A stretch of 36,031 nucleotides of DNA. It comes from a virus. Positions 1-36,031 of the stretch are shown piece after piece. The position numbers were made by a program, and so were the translations under genes. The DNA lies in IMG/VR virus record IMGVR_UViG_3300029893_000039, positions 1 to 36,031 of that record. One strand, given 5' to 3'. Below the pieces are notes generated by a model that did not search any database, was not told the DNA's origin, and was given only the letters and a program-made list of their open reading frames with translations. How positions within the stretch are numbered: position 1 is the first letter of the stretch; each line of letters starts with the position of its first letter.

Positions 1-44
1 CGAATCTGCACCACTCGCCGAAGCTGCACGACTCGCCGAAGCTG
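1..44. repeat. Contig-end overlap: nt 1-44 identical to nt 35988-36031 (circular-assembly signature)
   Basis: cgaatctgcaccactcgccgaagctgcacgactcgccgaagctg is read at both ends. Joining the ends with this overlap keeps the minus-strand repeat ORF in frame (340 + 410 nt = 750 nt). Confidence 0.85.
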
Positions 45-238
45 CACCCAGCGCCGAAGCGGCACGACTCGCCGAAGCGGCACGACTCGCCGAAGCGGCA
101 CGACTCGCCGAATCTGCACCACTCGCCGAAGCTGCACGACTCGCCGAAGCGGCACGACTCGCCGAAGCGGCACGACTCGCCGAAGCTGCACCCAGCGCCG
201 AAGCTGCACGACTCGCCGAAGCGGCACGACTCGCCGAA
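1..238 (-). repeat. 18-bp tandem repeat array, left part (about 13 units), coding on the minus strand
   Basis: Units such as gcacgactcgccgaagct/gcacgactcgccgaagcg/gcacccagcgccgaagct/gcaccactcgccgaatct follow head to tail. On the minus strand each unit reads F-G-(E/A)-(S/G/W)-C-(S/R). Confidence 0.95.
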
Positions 239-340
239 TTTCTTGATCTGCGTGTAATCCCCAGTGGGGCAATCGCGCATACCATCAACAACCGGGAGGG
301 CATCAAACTCTGCTTGTGTGTATTTCTTCATTTCCGTCAT
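1..340 (-). CDS. Cys-containing hexapeptide-repeat protein, N-terminal part (ORF leaves the left edge and continues in frame at 36031..35578; about 249 aa in total)
   Basis: ATG at 340..338 with AGGAG 7 nt upstream (aggagaactgagATG). It reads MTEMKKYTQAEFDALPVVDGMRDCPTGDYTQIKK followed by FGESCR/FGESCS/FGAGCS/FGEWCR units. There is no stop before position 1. Confidence 0.7.
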   Translation of the reverse strand, partial: MTEMKKYTQAEFDALPVVDGMRDCPTGDYTQIKKFGESCRFGESCSFGAGCSFGESCRFGESCRFGESCSFGEWCRFGESCRFGESCRFGESCRFGAGCSFGESCSFGEWCRF

Positions 341-341
341 C

Positions 342-749
342 TCAGTTCTCCTGCATGGCGGCGAGCGTGTCGTACAGATCGTCTGCATCGGTGAACACCG
401 AATATGCCTTCTCTGGAGTATCCATGTATGTGAACCTGTCGTCGTGCAGATGGTTGTAGTCACACCCGGTTTGGACGCATGTCACTTTCCCGCTTGACTC
501 GTGGTATTTCAAGTACGTAGGTCCGCCATGCATGGGTAAAACAGAGGCGGCTTCTTGCCACATATCAGGTCCACTGAAGCGGCTGAAATGCGGATGCTCT
601 GGAAAGATGTAGGCATACACACACCATCCGTGCTGCCCGTCATAAGAGCCTGACCTATTGATGCGATGACGGGATATCTCCACAGTGAAATTTTTCCCGC
701 GTCGCACCCAAAGTTCTTTGTGCTCCCATTTGGAAAAGTCAGTTGGCAT
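342..749 (-). CDS. Hypothetical early protein (135 aa), His/Cys/Trp-rich
   Basis: Track ORF 342..899 trimmed to ATG 749, which is preceded by GGAGAG. It reads MPTDFSKWEHKELW... and contains HGWCVYAYIFPEHPHF and CVQTGCDYNHLHDD. No family recognised. Confidence 0.6.
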   Translation of the reverse strand: MPTDFSKWEHKELWVRRGKNFTVEISRHRINRSGSYDGQHGWCVYAYIFPEHPHFSRFSGPDMWQEAASVLPMHGGPTYLKYHESSGKVTCVQTGCDYNHLHDDRFTYMDTPEKAYSVFTDADDLYDTLAAMQEN

Positions 750-1074
750 TTTCACTCTCCTTGTTCGCCAGGGCGGCGCGGGCGACATACGATATGTCCA
801 TATACTTGCCGTTGCGAATGGCTTGTGGTGACTCCGGGCTGTCATCGTCGCAGTCGTCGGCATAATGGACAAACTCAACCAGTGCTTTGCGCAGCGCATC
901 CCGCTCGGCCTTGATGGCGTCGATCTGGGCTTGGGCGTCCGTCTGCGGCATCGCGTTGATCGCGGCGGCTAGGACGGCGCGTTTTGCCCCCCACGGGTCG
1001 CCAAATAAGGACGCTTGATCTGCTACCGCCTGCGCGGCGTCCAGCATTTCATCGGTCACATCTTCCGGCTTCAT
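739..1074 (-). CDS. Hypothetical early protein (111 aa), acidic, Ala-rich
   Basis: Track ORF 739..1137 trimmed to ATG 1074 (MKPEDVTDEML...). RBS is GAGGTGA. The ATG overlaps the upstream stop as ATGA. Confidence 0.6.
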   Translation of the reverse strand: MKPEDVTDEMLDAAQAVADQASLFGDPWGAKRAVLAAAINAMPQTDAQAQIDAIKAERDALRKALVEFVHYADDCDDDSPESPQAIRNGKYMDISYVARAALANKESENAN

Positions 1075-1385
1075 ACCGTCACCTCGCAATCGCCTTGCCC
1101 GCTGTAACAAGCTGCGCAAGCACGTTCTGTATTGCAAATGCCTTTTGTTTCTGGGGATGCCTCCGGTAATTCAGTCGTCGGTGGCTCCTGCCGCGCCAGT
1201 TCCTCGCGCAGGGCGTCGAGGGCGTCGGCGAGGTTGCGATACTCCAGAATATCTGCACGGACTTCCGGCTCTACGATGGAGTCGAATGCGTAGTTGCTGG
1301 ATGGCGCTGAATACGATAGCAGCAATTCATGCGCGCTCTCACGCAGAAATTCCGCTGCCCGCTTGAGGGTGTCATCGTGGGTCAT
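1071..1385 (-). CDS. Hypothetical early protein (104 aa), acidic with a C-terminal Cys cluster
   Basis: Track ORF with an ATGA overlap to the upstream gene. The C-terminus reads CNTERACAACYSGQGDC. Confidence 0.6.
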   Translation of the reverse strand: MTHDDTLKRAAEFLRESAHELLLSYSAPSSNYAFDSIVEPEVRADILEYRNLADALDALREELARQEPPTTELPEASPETKGICNTERACAACYSGQGDCEVTV

Positions 1386-1609
1386 GGCAGTTTCCTTTCG
1401 GTTTCGTAATCCGGTGAGTCCACAAAATAGAGGTTTCGCGGTGCAGGGATGTTGGCGTCGTCGAGTTTGGAATCGAGACCGAAGGGAGTTGCCGCACGGA
1501 ACACCTTCCCGTCAATCTCAGTTACAAACTCTCCCTGCTCATCCCACACGAACACGGGAAACTTTTCCCAATGCTTCGTATGCAGCGTGATTGCGTCGCT
1601 CTTGAGCAT
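1382..1609 (-). CDS. Hypothetical early protein (75 aa)
   Basis: Track ORF. GAGGGA lies 5 nt upstream of the ATG. Confidence 0.6.
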   Translation of the reverse strand: MLKSDAITLHTKHWEKFPVFVWDEQGEFVTEIDGKVFRAATPFGLDSKLDDANIPAPRNLYFVDSPDYETERKLP

Positions 1610-1610
1610 G

Positions 1611-1775
1611 TCAGTCCCTCACGTAATCGGTAGTTGTGTACGCGATGGTGTCCTCACTGAGCACGGCACTTGTCGGCTCGATCACCACGGTAACGTGTGG
1701 GTGACAGTTCGCGTTCAGCCACTCAATTACGGGGCGCGTTACCTCTTCAAACTCTTTGCGTTGCTGGTCGTTCAT
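1611..1775 (-). CDS. Hypothetical small protein (54 aa; below the ORF-track cutoff)
   Basis: Hand translation gives MNDQQRKEFEEVTRPVIEWLNANCHPHVTVVIEPTSAVLSEDTIAYTTTDYVRD*. The ATG overlaps the upstream stop as ATGA. The ORF fills an otherwise empty gap in the operon. Confidence 0.5.
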   Translation of the reverse strand: MNDQQRKEFEEVTRPVIEWLNANCHPHVTVVIEPTSAVLSEDTIAYTTTDYVRD

Positions 1776-2095
1776 GGCAGTTCCCTTTCGATCACGTCAA
1801 TGCGGAAGCCGGTGTGCTTGCTATAATGCTCCTCGAATACGCGCTGAGGGTCATCGTACCCCCCTTCTGCCGTTGAAACGGCGCGCACTTTCCCATCCTT
1901 CTCAAACCACGTCGCCACGTAGACTTTCTGCGGCTCAGGTTTGATACGAAGGCGTTCTATAGACCACCCCCGAGGGTCGTGTACGCCGTTCGTGGCATCA
2001 TTCCACTCGCCTGCCGAGGGTCGAATCTGCCACTTCTTCCCCTCCGCAATTGCGGAGTAAATCTCTGCCCACTTGCGGGCTTCTTCGGGCTTCAT
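1772..2095 (-). CDS. Hypothetical early protein (107 aa)
   Basis: Track ORF 1772..2134 trimmed to ATG 2095 (MKPEEARKWAEIY...). RBS is AAGGAAG, with an ATGA overlap to the upstream stop. Confidence 0.6.
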   Translation of the reverse strand: MKPEEARKWAEIYSAIAEGKKWQIRPSAGEWNDATNGVHDPRGWSIERLRIKPEPQKVYVATWFEKDGKVRAVSTAEGGYDDPQRVFEEHYSKHTGFRIDVIERELP

Positions 2096-2319
2096 GACAC
2101 TTCCTTTTCGACGTGTTGATACACCAGTGACCAAAGTGCGGCATACAAATCTTCGTCATTAATGTGTTGCAGAATAAATTCGCCTATGTCCAGCGCAGAT
2201 GCGTGATGTAACCAGTCCGCAGTGCGGCGCTCGATCTCCTCGTCGCGGGCGTTCTCCGCTTCGATGCGAGCCAGATCGCGGTCGAGGTCTAGGTCAACGG
2301 GGTCAGGGGTATTAGTCAT
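2092..2319 (-). CDS. Small, strongly acidic early protein (75 aa)
   Basis: Track ORF 2092..2370 trimmed to ATG 2319, preceded by GGAGAGG. It reads MTNTPDPVDLDLDRDLARIEAENARDEEIERR... Confidence 0.55.
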   Translation of the reverse strand: MTNTPDPVDLDLDRDLARIEAENARDEEIERRTADWLHHASALDIGEFILQHINDEDLYAALWSLVYQHVEKEVS

Positions 2320-2329
2320 TTTGCCTCTC

Positions 2330-2893
2330 CTACACTCGCATAGGCATAATGACGCCGACAAACGTGTCACAAACCAGCGACACCAGGGCTGCTCCGTCCG
2401 TGCCGTTCTGGTGCAACTTGAACTGCCCTGGGTGCTTAGCCCCTAACTCCTTGTTGGACGCGGTGAATAGTGCCAGCAGCTCGGCGTCATAGTTACCGGC
2501 CTCACCGCTTGCCCGCGCGGGAATAACCCGGTCGCAGTCGGGATAAACCCCGTCAACACCTGTGAAATTAAGGTCAACCACGCCAGAAGGCAACTCCTGC
2601 ACAATGCGCGCCTTGCGTCCTTCGTCTATGTGCAGCAGCGCCGCCGTCGCCAGAACCTTCGCCGTCGGGCGAAGCGCCTTGATCACCTCGCGCGGGATGA
2701 TGAGCACAGCAGATCCCGGATTCGCAGCCCTCTCGGTTACTCTCCCCAACACAGCGCCGTTGGTCGCGGTATAGACCGTCTGATCTGGCGTGAATGCGAC
2801 GTGCACGCCGTTCAGATAGCGGCGAAGGTCCTTGATCCCGGACAGGTGCAGCAGCGCGCGAAGGACGCGGGTATCAACAGTAAATTCTTGCAT
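2330..2893 (-). CDS. Truncated DNA polymerase III beta sliding-clamp (DnaN)-like protein, 187 aa
   Basis: Compared by eye with E. coli DnaN domains II-III, recalled from memory. DLRRYLNGVHVAF matches DVRYYLNGMLFE. YTATNGAVLG matches TVATDGHRLA. AVLIIPREVIKAL matches SVIVPRKGVIEL. VDGVYPDCDRVIP matches VDGRFPDYRRVLP. The C-terminal VGVIMPMRV matches AYVVMPMRL. RBS is AGGAGAAAG. Confidence 0.6.
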   Translation of the reverse strand: MQEFTVDTRVLRALLHLSGIKDLRRYLNGVHVAFTPDQTVYTATNGAVLGRVTERAANPGSAVLIIPREVIKALRPTAKVLATAALLHIDEGRKARIVQELPSGVVDLNFTGVDGVYPDCDRVIPARASGEAGNYDAELLALFTASNKELGAKHPGQFKLHQNGTDGAALVSLVCDTFVGVIMPMRV

Positions 2894-2925
2894 GGTCTTT
2901 CTCCTGTGTGCGGTGCGACGAATAA

Positions 2926-2954
2926 ACTTTAGCTGTAGTGGTCTGGTGGGTCAA
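2926..2954 (-). promoter_or_regulatory. Sigma70-like promoter (TTGACC-N17-TAAAGT) upstream of the clamp-like gene
   Basis: The minus strand reads cTTGACCcaccagaccactacagcTAAAGTtt in the 57-nt gap between genes. The -35 element overlaps the stop of the upstream gene. Confidence 0.4.
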
Positions 2955-3577
2955 GTGTTATTTACTGATTGTTTCATCTTTGCCCTATAGCGGGCTTGAG
3001 CTGCCTTACGCGCCGCTTTGCCCTTCTCTGACTGAGCGTAACGCCGGGCTACAGCCTTAGCTTTCGGCGTGTTGTTGTAGCGAGCCTGTGCGTGGCGCTT
3101 TAGTGTCATATAGTGCTCTAGTGCGCCGAAGCCCTGGAGTTGTAGCCCGATCTTCAACCATTGATACTCGTTACTCGCTGCTGGCTTGTACGGCTCAGCA
3201 GGATCACGCTCCAGCACATCGCCCCAGTCGATCGCGCGCTCAGGGGCGACCGACCGCGCGTCTGTGGCGTCCGGTAGGCAGATCTCCACTGGTAATACCG
3301 AAGATGATGAGGAGAGCGCGCCGGTACCGTCCCGCATCTCTCGGATTGCGAACGCCAGCGATCGGCAAACAATCTTTGCTTGGCGGATCAAGATGCGCCG
3401 TTGTGGCGTGTTCGGCGCGATCCTGGCAAACTGCCGCAATCGATGGAGTAACTGCACTGCCTCCGGGATATCGGCGCGGTGCCAGTGCGGTCCATGCGAG
3501 CGCATCCAGCGCTCGACCGAGCGGGTATACATGCGTAATCTGTCCGCATGGACTCTAAGCCCTTGATCTTCTTGCAT
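2951..3577 (-). CDS. Hypothetical protein (208 aa) with a basic Lys/Arg/Ala-rich C-terminal tail
   Basis: Track ORF with GAGGGA upstream of the ATG. The C-terminus reads RYNNTPKAKAVARRYAQSEKGKAARKAAQARYRAKMK. No catalytic motif recognised. Confidence 0.6.
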   Translation of the reverse strand: MQEDQGLRVHADRLRMYTRSVERWMRSHGPHWHRADIPEAVQLLHRLRQFARIAPNTPQRRILIRQAKIVCRSLAFAIREMRDGTGALSSSSSVLPVEICLPDATDARSVAPERAIDWGDVLERDPAEPYKPAASNEYQWLKIGLQLQGFGALEHYMTLKRHAQARYNNTPKAKAVARRYAQSEKGKAARKAAQARYRAKMKQSVNNT

Positions 3578-3599
3578 AATTCCCTCGATAGGTTAGGTA

Positions 3600-3779
3600 C
3601 TAGTTGGAGATCGGCAATAGCGTAACGAAAAACCATATGTACCACAAGCTGCGCGCAGTAGGCCTTGGCCGGTAAACACCAGTGTTATCGTCCAAGCCGT
3701 TGATTTTGCAGAACAAATCGGCGCCTGAGGCGGTATTACCTGCGCCCTGGCAGGGGTAGCCGCTGTAATCAACTATCAC
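3600..3779 (-). CDS. Possible small Cys/Gly-containing protein (59 aa, GTG start), speculative
   Basis: Hand translation gives (V/M)IVDYSGYPCQGAGNTASGADLFCKINGLDDNTGVYRPRPTARSLWYIWFFVTLLPISN*. Third codon positions are mostly G/C. It ends 22 nt before the next start. It has no SD and lies just below the ORF-track cutoff. Confidence 0.25.
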   Translation of the reverse strand: MIVDYSGYPCQGAGNTASGADLFCKINGLDDNTGVYRPRPTARSLWYIWFFVTLLPISN

Positions 3780-3780
3780 G

Positions 3781-3875
3781 AAGATATGGCTTGTTTGTAT
3801 ATATATGGTTACTCTATATTATATAGATTGATAAAAGATAATACTGATATAGGAACCCAATTTTTTTAGCTAAAT
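3781..3875. promoter_or_regulatory. AT-rich island with a 15-bp palindrome (tctatat-t-atataga, 3813..3827); candidate promoter, operator or origin region
   Basis: tgtatatatatggttactctatattatatagattgataaaagataatactgatatagg...ttttttt sits inside an otherwise GC-rich genome. It lies within a gap of about 200 to 400 nt, depending on whether the speculative ORF 3600..3779 is real, in the minus-strand operon. Confidence 0.4.
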
Positions 3876-3977
3876 CAAGGGCTTAGCAGCGTTTTGGCCG
3901 CTACGGGCGTGTTCGCCAGCCGGGCTAGGCTAGGCTAGCGGGCAAAACTCGATTTTTCGCAACGGGCCGGTATAGGC

Positions 3978-4157
3978 TCAGGTCAGCGCCACCACAATAG
4001 CCCAGGCGAAGCCCGCGCCAGCTGCACAGCACACCAGCAGGGCGACAGCCGCGCGCCACCATGACGACGGCGCAGATTTCGCGGGCGCATAGATTTGGCG
4101 GTGCGGGTTGCAGCAAGCCCGGCTCATCGCGCGGTTAGCGTCGTATTCGTTCTTCAT
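3978..4157 (-). CDS. Small membrane-anchored protein (59 aa; below the ORF-track cutoff)
   Basis: Hand translation gives MKNEYDANRAMSRACCNPHRQIYAPAKSAPSSWWRAAVALLVCCAAGAGFAWAIVVALT*. The ATG overlaps the upstream stop as ATGA. There is a C-terminal hydrophobic helix. Preferred over the out-of-frame track ORF 3925..4116. Confidence 0.45.
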   Translation of the reverse strand: MKNEYDANRAMSRACCNPHRQIYAPAKSAPSSWWRAAVALLVCCAAGAGFAWAIVVALT

Positions 4158-4354
4158 GTTTGCTGCTCCTTGTCGTTACGCGCTGTGCACTGCTGGACTG
4201 CAAGTGCCCGCGCCTTTGAATCATCGTCAGAAAACTGTACCGAGCCCACCCGAACCGATGCCGTAACCCCGGTTTTGTAAATCTCGTAATGCCCGCTCTT
4301 GACGCGTCGCACCCAGAACTTGCCCGCTTCAAGAACGATGTCCTGTTCTTTCAT
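4154..4354 (-). CDS. Hypothetical early protein (66 aa)
   Basis: Track ORF with GAGGGA upstream of the ATG. Confidence 0.6.
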   Translation of the reverse strand: MKEQDIVLEAGKFWVRRVKSGHYEIYKTGVTASVRVGSVQFSDDDSKARALAVQQCTARNDKEQQT

Positions 4355-4368
4355 TTTTTAGTCCCTCG

Positions 4369-4599
4369 TCACATACCGGCCATTGCCGCCCGGATACTGC
4401 TCACGTTGTAGCGTGCACCGTCTGGCGTCCTCGTTATGCCGCAGCTCGCCAGAGACTCGAGCAGGCGTTTGGCCGCGGCATCCTTGCTGCTTGTGGCTTT
4501 GAGGGCTTGCTGCGCCATCCAATACAAGCCTTCGTCGTTGTTAATCCACAGGCTGATGTTCCAAGCATTCCAGCTGCGGTGTCCGTTGAATGTCGCCAT
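4369..4599 (-). CDS. First early gene, hypothetical (76 aa)
   Basis: Track ORF with AGGAGC 6 nt upstream of the ATG. It contains WNAWNISLWINNDEGLYW. Confidence 0.65.
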   Translation of the reverse strand: MATFNGHRSWNAWNISLWINNDEGLYWMAQQALKATSSKDAAAKRLLESLASCGITRTPDGARYNVSSIRAAMAGM

Positions 4600-4616
4600 G
4601 ATGTTGCTCCTAGTTG

Positions 4617-4646
4617 CATCGCTATCGTCAATGTACGTTAGCGATG
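4617..4646. promoter_or_regulatory. Inverted repeat catcgcta-N14-tagcgatg at or just after the predicted early transcription start (operator or 5' stem-loop candidate)
   Basis: Perfect 8-bp arms at 4617..4624 and 4639..4646, between the early promoter -10 and the first early gene. Confidence 0.35.
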
Positions 4647-4651
4647 GCTTA

Positions 4652-4679
4652 ACTATATATTAGCGGTTGATCGAATCAA
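4652..4679 (-). promoter_or_regulatory. Sigma70-like early promoter (TTGATT-N16-TATAGT)
   Basis: The minus strand reads cTTGATTcgatcaaccgctaataTATAGTt, about 50 nt upstream of the first early gene. Confidence 0.5.
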
Positions 4680-4954
4680 GCAGCTTTACAAATGTTTACA
4701 TGCTCGATTGCTTCAATGCCCAAGCTGGTGCAATGGTGTCGATGCTTCAATGTCTGATCTGTGCCAGCAATGCGAATGCGTCGCAATCTCAAACTCTGGA
4801 ATCGCCCGACCGTCGGGGGACGAAAATTTTTCACGCCGGGGTACCGCACATTCCGCGCGCAATTTCCAAAAAACTGCATCCCGACGAGCAATAGCCCACA
4901 CGGCGCGTAGCGGGCTTTCATGGGCTAGGTAAGGGGGTAGGTGCTGTTGGTGCC

Positions 4955-4983
4955 TTGCAAATCAAACCACTGCACACTAAACT
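4955..4983 (+). promoter_or_regulatory. Sigma70-like promoter candidate (TTGCAA-N17-TAAACT) facing the late arm
   Basis: Reads cTTGCAAatcaaaccactgcacacTAAACTg. It lies about 30 nt upstream of the hairpin at 5017. Confidence 0.35.
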
Positions 4984-5016
4984 GCCATCGACACTTTCTC
5001 TGTGTTGACTCCTTTT

Positions 5017-5045
5017 CCGCAACGCGCCCCACGTTGCGGTTTTTT
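5017..5045 (+). terminator. Intrinsic-terminator-like hairpin plus T6, 15 nt upstream of the terL start
   Basis: ccgcaacg (5017-5024) and cgttgcgg (5032-5039) form an 8-bp GC-rich stem with a 7-nt loop, followed by tttttt (5040-5045). Confidence 0.6.
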
Positions 5046-5059
5046 CTTGAGGACTAAGA

Positions 5060-7039
5060 ATGGCGCGGGAAGCGAGTCCCATCACACAACTGATACGCGA
5101 GCTGGAATCGGATTGGGCATTTACGCTCGACTTCCTGTTCTCGCATCGTCACCCGCAAGCGAGTCCTCCGTTCCATCGGCAGATCATCGATGCGTGGTTC
5201 TCAGATCACCCCGCCGTGCTGGTCGAAGTGTTCCGGGGAGGGGCGAAGTCCACCCGTGCTGAGGAAGCCATCTGTGTTGCCGCACTGTTCCAGTTGGCGC
5301 GCTATATCCTGATCGTCGGCAACACCTACAGCAGCGCGTGTGAGCGGCTTGCGTCCATTCGGCTTGAACTCGAAAACAACGAAAAGATCAACGGGATATT
5401 CCGTTACACCAAGGGCGCAACGTGGACGGAGAACCTGATCCAGTTGAGTAATGGGGTCATCATCCAGGCGTTCGGGGCGAACCAGTCTGTTCGGGGTACA
5501 AAGAACCCGGCGAATAACGCGCGGCCTGATCTGGTGCTGATTGACGACTTTGAAGATCGTGACAGCGTGGCGACGCCGGAGGCCAGGAGAAAGGTGAGCC
5601 AGTGGTTCACGCGGGAGCTTAAACCGGCGCTAGACCCATCGGCGCGCATCCGTGTGAACGGGACGCCTCTGCACGCGGACAGCGTTATCGAGCAGTTCAA
5701 GCAAGACCCGACGTGGCAGGTGTTGTCGTTCCCGCTCTACACGGTAGATGGCGACACCAAAGTGCCCATGTGGAACGAGAGGTTCCCGTTGGCATGGATT
5801 GAGGCCAAGCACGACGAGTTCAAGGCAAACGGCGACCTCGCAGGGTTCAGCCAGGAATATCTCTTGAAGCCCATGAGCGACGCGGCGAGCGTCTTCGCGC
5901 GTTCGGACTTTCAGGTCATCGACCCGGCGTTTTCACGTGTGGACTTCGCGCCACGCATTCTCGTGGTTGACCCGGCACGGACGACAAACCAGCGCACGAG
6001 CGCCCGCACGGGATACGCGGTGGGCTCATGGGTGGGCAACGAGCTGTACGTGCATGAGGCGACAGGACACTTCCACTCGCCGTTCGAGCAGGTCGCGCAC
6101 ATCTTCCACCTTGCGCAGATTTACCAACCCATGACCGTCGCAGTCGAGGAAGACGGCTTGAACCAGTGGCTGTTGCAGCCATTGAGGGCGGAGATGAGCT
6201 GCCGTGGCGACATCATTCCGCTACAGCCTGTGCGCGCCCCACGCGACAAGGATAACTTCATCAAGGGTCTGCAACCGTTCTTCCAAGCCAAGGAAGTGCG
6301 GTTCATGAAGCCGATGCCCGACCTGGAGGCAGAACTGCTGGCATTCCCCTTAGGGCGCAAGGACGTGGCTAACGCGCTGGCCTACCTGCTACGTCTGCGT
6401 CCCGGGATGCCGGTATATGCCAACTTCAAGGCAGAGCATATCCAGCACAGGGCGCCCTCGCAGCGGGCGGACTGGTTTCTGTTCATCAACGCCACGGCGG
6501 GTATGCTGCAAGCCGTTCTTGCATTCGCGCAGGACGGGGCGGTACATGTGGCGAGAGATTGGGTGCTCGAAGGGTCTCTGGACGACTCCTTGCGCGCAGT
6601 ATTCCTGTCAGCAAGCCATGAGATGCCCAGCGGCAAGCGCCCGGTGCTGTTCGTCCCGGCGGACAGGGTGCTACAGAACGACGGGTCGGGTCTGCCGACG
6701 ACGCTCAAGCGTATGGCCGTCGAGTTCCGTCAGGGCAAGAGAACGGTGGAGGCACAGGAATGCCTTGACACGCCCATGCGCATGAAGCGGGGGGTAACGC
6801 CTCTGCTGACGGTAAGCCCGGAGGCGACATGGACGCTCAACGCGCTGGCGGGAGGCTATTGCCGTGACCCAGGGACGACGTCATTCTCCATACGCGACAC
6901 AATCCACAAGCATGTGGCGCAGGCGCTGGAATCGGGGTATGCTGCCATCAGTAACTTCGCGCTGGACAACGAGGACGCGCAGGATGTGGTGTGGGCGAGA
7001 AGTGACACAGGGCGCAGGTTCATATCCATGCGGAGGTAA
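5060..7039 (+). CDS. terL: Terminase large subunit (659 aa)
   Basis: RBS is GAGGA. The sequence contains a Walker A-like FRGGAKST and a Walker B-like PDLVLIDDFED. It sits immediately before the portal gene. The C-terminal 200 aa or so lie beyond the usual nuclease domain and are unassigned. Confidence 0.85.
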   Translation: MAREASPITQLIRELESDWAFTLDFLFSHRHPQASPPFHRQIIDAWFSDHPAVLVEVFRGGAKSTRAEEAICVAALFQLARYILIVGNTYSSACERLASIRLELENNEKINGIFRYTKGATWTENLIQLSNGVIIQAFGANQSVRGTKNPANNARPDLVLIDDFEDRDSVATPEARRKVSQWFTRELKPALDPSARIRVNGTPLHADSVIEQFKQDPTWQVLSFPLYTVDGDTKVPMWNERFPLAWIEAKHDEFKANGDLAGFSQEYLLKPMSDAASVFARSDFQVIDPAFSRVDFAPRILVVDPARTTNQRTSARTGYAVGSWVGNELYVHEATGHFHSPFEQVAHIFHLAQIYQPMTVAVEEDGLNQWLLQPLRAEMSCRGDIIPLQPVRAPRDKDNFIKGLQPFFQAKEVRFMKPMPDLEAELLAFPLGRKDVANALAYLLRLRPGMPVYANFKAEHIQHRAPSQRADWFLFINATAGMLQAVLAFAQDGAVHVARDWVLEGSLDDSLRAVFLSASHEMPSGKRPVLFVPADRVLQNDGSGLPTTLKRMAVEFRQGKRTVEAQECLDTPMRMKRGVTPLLTVSPEATWTLNALAGGYCRDPGTTSFSIRDTIHKHVAQALESGYAAISNFALDNEDAQDVVWARSDTGRRFISMRR

Positions 7040-7040
7040 G

Positions 7041-7130
7041 ATGGAACCGGTCTGGATTTTCGGTGGTGTTGTCGTAAGTGTGCTCAGGGTTATCATGGCG
7101 GCATTTCTACTTCTGATCGCCCCACTGTGA
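7041..7130 (+). CDS. 29-aa hydrophobic micro-ORF between terL and portal
   Basis: GGAGG lies 4 nt upstream of the ATG. It reads MEPVWIFGGVVVSVLRVIMAAFLLLIAPL*. Its TGA overlaps the GTG at 7127 as GTGA. Confidence 0.35.
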   Translation: MEPVWIFGGVVVSVLRVIMAAFLLLIAPL

Positions 7131-9232
7131 CTATGGACGAGGACAAGACCATCGACGAGGAGCCCGAATACGTCGGCAAGCGTGACGTGCTGGAGCAGGC
7201 GCAAGAGGTTTACCGCGATGTGGTGGACGGCTTCCTCGCCCGCGCGGATCGCGACCGCGACATTGCCAAGTTTTGGGAAATCTACGACTGCAAGCTCAGC
7301 GATGAGCAGGCTTACGCCGGGAAGTCCAAGATTTTTGTTCCTGCGGTGCGCGATGCCATCGAGGCGCGCACCCTACGGTTCAGCAATGCGCTATTCCCCA
7401 GTAGTGGGCGGTATGTCGAGTGCATTTCATCGACGGACGACACGGCACGCGCGCTCAAGGCGCTACAGAACCACTATGTGCGCGCGGCGCGGCTGCGTGA
7501 GATTGTCACCAGCATGCTGCGTGCAGGCGACGTGACGGGGCAATACAGCTTGTACGTGGACTGGCAGACACGCGCACGCAAGATTATTGAGCGTCAGAGC
7601 GTGCCTGTGACACTGCCCACGGGCGAGACGGTGCCGGGCACCACCATCGAGATCGAGAAAGAAGTTGAGATCGAGACGGGGCTACCTGACATTTGGGTGC
7701 TGGCGGATCAAGACCTTGTGGTGCTGCCCGCAACGGTGGATACCATTGACGATGCAGATGTGGTGGCCGTCGCTTTGCGTGTGACGAAAACGTGGCTACG
7801 CGAGCGCAAGGATCAGTTTCAGCCCAAGCAATACAAGAAGGCGATGGCTCTGCTATCGAACAACGGGGCTGACAAGAAGGACAACCCCAACCACCCCGAG
7901 GATGCCAAGCGCGCGGCCAAGGAAGCAGGCGTGCGCAGCGACAAGGGCACAAAGCACTTGCTGCTCTACCAGGTGTGGTGCTCACTCAAGATCGACGGGG
8001 AGCACACACCGGCGTACTTCCTCGCGTTCGGCCCTGATGACTTCTTGACCATCAAGAAAAACCCATTTTGGGGGCAGCGGCCCCCAGTCATCTCCGCGCC
8101 GGTCAAGAAAGTACCGGGAAGCTTTTGGGGTGTGAGCCCCATTAAGTCGGTCGCGCAGCTACAGTATCAGGTTAACGACGCGATCAACATGGGTATGGAC
8201 GCGGCGCAGTACGCCCTTGCGCCTATCGTGATGACAAACCCGGAGAAGAACCCGCGTGTGGGCTCTATGGTGCTGGAGATGGCCGCTGTATGGCAGACCA
8301 GCCCGCAGGACACGCAGATTCTGGAGTTCCCCAAGCTGTGGCAGGATGCGCTGACCCTCGTGGGCGCGGCAAAGGCACAGATTCAGGAATCGTTTGGCCT
8401 TAACCCGGCAATGATGCCCATGGGCGGTGCGCCCGCGCGCAAGCCGACGCAGGCACAGGTCGCCATGGAACAGCAGATCACGCTGGAAGCCATCAGCGAC
8501 AGTGTTCGGGTGCTGGAATCGTTCGTGCTAACGCCGACCGTGGAGCGCATATTCGAGTACGACCAGCAGTTCCGAGACAAAGAAACGACCATTGAGCATT
8601 TTGGTGAGCTGGGATACGAGGCCGAGATGGAGCGTGTTCCGCCTGTGCAGTGGGGTACGCGGTATCGGTTCGTCTGGAACGGTGTACAGCGCATGCAGAA
8701 CGCGCAGAACGTGCAGCAGATGATCGCTGCGATGAACGTGTTACGCGGTATCCCACCGCAGCAGTTGGGTGGCCGCGTGCTGGACATCGGCCCCATCCTT
8801 GACCAAATGGTAGACACCGTGTTTGGGCCTCGCCTTGGAAGTCAGATTCTTAAAAGCGCGCGGGACAGCATGAGCATCGACCCGCAGATTGAGAACGAAA
8901 TGCTCTCACAGAACATGCCAGCGGCCCTATCACCGTTGGACAACGACGCCGAGCATATTCAGGTGCACCATGCTGGGGCTATGCAGACTGGCGACCCACA
9001 TCATCAGTTTGCCGCGCACATCATGGCGCACCAGCAGCAGATGCAGCGCAAGGCGCAAGCAGCCGCGCCGCAAGGCGCGCCGGGCATCCCCGGCGGGGCA
9101 GGTCCTGGCGTTCCAGGCACGCCAAGACCTGGCGGTCAGGCCGTTGGCCCGCGTGGTGTCGCACAGCAACCGGCGGGTGCCGTTCATCCGGACCAGATGC
9201 ACGCGCCGGGTGTGATGCCTAGAAAGCTCTGA
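7127..9232 (+). CDS. Portal protein (about 700 aa) with a Pro/Gly/Ala/Gln-rich C-terminal tail
   Basis: Assigned from size and position after terL. The start is either GTG 7127 (GTGA coupling) or ATG 7133, and neither has an SD. The C-terminus reads QAAAPQGAPGIPGGAGPGVPGTPRPGGQAVGPRG... Confidence 0.8.
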   Translation: MTMDEDKTIDEEPEYVGKRDVLEQAQEVYRDVVDGFLARADRDRDIAKFWEIYDCKLSDEQAYAGKSKIFVPAVRDAIEARTLRFSNALFPSSGRYVECISSTDDTARALKALQNHYVRAARLREIVTSMLRAGDVTGQYSLYVDWQTRARKIIERQSVPVTLPTGETVPGTTIEIEKEVEIETGLPDIWVLADQDLVVLPATVDTIDDADVVAVALRVTKTWLRERKDQFQPKQYKKAMALLSNNGADKKDNPNHPEDAKRAAKEAGVRSDKGTKHLLLYQVWCSLKIDGEHTPAYFLAFGPDDFLTIKKNPFWGQRPPVISAPVKKVPGSFWGVSPIKSVAQLQYQVNDAINMGMDAAQYALAPIVMTNPEKNPRVGSMVLEMAAVWQTSPQDTQILEFPKLWQDALTLVGAAKAQIQESFGLNPAMMPMGGAPARKPTQAQVAMEQQITLEAISDSVRVLESFVLTPTVERIFEYDQQFRDKETTIEHFGELGYEAEMERVPPVQWGTRYRFVWNGVQRMQNAQNVQQMIAAMNVLRGIPPQQLGGRVLDIGPILDQMVDTVFGPRLGSQILKSARDSMSIDPQIENEMLSQNMPAALSPLDNDAEHIQVHHAGAMQTGDPHHQFAAHIMAHQQQMQRKAQAAAPQGAPGIPGGAGPGVPGTPRPGGQAVGPRGVAQQPAGAVHPDQMHAPGVMPRKL

Positions 9233-9241
9233 CGAATCTGA

Positions 9242-9269
9242 TTGACATTTTCAGTACCTGCGCTATATT
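9242..9269 (+). promoter_or_regulatory. Near-consensus sigma70 promoter (TTGACA-N16-TATATT) upstream of scaffold and capsid genes
   Basis: Reads aTTGACAttttcagtacctgcgcTATATTg in the 106-nt portal-scaffold gap. Confidence 0.55.
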
Positions 9270-9338
9270 GCGCGAAACTCGAGCGACTCCCGTAAGGAGT
9301 TATTCGACTTGTGGCCGTAAGCACACTCAGAGGACAGT

Positions 9339-10100
9339 ATGGAACCCGATGATCTGGAACAACTAGGGACGGAATATGAGCAAACCGACGAAACCCAAGG
9401 CATTACCGAAGGCGACGGCGATGGCGAAATTTCCGAAGGCCTTGATGAAAGCGCCGAAGATGGCAGCGAAGCCAATGGTGAAGGTGATGAAACCGATGCC
9501 ATTGCCCAAGCAGCCGCGCAGTCGCAAGTAAACGGCAAATCCCGAGCACAAGAAAGAATTCGACGCCAGCAAGAGGAATTGCAACGCGAGCGCCAAGCGC
9601 GTGAGTCGGCAGAGCGTGAACGCCAGCAGTTGATGTACCAGCTTGAGCAGCAACGCCAAGCAGTTGACCAGCAACGGCAACAGCAGTATCTCGACACGCT
9701 CGACCCGGCAGACCGCCAAGCATTCATGCTCCAGCAGCAAATAGAGCAGATGCGCCGCGAGATGCAGCAATCGCAGTTTGCTCAGGCTGACCTGATGGAC
9801 AAGACGCAATTTCAAACGCGCGCGCTAAGTAACCCCATGGTGGCTAAATATGCTGACCGTGTAGAGGACACACTAGCTACCATGCGGGCGAAAGGGCAGA
9901 CAGCTCCGCGAGAATCCATTCTCAAGTTTCTGATTGGCGAGGAAGTACTGAACAAAGCCCCCGCAGCTGTCCAAAAGGCAACGCGAGCCGCTTCTTCACG
10001 ATCTGCATCCAAGCCTTTGAGAGCACGCGGTAACGCGAGTTCTCAAGCAGGTGAAAACGATGCCGACCTGGAAGATCGGTTATCAAAAATCTCCTTCTAG
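9339..10100 (+). CDS. Scaffolding protein (253 aa)
   Basis: RBS is GAGGA. It has an acidic N-terminus (EGDGDGEISEGLDESAEDGSEANGEGDE) and a Q/E/R-rich coiled-coil core. It sits between the portal and capsid genes. Confidence 0.7.
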   Translation: MEPDDLEQLGTEYEQTDETQGITEGDGDGEISEGLDESAEDGSEANGEGDETDAIAQAAAQSQVNGKSRAQERIRRQQEELQRERQARESAERERQQLMYQLEQQRQAVDQQRQQQYLDTLDPADRQAFMLQQQIEQMRREMQQSQFAQADLMDKTQFQTRALSNPMVAKYADRVEDTLATMRAKGQTAPRESILKFLIGEEVLNKAPAAVQKATRAASSRSASKPLRARGNASSQAGENDADLEDRLSKISF

Positions 10101-10110
10101 TGAGTAAATC

Positions 10111-11448
10111 ATGGCTACCAATAACGCCTCCAACTTTGCTTCAGACATTGGCAAGTTCATTCAGAAAAAGACTCTGGAACTGACCCAACGTCAAATCGTC
10201 GTTTCGCAGATCGCGGAACGTGTTGACCTCCCGCGCGGCATGGGTACTTCCTATTACGCGTTCCGTTATGAGCGTGTCCCCCTTCCGTACACGACGCTGG
10301 CCGAAGGCGTTCCTTCGTCCGGCGAAACGATGACCATCACGCAGGTGACTGGCACCGTTGCGCAGTGGGGCGACCTGATCCGCATCACGGATGTGGCGGA
10401 AATGACGATCTACCACCCCGTGTTCAAGAAGGCCATCGAACTTGTTGGCTACCAAGCCACGGAAACCATCGAGCGAAATACCTTCAATGCGATCATGGGT
10501 GGCACGCAGGTCAACTATGTTGGCTCCGTGGGCGCTCGCGCTTCGCTGACTTCTAGCTCCGTCCTGACACCGCACGAACTCAACCGTGCGGCGGGAACCC
10601 TGTTCACCAACGGCGCCCGGTACTACGAGTCTGGCGGCGGCGCAGACATGAAGATGAAGGCTGCGAGTGGCGCGAGAGGCGTTACCCCCGCTGCCGCGCC
10701 GCACTATGTAGCCGTCATCCACCCGTTGGTCGAGCAGGATTTGCGCGAGAACAGCGCCGTGGTCGTTGCATGGCAATATAGCGACATTGGCAAGCTGTAT
10801 AACGCCGAGATCGGTCAGTGGTCGGGTATTCGCTTCACCCGTTCGAACATGGTTCCATCGTGGACTGGCATGGCTGCGGTTAACGGAACCGCTGGGACTG
10901 CTGGCTCGCTGGCAACGGCGACGTATTATGTTCAGGTCACTGCGGCTGATGCGAATACCCAATACGAGACTCGGGTGTACCAAGTTTCGGCGGGGATCAG
11001 CGTCACTGGCCCGAACGGCTCGATCAGCGTTACGGTGCCGTCTACTACTGGCTACACGTACAACGTGTACGTCGGCACGACCACCAGCCCTGCGAACCTC
11101 GGTCTGTCTGCCTCTGGCCCGACGACTGGGCCGCTGTCTGGCAATTCGACCCAGCTAGCTCCCGGAACGACTGCTGTCATCACTGGTATTGGCGTCTCGC
11201 AGACCCCGCCTGCGGCTCCCGCTACCGGAGTGACCGTGTACCCCACGTTCATCTTCGGCAAGGAATCGTTCGCACAGGTCGATCTGTCCTCACTGGAGAC
11301 GTTCTACCTGACTGGCGCAGATAAGTTCGACCCTCAAAACCAGACCCGTGTGGTTTCGTGGAAGGTTTTCTACGGCACGATGATCATGAACAATCAGTTC
11401 TTCATGCGCATCGAATCGTCGTCGGCCTTCTCCCCGACCTTCGGTTAA
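10111..11448 (+). CDS. Major capsid protein (445 aa), N4-gp56-like, with a T/G/S/V-rich insertion
   Basis: It follows the scaffold gene. The N-terminal pattern ...LPRGMGTSYYAFRYERVPLPYTTLAEGVPSSG...WGDLIRITDVAE... resembles N4-type capsid proteins, a family assigned from memory. A strong hairpin follows the gene. Confidence 0.75.
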   Translation: MATNNASNFASDIGKFIQKKTLELTQRQIVVSQIAERVDLPRGMGTSYYAFRYERVPLPYTTLAEGVPSSGETMTITQVTGTVAQWGDLIRITDVAEMTIYHPVFKKAIELVGYQATETIERNTFNAIMGGTQVNYVGSVGARASLTSSSVLTPHELNRAAGTLFTNGARYYESGGGADMKMKAASGARGVTPAAAPHYVAVIHPLVEQDLRENSAVVVAWQYSDIGKLYNAEIGQWSGIRFTRSNMVPSWTGMAAVNGTAGTAGSLATATYYVQVTAADANTQYETRVYQVSAGISVTGPNGSISVTVPSTTGYTYNVYVGTTTSPANLGLSASGPTTGPLSGNSTQLAPGTTAVITGIGVSQTPPAAPATGVTVYPTFIFGKESFAQVDLSSLETFYLTGADKFDPQNQTRVVSWKVFYGTMIMNNQFFMRIESSSAFSPTFG

Positions 11449-11457
11449 GGTAAACTT

Positions 11458-11483
11458 GTGACAGGGGAGAAATCCCCTGTCAC
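11458..11483 (+). terminator. 11-bp perfect stem with a GAAA tetraloop after the capsid gene (no U-tract)
   Basis: Reads gtgacagggga-gaaa-tcccctgtcac. It could be an attenuator or an RNA-stability element. Confidence 0.5.
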
Positions 11484-11498
11484 TCACCAGGAAACCCC

Positions 11499-11837
11499 AT
11501 GAGCGATCAAGACCTTGAGATTGCGCAGGCTGTTGCGGCGACGCGCCGCGCCAAGCGGCCCGGCGAGGATGAGCCCGGCCCGGAAGTCGCGCCTGCCAAG
11601 CCCGAAATTGAATACGAGTCGGTAAAAATCGACTTGCCACCCCACGCCCCTGATGTCCGCATCGACGGGCGTGTGTTCCAGCACGGCCTGACCTACAAGG
11701 TCACGGCTGTGCAGGCTGCGAGTATGCGAGAGATCATGTTCCGCGCATGGTCGCATGAAGAAGAAGTTCGTGGGCAACGCACCGGCTTTGCCCCGAAGTC
11801 CCGTAACCAAGCTATCAGTGGGAGGCCGTACCGATGA
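11499..11837 (+). CDS. Hypothetical virion-module protein (112 aa)
   Basis: Track ORF, placed between the capsid and adaptor genes. Confidence 0.6.
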   Translation: MSDQDLEIAQAVAATRRAKRPGEDEPGPEVAPAKPEIEYESVKIDLPPHAPDVRIDGRVFQHGLTYKVTAVQAASMREIMFRAWSHEEEVRGQRTGFAPKSRNQAISGRPYR

Positions 11838-12211
11838 GTGAAGATAAGAAAGTTGGGTATGTTGCTCAGTTCAGCGCGACTTTGTCGCAGGACGGGATCA
11901 GCATCACATTCAACTTCAACATGCCCGAAGATGCGTCCAAAGTAGACTTCTCGGAAAAAATTGACATGCTACGAGACGTTGTTGCCCGCCAGCGGGCTAA
12001 ATCCGAAGTGCCCATGCTGGAAGCCATGATCGCGGAAAAAGAAGCTGTGTTGCGCAATCAGGAACTGGACTTGAACCAGTACCTCAAACGTGAAACTGCT
12101 TCGGTCAATGACGAGACTTCGGAGCGCATTAAAGCCCGGATCGATGAGATGACCGACGACATTGCGCGCGGCAAACGGCAACTGGAGGCCACGCGCCTAA
12201 AGAGTATCTGA
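11834..12211 (+). CDS. Hypothetical coiled-coil protein (125 aa)
   Basis: Track ORF with an ATGA overlap to the upstream gene. Confidence 0.6.
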   Translation: MSEDKKVGYVAQFSATLSQDGISITFNFNMPEDASKVDFSEKIDMLRDVVARQRAKSEVPMLEAMIAEKEAVLRNQELDLNQYLKRETASVNDETSERIKARIDEMTDDIARGKRQLEATRLKSI

Positions 12212-12212
12212 C

Positions 12213-12887
12213 ATGCTCACTGCCCAACAACTCGTCACCTACGCACTGCAAATTGCCAAAGCACCAGGCTACACGACGCAAGCCGGTGACTTGTTGAATG
12301 GGCGGCTCGCTTCACTTGCGCGCCGGTTTGACTTCGACGTGTTACTCAAGACGACGCAATTTTCACTAGCGGCTGGCATTCAGCAATACGACTTGCCAAG
12401 TGACTATATCCGCGCACATGAACTCTGGTACTACATCGGCGGCTTGCCACAGACCATGCGCCAGCTCAGCCTGCCGGATTACGACCGCGCCAATCTTGGT
12501 TCGGTGGCGATGGCATACCCGACGATGTACGCGAGCGACCCAAGCACTACGCCGATTACGCTATACCTTTACCCAATGCCTAACGCGCAAATTCAATACA
12601 CGCTGCGGTATTGGAGCCAGCCACCAGACATTCCCACGCCTGCAACAAGCAGCAGCGTGCCGTGGTTTCCAGATAGTGACTATCTACTGACCGCGCTTTC
12701 GGCAGATGTTATGCGTCTGACCGACGACACCCGGCAAATCCAGTACGCGGCGGAAGCTGAGAACAAGTTGCAGGCGTTCCTCAAGATGCAAGGCGACCGC
12801 GAGAATCACGCGCAAGTGGTGAGCCTCGGAAACTCGTTCCGTGGTGGCGCAGGCCGTCTGCCGCCGTCCAAGATCACAGGCTTCTGA
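12213..12887 (+). CDS. Head-to-tail adaptor / tail tubular A-like structural protein (224 aa)
   Basis: Track ORF. The assignment rests only on position and size. Confidence 0.45.
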   Translation: MLTAQQLVTYALQIAKAPGYTTQAGDLLNGRLASLARRFDFDVLLKTTQFSLAAGIQQYDLPSDYIRAHELWYYIGGLPQTMRQLSLPDYDRANLGSVAMAYPTMYASDPSTTPITLYLYPMPNAQIQYTLRYWSQPPDIPTPATSSSVPWFPDSDYLLTALSADVMRLTDDTRQIQYAAEAENKLQAFLKMQGDRENHAQVVSLGNSFRGGAGRLPPSKITGF

Positions 12888-12888
12888 C

Positions 12889-14508
12889 ATGCTGCGCAAC
12901 CCAGCGGTCTACCAATGGCGCCCGGTAGGGCTGTCGGATGCGCGCGACGGCAAGATGGCGTTCCCCGGTGCGTGCAAGCTACTGACAAACCTGATCCACG
13001 ACCCTGTCAGCAACAACATGCTGGCTCCGCGTCCTGCAAGCACGAGTCTTACGACATTCAGCACATTCACGAGTCCCGGTGTGGTGTCGGTTGCGATCAC
13101 GGTGGGTACGCGCATTTTCGGCATGATCGCAAGTGGCCTGAACGCCGGGTTCGACCAGCCATTCTGCTATGACACGGCCACCAGCGCGTTTGTGTCGATC
13201 AGCGGCGTCACGAGTAGCAATGTGCCGACGACGCCGGGAACAAGCGGTGCCTGGACGCCCGCGTGCATGGCTGTGGTAGGCAACTACATTGTCATCACGC
13301 ACCCAGGCTACACACTCACAAGCGGCCCCGTGGGGACGATCAATCTCACGACGCTTGCCTATGCCACGGGCAACATGATGAACGGCACGACGAGCGTTTT
13401 TGGCTCAGTACCAACGTCGGTTGCGCAGTTCTATGGCCGCGCGTGGTACGCGGTGGGCAACGATGCGTATTTCAGCAATGCCCTCGCGCCGCTGACGCAA
13501 ACTGACGCCGGGCAGTTCTTGACGCTCGGCGCTTCTACTGAACCAATTACAGTGTTTGTGCCGCAGGGCATTTCAACTGCGACGCAGGGCATCTTGTCGG
13601 CACTCATCGCGTTCAAGGCGAACTCGATCTGGCAGATCACGGGCGACTGGAATTACGGCGGCTCAACTACGGGCGGCAATCTCGCGTTGAACCAGATTAC
13701 GGCCAGCATCGGATGCTCCGCGCCGCGTACTGCGGTTCCGACACCGGTCGGGATCATGTTCATGGCAGTCGATGGAATTCGCACGATTCCGACGTTGAGT
13801 ATGGCCGTGAGCGAACCACATCCCGATGTGGTGTATCCATTCTTCAATTGCACGCAGCCCACGCGGGCTTGCGCAGCTTACAGCGCCGACACCTATCGCA
13901 TCTCACTCGATACGGTGACAACGACGGACATGCTCGGGCGGTTTGAATACTGGCTTCCGCTGAAAGTCGGCAAGTGGAGTGGTCCGCACAGTTTCCCGGC
14001 TGATGTGATCGCTCCATTTGGTAACTCGTTCATCGTCGCCGTCAATAGCGTCGGTGCGCAACTGTTTCAAAGTAATGCGTATACGACCGCGAGCGATACG
14101 TTCACCGAAAACGGTACGGCATTGACGGTCAACATGACGACGAGCCTCATCAACCCCGATCCTCCGATGGCGGAGAAGGCGGCGATTGAGATGACGGTCT
14201 CGGCGGTGTTCGGCACGCAACCTTACACGATTCAGGTGATCGATAGCCAAGGCAACCTCATCGACCAAGCAATATTAACGCCGGTTAGCGTCCCGACAAC
14301 GTGGGGCGGTTCAGGTGTCGTATGGGGCGCGCCTGGCCTTGTCTGGGGCGCGGCGCCGTACAATGTCTCGATTTCTGCGCTGGCGTTTTCGGCGCCGCTT
14401 GTGTTCAAGACGTGTCAGATTGTACTTACGGGGAGTAGCGGGTTTTATTTTCGGCCGGGGCGCGTTGATTTCCGCTACGAGGCGCTTCAATACACTGGGA
14501 CAGGCTAA
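12889..14508 (+). CDS. Tail tube / nozzle-like structural protein (539 aa)
   Basis: Track ORF 12841.. trimmed to ATG 12889, which lies 1 nt after the upstream stop. The function is positional only. Confidence 0.5.
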   Translation: MLRNPAVYQWRPVGLSDARDGKMAFPGACKLLTNLIHDPVSNNMLAPRPASTSLTTFSTFTSPGVVSVAITVGTRIFGMIASGLNAGFDQPFCYDTATSAFVSISGVTSSNVPTTPGTSGAWTPACMAVVGNYIVITHPGYTLTSGPVGTINLTTLAYATGNMMNGTTSVFGSVPTSVAQFYGRAWYAVGNDAYFSNALAPLTQTDAGQFLTLGASTEPITVFVPQGISTATQGILSALIAFKANSIWQITGDWNYGGSTTGGNLALNQITASIGCSAPRTAVPTPVGIMFMAVDGIRTIPTLSMAVSEPHPDVVYPFFNCTQPTRACAAYSADTYRISLDTVTTTDMLGRFEYWLPLKVGKWSGPHSFPADVIAPFGNSFIVAVNSVGAQLFQSNAYTTASDTFTENGTALTVNMTTSLINPDPPMAEKAAIEMTVSAVFGTQPYTIQVIDSQGNLIDQAILTPVSVPTTWGGSGVVWGAPGLVWGAAPYNVSISALAFSAPLVFKTCQIVLTGSSGFYFRPGRVDFRYEALQYTGTG

Positions 14509-15188
14509 TGGCGATCATCAATCCACTTGCATATACGATTGCGAATGGCGACCCGGTTGATGCGACGCCGGTTCAGGCTAATTTGAGCCAGATCGTCCAA
14601 GATGTGAATGCAAACGCCGCGCCGGTTGCTGGAAGCGCGTCGCAACAATTCCTTGTCGCGTCCACGACGAACCCCGCTGGTGCTGTTCCGCTTGCGCAAG
14701 CGCAATCCCAGTTCGCTGCCATTAATGGTTCGGCTAGCCAGGGTTTTGCAGCAGCCAGTGTGACGAGCAGCGGCCCCGTGACTGGTGCACAGGCAACGAG
14801 CCCTGCACAGATGACGACCTTGGCGCAAACCATTGGCGCGGGAGCGACTGCCTACGCAAACGTAACGGCGTCCCGCGCTTTGGATACCGCGTACACGAAC
14901 AATACGAGTCGTCCTCTTGTTGTGTGTGTGGAGGTTAATACCGCTAACACCAATAAAACCGGTGTTGCAGCTACCATTCTTGTAGGATTATCCAACGGCA
15001 GCGCAGTTTCCGGTGCGTATGCGTCGGCGTCAGTTGCGGGAAACATCTACCCTGCTGATGGTGGCGGGTACTATAGCTACTCAGGATCGGTTACATTCAT
15101 TGTTCCCCCCGGTGGTCTTTATATGGCTCATGTGATTCCGGTCATAATGAACAATACCTCTACTTCTTTTTATTGGTTCGAATACTGA
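14508..15188 (+). CDS. Tail fibre protein 1 (226 aa)
   Basis: The N-terminus MAIINPLAYTIANGDPVDATPVQANLSQIVQDVNANAA is paralogous to that of the next fibre. The C-terminal domain YANVTASRALDTAYTNNTSRPLVVCVEV...FIVPPGGLY...WFEY is typical of phage fibre tips. Confidence 0.75.
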   Translation: MAIINPLAYTIANGDPVDATPVQANLSQIVQDVNANAAPVAGSASQQFLVASTTNPAGAVPLAQAQSQFAAINGSASQGFAAASVTSSGPVTGAQATSPAQMTTLAQTIGAGATAYANVTASRALDTAYTNNTSRPLVVCVEVNTANTNKTGVAATILVGLSNGSAVSGAYASASVAGNIYPADGGGYYSYSGSVTFIVPPGGLYMAHVIPVIMNNTSTSFYWFEY

Positions 15189-15210
15189 TTTTCCAACAGG
15201 AGATTTACCC

Positions 15211-15267
15211 ATGAACAAAACCCTTCAAATTTCTCTCCGCGTAAACGGCGTCAACCTCGTGTGCTAA
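15211..15267 (+). CDS. 18-aa micro-ORF between the fibre genes, speculative
   Basis: AGGAGA lies 8 nt upstream of the ATG. It reads MNKTLQISLRVNGVNLVC*. It may be a gene remnant. Confidence 0.2.
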   Translation: MNKTLQISLRVNGVNLVC

Positions 15268-15295
15268 TACCTAGACACGACTGGAGTACTAAATC

Positions 15296-16096
15296 ATGGC
15301 GATCATCTCACCCCTGACATACACGATTGCCAATGGGCAGGCGGTCGATGCCACGCCGCTGATGGCGGACTTGAACCAGATCGTCAGCAACGTGAACGCG
15401 AACGCCGCAGCCCTGAACGGTAGTACGACGCAGGTATTCGATGTCGCTAGTGCAACGACGAGTACGGAAGCGGTGAACCTGGGTCAGCTTTTCATCGGCA
15501 ACCGCAAAGCTGTTTTCACGGCGAACGGCACTTCCACCGTCCCCGCAGGCGTCACCCAAATATGGGTCAGCGGTTGTGCCGGAGGAGGTGGTGGTGGTGG
15601 TGGTGCTTCTGCTGCCAGTGGAGGAAATGGTGGAGGTGCGGGACAGTCGACACTCAAACAATCTATCAGCGTTTCCCCTGGCGACTCATTAAGTGTGACG
15701 ATAGGAGCCGGTGGAGCAAACGGAGGAACAGGGAATGCAGCAGGCGCGGCAGGAGGTAATACCGTTCTGACCAATACGACGGCATCTACCACGCTGTTGA
15801 CGTTGGCGGGTGGCAGTGGTGGTAACGCTGGAGGAGGTGGTAGTAGCACCAGCAGTTACGCCAATAGCTATGGAGGTTCGGGTTATCCCGCAGGTGGTAA
15901 TGGTTCAATAACCAATGATTTTAGTTATGGCGGTTCCGGTGGGTCTTCCCTTTTTGGAGGGGGTGGAGCGGCTAGTCAGGGTCTTGGATTCGGGGCAGGT
16001 CAAAACGGAGCGGGTTTCGGAGCGGGAGGTGGTGGTGGTAGTGGTGGTCAAGCTGGTGGTAACGGTAGTGCTGGTATCTTAATTGTGGAGTGGTGA
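15296..16096 (+). CDS. Tail fibre protein 2 with a glycine-rich C-terminal domain (266 aa)
   Basis: The N-terminus is MAIISPLTYTIANGQAVDATPLMADLNQIVSNVNANAA. It contains GCAGGGGGGGGASAASGGNGGGAGQ and ends GGNGSAGILIVEW. Confidence 0.75.
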   Translation: MAIISPLTYTIANGQAVDATPLMADLNQIVSNVNANAAALNGSTTQVFDVASATTSTEAVNLGQLFIGNRKAVFTANGTSTVPAGVTQIWVSGCAGGGGGGGGASAASGGNGGGAGQSTLKQSISVSPGDSLSVTIGAGGANGGTGNAAGAAGGNTVLTNTTASTTLLTLAGGSGGNAGGGGSSTSSYANSYGGSGYPAGGNGSITNDFSYGGSGGSSLFGGGGAASQGLGFGAGQNGAGFGAGGGGGSGGQAGGNGSAGILIVEW

Positions 16097-16100
16097 TAAA

Positions 16101-16679
16101 ATGACACAGCAAGTTCTTTACAGCACGGCCACGGCTCAAGTTCTGCAATGGCAGGACACGGAACAATTCAGCTACGGGGCACCTCCGGCCGGAACGGCTA
16201 CCGTGCCCGTCACTCCTGCGGAGTGGGCCGATCAAGCGGGCACATGGTACGTGGTCAGCGGTGCATTGACGCAGACCAACCCGAATGCGCCGACCGCAGC
16301 GCAACTGCTCGCGCAGGCACAAGCCGCACAGATTTCCATCATCACCCAGGCCTGCGCCGCAGCCATTACGAGCGGTTTCACAAGCTCCGCGCTCGGTAGC
16401 GCGCACACCTACCCATCGGGGCTGACCGATCAGGTCAATCTCGCCGCCAACGTGGTGAGCAGCCTGCTTCCCGGCCTCCCATCGACGTGGACGACGCCGC
16501 AGCTCTGCCAGGACGCCAGCGGCGTCTGGGCCTACGTCGCACACACCGCAGCGCAGGTCCAGCAAGTGGGCAGCGATGGCAAAGCCGCGATTCTCGGCTA
16601 CCTGACCAAGAAGGCCAACCTGCAAGCCGAGATCGAGGCCGCGACCACCATTGCCGCCGTGCAGGCCATCGTCTGGTAA
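16101..16679 (+). CDS. Tail-fibre-associated / assembly protein (DUF4376-like), 192 aa
   Basis: Track ORF trimmed to ATG 16101 (RBS GGAG). It contains ...SSALGSAHTYPSGLTDQVNL.... It sits directly after the fibre genes. Confidence 0.45.
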   Translation: MTQQVLYSTATAQVLQWQDTEQFSYGAPPAGTATVPVTPAEWADQAGTWYVVSGALTQTNPNAPTAAQLLAQAQAAQISIITQACAAAITSGFTSSALGSAHTYPSGLTDQVNLAANVVSSLLPGLPSTWTTPQLCQDASGVWAYVAHTAAQVQQVGSDGKAAILGYLTKKANLQAEIEAATTIAAVQAIVW

Positions 16680-16701
16680 GCGATGCGCGACAGCTACTGA
16701 C

Positions 16702-17076
16702 ATGAAACACTACCCCCTCATCCTGATTTCTCTCGTGTATCTCGGCCTGCTGTACGGCACATGGTTCGCATTCCTCGCCATCATGGCACTGAAGTCGGCC
16801 CGCGACAACGGCAAGCTGACGAAAACGGCCAGCATCCTTGCCATCCCCATCCTGATCTTCGGATGGCTGCTGGATTTCAGCCTCAACATAGTCTCCAGCC
16901 TGCCATTTCTCGATCTGCCGCAAGAGTGGCTGCTAACCATCCGGTGTGACCGGTATCTTTCCATTGCGAACCCTAGCGGATTGAACAGGTATCGTCAGCG
17001 CGTCGCTCGGGCGCTGTGCCAAAATCTGCTTGATCCTTTCCAGTCGGGCGGTCACTGTCGGGGGATCAACCCATGA
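16702..17076 (+). CDS. Membrane protein (124 aa), function unknown
   Basis: Track ORF trimmed to ATG 16702. Hydrophobic segments are LILISLVYLGLLYGTWFAFLAIMAL and ILAIPILIFGWLLDF. Confidence 0.55.
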   Translation: MKHYPLILISLVYLGLLYGTWFAFLAIMALKSARDNGKLTKTASILAIPILIFGWLLDFSLNIVSSLPFLDLPQEWLLTIRCDRYLSIANPSGLNRYRQRVARALCQNLLDPFQSGGHCRGINP

Positions 17077-17255
17077 GCAAAGGAAGCGGTATCAAACTCA
17101 ACCCTGCCAATAAAGGCAAGCTGCACAAGACCTTGCACGTCCCTAAGGGCGAGAAGATTCCTGTTGCCAAACTTGAGAAGGCAAAGGCTTCTCCGAACCC
17201 AGTGACGCGCAAGCGGGCTAATTTTGCACTCAATGCGAAAAAATGGGCAAAGTGA
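17073..17255 (+). CDS. Small basic protein (60 aa)
   Basis: Track ORF with an ATGA overlap. It is Lys-rich (KGKLHKTLHVPKGEKIPVAKLEKAK...). Confidence 0.55.
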   Translation: MSKGSGIKLNPANKGKLHKTLHVPKGEKIPVAKLEKAKASPNPVTRKRANFALNAKKWAK

Positions 17256-17353
17256 TGCACGACGCGCTGGACGTTGTTTTACTGGCAGTGATTTTCGTTA
17301 CGGCGGAGATCATTTTACGACGCTATTGGAAGCGCTGGCATGAATCACGATAA
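17255..17353 (+). CDS. 32-aa single-TM micro-protein, speculative
   Basis: It reads MHDALDVVLLAVIFVTAEIILRRYWKRWHESR*. The start overlaps the upstream stop (TGATG). Confidence 0.3.
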   Translation: MHDALDVVLLAVIFVTAEIILRRYWKRWHESR

Positions 17354-17636
17354 GATCGACGTTTCTTTTTTCACTTGGTCCATTATTTTGGGGTTTCTTA
17401 TTGGGTTGGGCCAAGTCTTGGATTCGTCGGAACAACTGTCCTGGCGCATCATCATTGGACGTGCCATTGTGTCGGCAGGTTTGGCGTCCATGGCTCCCGC
17501 GTTGCTCGTCTGGTTTCCAGAAATGCCGCGCATGGCCGAGTTCGCACTTGCCGCCGTGATGGCAAGTCTTGGAACTTCTGCACTACAGGCTATCATTCGG
17601 CGTATCATTACGGGGCTCCCATCCAAGGATTCATGA
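17340..17636 (+). CDS. Holin candidate (98 aa, multi-TM)
   Basis: It has several hydrophobic helices and lies immediately upstream of the endolysin, coupled to it by an ATGA overlap. Confidence 0.6.
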   Translation: MNHDKIDVSFFTWSIILGFLIGLGQVLDSSEQLSWRIIIGRAIVSAGLASMAPALLVWFPEMPRMAEFALAAVMASLGTSALQAIIRRIITGLPSKDS

Positions 17637-18121
17637 TGACAGCGTTCGATGACGCATTTACCGCCCTTATGGGTAACGAAGGGGGTTATAGCAACAACCC
17701 CGCAGACCCCGGCGGCGAGACCATGTGGGGCATCACCAAGCGCGTGGCTGTTGCCAACGGGTATACCGGCACGATGCAAGACTTGCCGCAAGATACGGCG
17801 AAAGCGATTGCAAAATCCGAGTATTGGGATCGTTACTCGTGCGACAAGTTCGACCCGCGCGTGGCGTTTCAAGTTTTTGACGCCGCCTACAACGGCGGTC
17901 ATCCTGCGCAGTGGCTCCAGCAAGCGAGTGGTGCGACAGTGGATGGCATCATCGGGCCGGAAACCATCGCAGCGGTCAACCTGACGCCTCCGCGCGTCCT
18001 TATCATGCGTTTCGTGTCCTACCGGCTCACCTACTTGACGAGTTTGGACACTTGGCCTACTTTCGGCAAAGGATGGGCACGGCGCATTGCCAATAACCTA
18101 ATCAAAGGGGCGACGATATGA
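17633..18121 (+). CDS. Endolysin, GH108 lysozyme plus peptidoglycan-binding domain (162 aa)
   Basis: It contains the GH108 signature LMGNEGGYSNNPADPGGETMWGIT and a C-terminal PG_binding_3-like segment. Track ORF 17375.. trimmed to ATG 17633. Confidence 0.8.
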   Translation: MMTAFDDAFTALMGNEGGYSNNPADPGGETMWGITKRVAVANGYTGTMQDLPQDTAKAIAKSEYWDRYSCDKFDPRVAFQVFDAAYNGGHPAQWLQQASGATVDGIIGPETIAAVNLTPPRVLIMRFVSYRLTYLTSLDTWPTFGKGWARRIANNLIKGATI

Positions 18122-18630
18122 GCTTGACTTGGGCGGATGTTGGGAAAGCTGTCGGCGGGATCGCACCCATTCTCGGTACTGCGCTGGGTGGCCCGGCTGG
18201 CGCTGTCGTCGGCAGTATGATCGCCTCCGCACTTGGGACGAGCGCGACGCCTGATGCGGTCAACACGGCGATGGCAGCAGACCCGACGAATGCGGCGAAA
18301 ATCCTCCAGGTGCAGAACGAGCACGAGGAAAACCTCCGCAAGATGAACTTGGACTATGAGTCCACGTTGGTGCAGGCACAGGCCGGGAATATCCAGGCCG
18401 AAGCCAAGTCGGACTCATGGATGGCTGCAAACTGGCGCCCTATCCTGATGCTGACGTTCACGTTTATCGTGGCGATGAACTACGCCATCCTGCCGATTGT
18501 GTCGTGGTTCGGTGTCCACCAAGCGCCGCTTGTTCTACCGCCCGATATGTGGGACTTGCTCAAGATCGGCGTGGGTGGCTATATCGTCGGTCGCAGTGGC
18601 GAGAAAATCACTCGGAGCCTCAAGTCGTGA
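18118..18630 (+). CDS. 3TM holin-like (GTA-type) / lysis accessory membrane protein (170 aa)
   Basis: It has an N-terminal Gly-zipper (GGIAPILGTALGGPAGAVVGSMIASALG), a coiled-coil middle and C-terminal TM segments. It overlaps the endolysin stop as ATGA. Confidence 0.5.
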   Translation: MSLTWADVGKAVGGIAPILGTALGGPAGAVVGSMIASALGTSATPDAVNTAMAADPTNAAKILQVQNEHEENLRKMNLDYESTLVQAQAGNIQAEAKSDSWMAANWRPILMLTFTFIVAMNYAILPIVSWFGVHQAPLVLPPDMWDLLKIGVGGYIVGRSGEKITRSLKS

Positions 18631-19214
18631 ACTATGCGCTGACTCTAACATCCTCCGGGTGGGCTATCGAGCCGCCAAAAGCTCCACTCGATATTGCAAA
18701 CGCACGGCTCCCACAATGGGCTGTGCGTTTTGTTCCAGGGGATACGCACGGTGACGCCAGAACTCGGCACCATCATCACGCTGTAGAGCAGATCGCTAAG
18801 TTAGAGGGCGACAGAGCAGCACTCTACACGCTACAGCAGAATATCTTTGCGTTGCCTGATGTGGATATGCCGCTCCAGCATGTTTTCGCCCCTGGCCTCT
18901 ATGTGCGCACCATTTACATTCCTGCGCGCGGTGTGATTGTCGGCAAGATTCACAAGCATCGTCACGCCAATGTGTTGAGCCAAGGTAAGGTGGTCATCTT
19001 TACAGAGTTTGGTGGTGTTGAGCGATGGGAAGGCCCGCTTACGATGGTTTCCGAGCCCGGGACAAAGCGCGCTGTCTATGCTGAAACGGACGTATATTGG
19101 ACTACAATCCACCAGAACCCTACGGATACCCAAGATTTGGCCGAATTGGAACGTATGATTATTGCGGAGTCCTACGAGGACTACGAACGTTGGAAACGCG
19201 AATGCGAGGTGTGA
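18627..19214 (+). CDS. Cupin-fold protein with an HxHxH motif (195 aa, GTG start)
   Basis: Its GTG overlaps the upstream TGA (GTGA), with GGAG 9 nt upstream. It contains GKIHKHRHANVLSQGKVVIF...GPLTMVSEPGTKRAVYAETD. Confidence 0.5.
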   Translation: MNYALTLTSSGWAIEPPKAPLDIANARLPQWAVRFVPGDTHGDARTRHHHHAVEQIAKLEGDRAALYTLQQNIFALPDVDMPLQHVFAPGLYVRTIYIPARGVIVGKIHKHRHANVLSQGKVVIFTEFGGVERWEGPLTMVSEPGTKRAVYAETDVYWTTIHQNPTDTQDLAELERMIIAESYEDYERWKRECEV

Positions 19215-19215
19215 T

Positions 19216-20247
19216 ATGACTTGGGGCGCAGTTGGTGCAGCAGCGGTCGGCCTCTTAGGGAATGCCATACTAGGCGGCGGAGGCGGAGGCGGAGGCGGAG
19301 GCAGTTCCGGCGGTGGCTATCAAGGTAGCTCCTATCTGCCGCCGAACCTCACCACGGCAGCCAGCAACGAAATGGCGTTGATTCCGCAGCTCGGAAGCTA
19401 CAACTATTACATACAGAACGCCGGTACAGCACAAGGTCTTGCAAACCAAGCGGCATATAGCCCGTACTACGGCCAGGCGCTATCTGGCGCGCAGCAGGCT
19501 GCCACTGCGGGCGTTGGTCAAGGCTATCAATCCCTTGGTGCGGCAAACCAGTTATACGGACAGATGGGGCAGATTCCGGGGCTGGAAAACCAACTCACGC
19601 AGTCCGCGTTCGACCCGCAGAACCAACTTTATAGCTACCTGCAAGCACAGAACGCCAACCAGACCAACGCCGATCTGGCTTCGCGCGGGCTTGGCATGAG
19701 CGGAGCAGGGGCGGCTATTGCTGCACAGCAGAACCAGCTATTCAACCAGAATTGGCAGAACAATCTGCTTCAACGACAACTGCAAGGTGTGCGAGGCGTG
19801 AGCGCGCTCAACCAGTCCGCAGGCCAACTCGGCTCAGTAGGGTCGTCGCTCGGCACACAGGGCACGAACCTCATAAACCAGTCCAGCGCGATGCCATACC
19901 AAACTCAGCTCAATGCGTTGCAGAGCCAGTTAGGTCTTTATGGGACGGCGGGGCAGTTCGGGCAGCAGGCCATGCTCCCTTACCAGCAACAGATTTCAGA
20001 CTACAACGCCTATCAAGGGCTTGGCTCACCAAGTGCTCAGTTGGGACAGCAGAACCAACTTAACCAAGCCTCACAGGGCTACGGACAAGCAATAGGCCAA
20101 TTAGCCGCGCCAATCGGAAACGCCATTGGCGGTGCTATATCCAACTGGGCCTCGGGGTTTGGTACCTCACCCAATAGCGGGGACTACCTAGGCCAAAGTA
20201 GCGGCTATAACCCTAATTTTAATATCTTGCCGAGTGGGAGCTACTGA
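19216..20247 (+). CDS. Internal virion / ejection protein A (343 aa), Q/N/G-rich
   Basis: Track ORF trimmed to ATG 19216 (RBS GAGGTG). It has an N-terminal TM-like segment, a Gly9 tract and Q/N-rich low-complexity sequence. Confidence 0.55.
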   Translation: MTWGAVGAAAVGLLGNAILGGGGGGGGGGSSGGGYQGSSYLPPNLTTAASNEMALIPQLGSYNYYIQNAGTAQGLANQAAYSPYYGQALSGAQQAATAGVGQGYQSLGAANQLYGQMGQIPGLENQLTQSAFDPQNQLYSYLQAQNANQTNADLASRGLGMSGAGAAIAAQQNQLFNQNWQNNLLQRQLQGVRGVSALNQSAGQLGSVGSSLGTQGTNLINQSSAMPYQTQLNALQSQLGLYGTAGQFGQQAMLPYQQQISDYNAYQGLGSPSAQLGQQNQLNQASQGYGQAIGQLAAPIGNAIGGAISNWASGFGTSPNSGDYLGQSSGYNPNFNILPSGSY

Positions 20248-21989
20248 TGAACATCGGCGAATACATGCGGCTTGGTAATGTCCTGCGCGGCGCTTACACC
20301 GCGCAACAACAGAACATTGTCAACCAGCAGATCCAGCAGCGAATCAATGACGCTATAGCGACGGATGCGCTTAACCGGCGAATCGCAAACCAGAAGTACC
20401 AGGACTATCTCACTGGCCTGCAGGGCGCTGGGGCATATTGGCGCGAACTCGGGCAACAGCCTATAGCTACGCCGGTTGGAAGCTCGCCTCAAGCTCCTGC
20501 ACCAGCACCGGGACAGAATAGCGCGCAGCAACCTGCACCTCAAGGCTCGGCGGTGCCATCCCCCGTGCCAATTCCGGGAGCAACACTGATGCAAACGCCA
20601 TTGCCGCCCGCGGCGCAGGCACAATCGCAGCCATTGCAGCAATTCATGCCCGCGCCTCCGGGGCAGCAAAACCCGTACCAAATCCCGCCCGCTACACAGC
20701 AGATACGCGATAGAGAGGCGGTTTCGATCATGCAGCGTGAACTGCAAAGCCAACAGGCTGCGCTGCAACAGGCGACGACGCCGCAGCAGCAAGCGAACAT
20801 CCAAGGGAATATCGCCGCGCTCCAACGCGAGATTGTTCGTATGAGCGCGAGTGCTGGGCCTGCCTTGGGCGCGTCTGCGCAGCAAGTGCCTTCGTCCGCC
20901 CCCGGCGCTCCGCAAGGGGGTTTAGATAGCTCACTCTCCGGGATGCAGGGCACTTACGGGCGCGTGCTCGCGCTGGCGCAGAGTAATCAGGTCATCAACC
21001 TCGCGGGGAAAGCCGCAGCGGAGCTTATCAAGGCGCACCCTGACTGGACAGACCGGCAGTTGTCCCTGGCGATGGACAACATCTACCCGGCGCTGTCTGA
21101 GCAGTCCAAGAACATGCTCCAACTCGCCGGGCTGAGCAACACGGAGATGTTTAAGACAGTTAGCGCCTTATTGCGCCAACAGGCATTAGGTGCGCGCTAT
21201 CCGGGTATGGGCGGCCAGACCCCCTATTCCCCGCAAGCAGTTGACGCGGCGGCGCAAGCGTGGAAAAACGGTGTGAAGCCCCCTGTAGCGATGATCCCGT
21301 GGGTACTCCAAGCCCACCCTGAACTGGGCGGTCAGGTTGCGCAAGGGCAAGTTAACTTGACGAGCCAAAAGGCCGCTGCTGGAGCGTCCGCTACCGCGCC
21401 TATCAAGGTACAACAGGCGGCGGACACCGCAGTTGCTACTGCTGTGCCGAGAGCGACAGGTTCCGCGCTTGCACAGGTGCAGAAGAACTTGTCCGCCATC
21501 GAGCCAGCATATCAAGCCATGGACGCGAACTTCGAGGGGCTTATCCAAGCTGCCCAAAAATACGGCCTCGGCCCGGCCACGCCCGTCAATTCGCTTCTTA
21601 ACCGTATGCGCAAGATGGGCGACCCGAGCTACACGACATACGAAGTGTTCCTTAAGGGCGTCCAGAAAGAGTTTGGCAAAGTGCTGCAAGGCGCGACAGG
21701 CGCGCGCGGTGTAAGTGTCTCAGCGATGAAGGATGCTGAGGGCACGCTGTCACCTAATATGACGCTGGGTCAGTTGGAAGCCGCTGCCACCGCGCTCAAA
21801 ACCGAAGGCGGCAACGTGCTCCAAAGCCTGCGCGACCAGAAGCAGCACCTTACGCAGCAGTTGGGCGGAAACACGAATAGCGCTTCGGGGCAGCTGCCTG
21901 AGATTATTTCCCAAGCGCAGTATGATGCGCTCCCCAAAGGGGCGCAATATATGCACGACGGAAAGGTCTACACTAAAGGGGGTGCGTGA
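20247..21989 (+). CDS. Internal virion / ejection protein B (580 aa), Q/P/A-rich
   Basis: Track ORF with a TGATG junction. Assigned from composition and position. Confidence 0.55.
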   Translation: MNIGEYMRLGNVLRGAYTAQQQNIVNQQIQQRINDAIATDALNRRIANQKYQDYLTGLQGAGAYWRELGQQPIATPVGSSPQAPAPAPGQNSAQQPAPQGSAVPSPVPIPGATLMQTPLPPAAQAQSQPLQQFMPAPPGQQNPYQIPPATQQIRDREAVSIMQRELQSQQAALQQATTPQQQANIQGNIAALQREIVRMSASAGPALGASAQQVPSSAPGAPQGGLDSSLSGMQGTYGRVLALAQSNQVINLAGKAAAELIKAHPDWTDRQLSLAMDNIYPALSEQSKNMLQLAGLSNTEMFKTVSALLRQQALGARYPGMGGQTPYSPQAVDAAAQAWKNGVKPPVAMIPWVLQAHPELGGQVAQGQVNLTSQKAAAGASATAPIKVQQAADTAVATAVPRATGSALAQVQKNLSAIEPAYQAMDANFEGLIQAAQKYGLGPATPVNSLLNRMRKMGDPSYTTYEVFLKGVQKEFGKVLQGATGARGVSVSAMKDAEGTLSPNMTLGQLEAAATALKTEGGNVLQSLRDQKQHLTQQLGGNTNSASGQLPEIISQAQYDALPKGAQYMHDGKVYTKGGA

Positions 21990-23641
21990 TGGCGTGGACT
22001 CCGCCTGCTTCTGATGCTACTCCCGCATGGACTCCGCCAGCAACGGATGCACCGGCAACCCAAAAAGCTTCCGCGCCTACTGTAGCTGCACCCAAAGGGG
22101 CCGGATGGTCGTGGATGGATAAGCTGCGCAACGCAGCTAGTGCGACGGGACAAAGCATCGAGGACTTGGCAAAATCCGCAGCGGTGCCTTACCTCAACGC
22201 GGCAGGGTTGCTGAGCCATGTGCCTATTCGCGCGATCAGCGACATCGGGCAACAGGCACAGGCAGATGCGAGTGCCTTGCAGAAGAATGTCAGCCCGATT
22301 TCGCAGATCGTCGGTGGTCTTATTGGCGGAGCACCTTTAGCGGTGGCGACGGGCGCTGCGGCTGCGCCGTTAGCGGCTGGGCCGATTAGTGCCGCAGCAG
22401 CAGGAATTGGAACTGGTGCAGCGCTGGGCGCAGCAACGTCTAATGAGGGATCACGGGGCGCGGGTGCGATGCTCGGCGCTGCTGGCGGAGCAATACCTGG
22501 GCTACTAGGCGGCGCGAAGTATGGTATTGGAAAGCTATTCGCTCCGGGCATCAAGGACGCACAAGACGTTGCTGCTGTCCAAGCTGCGCAAGCACACGGC
22601 CTCATCGTTCCGCCCAGCGAGTTGACGGGAACCCCGCAAGTTGGCCGCGAGATGTCGGGCAGCTTCGGGCCATTTGCCCAAAAAGTACCCGAGCAAAACA
22701 TTCACACTTTCGGGCGTCAAGTGTTCAATACGTTGGGGCTTAAGGGCGAGACGAATGTCAACGCACAAAGCGTACAACGGGCCATATCCAAAATTGGCAA
22801 CGATTTGCAGACACAGATCGGCCCTGCGAGGCTCACGATTGACCCGAAAGTCGCCGCAGCCGTAGATAGTGCCATCACGCAGAACAAGCCCATGCTCGCT
22901 GATATGGCCGTTGATCCAGAAAGCAAAGGGGTAGCCTCCGCGCTGTACCGGGCGCAGGGCGGCGACACAATCAGCGGGAAGGACTACTTCAAGGTTTCCC
23001 AATGGCTGCGCAATAAAGCTGCGACAACAAATGATGGGGCAACCAGAGATGCGTTGTCCAGTCTAGAAAAAGCGTGGCAAAACGGAGCGTCAGGAGATAC
23101 TGCGCGTGTAGGCCGCGCATTGCGCGTCTACCGCACGCGCATGTCGCAGGCGCTCGACTTGCAAAGCATGATGACCGACCCAGGGGTCGCAGCTGGCACT
23201 AAGCCTGTCAACCCGGCCAAGCTGTATACGACAATGGCGAAGGGTAAGCCATCCGTCCTCTCGGGGCAAAGCCCTTACAAGATTGCTCCGCTCGCGCAGT
23301 CCGCAGCGGTCACACAAGCGTTCGGGACGGGCACTAAAATCCCAGGGTGGGCTGAGCGCGCGGCCAGCCTAGAAGGGCTTTCCGCGCTCGGAGACGGAAA
23401 ATTGAGCCTCCCCTATACGGGAAAGCTCAATTTAGCGCAGAAAGCCCTGTTCGGTTCAGCGGGGGTGCTTACGCGCTCTGCGCTCAAGGAACTCGCCACG
23501 CCTGAGGGGCAGAAAATGCTCTTGGGCGGCTATAAACTCACACCACAGCAGTTGCAAAGCATCCTGCGCTATAGCTCCCTCGCTGGCACGACAGGTTCTA
23601 CAGCGGCAAACACCTCAACCCCCTCACAGACGTTGCCCTGA
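21989..23641 (+). CDS. Internal virion / ejection protein C (about 550 aa)
   Basis: ATG 21989 with AAGGGGG 6 nt upstream. GTG 21986 is an alternative start. It has a Gly/Ala-rich hydrophobic N-terminal third. Confidence 0.55.
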   Translation: MAWTPPASDATPAWTPPATDAPATQKASAPTVAAPKGAGWSWMDKLRNAASATGQSIEDLAKSAAVPYLNAAGLLSHVPIRAISDIGQQAQADASALQKNVSPISQIVGGLIGGAPLAVATGAAAAPLAAGPISAAAAGIGTGAALGAATSNEGSRGAGAMLGAAGGAIPGLLGGAKYGIGKLFAPGIKDAQDVAAVQAAQAHGLIVPPSELTGTPQVGREMSGSFGPFAQKVPEQNIHTFGRQVFNTLGLKGETNVNAQSVQRAISKIGNDLQTQIGPARLTIDPKVAAAVDSAITQNKPMLADMAVDPESKGVASALYRAQGGDTISGKDYFKVSQWLRNKAATTNDGATRDALSSLEKAWQNGASGDTARVGRALRVYRTRMSQALDLQSMMTDPGVAAGTKPVNPAKLYTTMAKGKPSVLSGQSPYKIAPLAQSAAVTQAFGTGTKIPGWAERAASLEGLSALGDGKLSLPYTGKLNLAQKALFGSAGVLTRSALKELATPEGQKMLLGGYKLTPQQLQSILRYSSLAGTTGSTAANTSTPSQTLP

Positions 23642-24951
23642 TGAAAATTCTCGTCATCGATCCTTCAGCCCTCGCCCTCGATTTCTGTCTGCGTAGCATG
23701 TCCGAAGGTGCGCAAGTCAGGTGGTTTATCCGCAACAAGCCCGAAGGGCAGATCACAGTGGGTGACGGCCTCGTGCAAAAAGTCCAGCACTGGGAGCAGC
23801 ATATGAACTGGGCAGACCTCGTGTTCCTGCCCGACAACTCGGTCTATATGGCTGACTTGGAAAAATGGCGCCAGCGCGGCTACCCGATCTACGGGGCGAA
23901 CGCATTCACTGCGGAATGGGAACTCGACCGACAGGTGGGCATGGACGTGCTGGAAGCGCATGGCATCAAGCTCATGGAGGGCGAGACGTTTACCAGCTAC
24001 GACAAGGCCATTGCCTATGTGAAGTCCACGATGGGCCGCTATGTTTCCAAGCCGTTCGGGGACGCCGACCGAAGCTTATCCTACGTCAGCAAAGGGCCTG
24101 CGGATATGGTCTATATGCTGGAGAAGTGGAAACGCACGGGCAAACGTGTTCCGGGGTTTATCATGCAGCGGTTCCAGCCCGGTATTGAGATGGCAGTAGG
24201 GGCTTGGGTCGGCCCGCATGGATTCGCGTCGCCGTGGTGCGAGAATTTCGAGCACAAGAAACTGATGAATGATGACTGCGGGCCTAACACGGGCGAGATG
24301 GGCACTGTCGTCTATTACACCGAGAAGTCCAAGCTCGCAGACAAGGTACTTAAGCCGCTGGAAGATTACCTCGTTCGCGCGGGTCATATGGGCTTCGTGG
24401 ACGTTGCCGTTATCATTGACGATAAAGGGACGCCGTGGCCGCTGGAATTCACCATGCGCCCCGGTTGGCCTATCTTCAATATCCAGCAACAACTGCACAG
24501 GAGCACCGCATCATGGATGCTGGAAAGCCTCAACGGAGCGTCAATTTGGACGAACTTCTCGACGGATTCGCCAGCGACGGGCGTCGTAATGGCGATCCCG
24601 GACTTCCCGTACAACCGACTGAGTCGCAAGGAGGTATCGGGGACGCCGATCTACAACTTGGACAAAGTGAGCGCGAACATTCACCCGTGCGAGCTAAAAG
24701 TGGGCAAGGTTCCCGTCGAGGTCGGCCAAAAACTCGTGGAGCAGACGCATCTGGTGAGCGCTGGAACCTACCTGCTGGTGGCAGCAGCAGCCGCGCAGTC
24801 TTTGGCGAAAAGCCGGGAAGCGGCGTATGCGGCCTTGGAGTCGTTGTCGGTGCCGAACTCCCCGATCTACAGAACGGACATTGGCAAGCGCCTGAATACC
24901 CAATTGCCCAAGTTGCAGAAGATGGGCTACGCGACGAGCCTACGCCTGTAG
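23641..24951 (+). CDS. PurD-like ATP-grasp ligase (436 aa), non-canonical N-terminal motif
   Basis: Compared by eye with E. coli PurD, recalled from memory. [23 protein letters not shown] matches [47 protein letters not shown] matches [35 protein letters not shown] matches GVVMAAGGYPG. ...YRTDIG matches ...CRKDIG. The N-terminus [15 protein letters not shown] replaces MKVLVIGNGGREHAL. Confidence 0.75.
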   Translation: [436 protein letters not shown]

Positions 24952-25067
24952 AGGATAAGCCCAACGAGCGTCTGACGCGGCTTGTTGGAAAGTCACTGCG
25001 CAAGCTAGAGCAAATCCTTGATATTGAGCCGTCGCCTTGGGACAGCGACTACGTCAAGTTGCTCGCC

Positions 25068-25232
25068 ATGCAGAAGGACGCGGCAACCAGCGTCATCGGC
25101 ATGAGCATCAAGGCCGATGAGAGCCGCTTCCGCGTACAAAGCGAGTCAGCTATCGTCGCTATTTTGCAGGAGGTTCGGGCGTTGAAGGCACCGACACAGC
25201 CTGCAATCGAGGTTCAAGCGGCTTCCTCCTGA
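25068..25232 (+). CDS. Possible small protein at the 3' end of the late arm (54 aa from ATG 25068; the frame is open from 24951 without a canonical start)
   Basis: The protein-like sequence EDKPNERLTRLVGKSLRKLEQILDIEPSPWDSDYVKLLAMQKDAATSVIGMSIKADESRFRVQSESAIVAILQEVRALKAPTQPAIEVQAASS* begins exactly at the ATP-grasp stop. The only ATG is at 25068, and it has no SD. Confidence 0.3.
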   Translation: MQKDAATSVIGMSIKADESRFRVQSESAIVAILQEVRALKAPTQPAIEVQAASS

Positions 25233-27700
25233 ACTTCGGGCATTTCCATATCCAGCTTTGTCGTGTCAATTTCCACGCATGTGGTCTGCCCCTGCGGGGG
25301 AAGGCCAACAGCCCCGCGTGTGATGGTAATGCGGCGCTCACCGAACATCACGCCAAGCCGTGTCAGCTCGGCGCGGAACTCGCTCCAGTCCATGCGATAG
25401 GTCAACACATACCGGCGCAGCGAGCGCAGGTCGATGAATAGGTGTTTCGTTGCCTTCTCGTAGCGCATCAAATAAGGCGCTTTGGTGTGCGCGATGAGCA
25501 TCACGACGTTCTGGTCATTCGTCTGAATGCAGTGGTCGATGTTGTCGTTGATATAGTGGGTCAGAACCTCCTCAATGGAGATGCCGAACGACCGGGCATG
25601 ACTGCGAGCGGCGACGATCAGCCCTTTGCCAAACTGATAGACCGCGCCCAGGTCAACTTCGAGTTGCAGGCACTTGTTGAGGATCGCGCCCATGGTGACA
25701 GCGGCGGCAACCATGTTCACGCGAATGCGTTCTTCCGTGCTAGCGCGCAAGTCCTCTTGCAACTTGCTCTTGGCCTTCTCCAGCTCACGAGCGATAACCT
25801 CTTGATGATCTACGAGGTACTGTGCCAGCATGTGCCCAGCAGCCCCGGCATTGGCAAGTGTCTCGCGCTTCATGGCGTCACCATCCTGGAACTTGGTGTT
25901 TTCCGGCAGGTACATGCGCATCTCCAGCACGCGGAAGGCTTCGGCCACAGACCCCACATCGAGCAACTTCTCCAGGATGGGCGCATTACTGGAACTGGTC
26001 AGGATAGTGTGCCACTCAGGCGCCATCTCGCGCATGCCGCCTGAGCGATCTAGGCGGCGCTTGTCACGGCCTTCTGATACGTCATAGGCCAGGACGGCGA
26101 GCTTCTCCGCGCTGAGTTTCGTCAGTTCCTCGGCCTGCACTGGAAGGTTGTGCATGATGGACAGGAACACGATGCGGGCGTTCTCCGTGTCCTGCGCCTT
26201 GCTGAACGCTGCTTCGACATTCCCGAACACGCTAGCGACCGCAGCCTGCACCGTGGACTTTCCCTGGCCGGATGGGCCAACAATGGAGAACACGCCACCA
26301 CGCTCGCCCGTCAGGTGCATCAGCACGGCGGCCAGCGACATGACAAAAGCGAACCGCTGCAAGTCGTTGTGCATCAGAGGCTGCACTGCCTGTGACCATG
26401 CCTGCCATGTGCCTTGCAATGGCATATAGCGGGCTAAGTTCGCCGCATGGCTTTCCAGATGGACGTAGTGGGGGTTCTCACCGCGCTTGTAAATGCGGTT
26501 GCCAATCAAGAACGAGCCATCGGGCTGCCATCCAAATTGCTTATAGCTTTGCATCACTTTCTGATCCTTCTCTAGTTTTTCCTTGCTGGATATGAGAAAC
26601 TGCTTTACCGCAGCCAACTTGCGCCCCGTGCAGGAAATGCCGATGTTGTTAAGCCAGACCTCGCAGTCCTTGGCAATCTGTTGCATGGTCAGCAGATGCT
26701 TGCTCTCTGTGCCGTTGCGAACTGTTACCTCGATGTACCGCTGTTCCTGAACACCTGGAAGTCGGACGACGTTGGTCACGGCCACGGCGTAGTCGAGCAA
26801 ATCTGACCAGCTCTCGCCATCTTCGGTGCCGACGGCCATCTGCAACTTTCCGCCCCGCAGCCGGAACCCTCCTGGCATGAACTCGTTCAGCCCTTCGGTT
26901 TCCTTGACGATAGGCTCTGGCTCGATGCCTGCGCGCTCCTTCTTGCGCAATATGTCCAGCACTTCCTGCTCATCCAGCGGCGGGTGGCAGTGGGCGACGT
27001 TGAATGCTAGTAGTTCGCGCTCAAGATCGTCTCCCTTCGCTCCGCTTTTAATCATCGCGTAGGCGGCGTTGCTGACATAGGTGTTGCGCCCACCTTGGGC
27101 GTGCATGCCAAGGGCCGCAGCGGCCAGCGATGAGGGTTTGACAGGCTGGTTACGCGGGGTAGCGCGTATCATGTCCAGCAGCCGCGCCGGGAACACGGGC
27201 AAGTCCCCCAGCGGCTGCAAGCCATTCAGCCAGTGGTATTCCCACTCGTCGCCAGCATCGTCCACAACGCGGCTGGGCGGCAGGACATCCTGACCACCGG
27301 CTGCGCGCAGCTCGAACCCATGCGCATGCAAAGGGATCGTGCGCAGACCCTCCGGGGCGCGGAACAACGCCTTCCAGCGGTTCGGGCGCCCGCTCGTCCA
27401 GCGCGGGACGCTCGTCTTGATCGTCTCCAGCGTAGATTCTGACAGCCCTTGCTGCGCCCACCAAGCCAGAAACCTCGGCTCGTCATCTACATCTAGACAG
27501 CATGTTCCGCTCAGGCCGTGGTTGATGCCGACGTTACCCGCATGCAGTTTCCCCAGATCGGTGCATCCTTTCCTCAGCCATCCTGATGTTCTTGGCCCCT
27601 TAGTGTGGGCCGGTATGGCGACAAGAGCCATACCCATTTGTAGGTATTGTTCGATCATGGTCGTAGTGGATGGGGGCGAGAACCCCCATCTTAGACTCAT
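25214..27700 (-). CDS. Primase-polymerase (AEP prim-pol N-domain) / P-loop helicase fusion (828 aa)
   Basis: The N-terminus LVAIPAHTKGPRTSGW...GINHGLSGTCCLDVDD is prim-pol-like. There is a Walker A motif IVGPSGQGKST. It overlaps the upstream gene as ATGA. Confidence 0.8.
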   Translation of the reverse strand: MSLRWGFSPPSTTTMIEQYLQMGMALVAIPAHTKGPRTSGWLRKGCTDLGKLHAGNVGINHGLSGTCCLDVDDEPRFLAWWAQQGLSESTLETIKTSVPRWTSGRPNRWKALFRAPEGLRTIPLHAHGFELRAAGGQDVLPPSRVVDDAGDEWEYHWLNGLQPLGDLPVFPARLLDMIRATPRNQPVKPSSLAAAALGMHAQGGRNTYVSNAAYAMIKSGAKGDDLERELLAFNVAHCHPPLDEQEVLDILRKKERAGIEPEPIVKETEGLNEFMPGGFRLRGGKLQMAVGTEDGESWSDLLDYAVAVTNVVRLPGVQEQRYIEVTVRNGTESKHLLTMQQIAKDCEVWLNNIGISCTGRKLAAVKQFLISSKEKLEKDQKVMQSYKQFGWQPDGSFLIGNRIYKRGENPHYVHLESHAANLARYMPLQGTWQAWSQAVQPLMHNDLQRFAFVMSLAAVLMHLTGERGGVFSIVGPSGQGKSTVQAAVASVFGNVEAAFSKAQDTENARIVFLSIMHNLPVQAEELTKLSAEKLAVLAYDVSEGRDKRRLDRSGGMREMAPEWHTILTSSSNAPILEKLLDVGSVAEAFRVLEMRMYLPENTKFQDGDAMKRETLANAGAAGHMLAQYLVDHQEVIARELEKAKSKLQEDLRASTEERIRVNMVAAAVTMGAILNKCLQLEVDLGAVYQFGKGLIVAARSHARSFGISIEEVLTHYINDNIDHCIQTNDQNVVMLIAHTKAPYLMRYEKATKHLFIDLRSLRRYVLTYRMDWSEFRAELTRLGVMFGERRITITRGAVGLPPQGQTTCVEIDTTKLDMEMPEVQEEAA

Positions 27701-28530
27701 GCAATGCCGTCAAGCAAACTGTCCAAATCGACTGCATGAGAGGCCTTGGGCTTGGTAACTGCCTTCGGCTCGGGGGTCGGTGCACGCTCTACTTCGACAG
27801 CCTCTACAGGCACGGGAGCCCGGATGATCGGTGCGCCCATGCCAACGGCAGCCAGCGCACTCTCCGACGCCCGCAAGCCGTCCGCCGCCGCGCGTTCGTC
27901 ATCCTTGAGCGCCCGTGCGACCGAGAACAGGACGTGCGGATAGGTGGCCTTGTCGTCGAACTGGGCGTCGATGACAATACCGTCAAGGTCGATGCCTTGC
28001 GCCATCACATCGCGCTTGATGAAGTCGACAAAACTCATCATATTTGTGGGCGCCAGACGCCAAGCATAAATCTCGCCCGGGTTGCCGACAAACATGATGG
28101 CGATGCGCTTGGAGTCCTTGCACCGCTTGTTCTTCTTGCCCGTCATGGGGTTGAGCTCACTCCCCCACACGTTGTGCTCGCAGTTCTGGCACGACTCAGA
28201 CTGCTTTGCCTGCGCGTCGGGGTGTGGACGCAAGCCGTCATCCGAAAAGCAGTCCGGCGCAGCAGGTTCAACGTCGGGGTCGTACTTTTTCAAGTAGAAG
28301 GTCTTGGACTTCGCCGGGTTGGCGCTGACCAGGGCGAACTGGATGTTGAACGTGTTGAGAACCTGCTCATCCTCGCCCCCGGTGGGCTTCAACCGCCAGC
28401 GGGCGGCCTTGATGCCGACTTCGGGGAACATGCGCCCCTCGCCAGTGACGCCTCCAAGTGCAGCCATCGTCATGGCACTCGGTACTCTGACAGTCGGCAG
28501 GTTCTGGTTCTTCACAGTGATGTTGCTCAT
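27697..28530 (-). CDS. Putative ssDNA-binding / annealing protein with a zinc-ribbon-like Cys motif (277 aa)
   Basis: It contains CFSDDG...SCQNCEHNVWGS...KRCKD and a C-terminal tail ...VDLDSLLDGIA. The assignment is positional and weak. Confidence 0.35.
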   Translation of the reverse strand: MSNITVKNQNLPTVRVPSAMTMAALGGVTGEGRMFPEVGIKAARWRLKPTGGEDEQVLNTFNIQFALVSANPAKSKTFYLKKYDPDVEPAAPDCFSDDGLRPHPDAQAKQSESCQNCEHNVWGSELNPMTGKKNKRCKDSKRIAIMFVGNPGEIYAWRLAPTNMMSFVDFIKRDVMAQGIDLDGIVIDAQFDDKATYPHVLFSVARALKDDERAAADGLRASESALAAVGMGAPIIRAPVPVEAVEVERAPTPEPKAVTKPKASHAVDLDSLLDGIA

Positions 28531-28724
28531 TTCTTCGTTCCTTTCGCGGTTTCGAGTATGCGGCGTTTAGCCGCGACTTGGCTCAGCACAAGCTGGCCTT
28601 TCCCGGCGATTTGTGTGCAATGCACTTCATCGCCAGAAATTTCCTTGACCTTGACGCGGCCCATGGTCATCGTGTTGATGACGGTGCCCACTTTCAAGTC
28701 GAATGTCACAACGTAGTTTGTCAT
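28527..28724 (-). CDS. Hypothetical protein (65 aa)
   Basis: Track ORF with ATGA overlaps on both sides. Confidence 0.55.
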   Translation of the reverse strand: MTNYVVTFDLKVGTVINTMTMGRVKVKEISGDEVHCTQIAGKGQLVLSQVAAKRRILETAKGTKK

Positions 28725-29065
28725 TTGATGGTCAGTACGAATGTAGATTGCACCTCAGTGCCCGGTATTGCCTCGTTATCGTCAATCAGCCGCAGGGCTT
28801 CCGATGTGTCGATGCTGCGCTTGACGAGCGCGGGGTTCTGGGTGGCAAACGTGTCGAACGCATCCCAATCCACTACGCGCACGGTGCGCCGCAGGCTGGT
28901 GATGGCGTGCCCAGCTTCGGTCTTGGCTGACTTTAGCCCAGCGCCTTCTAACGCAAGCTGTATCTGTTGAGACAGCTCAGACATGCGGGACTTGAGGAGC
29001 GCATCTACCTTATCGCGCTCGTCGCGAACAGCCTTGTATTGCTCAATCAGGTTATTGAGTTCCAT
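28721..29065 (-). CDS. Hypothetical coiled-coil protein (114 aa)
   Basis: Track ORF that overlaps the SNF2 3' end by 14 nt. Confidence 0.55.
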   Translation of the reverse strand: MELNNLIEQYKAVRDERDKVDALLKSRMSELSQQIQLALEGAGLKSAKTEAGHAITSLRRTVRVVDWDAFDTFATQNPALVKRSIDTSEALRLIDDNEAIPGTEVQSTFVLTIK

Positions 29066-30626
29066 AACTTTCTCCGTTTACCCACGCCATAACTAAGTTT
29101 TGTAGGGACTGGCGTGCTTGGTTCCTACTGTAGATTGCATGCTCGATGGGGTCAACATAAAGATGCAAAATTCTGCTGTGGGATGTCTGCGAGGGGCGCT
29201 GAATGCGTGCGTTGGCCTGAACATAGGAGTCGCCCCCGTCAGCGGGCGAGTACCACACGATCGTGTTCGCCGCTGTGAGTGTCAGGCCGTGGCTCATCGT
29301 GCGCGGGTCTGCGACTAGCACGCGGGGGTCAGCTTCCTGCTGGAATGCCTTGAACGCCTGTGCGCGCTCTGCAAGCGGTGTCTCGCCGGTGATGACCTGC
29401 ACGCTGTAGTCCTTGCGCAAAGCGTCAGCCACACGTTTGACGACACTACTGAACGACGCAAACACAATAACCTTGCGGTCACACTCGTCGAGCACGTCCT
29501 TGAGGAGTGCCATGCGTGTGCTGGCGTCTACGTCATGGGCGACATGCTCTTTGTCGTACACGGCGCCCGCGAGGATTTGAAGTACCTTGAGTCGCAGCGC
29601 GCCCTCATGCACGGCAGTAATCTGCACGCCGCTACTTAGCACGAGCTGCATCTTCTTGCGCAGGCCGTCAAGCGCCGCCCGCTGCGCCGTCGTCATCTCG
29701 GCTTTGCGGAATTCATAGGTCGTGGGCGGCAAGTCGATGCACTCGTCACGCCGGAACCGGATAGCGGGCTGCATGAACTCACCCACGATCTTGTCTGAGT
29801 CACCCACAGGAACCCACTTGAATGCCGTCACTTGGCGCATGACCGTGTTGCGCCACGCACGGTTACTCATTGATGGCTTGACGATCAGCGCCTGCTGCCC
29901 CCATGCGTCGGTGGGCTCCTGCGGCGTAGGCGTACCCGTGTTGAGCCACACGAGCGGGTTGCCAAGGTCACGAATGGTGTTGCGGAGTGCCTTCCACCGC
30001 GCCGTGCTGGGATGGCGGTACTTGTGGCTTTCATCCACAATGATGAGCCCTATATCCCCCCGCCGAACGAGTGCCTCACGGACTGCATCAATCGTAAGCC
30101 CCTCGTTGTTGATAATGTAGTAGTCAGCATCCTGCTCTATGGCGGCCAAGCGTTGCTTGACACTTCCGTGCAGCACACTCGACCGCCTGCGGCCTGGCAA
30201 GTGCTCGCCGATGGCGTCTCGCCAGACGCTGTAGACAGTGGTCAGCGGCGCAACAATCAACACGCGCTTGACAACGTGCAGCCCCAGCAGAAAGTCACTC
30301 GCCCACAAGTTGCCGAGTGTCTTGCCGGTTCCTGGCTCACTCAGGTTGTGGCATCGCACATGCGTGGTCAGGAACCGGCACATCTCCACTTGGTGTGCCA
30401 TAGGCTTATCGATGGCCGGGCTGCGCGGCCAGTCATAACTCGTCTCGATAGGCGACTTGACCGGCAACCCAATACCCGCAGCGGCGATCTGTGCAATGAG
30501 GTTGACCGGCGCCACAACGGTGCCCATCACCACACGCGCGCCAGGGATGGCCTGCGCCACACGGTCGGGGTCAGGCAGGCCCGGCCAGCCAACCGAGTTA
30601 TGCTTTTGGCTGTAGAGCAATTGCAT
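29052..30626 (-). CDS. SNF2/RAD54-family helicase (about 524 aa)
   Basis: It contains LSEPGTGKT, the DExH box IIVDESHKYRH, and the C-terminal motifs LVADPRTMSHGLTLTAANTIVWYSP...QANARIQRPSQ. The start chosen is ATG 30626 (GGGAGA 6 nt upstream). The track start at 30698 is possible. Confidence 0.8.
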   Translation of the reverse strand: MQLLYSQKHNSVGWPGLPDPDRVAQAIPGARVVMGTVVAPVNLIAQIAAAGIGLPVKSPIETSYDWPRSPAIDKPMAHQVEMCRFLTTHVRCHNLSEPGTGKTLGNLWASDFLLGLHVVKRVLIVAPLTTVYSVWRDAIGEHLPGRRRSSVLHGSVKQRLAAIEQDADYYIINNEGLTIDAVREALVRRGDIGLIIVDESHKYRHPSTARWKALRNTIRDLGNPLVWLNTGTPTPQEPTDAWGQQALIVKPSMSNRAWRNTVMRQVTAFKWVPVGDSDKIVGEFMQPAIRFRRDECIDLPPTTYEFRKAEMTTAQRAALDGLRKKMQLVLSSGVQITAVHEGALRLKVLQILAGAVYDKEHVAHDVDASTRMALLKDVLDECDRKVIVFASFSSVVKRVADALRKDYSVQVITGETPLAERAQAFKAFQQEADPRVLVADPRTMSHGLTLTAANTIVWYSPADGGDSYVQANARIQRPSQTSHSRILHLYVDPIEHAIYSRNQARQSLQNLVMAWVNGESYGTQ

Positions 30627-30894
30627 CAAGCATCTCCCGTACTGTGCTGGCACTGCGCGCCACGGATACCACGCCGCGCGCGTCGAGAATGGCGTCAATC
30701 TCGCGCTCCTGGTTGGGCGTAAGAATTCCCGTCTCGCTCTTTGCCTCTACGGCGAAGAACTGGCCCTTGTAGCAACCAATAAAGTCCGGTATCCCAGCGC
30801 GCCCATAGCCGTTCATGCTGGGCATGAAGTACCAGCAACCATATTCCTTGAGGACACGCTTAATGGCATCCTTCACTTTCGCCTCGGGGGTCAT
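30598..30894 (-). CDS. VRR-NUC domain nuclease (98 aa)
   Basis: It contains ...GRAGIPDFIGCYKGQFFAVEAKSETGILTPNQ... (PD...ExK). Track ORF trimmed to ATG 30894 (RBS GGAG, ATGA overlap). Confidence 0.7.
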   Translation of the reverse strand: MTPEAKVKDAIKRVLKEYGCWYFMPSMNGYGRAGIPDFIGCYKGQFFAVEAKSETGILTPNQEREIDAILDARGVVSVARSASTVREMLDAIALQPKA

Positions 30895-31106
30895 TGCACG
30901 GATACTCCGACGCCTTCCTTGACAGCCGTGATAGCGCCTTCCAAGAGCTGCACCATCATCTCGTTGACCTTCTCGCCACTGGCGTTGCATCGCACGCTCA
31001 GGCGTCCGTTGCCGTGGTAATCCACAACGACCGTCACGAGGGGACGCTCAACGTCATCGGATATGGTTTGCGCCGGTGTGGCCGGGATCAGACTGTTCAG
31101 GCTCAT
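30891..31106 (-). CDS. Hypothetical protein (71 aa)
   Basis: Track ORF trimmed to ATG 31106 (RBS AAGGAG, ATGA overlap). Confidence 0.55.
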   Translation of the reverse strand: MSLNSLIPATPAQTISDDVERPLVTVVVDYHGNGRLSVRCNASGEKVNEMMVQLLEGAITAVKEGVGVSVQ

Positions 31107-31753
31107 ACGATCTCCTTGGGGTAGAACTTGCACTTGTGGGCGCTGCACCAGTTGCACAGCGGTGTGGGCTTCGGTGCCCACCGGTCATCTGCTTCGATCT
31201 GCGCGATAAGCCGCGCGATTTCGGCTTGCACTGCGGCGACGTTGCACCGCTCATATTCGGTTTGCTTGCCGATCTTGCCCGTGGTCAGATAGACGTTGAA
31301 GCTGGTCAGCTTCTCGACATCGGGGAATGCCGCGAACACGGCAACTGCATAGCAGTCATGCTGCAACGAATCCTCGCGGGGCTTGCCGGTTTTCCAGTCC
31401 ATGACCACGGCGCGCTTACCATCGTCGCTTATCAGCAGAACATCCAGCTTGGCAATAAAGCCCTTGGCTGGGCGCGTCAACGAGAATGCGAACTTCTCGG
31501 TCAAGTAGATGGTCTGCTCGATGCGGGCATTCTTGATCCTGTCACGAACGGAGGAGATGGAAGTCTCATAAACCTCCATGTGCTTAGGCAGCGGCTGGCG
31601 CTGCTTCAACGCTGTCTCAATGGCCTCGTGAACTTCGGTTCCCGCAGCGGCTTCCTTGCCCTGGTACGGTAGCGTGTCCTTGGCCTTGTATTTGCGGAAG
31701 AACTGCTGCGGGCAGTTGCGGTAGCAGTTGAGGCTGCTGTAGGAATAGATCAC
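31103..31753 (-). CDS. Cas4/RecB-like PD-(D/E)XK exonuclease with an Fe-S Cys cluster (216 aa)
   Basis: It contains an N-terminal NCYRNCP, then KLDVLLISDDGKRAVVMDWKTGKP and LQHDCYAVAV (QhxxY), and a C-terminal CNWCSAHKC. Confidence 0.75.
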   Translation of the reverse strand: MIYSYSSLNCYRNCPQQFFRKYKAKDTLPYQGKEAAAGTEVHEAIETALKQRQPLPKHMEVYETSISSVRDRIKNARIEQTIYLTEKFAFSLTRPAKGFIAKLDVLLISDDGKRAVVMDWKTGKPREDSLQHDCYAVAVFAAFPDVEKLTSFNVYLTTGKIGKQTEYERCNVAAVQAEIARLIAQIEADDRWAPKPTPLCNWCSAHKCKFYPKEIV

Positions 31754-31968
31754 TGCTGCTCCTTTTTCTGCTCGGCTATTGCCTTGCGGTAGGCATCCAG
31801 GGCGACGCGAAGGTCATCGCGTAGCTGCTTGTTCTCGGCATAGACCTCTTTCGCAAACTTCGCCAGTGTCTGCTGTGACCAAGACTCAAAATTCTGACCG
31901 TCCATCAGCTCGTCCTCAGGGCTATAAAAACCAACAGTCCAACGATCATCGGCAATGACCCAAGTCAT
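31750..31968 (-). CDS. Hypothetical protein (72 aa)
   Basis: Track ORF 31750..32154 trimmed to ATG 31968 (MTWVIADDRW...). The upstream part overlaps the polymerase 3' end. Confidence 0.5.
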   Translation of the reverse strand: MTWVIADDRWTVGFYSPEDELMDGQNFESWSQQTLAKFAKEVYAENKQLRDDLRVALDAYRKAIAEQKKEQQ

Positions 31969-32021
31969 GCATAGCTGACCGCGAACGCCACCAGCGTAAT
32001 AATCCAGAATACGCCGCTCAT
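31965..32021 (-). CDS. 18-aa hydrophobic micro-ORF coupling the polymerase to the next gene, speculative
   Basis: AAGGAG lies 8 nt upstream. It reads MSGVFWIITLVAFAVSYA*. There are ATGA overlaps at both ends. Confidence 0.3.
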   Translation of the reverse strand: MSGVFWIITLVAFAVSYA

Positions 32022-34633
32022 TTTGAATACTCCTTCGCATATCCACCTGCGCAGTCCAACGGTACACCTTCGGCATAATCTGGCGCGGAACGCATGACGG
32101 CCTGCGCAAAGCCGAGTGCGTCATCTGCTTCGTCCTCGCGGGCGAGAAACACAACTTCGTCGTGCGTCATCGTCGCCACTTGGTACTTCTGCGCGATGAC
32201 CAGCATCTGGTCGGCCACAATGTCACGCGCGATGGCTTGAACAATGTTTTCCACCAGCGATGCGCCATAGATGCGCTGTTTCGCACCGTACTCAAACCCG
32301 TCACTGGTCAACCGCAAGTCAGGATACGATAGCCAGCGGCCCGAGGGCAAGCGAAGTTTTTGGTAGGATGTCACGATGCCGTGCTGCCAGTCGATGCGCT
32401 CTTCTTGCATCATGGCGCGCAGCATACGATCCGCGCTGCGCCACAGTGCGCGGATTGCAGTGTATGTGCTCCGGTAGGTTGCTACATACCCTGCCGCGTC
32501 GTCAAGCGTCGTGCTTGGTTGCTTGAGAGCAATCTGCGCGTGCAACTTGACGTGGCCGACGCCATACCCAAGTCCGAGAATGCAGTTATGAACAATCACT
32601 GGACCCAAGTCCGTCATCACCGTAAACCGATGGTTCGGACCGCAGTTGAGCAGATCGTAGACTGGCAATTTCTCGCTCAAGCGCAAGGATTCGTTGCGAC
32701 AAGTCGTTAGCTTTTCTGCGGGTGGCGATGTTTTCTTTTCGGGTGACAAACCTGACGTTCCCTGGAGCGTAAGGCCCGTCAACATTGATCCGGTCAAGCT
32801 CAAGCTCTGGAACATCCCACCCTGGAATGGTTTGTATGTACCGAAGAAACGCTGATCGGTCATCTCTCCATTCTTGGCAGACATAAATTCCTCGCTCGCC
32901 ATAACTCGAAAAGGCTGCGTTCCGAGGGTTGTGGCACCGGCCAATGCACGAGGATAGGCGGTTAAGCAGCCGTGTGCGGTGCCCGTCATCCGCGAGCGCG
33001 TCCTTATATTTCCAGTATCGTTTTTTGCTGGCAGCGACTTTCGCGCACGCGTTGCAGCGAGTAGACCTCCCAGATAGGAGATTGTGCCGGTCAACCATCC
33101 CTTCGTTCCCGCAAGAGCATCTGACATACGGGTGCCACCCAGCCATTTGCCCGCTTGATGGGCGAACCATCGGACGCCAGTCGAGGATGGTAAGGTCGCC
33201 GTAAACAGCGCCGACGCTAGCAGGGAACGGTTTTTGAGGACCTCTGACCACTCCGCCCATCCATGTTCCGTCAGGATTTCGTGGTCCGAAGTAGCGTTTA
33301 CGCCGATCCCCCGCAATGTTGGTTTCAGGCCCTGAAACCTCACGCCGCCATGCTTTACCCATGATTCTCCATCCCACACCAAGTCCGTTTCCTTGACCCG
33401 AATAATAGGCTTCCAGCCATTGTTGGTCAAGACTTTGGTGTTGGCTGCTAGGCACGTCTTGCCGACGAAGCGCCGCGCGTCGTCAATCTGCTGCCCAGGC
33501 CAGATTCGCATGGCGAACCGAACGTACACGTCGTCGCCATCAGCGAACTGCTGGAGCAACTCATTCTCTCCCGCCAGCCACGCGAGCACGCGCGCCTCGA
33601 TCTGCGACGAGTCCACAACCACCAGGACATATCCCTCAGGTGCCGTTAGACACTTGCGCAGCGCAGACCCACGGTTGAGATTCTGCATGTTGACGCCGTC
33701 CCATCCAGACCATCGCCCCGTATGCGCCCCGTGATACTTGAGCGGCACAGGCATGACGCCACGTCCAGCCACACCGATGAACTTCTGCGTGCGACGCAGC
33801 TCGGACACGCTCTTAGCTGCAAGCCTTCCGCGCACTAGATGCCCCACATGGGGGTTCTCCAGCAACGCCAGGAAGTCAGTGTCTGTCTTGCGGAAAGTTC
33901 CGGGCACAGCCACGCCATGCGCTGCGAGGACGGATGCGAACTGCGGATTGCTCATCAGCACGCTTTCAAGCACGCCAGCCGAGGCAATAGCTTCATCGCG
34001 CTGCGCCTCAAGCTCAGCCATCCGGTCGTGCAATAAACGTGCATTGACTTCCAGCACCGGCTCGGTGAACAGACGTGTAGTGAGGTCGATCAGCGCCAAC
34101 TCGCGCGCCGCGCGCACGCCGCCCAACGTTGTGACCATGTCCGCGCTCAGGCGCTTGTATAGCTTGCGCAGCAGGTTCACGTCCTGCACGCAATACTCGG
34201 CAAGTTGCTGTTCCAGCAGAGGGTCAAGATCACGCACACCCAGCGTCTTCGCTAGAGCGTCACCTTTGGCGCCCAGGTCGTAATGCTCGGAGAGAGCGGC
34301 CAGTGTATGCTTGCCGTGGTAACGCACGATGCGGCTCATAGCCAGCGTGTCATGGGTGCGCTTTGGCGCGACACCGAAGCGCCAGGACAGGATTGCCATG
34401 TCGAACGGCGCGTTGTGAGCAACCCATATAGCCCCGGGATGCTCGCTATGCAACGCTGACAGCGCAGACTGCACTTGCGCAGGTGGAACCCAATATGGTG
34501 TTGTGTCGTCCACGGCAATGCTGACGCCATGCACCTTGAACCGCTCGTCACGGATGTATTCTTCCGTGCTCATTTTGGTGAGCGAGTACGCACGGTCATA
34601 GTAGGTTTCGAAGTCGATGTAGATAGTCGTCAT
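32018..34633 (-). CDS. Family-A DNA polymerase with 3'-5' exonuclease domain, interrupted by an intein (871 aa precursor)
   Basis: Exonuclease motifs are IYIDFETYYD, WVAHNAPFDMAIL and EYCVQDVNLL. Motif A is VVVDSSQIEARVLAWLAGE. Motif B is split as RRFVGKT / intein / CILGLGYGVG. The start is ATG 34633 (GGAG 8 nt upstream, ATGA overlap) rather than the track start at 34735. Confidence 0.9.
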   Translation of the reverse strand: MTTIYIDFETYYDRAYSLTKMSTEEYIRDERFKVHGVSIAVDDTTPYWVPPAQVQSALSALHSEHPGAIWVAHNAPFDMAILSWRFGVAPKRTHDTLAMSRIVRYHGKHTLAALSEHYDLGAKGDALAKTLGVRDLDPLLEQQLAEYCVQDVNLLRKLYKRLSADMVTTLGGVRAARELALIDLTTRLFTEPVLEVNARLLHDRMAELEAQRDEAIASAGVLESVLMSNPQFASVLAAHGVAVPGTFRKTDTDFLALLENPHVGHLVRGRLAAKSVSELRRTQKFIGVAGRGVMPVPLKYHGAHTGRWSGWDGVNMQNLNRGSALRKCLTAPEGYVLVVVDSSQIEARVLAWLAGENELLQQFADGDDVYVRFAMRIWPGQQIDDARRFVGKTCLAANTKVLTNNGWKPIIRVKETDLVWDGESWVKHGGVRFQGLKPTLRGIGVNATSDHEILTEHGWAEWSEVLKNRSLLASALFTATLPSSTGVRWFAHQAGKWLGGTRMSDALAGTKGWLTGTISYLGGLLAATRARKSLPAKNDTGNIRTRSRMTGTAHGCLTAYPRALAGATTLGTQPFRVMASEEFMSAKNGEMTDQRFFGTYKPFQGGMFQSLSLTGSMLTGLTLQGTSGLSPEKKTSPPAEKLTTCRNESLRLSEKLPVYDLLNCGPNHRFTVMTDLGPVIVHNCILGLGYGVGHVKLHAQIALKQPSTTLDDAAGYVATYRSTYTAIRALWRSADRMLRAMMQEERIDWQHGIVTSYQKLRLPSGRWLSYPDLRLTSDGFEYGAKQRIYGASLVENIVQAIARDIVADQMLVIAQKYQVATMTHDEVVFLAREDEADDALGFAQAVMRSAPDYAEGVPLDCAGGYAKEYSK
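32585..33454 (-). mobile_element. Intein (290 aa) inserted in polymerase motif B
   Basis: In the polymerase frame, block A is CLAANTKVLTNNGWKPI and block B is GVNATSDHEILTEHGW. Blocks F and G are LPVYDLLNCGPNHRF...GPVIVHN, followed by the +1 Cys. Confidence 0.8.
32586..33455 (-). CDS. HNH/zinc-ribbon homing-endonuclease ORF in an alternative frame of the intein (289 codons open; plausible internal start ATG 33362)
   Basis: The alternative frame reads VYGDLTILDW...YVRCSCGNEGMVDRHNLLSGRSTRCNAC...IGRCHNPRNAAFSSYGERGIYVCQEW...ELDRINVDGPYAPGNVRFVTRKEN. GGAG lies 4 nt upstream of ATG 33362. The stop TAA is formed by the His-Asn codons cAT AAc. Confidence 0.6.
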   Translation of the reverse strand: MPSSQHQSLDQQWLEAYYSGQGNGLGVGWRIMGKAWRREVSGPETNIAGDRRKRYFGPRNPDGTWMGGVVRGPQKPFPASVGAVYGDLTILDWRPMVRPSSGQMAGWHPYVRCSCGNEGMVDRHNLLSGRSTRCNACAKVAASKKRYWKYKDALADDGHRTRLLNRLSSCIGRCHNPRNAAFSSYGERGIYVCQEWRDDRSAFLRYIQTIPGWDVPELELDRINVDGPYAPGNVRFVTRKENIATRRKANDLSQRILALEREIASLRSAQLRSEPSVYGDDGLGSSDCS

Positions 34634-34776
34634 GCGCGCCGCTCCACAGTCTTGTCGAGCAGCCAGCCGGTGCGCGTCATGCGAACCATCTGCACACCGC
34701 GTAACCAGCGTACTTGCAGGGTTCGTGTCGGCCAAAGCCTGCGCGCATCATGGCGCAGCGTCATCAGTGATTTCAT
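34630..34776 (-). CDS. Small basic protein (48 aa)
   Basis: RBS is GGAGAAAG. It reads MKSLMTLRHDARRLWPTRTLQVRWLRGVQMVRMTRTGWLLDKTVERRA*. There are ATGA overlaps at both ends. Confidence 0.4.
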   Translation of the reverse strand: MKSLMTLRHDARRLWPTRTLQVRWLRGVQMVRMTRTGWLLDKTVERRA

Positions 34777-35039
34777 GCTTTCTCCTTCGCTTGTCGAACC
34801 CACAACACGGCAGCTGCGGGCCGTTGAACATCTAAATGGCTTCCTACTGCATACAGGGCGACTATCTTGCTTCCCCGCATGCGGTAGTCCGCGATATACA
34901 CGGCTTTGGCACGGTGCAGCCTGCGCATCGCGTTCGCCACGCTCGCCGGGTTGGCCTTGATGTCGTCTGCGATGTCTGGCACGCACTTGGCACCATGCGT
35001 CAGCATGTGCTGCACTATTTTGTCAACAATGGTCATCAT
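34773..35039 (-). CDS. Winged-helix DNA-binding protein (88 aa)
   Basis: It reads MMTIVDKIVQHMLTHGAKCVPDIADDIKANPASVANAMRRLHRAKAVYIADYR..., which is MarR/wHTH-like. Confidence 0.55.
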   Translation of the reverse strand: MMTIVDKIVQHMLTHGAKCVPDIADDIKANPASVANAMRRLHRAKAVYIADYRMRGSKIVALYAVGSHLDVQRPAAAVLWVRQAKEKA

Positions 35040-35217
35040 CTTCACGCTCCGAAATCCCACTCAGGTAGAAGAAGGCGACGCTGCCCACTAGGATGCCGTA
35101 GACGCCCCAAGCGCGGTGCAGCCAGTCCGTAGCGCTCCCGACATAGCCGAAGCAAAACAGGATGCCGCAGAGGGCCGCAAACGCCCCAATGCGGGCGACA
35201 AAATCAATCTTGTCCAT
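35023..35217 (-). CDS. Small two-TM membrane protein (64 aa)
   Basis: Track ORF trimmed to ATG 35217 (RBS GAGGA). It reads MDKIDFVARIGAFAALCGILFCFGYVG...GVYGILVGSVAFFYL. Confidence 0.5.
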   Translation of the reverse strand: MDKIDFVARIGAFAALCGILFCFGYVGSATDWLHRAWGVYGILVGSVAFFYLSGISEREDDDHC

Positions 35218-35227
35218 AACGATGTCC

Positions 35228-35581
35228 TCAGAACGGCGCGTGCACGCCAATGTAGAAATTGTGGGCGACGACGCCCCCCTCAATGCCGATGGTCAGCCAC
35301 TGCCAATACCGCCGATCCTGCTCCGGCAACATGCGGCTGATGACGTAGTGTCCGACAGCGCAGCCGAGCATATAGCGATTGACGGCGGCATTGCTTGGAT
35401 GAGGCCCAAGAATCGGGTTTTCCTCTTGGTAGGTGGGTTCGTGCGCGATGTTGTGCGTCTGCAACGTATCCAGCAGCAGCAGGCCGGTGAATGCCAGTTC
35501 ACGATGGGTATCCGCAGGCGTCCACTCTGCGGCGTGCGCAGTGCTGGCGACGAGCAGGAGGGCTAGAAGAAAGGCTTTCAT
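35228..35581 (-). CDS. Secreted / envelope protein with a signal peptide (117 aa), ending in Phe
   Basis: MKAFLLALLLVASTAHA/AEW is a Sec signal with an AHA-A cleavage site. The C-terminus is ...NFYIGVHAPF. It overlaps the repeat gene as ATGA. Confidence 0.6.
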   Translation of the reverse strand: MKAFLLALLLVASTAHAAEWTPADTHRELAFTGLLLLDTLQTHNIAHEPTYQEENPILGPHPSNAAVNRYMLGCAVGHYVISRMLPEQDRRYWQWLTIGIEGGVVAHNFYIGVHAPF

Positions 35582-36031
35582 TTCTCGATCCTTTCCGGGC
35601 ACCAGGTAGCGGCGACGATATTGGCGAAGCTGAGGTATTGCAGTGACTTGAGTCTGTCGTTGTCCTTGCGCACCTTCGCGCGGAACTCATCCAGCGTTCC
35701 GACGAAACACCCGGCGCGCACAAGTGGGCCGTTTTCAACGTTGAATGCATAGATCGTGCGATGGGCCGATCCACCGCCTCCAAATGACATCAGCGGGTAT
35801 CCTGCAAGTGCTTTGCGGTTGCCCTCGAAGCTGCACCCCGCGCCGAAGCTGCACCACGCGCCGAATCTGCACCACTCGCCGAAGCTGCACAACTCGCCGA
35901 AGCTGCACCCAGCGCCGAAGCTGCACGACTCGCTGAAGCTGCACAACTCGCCGAAGCCGCACCCCACGCCGAAGCGGCACGACTCGCCGAATCTGCACCA
36001 CTCGCCGAAGCTGCACGACTCGCCGAAGCTG
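35578..36031 (-). CDS. Cys-containing hexapeptide-repeat protein, C-terminal part (continuation of 340..1)
   Basis: The frame is open to the right edge. It reads ...FGESCR FGVGCG FGELCS FSESCS FGAGCS FGELCS FGEWCR FGAWCS FGAGCS FEGNRK and then a non-repetitive domain ...GGGGSAHRTIYAFNVENGPLVRAGCFVGTLDEFRAKVRKDNDRLKSLQYLSFANIVAATWCPERIEK*. Confidence 0.7.
   Translation of the reverse strand, partial: SFGESCSFGEWCRFGESCRFGVGCGFGELCSFSESCSFGAGCSFGELCSFGEWCRFGAWCSFGAGCSFEGNRKALAGYPLMSFGGGGSAHRTIYAFNVENGPLVRAGCFVGTLDEFRAKVRKDNDRLKSLQYLSFANIVAATWCPERIEK
35824..36031 (-). repeat. 18-bp tandem repeat array, right part (about 11.5 units)
   Basis: The same unit family as in 1..238. This part is more diverged (gcacaactcgccgaagct, gcaccacgcgccgaatct, gcaccccacgccgaagcg). 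Confidence 0.95.

Follow-up and report, generated by a model that had tools for sequence, protein, structure and literature searches.

A length-variable hexapeptide-repeat protein of phages and prophages, most likely an idealised solenoid between two conserved domains

In a 36,031-nucleotide stretch of viral DNA (IMG/VR record IMGVR_UViG_3300029893_000039; "the window" below means this whole stretch), we found a minus-strand gene for a 249-aa protein in which 22 near-uniform hexapeptides, encoded by near-identical 18-bp units with the consensus F-G-x-x-C-[S/R], connect a 34-aa N-terminus to an 83-aa C-terminal domain. We read this protein, with a probability of roughly 0.55, as a cytoplasmic, non-enzymatic capped beta-helix protein that combines a stalk of variable length with a binding head, and for which we infer an early accessory role. 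It belongs to a family that is widespread in phages and prophages, uncharacterised and by no means rare: 852 full-length relatives from phages and prophages have the three-part architecture in common, and a search of the full-text literature found no description of the family. A single-sequence scan of genome contigs returned only two loci. Family members are also carried by cultured phages, among them Shewanella phage Thanatos (TH1_197), Ruminococcus phage phiRM10 (gp34), Bacteroides phage BF766P1, Listeria phage LWP01 and Achromobacter phage Motura. The results do not conflict with current knowledge.

The gene becomes continuous upon joining the ends of the contig. The window starts and ends with a single exact 44-bp overlap (1-44 = 35988-36031); with the overlap kept, the frame was split into two ORFs, and with one copy removed, a single minus-strand ORF of 249 aa ran from 340 to 1 and on from 35987 to 35578. 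Because one ORF was preserved in this way, the duplicate at 35988-36031 was dropped once for closing the circle. The joined ORF proposed in the initial annotation was thereby borne out, and its coding frame, three-part architecture and location in the early (replication) arm were correct. The features of the locus, in window coordinates, are as follows.

342..749, minus strand: upstream gene, 135 aa, no family match; its stop lies one base before the ATG of the target gene
347..352, minus strand: Shine-Dalgarno sequence AGGAGA, 6 nt upstream of the ATG at 340, read from the sequence
239..340, minus strand: N-terminal cap, codons 1-34 of the joined ORF (MTEMKKYTQAEFDALPVVDGMRDCPTGDYTQIKK), with the ATG at 338-340
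1..238, minus strand: hexads 1 to about 13, the N-terminal part of the solenoid (TRF and unit table)
35988..36031, no strand: terminal duplicate of bases 1-44 (exact 44-bp overlap)
35830..35987, minus strand: hexads about 14 to 22, the C-terminal part of the solenoid (TRF and unit table)
35581..35829, minus strand: C-terminal alpha/beta domain, codons 167-249 (FEGNRK...VRAGCFVGTLDEFRAKV...ERIEK), with the stop at 35578-35580
35228..35581, minus strand: downstream gene, 117 aa, with a signal peptide and an ATGA overlap with the target gene

Running TRF on the whole window recorded the two arms of the array as 13.2 copies of an 18-bp unit at 1-238 (87% matches, score 350) and 11.4 copies at 35826-36031 (84% matches, score 286). 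After the 34-aa N-terminus, the joined protein contains the 22 hexads (residues 35-166), among which all eight hexad types listed at the outset were recovered, and then the C-terminal domain, which includes VRAGCFVGTLDEF and had been estimated at about 77 aa, 6 fewer than its actual 83. Phe (TTC) and Cys (TGC) occur in 22/22 units, as claimed at the outset, and are invariant at the codon level too; for Gly the same claim failed, as position 2 is Gly in 21 of the 22 units and the exception, FSESCS, stood in the initial list itself. The same hexad is the one departure, again at position 2, from a strict fit to [LIVF]-[GAED]-x2-[STAVC]-x, which the other 21/22 satisfy and with which the residue frequencies across the family agree. 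The circle-closing 44-mer lies inside the array and has one-mismatch copies at 109-152 and 35862-35905, while the longest exact internal repeat spans 63 bp. Since the closing overlap falls inside such a self-similar array, the count of 22 hexads is provisional: no simpler number fits the data, but it is not a direct measurement. All copy numbers given here, for the window and its relatives alike, derive from short-read metagenome assemblies. Three neighbour proteins of the window had no exact match in the assembly index, which provided no second assembly for comparing copy number, and a megablast search of the GenBank phages with 20 kb of the window found no match.

With 22 near-identical 18-bp direct repeats in a replication arm, and a contig that breaks within these repeats and is closed by only 44 bp, the array might be taken for a DNA-level element (iterons of a replication origin, like those within lambda O) or for an assembly artefact, its translation being incidental. 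Comparison with the relatives leaves this explanation with hardly any credibility. In hundreds of independent assemblies, the array shares its reading frame with conserved N- and C-terminal domains, its length is always a multiple of 18, and the family is present in phages with unrelated replication modules. Moreover, diverged arrays retain the peptide pattern through synonymous changes: at a mean unit identity of 57%, the array of L003 keeps F-G-x-x-C with the codons TTT/TTC, GGC/GGT/GGA and TGC/TGT, and that of L009 does so through synonymous codons at 65%. This maintenance of F-G-x-x-C by synonymous codons indicates that the pattern is selected at the protein level. In the window phage, the array may have a secondary role as iterons.

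The number of hexads differs strongly between close relatives. Within the clade of the window, alleles with 1 (P0265, P0268), 3 (P0266), 4 (P0018), 5 (P0006), 6 (P0023), 13 (P0001) and 22 hexads (window) were found, and the flanks of L002 share 84-98% nucleotide identity with the window. Across the family the range is 1 to about 41, with about 41 hexads in L013-L015, where the protein sequence is identical across three samples. The window array itself has a mean unit identity of 86% and uses a single codon for each conserved residue. Together, the identical conserved codons and the spread of clade alleles upheld the notion of recent expansion or contraction, which had been proposed from the similarity of the units. 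The further suggestion that the array is a contingency locus did not hold in the sense of phase variation. The DNA units are indeed near-identical, and close relatives do differ in copy number, but a frame-shifting unit length that would give reversible on/off expression was absent: with an 18-bp unit, a change in copy number alters the length of the protein and never the reading frame, and intact alleles were all in frame. Hence, the array is an in-frame length-variable repeat and not an on/off switch. At least one relative, in L027, has a frameshift within the array. The one candidate for a free-standing C-terminal-domain protein that was checked, P0138 in L027, turned out to be the 3' piece of this frameshifted gene. 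One-hexad alleles could be decaying genes.

A known case of a variable tandem repeat in a prophage gene for a left-handed beta-helix (LbH) protein is neuO, whose 7-bp repeat acts as an on/off switch and encodes an N-terminal extension, not the LbH. The window gene resembles it in being phage-borne and in carrying a variable tandem repeat in a gene for a protein of this kind, and it differs in that its 18-bp unit never leaves the frame and itself encodes the solenoid. NeuO is furthermore a true enzyme, the polysialate O-acetyltransferase of prophage CUS-3 (PMC3046976).

We obtained sequence support for the LbH reading, already put forward in the initial annotation, chiefly from homologues of the window protein. 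The window protein scored 27.5 bits against Pfam Hexapep (PF00132), at a cut-off of 27.0 and with a likely contribution of repeat bias, and the A1 profile matched the LpxA-like PDB chain 3t57 at an E-value of only 0.0047. Homologues with the same N- and C-terminal domains scored 45.6 bits (P0158) and 44.9 bits (Thanatos TH2_184) against Hexapep; P0158 also matched the solved structures of LpxA (4r36, E 1.4e-5) and GlmU (3twd, E 1.9e-5). P0154, which has canonical hexapeptide repeats between these same two domains, aligned end to end with the window protein at an E-value of 1e-55. In the repeats of P0154, P0158 and TH2_184, F alternates with I/V/M, and C alternates with S/T/A. Given that relatives with the same domains carry ordinary repeats matching LpxA and GlmU, the window array is most likely an idealised hexapeptide-repeat solenoid of the LbH type, with a core of Phe and Cys. 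It is unusual, though, for an LbH to have Phe in all of its inward positions.

Structure prediction by AF2 likewise yielded a regular solenoid, with a two-residue strand every six residues and block pLDDT values of 81-94 over residues 11-120, in line with the repeat fold that had been anticipated, although near-perfect repeats are known to make AF2 predict confident beta-solenoids too often (PMC11795689). A Foldseek search of the full model against the PDB returned no LbH structure (best E 0.3), a result that speaks neither for nor against LbH as repetitive 3Di masking is possible. A left-handed triangular coil with three hexads per turn would suit the model and is a putative feature, for which the sequence offers a single hint, the marginal charge signal at the three-hexad lag described below.

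The similarity to hexapeptide-repeat enzymes raises the question of whether the protein is an acyltransferase, as automatic names of homologues suggest (JGI/GenBank names include "acetyltransferase-like isoleucine patch superfamily enzyme", "LpxD" and "acyl-carrier-protein"). Like LpxA, LpxD and GlmU (PF00132), the window protein follows the hexad rule hydrophobic-Gly-x-x-small-x; Hexapep reached the Pfam threshold, and NCBIfam LpxD gave a weak match (E 1e-7). That match, however, amounted to 31 bits versus a cut-off of 242 bits, and scores in general fell far under the equivalog cut-offs. Unlike the LbH enzymes, which have mixed I/V/L with S/T/A/V in their cores, the window protein has a near-uniform Phe/Cys core and lacks the loops, the catalytic His and the acyltransferase C-terminus; its array is uninterrupted, without a substrate-binding loop, and its N-cap and C-terminal domain are unrelated to those of the enzymes. 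No conserved polar residue is found anywhere in the solenoid, and the only His of the protein is located in the C-terminal domain, none being in the hexads. With rung numbers from 1 to about 41, the family also includes intact one-hexad alleles, which would be unable to form an LbH active site. We therefore give almost no weight to an acyltransferase function.

Equally prominent in the composition is Cys, with 25 residues in 249 aa, which raises the option of a Cys-rich metal binder such as a CCCH zinc-finger array, a metallothionein-like protein or an Fe-S ladder. Indeed, Pfam zf-CCCH_2 (PF14608) matched with 56 bits in 10 stretches, and two homologues are named "zinc finger CCCH domain-containing protein" by NCBI. 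These 10 stretches overlap one another along the repeat, though, and since the hexads (residues 35-166) are without His and offer only C-x5-C spacing, the match reflects repeat composition. Conservation across 120 homologues amounted to 94% for F at hexad position 1, 79% for G at position 2 and 86% for C at position 5; in canonical relatives, position 5 is filled by S, T, A or V. In P0023, Ser occupies all position 5 sites, which indicates that Cys fills the core as a small residue rather than acting as a ligand. The C-S-F strand alternation in the AF2 model, with Phe buried, would likewise place Cys in the core. Overall, we consider metal binding very unlikely. Public records mislabel the family as CCCH zinc finger, acetyltransferase, LpxD or acyl-carrier-protein.

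Cys spaced by six residues is also known from the antifreeze beta-helix of Tenebrio molitor (TmAFP), a secreted protein of 12-residue coils with Cys every 6 residues, a disulfide-filled core and T-C-T ice-binding ladders. The window protein shares with it the C-x5-C periodicity in a very regular solenoid, and differs by its Phe core and by having no signal peptide; TmAFP was not among the PDB fold matches of the full model in Foldseek.

The exposed surface of the solenoid bears on another possibility, namely that a rod-like solenoid encoded in the early gene arm mimics DNA and blocks a DNA-binding host enzyme, in the manner of Qnr, MfpA or anti-restriction mimics. Phage pentapeptide-repeat proteins were indeed among the BFVD fold matches. 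Yet the net charge of the solenoid is only -6 over 132 aa, on which ground we reject this reading, and the protein has a pI of 5.5 within a family range of 4.2 to 9.1. The established mimics Qnr and MfpA are strongly acidic and built from A(D/N)LXX pentads, unlike the window array with its period of 6. Exposed hexad positions were unconserved and, at lags 1-6, displayed no conserved face-specific pattern; the three-hexad lag alone gave a signal, in that like charges were depleted at position 3 (z = -2.7), and this was marginal, being one of 18 tests. As one-hexad alleles would also be too short for such mimicry, we regard it as improbable.

At both ends of the solenoid, conservation is high. 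In the N-cap, T8, F12, G20, C24, P25, G27, D28 and Y29 were conserved in at least 90% of 52 homologues. Clustered at 50% identity, the proteins with the C-terminal domain fall into 3,049 clusters; among the matches listed, the domain forms the C-terminus of most solenoid proteins, partnered with FGxxC, Hexapep or YdcK repeats. YdcK-repeat (PF18836) phage proteins such as P0171, P0184, P0263 and Ruminococcus phage phiRM10 gp34 thus resemble the window protein in having the same C-terminal domain after a hexad solenoid; they differ by an N-terminal domain of the type KYELT...GDLGGYIE, by repeats of the VYGNAxV type and by arrays that are not near-identical in DNA. AF2 predicted four strands and two helices for the domain, at a pLDDT of 95.9. 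An HMM search of this domain matched the window C-terminus to PHROG 20532 (E 3.2e-8) and PHROG 7964 (E 1.1e-5), which were hit by 42/45 and 33/45 family members, respectively, and PHROG 5353 matched the repeat region by direct HMM comparison. All three PHROGs are annotated as "unknown function", as clusters without a description of architecture or repeat variation. Against the PDB, neither fold (Foldseek) nor sequence (hmmsearch) gave a significant match for the domain, and no recurrent Pfam family appeared among 45 C-domain sequences at E <= 1. Being confidently folded in the AF2 model and without a Pfam model or solved relative, the domain is a good target for structural and functional work.

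We suggest that the conserved core of the protein would consist of the 34-aa N-terminal cap and the 83-aa C-terminal alpha/beta domain, between which the hexapeptide solenoid would be inserted with Phe (hexad position 1) and Cys (position 5) stacked inside and positions 3, 4 and 6 exposed. Each 18-bp unit would encode one structurally self-sufficient rung. As the DNA units are near-identical and correspond to one rung each, slippage or unequal recombination could add or remove rungs in frame. The C-terminal domain may be a head that binds some factor of the host or the phage, and the solenoid a rigid stalk whose length varies and which possibly also serves as a scaffold for trimerisation; the solenoid itself would be neither a specific recognition surface nor a catalytic unit. 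A role in host takeover or anti-defence is purely conjectural. Going further, one may imagine an "accordion" class of phage effectors, in which the N-cap and the new C-terminal fold neutralise a host factor such as an LbH-binding partner or an immune sensor, while rungs gained or lost in frame (1 to about 41) adjust reach, avidity or the evasion of host recognition. We find this unlikely, but if true, a cytoplasmic protein of phages would use variation in repeat number as a mechanism in the arms race. Should the length variation be adaptive, such an in-frame polymorphism of repeats would be unusual for an intracellular accessory protein of a phage. The tolerance of 1 to about 41 rungs is, in any case, a natural experiment on beta-helix modularity that may interest protein designers.

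The proposed early accessory role is consistent with the genomic setting. In five phage backgrounds that are unrelated to one another (window, L001, L003, L008 and L009), the family gene has small early or accessory genes around it; L008 is a Mu-like prophage, and the phage region L009 contains YonV/YonJ-like and RdRP-family genes. A different setting is seen in Thanatos, whose homologue is positioned between T4-like gp6 and gp7 baseplate genes; as beta-helices are also common in tail spikes, the protein might be an accessory fibre of the virion or the baseplate. [quoted passage not shown] Together with the early/replication gene setting in the window, L001, L002, L003, L008 and L009, this makes a fibre role highly unlikely. 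PADLOC gave no defence match for the target and five neighbours, and the downstream gene had no family match. The genes in the window are tightly packed, as the downstream ATG overlaps the target stop as ATGA (35578-35581) and the upstream stop is at 342-344. The 117-aa downstream protein shares 94% aa identity with the product of the gene directly downstream of the L002 homologue, and the target and downstream gene occur as a cassette in L002 and L006.

The 18-bp array and the ORF that it encodes are real. We found the array at either end of the window, at 1-238 (13.2 copies, 87% matches by TRF) and at 35826-36031 (11.4 copies, 84% matches), with one exact 44-bp terminal overlap between the ends that lies inside the array. 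Upon taking out one overlap copy and joining the ends, we obtained one ORF of 249 aa on the minus strand (340 to 1, joined to 35987 to 35578); keeping both copies broke the reading frame. The initial annotation had described the split array and this three-part ORF accurately, with a C-terminal domain of about 77 aa that in fact measures 83. The parts of the protein are:

N-terminus, 34 aa
Residues 35-166, array of exactly 22 hexads (six-residue F-G-x-x-C-[S/R] units) in the joined ORF
C-terminal part, 83 aa

The hexads come from nine different 18-bp units arranged as ABCAABDAAACBDAEFGCFDHI, with one codon per conserved residue. Of the three residues noted earlier as invariant, Phe (TTC) and Cys (TGC) occupy their positions in 22/22 hexads, but Gly (GGC) in only 21/22. 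Because the closing 44-mer recurs at 109-152 and 35862-35905 with one mismatch, and an exact internal repeat of 63 bp lies within the array, 22 is the simplest consistent number of hexads and not a measured copy number.

The window is a phage genome, for which we found no close relative among GenBank phages, and the array gene belongs to its minus-strand arm, where it sits two genes upstream of the polymerase in a group of small ORFs without a family match. The identifiable genes are:

2330-2893, minus, RusA-like protein
5060-7039, plus, large terminase
7127-9232, plus, portal
10111-11448, plus, major head protein
25214-27700, minus, primase-polymerase with DUF927
29052-30698, minus, SNF2 helicase
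31103-31753, minus, exonuclease
32018-34735, minus, family-A DNA polymerase

The gene sits in a tightly packed operon, with AGGAGA 6 nt upstream of its ATG, the stop codon of the upstream gene one base before that ATG, and the start codon of the downstream gene (35228-35581, minus) in an ATGA overlap with its own stop. L003, a metagenomic locus syntenic with the window, carries a homologue at the same position.

A search of 5.8 billion proteins returned 852 matches, most spanning the whole query, and the sampled homologues have a common architecture of N-terminal cap (consensus MKKYTQxEFDAxPxVDGxxQCPxGDY), hexads and C-terminal domain. Over 120 homologues, Phe takes the first hexad position in 94%, Gly the second in 79% and Cys the fifth in 86%. 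Arrays in the window and at the loci L001, L002 and L008 are homogenised at the DNA level (mean unit identity 84-89%), with largely one codon per conserved residue, always so for Phe and Cys, and with GGC and GGT mixed for Gly in L001 and L008. The arrays of L003 and L009 are diverged (mean unit identity 57% and 65%) and encode Phe, Gly and Cys with a mix of synonymous codons. These diverged arrays keep the F-G-x-x-C pattern despite their mixed codons and so show that selection acts on the peptide; an artefact, or an element at the DNA level only, is thereby ruled out. The family is large but uncharacterised, and the full-text literature searched contained no earlier description of it.

We conclude that the array is probably an idealised derivative of the hexapeptide repeat in left-handed beta-helix (LbH) proteins, with the hexad Cys as a small core residue, because a bridge of homologues leads from one to the other. 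P0154 aligns to the protein from N-terminal cap through C-terminal domain (E 1e-55) and has ordinary hexapeptide repeats in its middle, where Ile/Val/Met take turns with Phe and Ser/Thr/Ala with Cys. The C-terminal domain is common to P0158, which retains part of the cap motif (PTGDYSAV), and to TH2_184 of Shewanella phage Thanatos-2; both score ~45 bits with Pfam Hexapep, and P0158 has matches with E about 1e-5 to the solved structures of LpxA (4r36) and GlmU (3twd). In P0023, a close relative, position 5 is Ser in every hexad. A CCCH zinc finger, as the Pfam zf-CCCH_2 match (56 bits, 10 stretches) would have it, was rejected as a composition match, the hexads being without His, and acyltransferase names stem only from similarity between repeats (31 bits with NCBIfam LpxD, whose cut-off is 242). 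An AF2 model (52-sequence alignment) showed a strand of two residues in each six-residue period (block pLDDT 81-94 across residues 11-120); we give this solenoid little weight, because AF2 over-predicts confident solenoids for near-perfect repeats (PMC11795689) and Foldseek placed no LbH chain among the PDB matches to the model. The sole independent sign of the presumed handedness and three hexads per turn is a marginal hint, a depletion of like charges at hexad position 3 at a three-hexad lag (z = -2.7 among 18 tests). The family is best placed with the LbH hexapeptide-repeat proteins, from which it differs in its unusually pure Phe/Cys core, in extreme in-frame variation of rung number and in a C-terminal domain absent from Pfam and solved structures.

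Hexad number varies widely across the family.

Hexad counts, all from short-read assemblies and approximate
120 best homologues: 5-28, mode 16-17
Three IMG/VR contigs (L013-L015): about 41
Intact proteins of 116-123 aa in several independent lineages (P0265, from a Hyphomicrobium MAG, P0267, P0268, P0269, P0270, P0272): 1

Within the window's clade, the series runs 1 (P0265, P0268), 3 (P0266), 4 (P0018), 5 (P0006), 6 (P0023), 13 (P0001) and 22 (window). The array flanks of L002, which encodes P0006, are 84-98% identical to those of the window in nucleotides, yet its array is 17 hexads shorter; both arrays, examined at the DNA level, are homogenised. Wherever relatives with diverged arrays allowed a comparison, samples agreed in copy number (L011 and L016/L017; L020 and L022; L013-L015). 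Slippage or unequal recombination would produce such a pairing of variable copy number with homogenised arrays. As the unit is 18 bp, length changes and frame never does, so the array is an in-frame variable-number repeat and not a phase switch. The longest array seen, of ~41 diverged hexads, belongs to a 359-aa homologue identical across the three samples of L013, L014 and L015. At L027 (2409-3243, ENA contig_60076), a frameshift inside the array, close to a G7 run (about 2852), splits a family member, which gene callers therefore render as two products, an N-terminal piece plus an 80-aa 'stand-alone' C-terminal domain (P0138); some short matches in the representative search may be such fragments.

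The C-terminal domain, modelled alone from 45 sequences, is predicted with a pLDDT of 95.9 as four strands followed by two helices. No relative was found in the PDB by sequence or by fold comparison (for fold, best E 1.1 and TM no higher than 0.41), and no Pfam family recurred among the 45 members even at E <= 1; the domain matches PHROGs 20532 and 7964, both annotated as of unknown function. By exhaustive profile search, 3,049 clusters (50% identity) contain it, 1,089 of them with E <= 1e-10; it sits at the C-terminus in most proteins listed, and those examined are solenoids with FGxxC, canonical Hexapep or YdcK-type repeats. Cultured phages of Firmicutes, Fusobacteria, Bacteroidetes and Proteobacteria carry it, and their records all call the protein hypothetical or, wrongly, an acyltransferase. 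The residues that hardly vary in it are Gly, Phe, Val and Tyr, which suggests a module for structure or binding and not for catalysis.

Our preferred reading of the protein is an early accessory protein without enzymatic activity; the reading's structural half has reasonable support, and its functional half we infer. Small early or accessory genes surround the gene in every background examined (L001, a phage with a prim-pol module; L003; L008, a Mu-like prophage; L009, a phage region with YonV/YonJ-like and RdRP-family genes), and no defence-system model matched the protein. In Shewanella phage Thanatos-1, mass spectrometry picked up TH1_197, a distant member with the same C-terminal domain, from the lysate PEG precipitate and not from purified virions, whereas the flanking baseplate proteins were detected in both (PMC7530303 Supplemental Table 3); TH1_197 is thus expressed, with no association to virions detected. 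A DNA mimic, an enzyme or a specific recognition surface is argued against by the mild acidity of the solenoid (-6 over 132 aa), by variable exposed hexad positions without a face-specific pattern, and by the intact one-hexad alleles. As a non-enzymatic accessory protein, it would carry its function in the conserved cap and C-terminal domain, which most likely bind a host or phage factor, with the LbH stalk as an expandable spacer or oligomerisation scaffold. The family is worthwhile for structure determination and host-interaction screens.

No neighbour is conserved across phage backgrounds except, within the window's clade, a 117-aa signal-peptide protein (window 35228-35581, minus; L002 1452-1805; L006 8249-8602; signal peptide and cleavage site MKAFLLALLLVASTAHA|AEW), which had no match in Pfam, PHROG or PADLOC. 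It lies directly downstream of the homologue in L002 (94% identical) and in L006 (closely similar), and this same pair on otherwise different contigs suggests a mobile two-gene cassette. L006 (Hyphomicrobium sp. MAG JBAZYB010000003.1, 7890-9295, on a 57-kb contig binned as Hyphomicrobium) holds the closest relative in the genome collection, with a single hexad and 87% identity in the C-terminal domain, which hints at an alphaproteobacterial host. There, the 117-aa protein is followed by a 227-aa protein with a signal peptide and a TYTF-COOH end that resembles an outer-membrane beta-barrel. Between cassette and polymerase in the window, a 95-aa ORF (34773-35060, minus) weakly matches the Ren-like exclusion protein PHROG 142 (E 3e-4) and Pfam HTH_9 (E 2e-3). 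The 905-aa polymerase itself appears to contain an inserted endonuclease-like segment: Pfam DNA_pol_A covers aa 236-427 only, PHROG 93 'endonuclease' aa 447-729, and polymerase PHROGs pick up again at about aa 720-905. The L003 polymerase is similar in length (873 aa). The GC content of the window is 56-60%.

Follow-up and report, generated by a model that had tools for sequence, protein, structure and literature searches.

The window analysed here is a 36,031-nucleotide stretch of viral DNA (IMG/VR record IMGVR_UViG_3300029893_000039), and all features described below lie on its plus strand. A gene at 23641..24951, running from an ATG start to a TAG stop, encodes a predicted PurD-paralog ATP-grasp ligase of 436 residues with N, B, A and C domains in that order. 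Directly upstream lie three genes for Gly/Gln/Ala-rich proteins: a putative gp14/gp7-class ejection protein of 361 residues (19162..20247), a putative gp15/gp20-class ejection protein of 580 residues (20247..21989) and a putative gp16-class protein of 551 residues (21986..23641). The first-pass annotation had reported a TGATG junction between the last of these and the ligase gene, and the sequence reads exactly so: in the cTGATGa junction (stop/start overlap at 23639..23643), the TGA at 23639-23641 closes the upstream frame and the ligase ATG begins at 23641, a 1-nt overlap predicted to couple translation of the two genes.

The same annotation had named the three upstream products internal virion proteins. 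Three ORFs are indeed present, and none of the three (361, 580 and 551 aa) has a PHROG or Pfam match of its own; their assignment comes from size, synteny and annotated counterparts in relatives. Homologs of the 361-aa protein hold the same slot, two genes upstream of the ligase, in divergent phages, and the analogous gene in three relatives (L087, L088 and L091) belongs to phrog_598, "DNA ejection". The 580-aa protein is placed by size and synteny alone. The 551-aa protein is likewise placed by size and synteny, and its counterparts in relatives match "DNA ejection protein", "internal virion protein" or lytic transglycosylase families. The sizes of the upstream genes fit the published table of gp14/15/16-class proteins (PMC8954989).

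The resemblance to PurD proposed from motifs extends well beyond chance by every approach used. In Pfam, the protein matched GARS_A with an E-value of 1.8e-7 (31.7 bits, over the gathering score of 27) and GARS_C with 28.3 bits (under the gathering score of 34.8), and the Pfam search returned no match to GARS_N at E<=1. The NCBIfam model TIGR00877 matched residues 74-417 only (5.6e-19, 68.3 bits), not reaching its equivalog cutoff of 288 bits. The best matches to PurD chains in the PDB went down to 9.5e-14, and an HMM of the family aligned end to end with E. coli PurD (179 bits, covering 1-425). The AF2 model of the protein has a pLDDT of 96.7, and the top 15 Foldseek matches in the PDB were PurD without exception (E 1e-30 to 3e-23, TM 0.68-0.76). 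Sequence and predicted structure together thus indicate that the protein is a full-length four-domain homolog of PurD. With PurD itself (EC 6.3.4.13; E. coli 1GSO, Aquifex 2YW2 and human GARS 2QK4) it shares the N-B-A-C architecture, the GPNTG loop, the YR.DIG motif near the C-terminus and the ATP, Mg and acyl-phosphate residues E102/E94, K145/K137, E194/E183, K216/K206, E286/E269 and R290/R273 (PurD/window numbering). The two differ in that identity is just ~19-21% and that the window gene sits in a phage virion module without purine-pathway context.

To map the active site, we aligned 70 family members and took residue roles from the literature (PMC2978367; PMC8880213). The motifs quoted by the first-pass annotation were all found, namely the motif at residues 5-15, GPNTGEMG (214-221), IDDKG (259-263) and GVVMA (314-318), as were the segments FEHKK (203-207) and LEFTMRPG (268-275). 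TDIG, described as terminal, is present at 412-415 and is followed by 21 further residues, making it near-terminal. Ten residues, E94, R97, K137, E183, E204, K206, E269, R273, R411 and D413, are each kept in at least 68 of the 70 members. E94 (70/70) and R97 (68/70), encoded at 23920..23931, are the counterpart of PurD E-G-S-K, which contacts Mg and ATP. The ATP-binding residues of the ATP-grasp fold are likewise retained (K137 in 70/70, E183 and K206 each in 69/70, Q176 in 64/70). So is R273 (69/70), the arginine that stabilises the carboxylate or acyl-phosphate in PurD (PMC2978367). The segment at residues 202-222 (24244..24306) carries E204 (69/70), K206 and the GPNTG-E-MG loop, in which G221 is invariant (70/70) and E219 (64/70) stands where PurD has Gly. 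Close to the C-terminus, IYRTDIG (residues 409-415; 24865..24885) is a C-domain motif common to PurD, with R411 in 70/70 and D413 in 68/70.

The substrate-binding positions present the opposite picture, for every published contact of PurD with the glycine amine and with phosphoribosylamine (PRA) is substituted in the family. The N-domain motif at residues 5-15 (23653..23685; family consensus IDxxGxxLDxA) stands for PurD VIGNGGREHAL. Its GGREHA core, whose Arg occupies an anion site and whose Glu serves the PRA ribose in PurD (PMC2978367), reads S-A-L-A-L-D in the window: E. coli R11 is L11 (L/D/E/V in the family), E12 is A12 (G/A/S), H13 is L and A14 is D14 (49/70). The replacement of GGREHA noted earlier is therefore a family-wide trait, in keeping with the lack of a GARS_N match. 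The GLAAGK B-loop, conserved throughout GARS enzymes (PMC2978367), is GD-ADRSL in the window and GD.DK.L in the family; the segment containing it and the ATP-binding K137 (residues 135-148; 24043..24084) follows the pattern GD.DK.LSY as against PurD GLAAGKG, with position 144 being K in 50 and R in 8 of the 70 members. At residues 266-278 (24436..24474), a family signature, ExTxRxG[WY]P, takes the place of PurD EFNCRFGDPE. It comprises E269 (69/70), T271 (66/70, PurD Asn) and R273, then position 276 (W in the window; Y in 32 and W in 30 of 70; Asp in PurD) and position 278 (I in the window; A/T/L/I in the family; Glu in PurD). The PurD signature PS00184, R-[LF]-G-D-P-E as quoted in PMC3261824, accordingly reads R-P-G-W-P-I, with D293 changed to W/Y in 62/70 and E295 to small or hydrophobic residues, so that the Asp and Glu that together hold the glycine amine in PurD are both gone. 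In the C-domain strand VSAGTYLLV (residues 372-380; 24754..24780), the Arg of PurD GGR (R383; human R385) is replaced by Tyr (Y377, 51/70). The positions vacated by substrate contacts are filled by aromatic (W276, Y377), small or hydrophobic, and new acidic (D14, E219) residues. Finally, in the E-x-N Mg motif E269 is kept and the Mg ligand N288 is Thr (T271) in 66/70; the conserved, family-specific acidic residues D254 and E219 nearby might make up for the missing Asn.

We looked in this alignment for a strict PurD active site, and none was recovered. The earlier view of the protein as PurD-like and not a canonical PurD thus stands and can be widened, the changes extending beyond GGREHA to all published substrate contacts and the Mg-ligand Asn. 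Its corollary, a different acceptor, is supported by the near-invariance of the ATP and acyl-phosphate residues beside substituted substrate contacts. Because the glycine-amine contacts are lost as well as those to PRA, donor and acceptor probably both differ. A divergent but true GAR synthetase boosting purine synthesis, that is, a plain auxiliary metabolic gene, would account for PurD being the best match in every library and for the JGI automatic annotation of relatives as "phosphoribosylamine--glycine ligase". It would have to be reconciled with the sub-cutoff TIGR00877 score, the missing GARS_N match and the family-wide substitution of the PS00184 Asp, GGREHA, GLAAGK and the C-domain Arg. 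Moreover, PRA is extremely labile and thought to be passed on from PurF (PMC2978367), and, as the first reading had it, the scans of window ORFs with PHROGs or Pfam turned up no further gene of the purine pathway, the neighbours of the ligase gene being ejection-type and replication genes.

A precedent exists in the "extra" PurD-like proteins of haloarchaea, Hlac_1553 and rrnAC0307, which Brown et al. (2011; PMC3261824) did not accept as GAR synthetases. They are described there as devoid of GARS_N, of the Mg-binding site and of the Asp in R[LF]GDPE, and the window protein has the same three defects, a likeness drawn from their published description only; they are chromosomal archaeal genes, whereas the window gene is a phage gene. 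The rejection of such similarly defective proteins also weighs against the auxiliary metabolic gene, which we regard as a very slight prospect. The window protein descends from PurD and is very probably not a GAR synthetase.

Does the protein still catalyse a reaction? The Mg-ligand Asn to Thr change and the remodelled B-loop mean that catalysis may be altered or lost, and a catalytically dead PurD-fold protein serving as a structural element or scaffold inside the capsid would fit these changes, the loss of the glycine-rich loop and the substitution of both substrate pockets. Such decay is hard to square with the ten ATP and acyl-phosphate residues kept in at least 68 of 70 members. In addition, many relatives carry inteins at two catalytic motifs, exactly after GEMG (G221) and exactly after EFT (T271, window numbering), with one (P0211) bearing inteins at both sites; inteins typically hit functionally constrained sites, and we count their presence in these catalytic loops as a sign of selection on the motifs. 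The substitutions are themselves conserved (T271 in 66/70, E219 in 64/70), which suggests a remodelled rather than a decayed site. We therefore consider a dead scaffold improbable, and judge from the retained residues that the protein is probably an active ligase. If so, it offers a clean natural case of an ATP-grasp scaffold that retains its phosphoryl-transfer core and swaps both substrate pockets.

The protein belongs to a large, uncharacterised family of ATP-grasp ligases of PurD descent. The family comprises at least 200 clusters at 50% identity; its metagenomic proteins number in the thousands, and species-representative genomes give at least 568 matches. It matches no PHROG, and no close structure was found in BFVD. 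Among GenBank phages one relative was found, itself metagenomic, and no cultured phage carrying the gene. In phages the ligase is a core gene, conserved about as well as the capsid protein: across one clade, identity is 48-53% for the ligase, 47-51% for the capsid protein, 33-42% for the helicase and 23-28% for the primase. A related branch, with ~30% identity to the window protein and forming a separate clade in a rough NJ tree, is found in DPANN archaea, CPR bacteria, Bdellovibrio and haloarchaea (Haloferax; for example L124 in Haloferax namakaokahaiae), surrounded by housekeeping genes. These contexts imply that the activity needs no virion and speak for a cellular substrate that is ubiquitous. 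The routine annotation of the family as "phosphoribosylamine--glycine ligase" assigns a step of purine synthesis to DPANN archaea and CPR bacteria, groups in which the de novo pathway is generally held to be missing, and it inflates counts of viral auxiliary metabolic genes.

The link to the virion/ejection operon seen in the window is strongly supported by comparative genomics. In hundreds of uncultured phages the ligase gene stands right behind those for capsid-packaged, ejected proteins, and it is the final gene of the structural arm in 80/80 close loci. In 43/63 close and 22/44 divergent loci, an ORF of 450 aa or more on the same strand stops no further than 150 nt upstream of it; the two genes mostly overlap by a 4-nt ATGA, the commonest arrangement in relatives. 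The upstream genes in relatives are phrog_598 "DNA ejection", "DNA ejection protein", "internal virion protein" or SLT/lysin-bearing giants. Elsewhere the ligase gene directly follows the portal (L170 and L172) or a P22 gp10-like gene (L169), and in P0212 the ligase domain is fused, in one ORF beside terL, between portal and MuF domains, a single event given that its 65 relatives lack the insert. The layout recalls the ejection cassette of podoviruses (T7 gp14-gp15-gp16; P22 gp7-gp20-gp16; PMC8954989), the ligase gene coming next, in the same orientation and coupled, behind a small, a medium and a large gene that fit that cassette in size and, in relatives, by their PHROG matches. It departs from it in that known cassettes have three members, with peptidoglycan hydrolysis the sole enzymatic activity described and no ATP-grasp enzyme reported there.

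The slot after the gp16-class gene also collects non-virion accessory genes, as in P22 (sieA/immI region). The ligase could be a late cytoplasmic enzyme that is never packaged and acts in the producing cell on a metabolite or host macromolecule, for takeover, anti-defence or precursor supply, with its place at the operon end giving timing only. In its favour, the cellular homologs show that such an enzyme can operate unbound in the cytoplasm on a ubiquitous substrate, no packaging signal or fusion was detected in the window protein, and a sealed capsid has no ATP available; in two relatives the C-terminus is also extended by a segment bearing a DxDxT-like motif, a putative phosphatase, which would point to a phospho-metabolite. 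Timing alone, however, leaves unexplained the precise, overlap-coupled slot after the largest ejection protein in divergent lineages, the post-portal slot and the portal-MuF fusion, and we hold this account to be somewhat unlikely.

Alternatively, the enzyme might act at assembly, ahead of packaging or in the course of it, by attaching an amino acid or amine to the ejection or internal proteins or else to the DNA end nearest the portal. Protein-modifying ATP-grasp enzymes exist in the RimK and TTL classes, the coupling to ejection-protein genes is tight, and a portal-fused version would sit where ejection proteins and DNA enter. Against this, the upstream proteins diverge beyond detection between relatives while the ligase stays ~50% identical, cellular homologs occur with no phage proteins nearby, and by fold the protein is closest to PurD, which works on small molecules, rather than to the RimK or TTL classes; we think such a modifier unlikely. 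The first-pass annotation had proposed late expression and a possible role in modifying virion or ejected proteins or a host metabolite: the operon link upholds the former, and the cellular branch weakens the idea of virion-protein modification.

The reading we tentatively prefer, at somewhat less than even odds for the whole, is of a PurD-derived active ligase with new substrates that belongs to the capsid-internal, ejected set; for physical association with the virion, taken by itself and judged from gene context, the chances come close to balanced. The enzyme would activate a carboxylate with ATP and join it to a nucleophile, both substrates being unlike those of PurD and the acceptor probably lacking a phosphate and maybe cationic. 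It would be made late, through translational coupling to the last ejection-protein gene, most likely enter the capsid close to the portal alongside the ejection proteins, and pass into the cytoplasm of the next host, where ATP is present; its target there would be a molecule shared by bacteria and archaea. A bolder version, which we offer as speculation and consider unlikely as it stands, makes the ligase a fourth, enzymatic member of the ejection set: packed next to the portal and injected with the genome, it would draw on host ATP at the very start of infection to couple a carboxylate to some ubiquitous molecule of the host, disarming defence or priming DNA entry, and the cellular homologs of DPANN, CPR and Bdellovibrio would carry out this chemistry endogenously. 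Candidates for the target are a nucleotide-derived signal, a polyamine and a component of translation or the envelope.

To our knowledge, injected phage enzymes are few: T4 Alt, the virion RNA polymerases of N4 and phiKZ, and the lytic domains of gp16-class proteins. A genome-delivered ATP-dependent ligase, if borne out, would be a new class of early effector and would give the ejection cassette chemistry beyond cell-wall cleavage. A similar logic, of a head-packaged enzyme delivered with the DNA, has been proposed for MuF/SPP1 gp7 cargo and the "polyvalent proteins", with T4 Alt as prototype, and MuF-linked domains have been put forward as injected effectors (Iyer et al., 2017; PMC5512222). 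A term search of that paper met no PurD-type ATP-grasp among the effector domains. Unlike MuF-linked effectors, the window protein stands alone, with neither MuF fusion nor adjacency; P0212 alone is fused. The ATP-grasp of LUZ24-like phages and Pa11virus is likewise a phage-encoded ATP-grasp enzyme. It differs in being a 291-aa protein of a separate, non-PurD-like family, without a link to virion genes; it is encoded in an early/replication module, where amidoligase, GATase and GGCT invariably accompany it. Taken together, the window gene probably encodes a new kind of virion-linked ligase and not a metabolic helper. Paraburkholderia sp. C35, which is available as an isolate, harbours a prophage encoding the ligase (L088), so that packaging is open to direct test.

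The ligase gene (23641 to 24951, plus strand) encodes 436 aa, and every motif quoted in the first-pass annotation was located: the N-terminal 11-residue motif (aa 5-15), FEHKK (203-207), GPNTGEMG (214-221), IDDKG (259-263), LEFTMRPG (268-275), GVVMA (314-318), and TDIG (412-415). Profile, PDB sequence and structure comparisons bear out the resemblance to PurD noted there as full-length homology to this enzyme, the glycinamide ribonucleotide (GAR) synthetase or GARS. With Pfam, the ligase matched GARS_A above the gathering score (1.8e-7) and GARS_C below it (2.3e-6), with no match to GARS_N; the NCBIfam purD model TIGR00877 gave 68.3 bits versus a cutoff of 288. A PDB sequence search returned PurD chains only, down to 9.5e-14 and aligned from about residue 64, and an HMM of 70 relatives compared with E. 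coli PurD aligned residues 1 to 425 with 179 bits. An AlphaFold2 model built from the same 70-relative alignment (mean pLDDT 96.7, pTM 0.94) found PurD in all of its top 15 PDB structure matches (E 1.2e-30 to 3e-23, TM 0.68-0.76), followed by PurK, biotin carboxylase, and PurT near 1e-18. A search of BFVD structures gave generic ATP-grasp folds only, none of them close (best TM 0.42).

Published PurD residues were placed on the 70-member family alignment by hmmalign, using those mapped in human GARS (R13, E14, D217, K219, R220, R292, D295, E297, R385, and the GLAAGK B-loop; PMC2978367) and in the Aquifex enzyme (K103, K143, E185, E192, K214, D212, R287, E292, and E100; PMC8880213). A mapping of E. 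coli PurD with mafft --add --keeplength was out of register (K145 against P138) and was dropped. Giving the PurD residue first, the ligase residue second and the count among the 70 members in brackets, the kept positions are E102 = E94 (70), K105 = R97 (68), K145 = K137 (70), E194 = E183 (69), D214 = E204 (69), K216 = K206 (69), R217 = K207 (K in 49, R in 14), the GPNTG loop with G231 = G221 (70), E286 = E269 (69), R290 = R273 (69), R416 = R411 (70), and D418 = D413 (68). Because these residues are kept nearly throughout the 70 members, the machinery predicted to bind MgATP and to stabilise the acyl phosphate is under strong constraint. The changed positions are R11 to L (L, D, E or V in the family), E12 to A (G, A or S), H13 to L, A14 to D (49), the B-loop GLAAGKG to GD.DK.L, G229 to E219 (64), the Mg ligand N288 to T271 (66), D293 to W276 (Y in 32, W in 30), E295 to I278 (A, T, L or I), and R383 to Y377 (51). 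By this mapping, all predicted contacts to the glycine amino group and to phosphoribosylamine (PRA) are gone, and conserved aromatic, small or acidic residues stand in their place. The first-pass annotation had reported the GGREHA substrate motif as lost and had named a strict PurD active site as the finding that would speak against its reading; proper alignment recovers none.

As judged from the mapped residues, these comparisons show a PurD-derived ATP-grasp protein with its phosphoryl-transfer core intact and its two substrate pockets exchanged. It is almost certainly not a GAR synthetase, and in line with the first-pass annotation no other purine-pathway gene was found among the window ORFs scanned. 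The conserved core makes catalytic activity probable, and the protein would then be an active carboxylate-activating ligase with new substrates. W276 and Y377, both aromatic, would line its former glycine/PRA site. With both Arg residues lost, the acceptor probably carries no phosphate, and the acidic D14 and E219, which are new, mean that it may be cationic.

The ligase had 2934 matches in a collection of 5.8 billion proteins, and an exhaustive search of 50%-identity representatives gave 201 clusters at E<1e-30 and 795 at E<1e-10. Members share the signature IDxxGxxLDxA ... NFEHKKL ... GPxTGEMGT ... PLEFTxRxG[WY]P ... YRTDIG, which is kept down to 27-30% identity; both the size of the family and this signature are new. 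No PHROGs v4 family matches the ligase, and JGI pipelines label members 'phosphoribosylamine--glycine ligase'. Our literature searches yielded no named phage PurD-like protein, only a 2011 remark on haloarchaeal paralogs, and the ATP-grasp genes of LUZ24-like and Pa11virus phages, considered as kin, belong to a different family in a different module. Among GenBank phages we found one relative, in the metagenomic record MW202796.1 (43% identity), where the gene is unannotated: it lies at 42140-43456 (12001-13317 of our extracted locus L001), in a stretch without annotated CDS at the record end. Upstream of it are three 'hypothetical proteins' and, further up, a GNAT acetyltransferase and a 'stabilization protein'.

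Long relatives revealed a further feature of the family. Among the 150 best representatives, 20 are 700-1123 aa in length with an alignment split at about residue 222-225 or 256-272, and on reading their sequences we recognised inteins by an N-terminal Cys, a LAGLIDADG domain and a C-terminal Asn. Their insertion points, exactly behind GEMG (GEMG/T) and EFT (EFT/C), fall in the two most conserved catalytic loops; one relative (P0211) has both, and another (P0155) has a mini-intein at a third site, before TGEMG. Because inteins home into catalytic sites under constraint, their presence here is independent evidence that these loops matter; inteins in the catalytic loops of this ligase are also new. 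P0121 and P0178 are further intein-bearing relatives. The window ligase is without an intein, and its equivalent sites lie at about aa 221/222 and 271/272 (nt ~24303 and 24453). A different elaboration, a C-terminal extension of about 100 aa, occurs in P0232 (locus L169, 1841-3442), in P0237 (L168, 277-1848), and at 5148-6704 of L170. It carries a DxDxT-like motif (GFDLDKTLA or GFDFHGTLA) reminiscent of HAD phosphatases, a motif-level guess to which no Pfam or PDB match of the P0232 and P0237 extensions lent support.

The window (58% GC) is podovirus-like. Its plus-strand arm runs from terminase (5060-7039), portal (7127-9232), and major capsid protein (10111-11448) through tail fibre (15296-16096) and endolysin and holin (17375-18630) to three Gly/Gln/Ala-rich proteins of 361, 580 and 551 aa (19162-23641), after which comes the ligase gene. 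The TGATG junction described in the first-pass annotation is present: the upstream ORF (21986 to 23641) ends with TGA at 23639-23641 and the ligase ATG starts at 23641. Beyond the ligase a convergent minus-strand arm begins with primase/helicase (25214-27700) and continues with helicase, exonuclease and DNA polymerase. Scanning for promoters and terminators near the ligase gene gave counts at chance level. The first of the three upstream proteins (19162-20247) has a hydrophobic segment at its start followed by a ten-glycine run (GGGGGGGGGGSSGGG), and its remainder is rich in Gln, Asn, Ala, and Gly. One relative, P0147, appears as a fusion of such a low-complexity protein with the ligase; its C-terminus looks frameshifted, so that the fusion may be an assembly error.

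The same placement recurs in a close clade of 80 IMG/VR loci (48-92% identity to the ligase), in all of which the ligase is the last gene of the structural arm and faces the replication arm. Among the close-clade loci compared, the ligase is 48-53% identical, the capsid protein 47-51%, the helicase 33-42%, and the primase 23-28%; homologs of the two proteins immediately upstream of the ligase were undetectable in this comparison. Being about as conserved as the capsid protein, the ligase is thus a core, strongly conserved late gene and not a sporadic accessory, a status in a large group of uncultured podophages that is new. Size and synteny are the usual means of recognising ejection proteins (PMC8954989). 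In prophage-like loci of Paraburkholderia sp. C35 (L088) and a Rhodanobacteraceae genome (L091) and in a temperate-looking contig (L087), the upstream trio measures 271/526/713, 229/454/597 and 261/512/993 aa, sizes that match the podovirus table of gp14/gp15/gp16-class proteins (P22 229/471/609, CUS-3 230/449/719, epsilon15 229/499/708; PMC8954989). L088 corresponds to about 58.8-80.2 kb of NZ_QBUY01000010.1. The first trio gene in this group matches phrog_598 'DNA ejection' (E 1e-37, 7e-39 and 8e-27); the third matches 'DNA ejection protein' in L088, and in L087 it has an SLT domain and matches 'internal virion protein with endolysin domain'. In L087 the ligase is followed by a tailspike gene; in L088 one is found a few genes further downstream.

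In a divergent viral set of 55 loci (25-40% identity to the ligase), the commonest layout is a homolog of the window's first upstream protein (313-503 aa), a protein of 250-680 aa, one of 900-1500 aa, and then the ligase. Of the large proteins tested, one matches 'internal virion protein', two have transglycosylase or lysin domains, and another has a tape-measure-like N-terminus (one case). In 43 of the 63 close loci and 22 of the 44 divergent ones, the ligase starts no more than 150 nt beyond the end of an ORF of 450 aa or longer on the same strand; the gap is 10 nt or less in 37 of those 43 and 18 of those 22, and a 4-nt ATGA overlap is the commonest spacing. A second slot is found in other lineages: the ligase comes directly after the portal gene in L170 and L172 (portal matches phrog_156, 1.8e-16, and phrog_18178, 1.9e-53), and after a P22 gp10-like 'Phage_stabilise' gene in L169. 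On a 65-kb contig (L002, ENA ERZ27245387), directly after terL, one uninterrupted 1236-aa ORF (P0212, 2818-6528) holds the ligase between portal domains and a Phage_Mu_F domain. These loci show several independent gene orders in which the ligase is coupled, both physically and in translation, to genes for capsid-internal proteins. That it keeps a fixed position, either closing the ejection cassette or following the portal, is new, and none of the papers searched ties an ATP-grasp enzyme to ejection proteins.

Judging by both gene slots and by the fusion with portal and MuF domains, the ligase may be located inside the capsid and delivered into the next host, where ATP would be available. Packaging and injection as effectors have been argued for MuF-linked domains and for polyvalent proteins of late modules (PMC5512222). 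Two points weigh against capsid-internal delivery. The fusion is a single case: the 65 relatives of P0212 are plain portal-MuF fusions of variable length (680-957 aa) without a ligase insert, so that a recurrent portal-ligase-MuF design was rejected. Moreover, in P22 the position behind the gp16-class gene is also one where non-virion accessory genes are known to gather. Virion association of the ligase is predicted only tentatively, at slightly less than even chances. Some of the ligase-free portal-MuF relatives carry other unexplained inserts.

The family extends well beyond phages. A scan of one genome per GTDB species gave at least 568 loci; after two prophage-like matches, the remaining cellular relatives are about 30-33% identical to the ligase and keep the family signature. 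Their hosts include Bdellovibrio (complete chromosome of sp. HCB288, L092), Haloferax namakaokahaiae (L124), many DPANN archaea, CPR/Patescibacteria, Gemmatimonadota, Omnitrophota, Nitrososphaera, and Methanosarcinales; L106, L114 and other loci among L093-L167 belong to the same branch. By Pfam, neighbours in four cellular loci are unrelated housekeeping genes (class I tRNA synthetase, cytidylate kinase, HIT, P-type ATPase, RIO kinase, GH3, topoisomerase VI-B, hybrid histidine kinase, SDR, and UbiA). BLAST clustering of neighbours in 62 loci gave no recurrent operon partner, two apparent clusters being artefacts of wrong-frame ORFs in high-GC DNA. A rough NJ tree joins the window ligase and the ejection-cassette phages in one clade; in the second, portal-slot and fusion phage versions are basal and the crown mixes archaea and bacteria, which points to frequent transfer. 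The first-pass annotation had suggested modification of virion proteins or of a host metabolite. The existence of a cellular branch speaks for a substrate that is ubiquitous in cells and not a phage protein, and so lowers the option of virion-protein modification.

The superfamily and fold were already known, and so was the non-GARS nature of related archaeal paralogs: Brown et al. (2011; PMC3261824) remarked on 'extra' PurD-like proteins in two haloarchaea without GARS_N, the Mg site and the Asp of R[LF]GDPE, and judged them not to be GAR synthetases. Our literature search found no later work on these proteins. The cellular branch is likely mis-annotated as purD, and the systematic nature of this mis-annotation across the family is new. 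In one cellular-type contig (L086, GCA_018812625.1, around 10001-11281), a member sits between giant ORFs of >3000 and >6000 aa, near a pyruvoyl-dependent arginine decarboxylase and an amidohydrolase, hinting at a polyamine or agmatine link seen nowhere else.

Two further observations concern the window itself. The stretch from the ligase stop to the convergent primase/helicase gene contains a possible 54-aa ORF (25069-25232, plus strand), which overlaps the 3' end of primase/helicase by 19 nt. The DNA polymerase ORF (32018-34735, minus strand) contains an insert of about 291 aa (32582-33454) with intein hallmarks, bordered by ...FVGKT/CLAANTKVLT at its start and ...GPVIVHN/CILGLGYG at its end, and PHROGs labels polymerase aa 447-729 'endonuclease' (phrog_93).

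Follow-up and report, generated by a model that had tools for sequence, protein, structure and literature searches.

A putative nuclease gene overprinted on an intein that interrupts motif B of a phage family-A DNA polymerase

How can one stretch of phage DNA encode, in two frames of the same strand, both the intein that interrupts a DNA polymerase and a second protein resembling an endonuclease? The question is raised by a viral contig (IMGVR_UViG_3300029893_000039:1-36031), the whole 36,031 nt of which we call the window, and whose initial annotation placed splicing domains in the frame of a family-A DNA polymerase and an HNH nuclease overprinted out of that frame. Fold, codon-position and conservation evidence support this central reading, and the sequence statements of the annotation all hold, with the clarification that the gene lies on the minus strand. 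We propose that the insertion in motif B is a two-gene mobile element, made up of an intein and an independently expressed, overprinted nuclease, and we give this explanation as a whole a probability of about 0.8.

The interrupted polymerase and its splicing domains

The longest polymerase open reading frame occupies 32018-34735 on the minus strand (905 aa from a TTG at 34735); the gene caller starts at the ATG at 34633, and its 871-aa product is identical to P0001. The precursor matches the Pfam models DNA_pol_A and DNA_pol_A_exo1 and PHROG 17 (DNA polymerase). The 290-aa insert reported to split motif B is found at polymerase aa 428-717 when the frame is read through: RRFVGKT precedes it, it ends in VIVHN and CILGLGYGVG follows, and the Pfam DNA_pol_A match stops at aa 427. 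Comparison with intein-free homologues agrees, as these are 290 aa shorter and lack exactly this segment; P0003 and P0004 (581 aa) correspond to the precursor minus 290 aa, and the N-extein part aligns collinearly with L007 and L129, two intein-free alleles. The features of the locus are collected in Table 1.

Table 1. Features of the polymerase locus, in window coordinates
Feature	Coordinates	Strand	Description
Family-A DNA polymerase precursor gene	32018..34633	-	871 aa from called ATG; from the ORF list
N-extein	33455..34633	-	3'-5' exonuclease domain and polymerase up to motif B, ending RRFVGKT
Intein	32585..33454	-	290 codons, polymerase frame; Cys1 to terminal His-Asn, then Cys+1
Hint-N subdomain	33185..33454	-	Intein aa 1 to ~90; Cys1, WDGxxW, block B TSDH
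Predicted -35 hexamer	33425..33430	-	TTGACC, sigma-70-type; intein codons 9-10 (Leu-Thr)
Predicted -10 hexamer	33402..33407	-	TATTAT, 17-nt spacer; intein codons 16-18
Shine-Dalgarno-like core	33367..33370	-	GGAG, in G-rich W-D-G-E codons
Putative nuclease start	33360..33362	-	ATG: A from the end of a Ser codon, TG from the second Trp codon of WDGESW (aa 32)
Nested nuclease gene (putative)	32586..33362	-	258 aa plus TAA, polymerase -1 frame
Zinc-ribbon-like CxC...CxxC	33045..33119	-	C82, C84, C103, C106; invariant in 83 sequences
Intein linker, polymerase frame	32687..33184	-	Intein aa ~91-256; no conserved sequence; predicted disordered
Predicted beta-beta-alpha motif	32721..32801	-	Nuclease aa 188-214 (...LDR...PGNVRF...ENIAT)
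C-terminal coiled-coil helix	32643..32711	-	Nuclease aa 218-240; predicted helix
Hint-C subdomain	32585..32686	-	Blocks F and G: PVYDLLNCGPNHRF...VIVHN
C-extein	32018..32584	-	Cys+1 (CILGLGYGVG...), rest of motif B and polymerase C-terminus, stop included

The Hint signatures noted earlier in the polymerase frame are corroborated by AF2 modelling, Foldseek, a family profile and the catalytic residues. The residues of a class 1 intein are present (C1, T55..H58 as TSDH, H289-N290 and C+1) and are invariant or nearly so (54 and 18 sequences). The Hint ends are modelled by AF2 with pLDDT above 90, and 46 of the 47 PDB matches returned by Foldseek for the polymerase-frame model are inteins, BIL, Vint or Hint domains, the best being gp41-1 (E=4e-4, probability 1.00), with mini-inteins among the matches of the Hint-N part. 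At the level of sequence profiles the outcome is divided: a profile built from the family's Hint ends matches only inteins in the PDB (best 2.6e-4), but for the window intein itself the curated models stay below threshold, TIGR01445 reaching E=0.07, below cut-off, and a Pfam search giving no Hint match; the Hint_2 model matches 4 of 18 intein relatives (best 0.0023). Pairwise identity in the polymerase frame is 0.50 over Hint-C, and 0.51 and 0.49 over Hint-N. The modelled Hint ends and the catalytic residues support a class 1 intein with a Hint fold. Hint-N (~90 aa) and Hint-C (~34 aa) would fold together as a mini-intein and splice the polymerase, an activity to which the intact motifs and the essential role of the polymerase point.

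Dual coding over the insert and the nested product

Between the two Hint parts, the polymerase frame encodes a stretch that had been described as a junk linker. The description is apt: AF2 gives pLDDT below 50 and no secondary structure, pairwise identity is 0.23, and the codon-position pattern follows the other frame. At the Hint ends, substitutions peak at polymerase codon position 3 (0.33); in the linker the peak moves to polymerase position 2, equivalent to nuclease position 3 (0.44-0.49 vs 0.10-0.20). Over the nuclease core, identity is 0.61 in the nuclease frame and 0.28 in the polymerase frame.

Both frames are open across the insert, as first reported, and this openness goes beyond chance. 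The nuclease frame (polymerase -1, or +2) runs without a stop from 33455 to a TAA at 32586-32588, a stop indeed built from the intein's terminal His-Asn codons (CAT AAC), while the third frame over the same DNA contains 21 stops. When the nuclease ORF was recoded synonymously or codon-shuffled, a mean of 3.9-4.4 stops appeared in the window's polymerase frame and the chance of having none was 0.001-0.019; for six related loci of 48-62% GC, the probability of an open polymerase frame was at most 0.026 each. Computation thus demonstrates dual coding and frame-specific purifying selection, and in the linker only the absence of stop codons is maintained. The ~160 residues between the Hint parts would form a disordered loop, the sole requirement on which is that no stop codon arises.

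A converse reading, in which the linker is a real but unrecognised domain and the -1 ORF a by-product, would account for the polymerase frame being kept open and for one linker Gly that is invariant among 54 sequences. It is exceedingly improbable given the low pLDDT without secondary structure, the low identity, and a -1 product that is predicted to be well folded and has free-standing homologues; and, since polymerase position 2 is the most variable, the linker is incompatible with selection on its amino-acid sequence, so that codon-position variability contradicts this reading directly.

It could also be argued that sequencing or assembly indels have shifted the frame of an ordinary intein with an in-frame HNH domain, given the metagenomic origin of the window and the existence of in-frame HNH inteins (cited in bioRxiv 10.1101/2025.01.02.630785). 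Such an error would, however, need two compensating indels, whereas more than 90 loci show the same offset, as do finished genomes of cultured phages, and the nuclease is in frame with the polymerase in none of 88 intein-bearing polymerases. Moreover, a single frame is impossible because Hint-N residues 32-73 and the nuclease N-terminus lie on the same DNA. With the offset recurring, this DNA shared and the polymerase frame open against expectation, an indel artefact is effectively refuted, and its probability is negligible.

The second gene, lying in the loop DNA, would encode a site-specific nuclease belonging to a phage family usually annotated HNH and composed of a zinc ribbon, a beta-beta-alpha motif and a coiled coil. 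Its product matches PHROG 374 'HNH endonuclease' (E=2.9e-31) and, weakly, PHROG endo VII (1e-4); its homologues called as genes number 134. It is predicted to be well folded (AF2 mean pLDDT 85.6), and of its BFVD fold matches, 109 at E<=1e-3, many are named HNH, AP2 or homing endonuclease. Beta hairpins are predicted in the zinc-ribbon-like segment, and the predicted beta-beta-alpha motif consists of strands 188-191 and 203-206 followed by a helix at 208-214 (pLDDT above 90). The C-terminal coiled-coil helix is a possible dimerisation element; many family members match bZIP and coiled-coil Pfam models.

The initial annotation had called this protein a typical phage HNH/zinc-ribbon endonuclease; the zinc ribbon stands, but the protein is not a typical HNH enzyme. 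D190, R191 and N202 are invariant and N211 and N214 nearly so, and N202, N211 and N214 fit the Asn expected in the second strand or loop of an HNH motif and the Asn or His expected in its helix. The position of the first HNH His, at the end of the first strand, is occupied by Arg (D190-R191), and R191 is invariant in 83 family members as well as in free-standing relatives; because this invariant Arg replaces the catalytic His, catalysis by the nuclease is putative. Profile searches likewise give a split answer, as PHROG HNH families match but the Pfam/NCBIfam HNH models match neither the window nuclease nor 82 relatives nor 7 distant relatives. Among solved HNH structures there is no significant match (best Foldseek HNH 4h9d, E=0.9), and a PDB profile search with the nuclease family returned coiled coils only. 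The HNH label is only partly justified, its positive evidence being limited to PHROG and BFVD names.

Predicted expression signals within the Hint-N coding sequence

From the double-coding layout it had been argued that the nuclease would need separate initiation or frameshifting, and an ATG at 33362 with a GGAG 4 nt upstream had been noted. The ATG and GGAG are as described, and separate initiation is favoured by a conserved start codon together with a predicted promoter. In 60 of 78 unique loci the promoter is predicted at one fixed position (background 1.1%), the prediction being a consensus match at a threshold of 9/12, below which the other 18 loci fall. Synonymous choices within the hexamers are skewed: the Leu9 codon is TTG in 61/72 (background 14%), the Thr10 codon ACA in 57% (background 18%) and the Ile17 codon ATA in 51% (background 11%), and codon 16 ends in T in 67 of 78 loci (background 18%), including cases in which it encodes another amino acid. 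The promoter pattern is absent from the Firmicutes group, which encodes the same residues and thereby acts as a negative control; because of this group the predicted promoter is no universal requirement.

At the start itself, a G-rich stretch lies 8-14 nt upstream in the family, and of 83 unique loci 55 have A, 23 G, 5 T and none C immediately before the Trp32 codon (A 66%, C 0%), where the background is 26% A and 28% C. Production of the nuclease is most likely independent of that of the polymerase, and the nuclease probably has its own expression signals inside the Hint-N coding sequence: transcription would begin at the internal promoter and translation at the ATG, with promoter, Shine-Dalgarno-like stretch and xxA-TGG start all lying within Hint-N.

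Programmed -1 ribosomal frameshifting, which would yield an N-extein/Hint-N/nuclease fusion with no separate initiation, is compatible with the position of the nuclease in the polymerase -1 frame in the window's group and with the window's -1 frame being open back to the intein start. Yet a canonical X_XXY_YYZ heptamer occurs in just 6 of 83 loci and never at a conserved position, stop codons interrupt the nuclease frame ahead of the conserved start in 52 of 78 loci, the start codon and the predicted promoter are conserved at synonymous sites, and the +1 frame of the Firmicutes group would call for another mechanism. We consider frameshifting very unlikely and favour internal initiation.

Mobility, relatives and significance

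Loci with the same layout were found in Ent1, in IMG/VR contigs (5 and then 80) and in 37 genome contigs. Out of 117 loci, 93 have the nuclease nested as in the window and 19 have it nested in the other alternative frame, the rest being 3 free-standing, 1 broken and 1 remnant; the layout thus recurs in more than 110 loci, although phylogenetic relatedness among the loci makes the counts overstate independence. It is present in about 150 cultured Jersey-like Salmonella phages. In the Firmicutes group the nuclease lies in the +1 frame, and homologous elements occupy two insertion points, 12 nt apart, in two frames. The broken locus, L047, is a split form with 4 stops in the linker, and in phage Lb a relative sits between erf and ssb, a typical position for a free-standing homing endonuclease.

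About 32 of 120 homologues are empty. The intein-free allele L007 is collinear with the window and 98.5% identical to it, and 13 of their 27 differences fall at -7 to +32 of the insertion site; L129, also intein-free, shares the bases of L007 near the site, where the window partly matches a distant occupied allele, L008. Occupied and empty alleles coexist in Jersey-like phages, with an empty allele 95.9% identical. Sporadic presence and differences mainly around the insertion site are as expected for homing, in which cleavage of an intein-free polymerase allele by the nuclease, near the motif-B DNA, would be followed by repair from an occupied allele that copies in intein, nuclease and a few tens of bases of flank. 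The patch of flanking differences could instead come from recombination or target-site immunity rather than from co-conversion.

The nested protein might alternatively never have been a nuclease, or no longer be one, and act in DNA binding or regulation, with the intein vertically inherited and occasionally lost. The invariant Arg at the catalytic His position, in free-standing relatives too, would fit this, as would the missing matches to Pfam HNH models and solved HNH structures and the annotation of some relatives as AP2 or DNA-binding proteins. We judge it unlikely, as the nested ORF is under strong purifying selection, the distribution is sporadic with empty alleles so closely related, divergence is concentrated at the insertion site, relatives occupy typical free-standing homing-endonuclease positions, and two insertion points and two frames imply repeated movement. 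A nuclease acting in homing is the reading that we retain.

I-HmuI and I-BasI are HNH nicking endonucleases encoded by introns of phage DNA polymerase genes. A further such group I intron enzyme, I-PfoP3I (PMC3428280), resembles the putative window nuclease in being selfish, in targeting conserved parts of phage family-A polymerase and in being a separate ORF inside a self-splicing element. Group I introns, however, use RNA as vehicle, whereas a search for intron-like RNA at the window locus detected none, and the window has an open host frame and a Hint fold.

The arrangement had been thought undescribed, which does not hold: inteins with out-of-frame homing endonucleases are reported from actinophages (Gosselin et al. 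2025, bioRxiv 10.1101/2025.01.02.630785) and from cyanobacterial dnaX (Phillips et al. 2026, bioRxiv 10.64898/2026.09.14.751524). This kind of intein was first described in 2025-2026, and the layout is real and widespread; a literature search found no description of the present PolA motif-B intein/nuclease family. The actinobacteriophage inteins share with the window a homing endonuclease out of the extein and splicing frame and an in-frame linker without recognisable structure. Gosselin, Arsenault and Gogarten describe an endonuclease VII-like nuclease in 'frame 3' and propose an origin by invasion of a free-standing nuclease gene; their nuclease matches T4 endo VII over residues 1-67, whereas that of the window has a zinc ribbon and then a distal beta-beta-alpha motif, and their host genes encode terminase, minor capsid protein, thymidylate synthase (ThyX) and pol III alpha rather than PolA.

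The dnaX system resembles the window in having splicing domains in the host frame, a disordered linker, a folded endonuclease in an overlapping same-strand ORF, Shine-Dalgarno-like motifs before the nuclease start, frame-dependent selection, and both occupied and empty alleles, and the proposal made there is that a free-standing endonuclease secondarily invaded a mini-intein. It differs in its cellular host gene (DNA pol III gamma/tau) and LAGLIDADG nuclease, against phage PolA and an HNH-like protein here; the passages of the preprint that were consulted mention no internal promoter, second frame offset or second insertion point, and in the window, unlike dnaX as described there, the predicted expression signals and first ~40 codons of the nuclease overlap the Hint-N domain. 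The window nuclease family is without Pfam assignment and unlike the EndoVII-like and LAGLIDADG cases described.

Two further comparisons can be made. The ShiLan-domain 'hidden HNH' of a mycobacteriophage methylase (Arsenault et al., Genes 2025, PMC11855218) is likewise an out-of-frame HNH ORF with the host frame open, and, just as in the window, its TAA stop is contained in the final four bases (TAAC); it has no detectable splicing domain, for which reason the insertion is thought to stay in the protein, and no RBS was found, in contrast to the clear Hint domain and predicted expression signals here. In fractured genes (Dassa et al., NAR 2009, PMC2677866) a nuclease gene of free-standing type also lies between intein halves, its coding region overlapping the downstream half by a short stretch, and a nuclease-invades-intein model was put forward; L047 is a broken form of this kind. 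The nucleases there are GIY-YIG and Vsr-like and the host gene is split, whereas the polymerase frame of the window is continuous, and the window therefore has a cis-splicing intein in an unsplit gene.

Out-of-frame intein nucleases are thus not confined to actinophages and cyanobacteria but occur in a large phage DNA polymerase family too. This family includes some 150 sequenced cultured Salmonella phages, where the nested gene mostly has no annotation or a wrong one, and gene callers that allow one ORF per locus will systematically miss nested nuclease genes. A promoter, RBS and start codon overprinted on a splicing domain offer a testable expression route for a hidden gene, and free-standing, nested (in two frames), split and empty versions bear on nuclease gain by invasion and on the formation of split inteins. 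We suggest tentatively, at a little under even odds, that the Hint-N DNA is triple-layered, carrying a splicing domain, a sigma-70 promoter with RBS and the first ~40 codons of the nuclease, and that the family preserves several stages of intein evolution. A homing endonuclease gene that formerly stood alone would in that case have become a fully self-contained expression cassette hidden in an intein, and the stages would stand side by side as free-standing nucleases, nucleases nested in both alternative frames and never in frame, two insertion points and the split L047. Cultured Salmonella Jersey-like phages would then provide an experimental system for the origin of endonuclease-bearing and split inteins.

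A nuclease nested in the polymerase intein

The family-A DNA polymerase gene carries a 290-residue insert directly after residue 427, where its Pfam polymerase match ends. The insert starts with CLAANTKVLT, contains TSDHEILT and ends with VIVHN, followed by Cys. Over the same DNA the -1 (+2) frame is also open; its TAA stop is built out of the His-Asn codons CAT AAC, and it contains an ATG preceded by GGAG 4 nt upstream, while the third frame has 21 stops. The initial annotation had read this region as an intein whose nuclease is encoded out of frame. All of its sequence statements (insert borders, motifs, -1 frame, stop, ATG with GGAG) proved correct when rechecked; the observation is confirmed and its interpretation is supported. 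We put at about 0.95 the probability that the region is a dual-coded intein and nuclease element, with selection acting in both frames.

Positions of the polymerase gene, the intein, the nested frame and other features in the window
Feature	Position	Strand	Remarks
Family-A DNA polymerase ORF	32018-34735	minus	905 codons; TTG start; 3'-5' exonuclease domain
Gene-caller polymerase start	34633	minus	ATG; 871 aa (P0001)
Insert (intein)	32585-33454	minus	residues 428-717; flanked by RRFVGKT and CILGLGYGVG
Open -1 frame	33455 to 32586	minus	TAA at 32586-32588
Nested nuclease ORF	32586-33362	minus	258 aa; ATG at 33362
Predicted promoter, TTGACC	33430-33425	coding strand	in Hint-N; 17 nt before TATTAT
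Predicted promoter, TATTAT	33407-33402	coding strand	in Hint-N
TAAC ending	32585-32588		
Tandem array, first end	1-238		13.2 copies
Tandem array, second end	35826-36031		11.4 copies
ORF containing tandem array	35578-35967	minus	hexapeptide repeat (..CSFG..)

The same 18-nt tandem array, CGAAGCTGCAC[G/C]ACTCGC, is present at both window ends and lies within an ORF coding for a hexapeptide repeat. This contig probably represents an essentially complete phage genome of ~36 kb that was assembled as a circle and broken in the 18-nt repeat.

In an AlphaFold2 model of the polymerase-frame product (54 sequences), pLDDT exceeds 90 at intein residues ~1-90 and ~257-290, and the ~160 residues between the Hint ends have pLDDT below 50 and no secondary structure. 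When this model was compared with the PDB by Foldseek, 46 of 47 matches were inteins or Hint-type domains (best E=4e-4, probability 1.00), including gp41-1, Ssp DnaB, Spl DnaX, Npu DnaB and Mtu RecA. The initial annotation had proposed a check with Hint profiles. Neither Pfam nor NCBIfam gave a Hint match above threshold, whether the query was the entire precursor, the insert alone or a mini-intein with its linker deleted, and the assignment had to draw on a profile of the family and on structure prediction. Single-sequence profile matches were weak (TIGR01445 0.07, Mtu RecA intein 0.04); a profile of both ends built from 18 relatives matched inteins only in the PDB (Neq Pol split intein 2.6e-4, Mtu RecA 3e-3, Spl DnaX 6.5e-3). 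Cys1, the block B T..H, the terminal Asn and Cys+1 are all invariant. A self-splicing intron was rejected, since no intron-like RNA was detected with Rfam (E<=1), the host frame is open and the fold is that of a Hint domain.

The nuclease model (AlphaFold2, 83 sequences, mean pLDDT 85.6) has a beta-hairpin zinc ribbon with invariant C82, C84, C103 and C106, then a helical region, a beta-beta-alpha element at 188-214 and a long C-terminal helix of coiled-coil/bZIP-like character. The earlier description of this product as a typical HNH enzyme is only partly justified. The protein matches PHROG families named 'HNH endonuclease' (E=2.9e-31) and 109 BFVD structures at E<=1e-3, many of them named HNH, AP2 or homing endonuclease, but no member of its family matches the Pfam or NCBIfam HNH models, and neither a PDB profile search nor Foldseek against the PDB gave a significant solved-structure match. 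Where HNH enzymes carry their first histidine, this family has an invariant Arg, and so do free-standing relatives such as Pseudomonas phage D3 orf30.5 and Lactobacillus phage Lb orf39. We therefore regard the protein as an HNH-like nuclease, placed in a family that has no Pfam assignment, and presume that it is catalytically competent.

Distribution and probable mobility of the element

The polymerase gene had no megablast match in the phage collection, and relatives were reached by protein search. With the -1 frame protein, tblastn matched 843 phage records, the best being ~155 Jersey-like Salmonella phages (42% identity), where the match lies within 'intein-containing DNA polymerase precursor' genes. 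In one of them, vB_SenS-Ent1, the intein is annotated as 'encoding splicing domains' only; it begins in the CDS frame and a 247-codon nuclease homologue occupies the -1 frame. Five IMG/VR contigs have the identical arrangement. A profile search added 117 loci, 93 of them nested as in the window and 19, from Firmicutes/Clostridia MAGs, nested in a homologous polymerase intein with the nuclease in the other alternative frame; the rest are three free-standing genes (L107, L108, L127), one truncated remnant (L096) and one locus with a broken polymerase frame (L047). The comparison of intein-bearing with intein-free homologues, suggested in the initial annotation, found the insert in 88 of the best 120 polymerase homologues, with ~32 lacking it. 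A nuclease HMM matched none of these 120 proteins, which means that the nuclease is never in frame. The layout is conserved and is not an artefact.

Homologous intein and nuclease elements use two insertion points in polymerase motif B, 4 codons (12 nt) apart: between GK(T/A) and C(I/V/E)LG in 24 of the 88 proteins (as in the window at its junctions 33455/32584, in Ent1 and in L005), and between K(T/S)xxLG and CGY in the other 64 (as in L002-L004 and L006). The Firmicutes/Clostridia genome contigs (L106, L109-L126) carry the same polymerase intein and nuclease family with the nuclease in polymerase +1, not -1, and their candidate nuclease start is an ATG out of the GAT-GG codons of WDG. In-frame nuclease copies were never seen. 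In L047 (IMGVR_UViG_3300008103_000056, 2250-3300) four stops interrupt the polymerase frame (2628, 2757, 2841, 2856), every one of them in the linker. Both Hint parts and the nuclease ORF remain intact, and an ATG at 2859 opens the downstream piece; the locus is a candidate for a polymerase gene with a split intein ('fractured'), or else a dead one. The remnant L096 (2382-3329), on Paraburkholderia sp. plasmid pTA2.1, consists of a partial Hint-N, the nuclease ORF, Hint-C and a short C-extein piece, and the upstream polymerase is absent.

In GenBank records only the long ORF is annotated, sometimes as 'endonuclease', and labels are inconsistent across Ijeoma, LPSE1 and Ent1: the entire 1032-aa polymerase precursor of Salmonella phage Ijeoma (L128 637-3735) is labelled 'endonuclease', and the nested ORF of phage LPSE1 is listed separately as an uncharacterised protein (BFVD A0A1L7DRS1). 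The adjacent helicase gene of Ent1 (gp34, L001 4853-5822) contains a second, conventional intein with an annotated in-frame LAGLIDADG endonuclease, so both intein architectures occur together in one phage.

Empty alleles bear on mobility. P0003, the 581-aa polymerase of locus L007, equals the precursor minus exactly 290 aa, and L007 is 98.5% identical in DNA to the spliced window gene, with 13 of the 27 differences falling at -7 to +32 of the insertion point. Most of those L007 flank bases are common to a second empty allele, L129 (94.6% identical), and the window flanks partly match a distant occupied allele, L008 (74% identical), chiefly at +19 to +36. Homing with co-conversion of the flanks would be expected to produce such a pattern, for which recombination and target-site immunity are alternative explanations. 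Participation of the nuclease in homing is the likely reading. In the comparison with window 32550-33490, L007 differs, besides the synonymous patch, in the amino acids of motif B (GKI-CILALGFG vs GKT-CILGLGYG) and P0018 has a further variant, GKICRLALQFG; both may be cleavage-resistant target variants. Among Jersey-like phages, the spliced Ent1 junction has matches in 380 records. Some of these matches are interrupted by ~900 nt; others are continuous (empty), for instance those of phage Jersey and, at 95.9% identity, of S106 and S138.

Selection and predicted expression signals in the two frames

Mean pairwise amino-acid identity, taken over seven diverse loci, changes with the region. Hint-N gives 0.51 and 0.49 in the polymerase frame against 0.35 in the nuclease frame (overlapped part), and Hint-C 0.50 against 0.33; for the linker the values are 0.23 and 0.46, and for the DNA of the nuclease core 0.28 and 0.61. 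The most direct test of selection compared codon positions in 78 unique inteins (174 pairs at 70-97% identity). Polymerase position 3 varies most in Hint-N upstream of the nuclease start (0.33 vs 0.13 and 0.08), and again in overlapped Hint-N (0.23) and Hint-C (0.33). Throughout the entire linker, polymerase position 2, which is nuclease position 3, varies most (0.44-0.49 vs 0.10-0.20). With the second codon position the most variable, the amino-acid sequence of the linker is not under selection in the polymerase frame, which is selected there only for staying open.

At 58% G+C in the window, long alternative ORFs are not rare, and chance has to be weighed. When the 258-codon nuclease ORF was recoded synonymously (extein or own codon usage) or, separately, its codons were shuffled, the simulated polymerase frame of the window had a mean of 3.9-4.4 stops and was open in just 0.1-1.9% of trials; for six related loci of 48-62% G+C, 3.4-10.9 stops were expected, with P(open) <= 0.026. 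TG-ending Leu/Val codons never precede an A-initial codon in any of seven loci, NTY codons being used there instead.

The nuclease start coincides with a Trp codon (intein residue 32), the second in WDGxxW, a conserved Hint motif; in the window and Ent1 the ATG is formed by the last base of the preceding codon and the TG of TGG. Across 83 unique loci this base is A in 55, G in 23, T in 5 and never C, against backgrounds of 26% A and 28% C ahead of other Trp codons; thus a legal start codon is always there, with a strong preference for ATG. A G-rich SD-like stretch, 8-14 nt upstream, comes from the W-D-G-(E) codons. The GTG at 33455, where the initial annotation had begun the ORF, is unlikely to be the true start, because in 52 of 78 loci stops interrupt the nuclease frame before the conserved start is reached. 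It is highly probable that the nuclease is made from its own start codon. Programmed frameshifting was rejected as the main route, as just 6 of the 83 loci contain a canonical -1 slippery heptamer, and its position is not conserved.

A sigma-70-like promoter is predicted in Hint-N, in a region where one such match is expected by chance. At the same position, 60 of the 78 unique loci have a match of at least 9/12, which in two is a perfect TTGACA-17-TATAAT, compared with a rate of 1.1% in equal windows elsewhere in the inteins. The signal is located at synonymous sites: Leu9 is TTG in 61 of 72 (extein background 14%), Thr10 is ACA in 57% (18%), Ile17 is ATA in 51% (11%), and the third base of codon 16 is T in 67 of 78 (18%) despite differing amino acids (CCT, GAT, CGT, TCT, AGT, TGT). 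Firmicutes loci have these residues too (V-L-T ... P-I-E) and lack the sigma-70 pattern, which is therefore not a by-product of the protein sequence. The route predicted as most likely is a separate short transcript that begins around intein nt 60 and has a ribosome-binding site of its own, and on balance we favour expression of the nuclease from an internal promoter.

Relation to described systems

The statement in the initial annotation that no such arrangement had been described is out of date, as three recent reports describe the kind. Gosselin et al. 2025 (bioRxiv 10.1101/2025.01.02.630785) describe actinophage inteins whose endonuclease VII-like nuclease lies in 'frame 3', and also LAGLIDADG and VSR-like nucleases encoded antisense; Phillips et al. 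2026 (bioRxiv 10.64898/2026.09.14.751524) a cyanobacterial dnaX intein in which a +2 ORF encodes a LAGLIDADG nuclease, with SD motifs, linker disorder and selection that varies with the frame; and Arsenault et al. 2025 (PMC11855218) a ShiLan methylase insertion with an out-of-frame HNH and no splicing domain. A broken version, with split inteins, was reported by Dassa et al. 2009 (PMC2677866). Our literature search found no paper on the Jersey-like phage polymerase motif-B intein carrying a nested nuclease. The window element belongs to a recently recognised kind.

Compared with the available portions of the three recent reports, the nuclease family differs, and only here do the nuclease ORF and its signals overlap functional splicing blocks, together with a promoter predicted inside the intein, a second frame offset, a second insertion point and a probable split derivative. 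The TAAC ending is the same as that of the ShiLan hidden-HNH insertion, which has no recognisable splicing domain (PMC11855218); this may be a coincidence, or may point to an origin of ShiLan from a decayed intein. The family is large and includes cultured phages, and several of the mechanistic predictions are directly testable.
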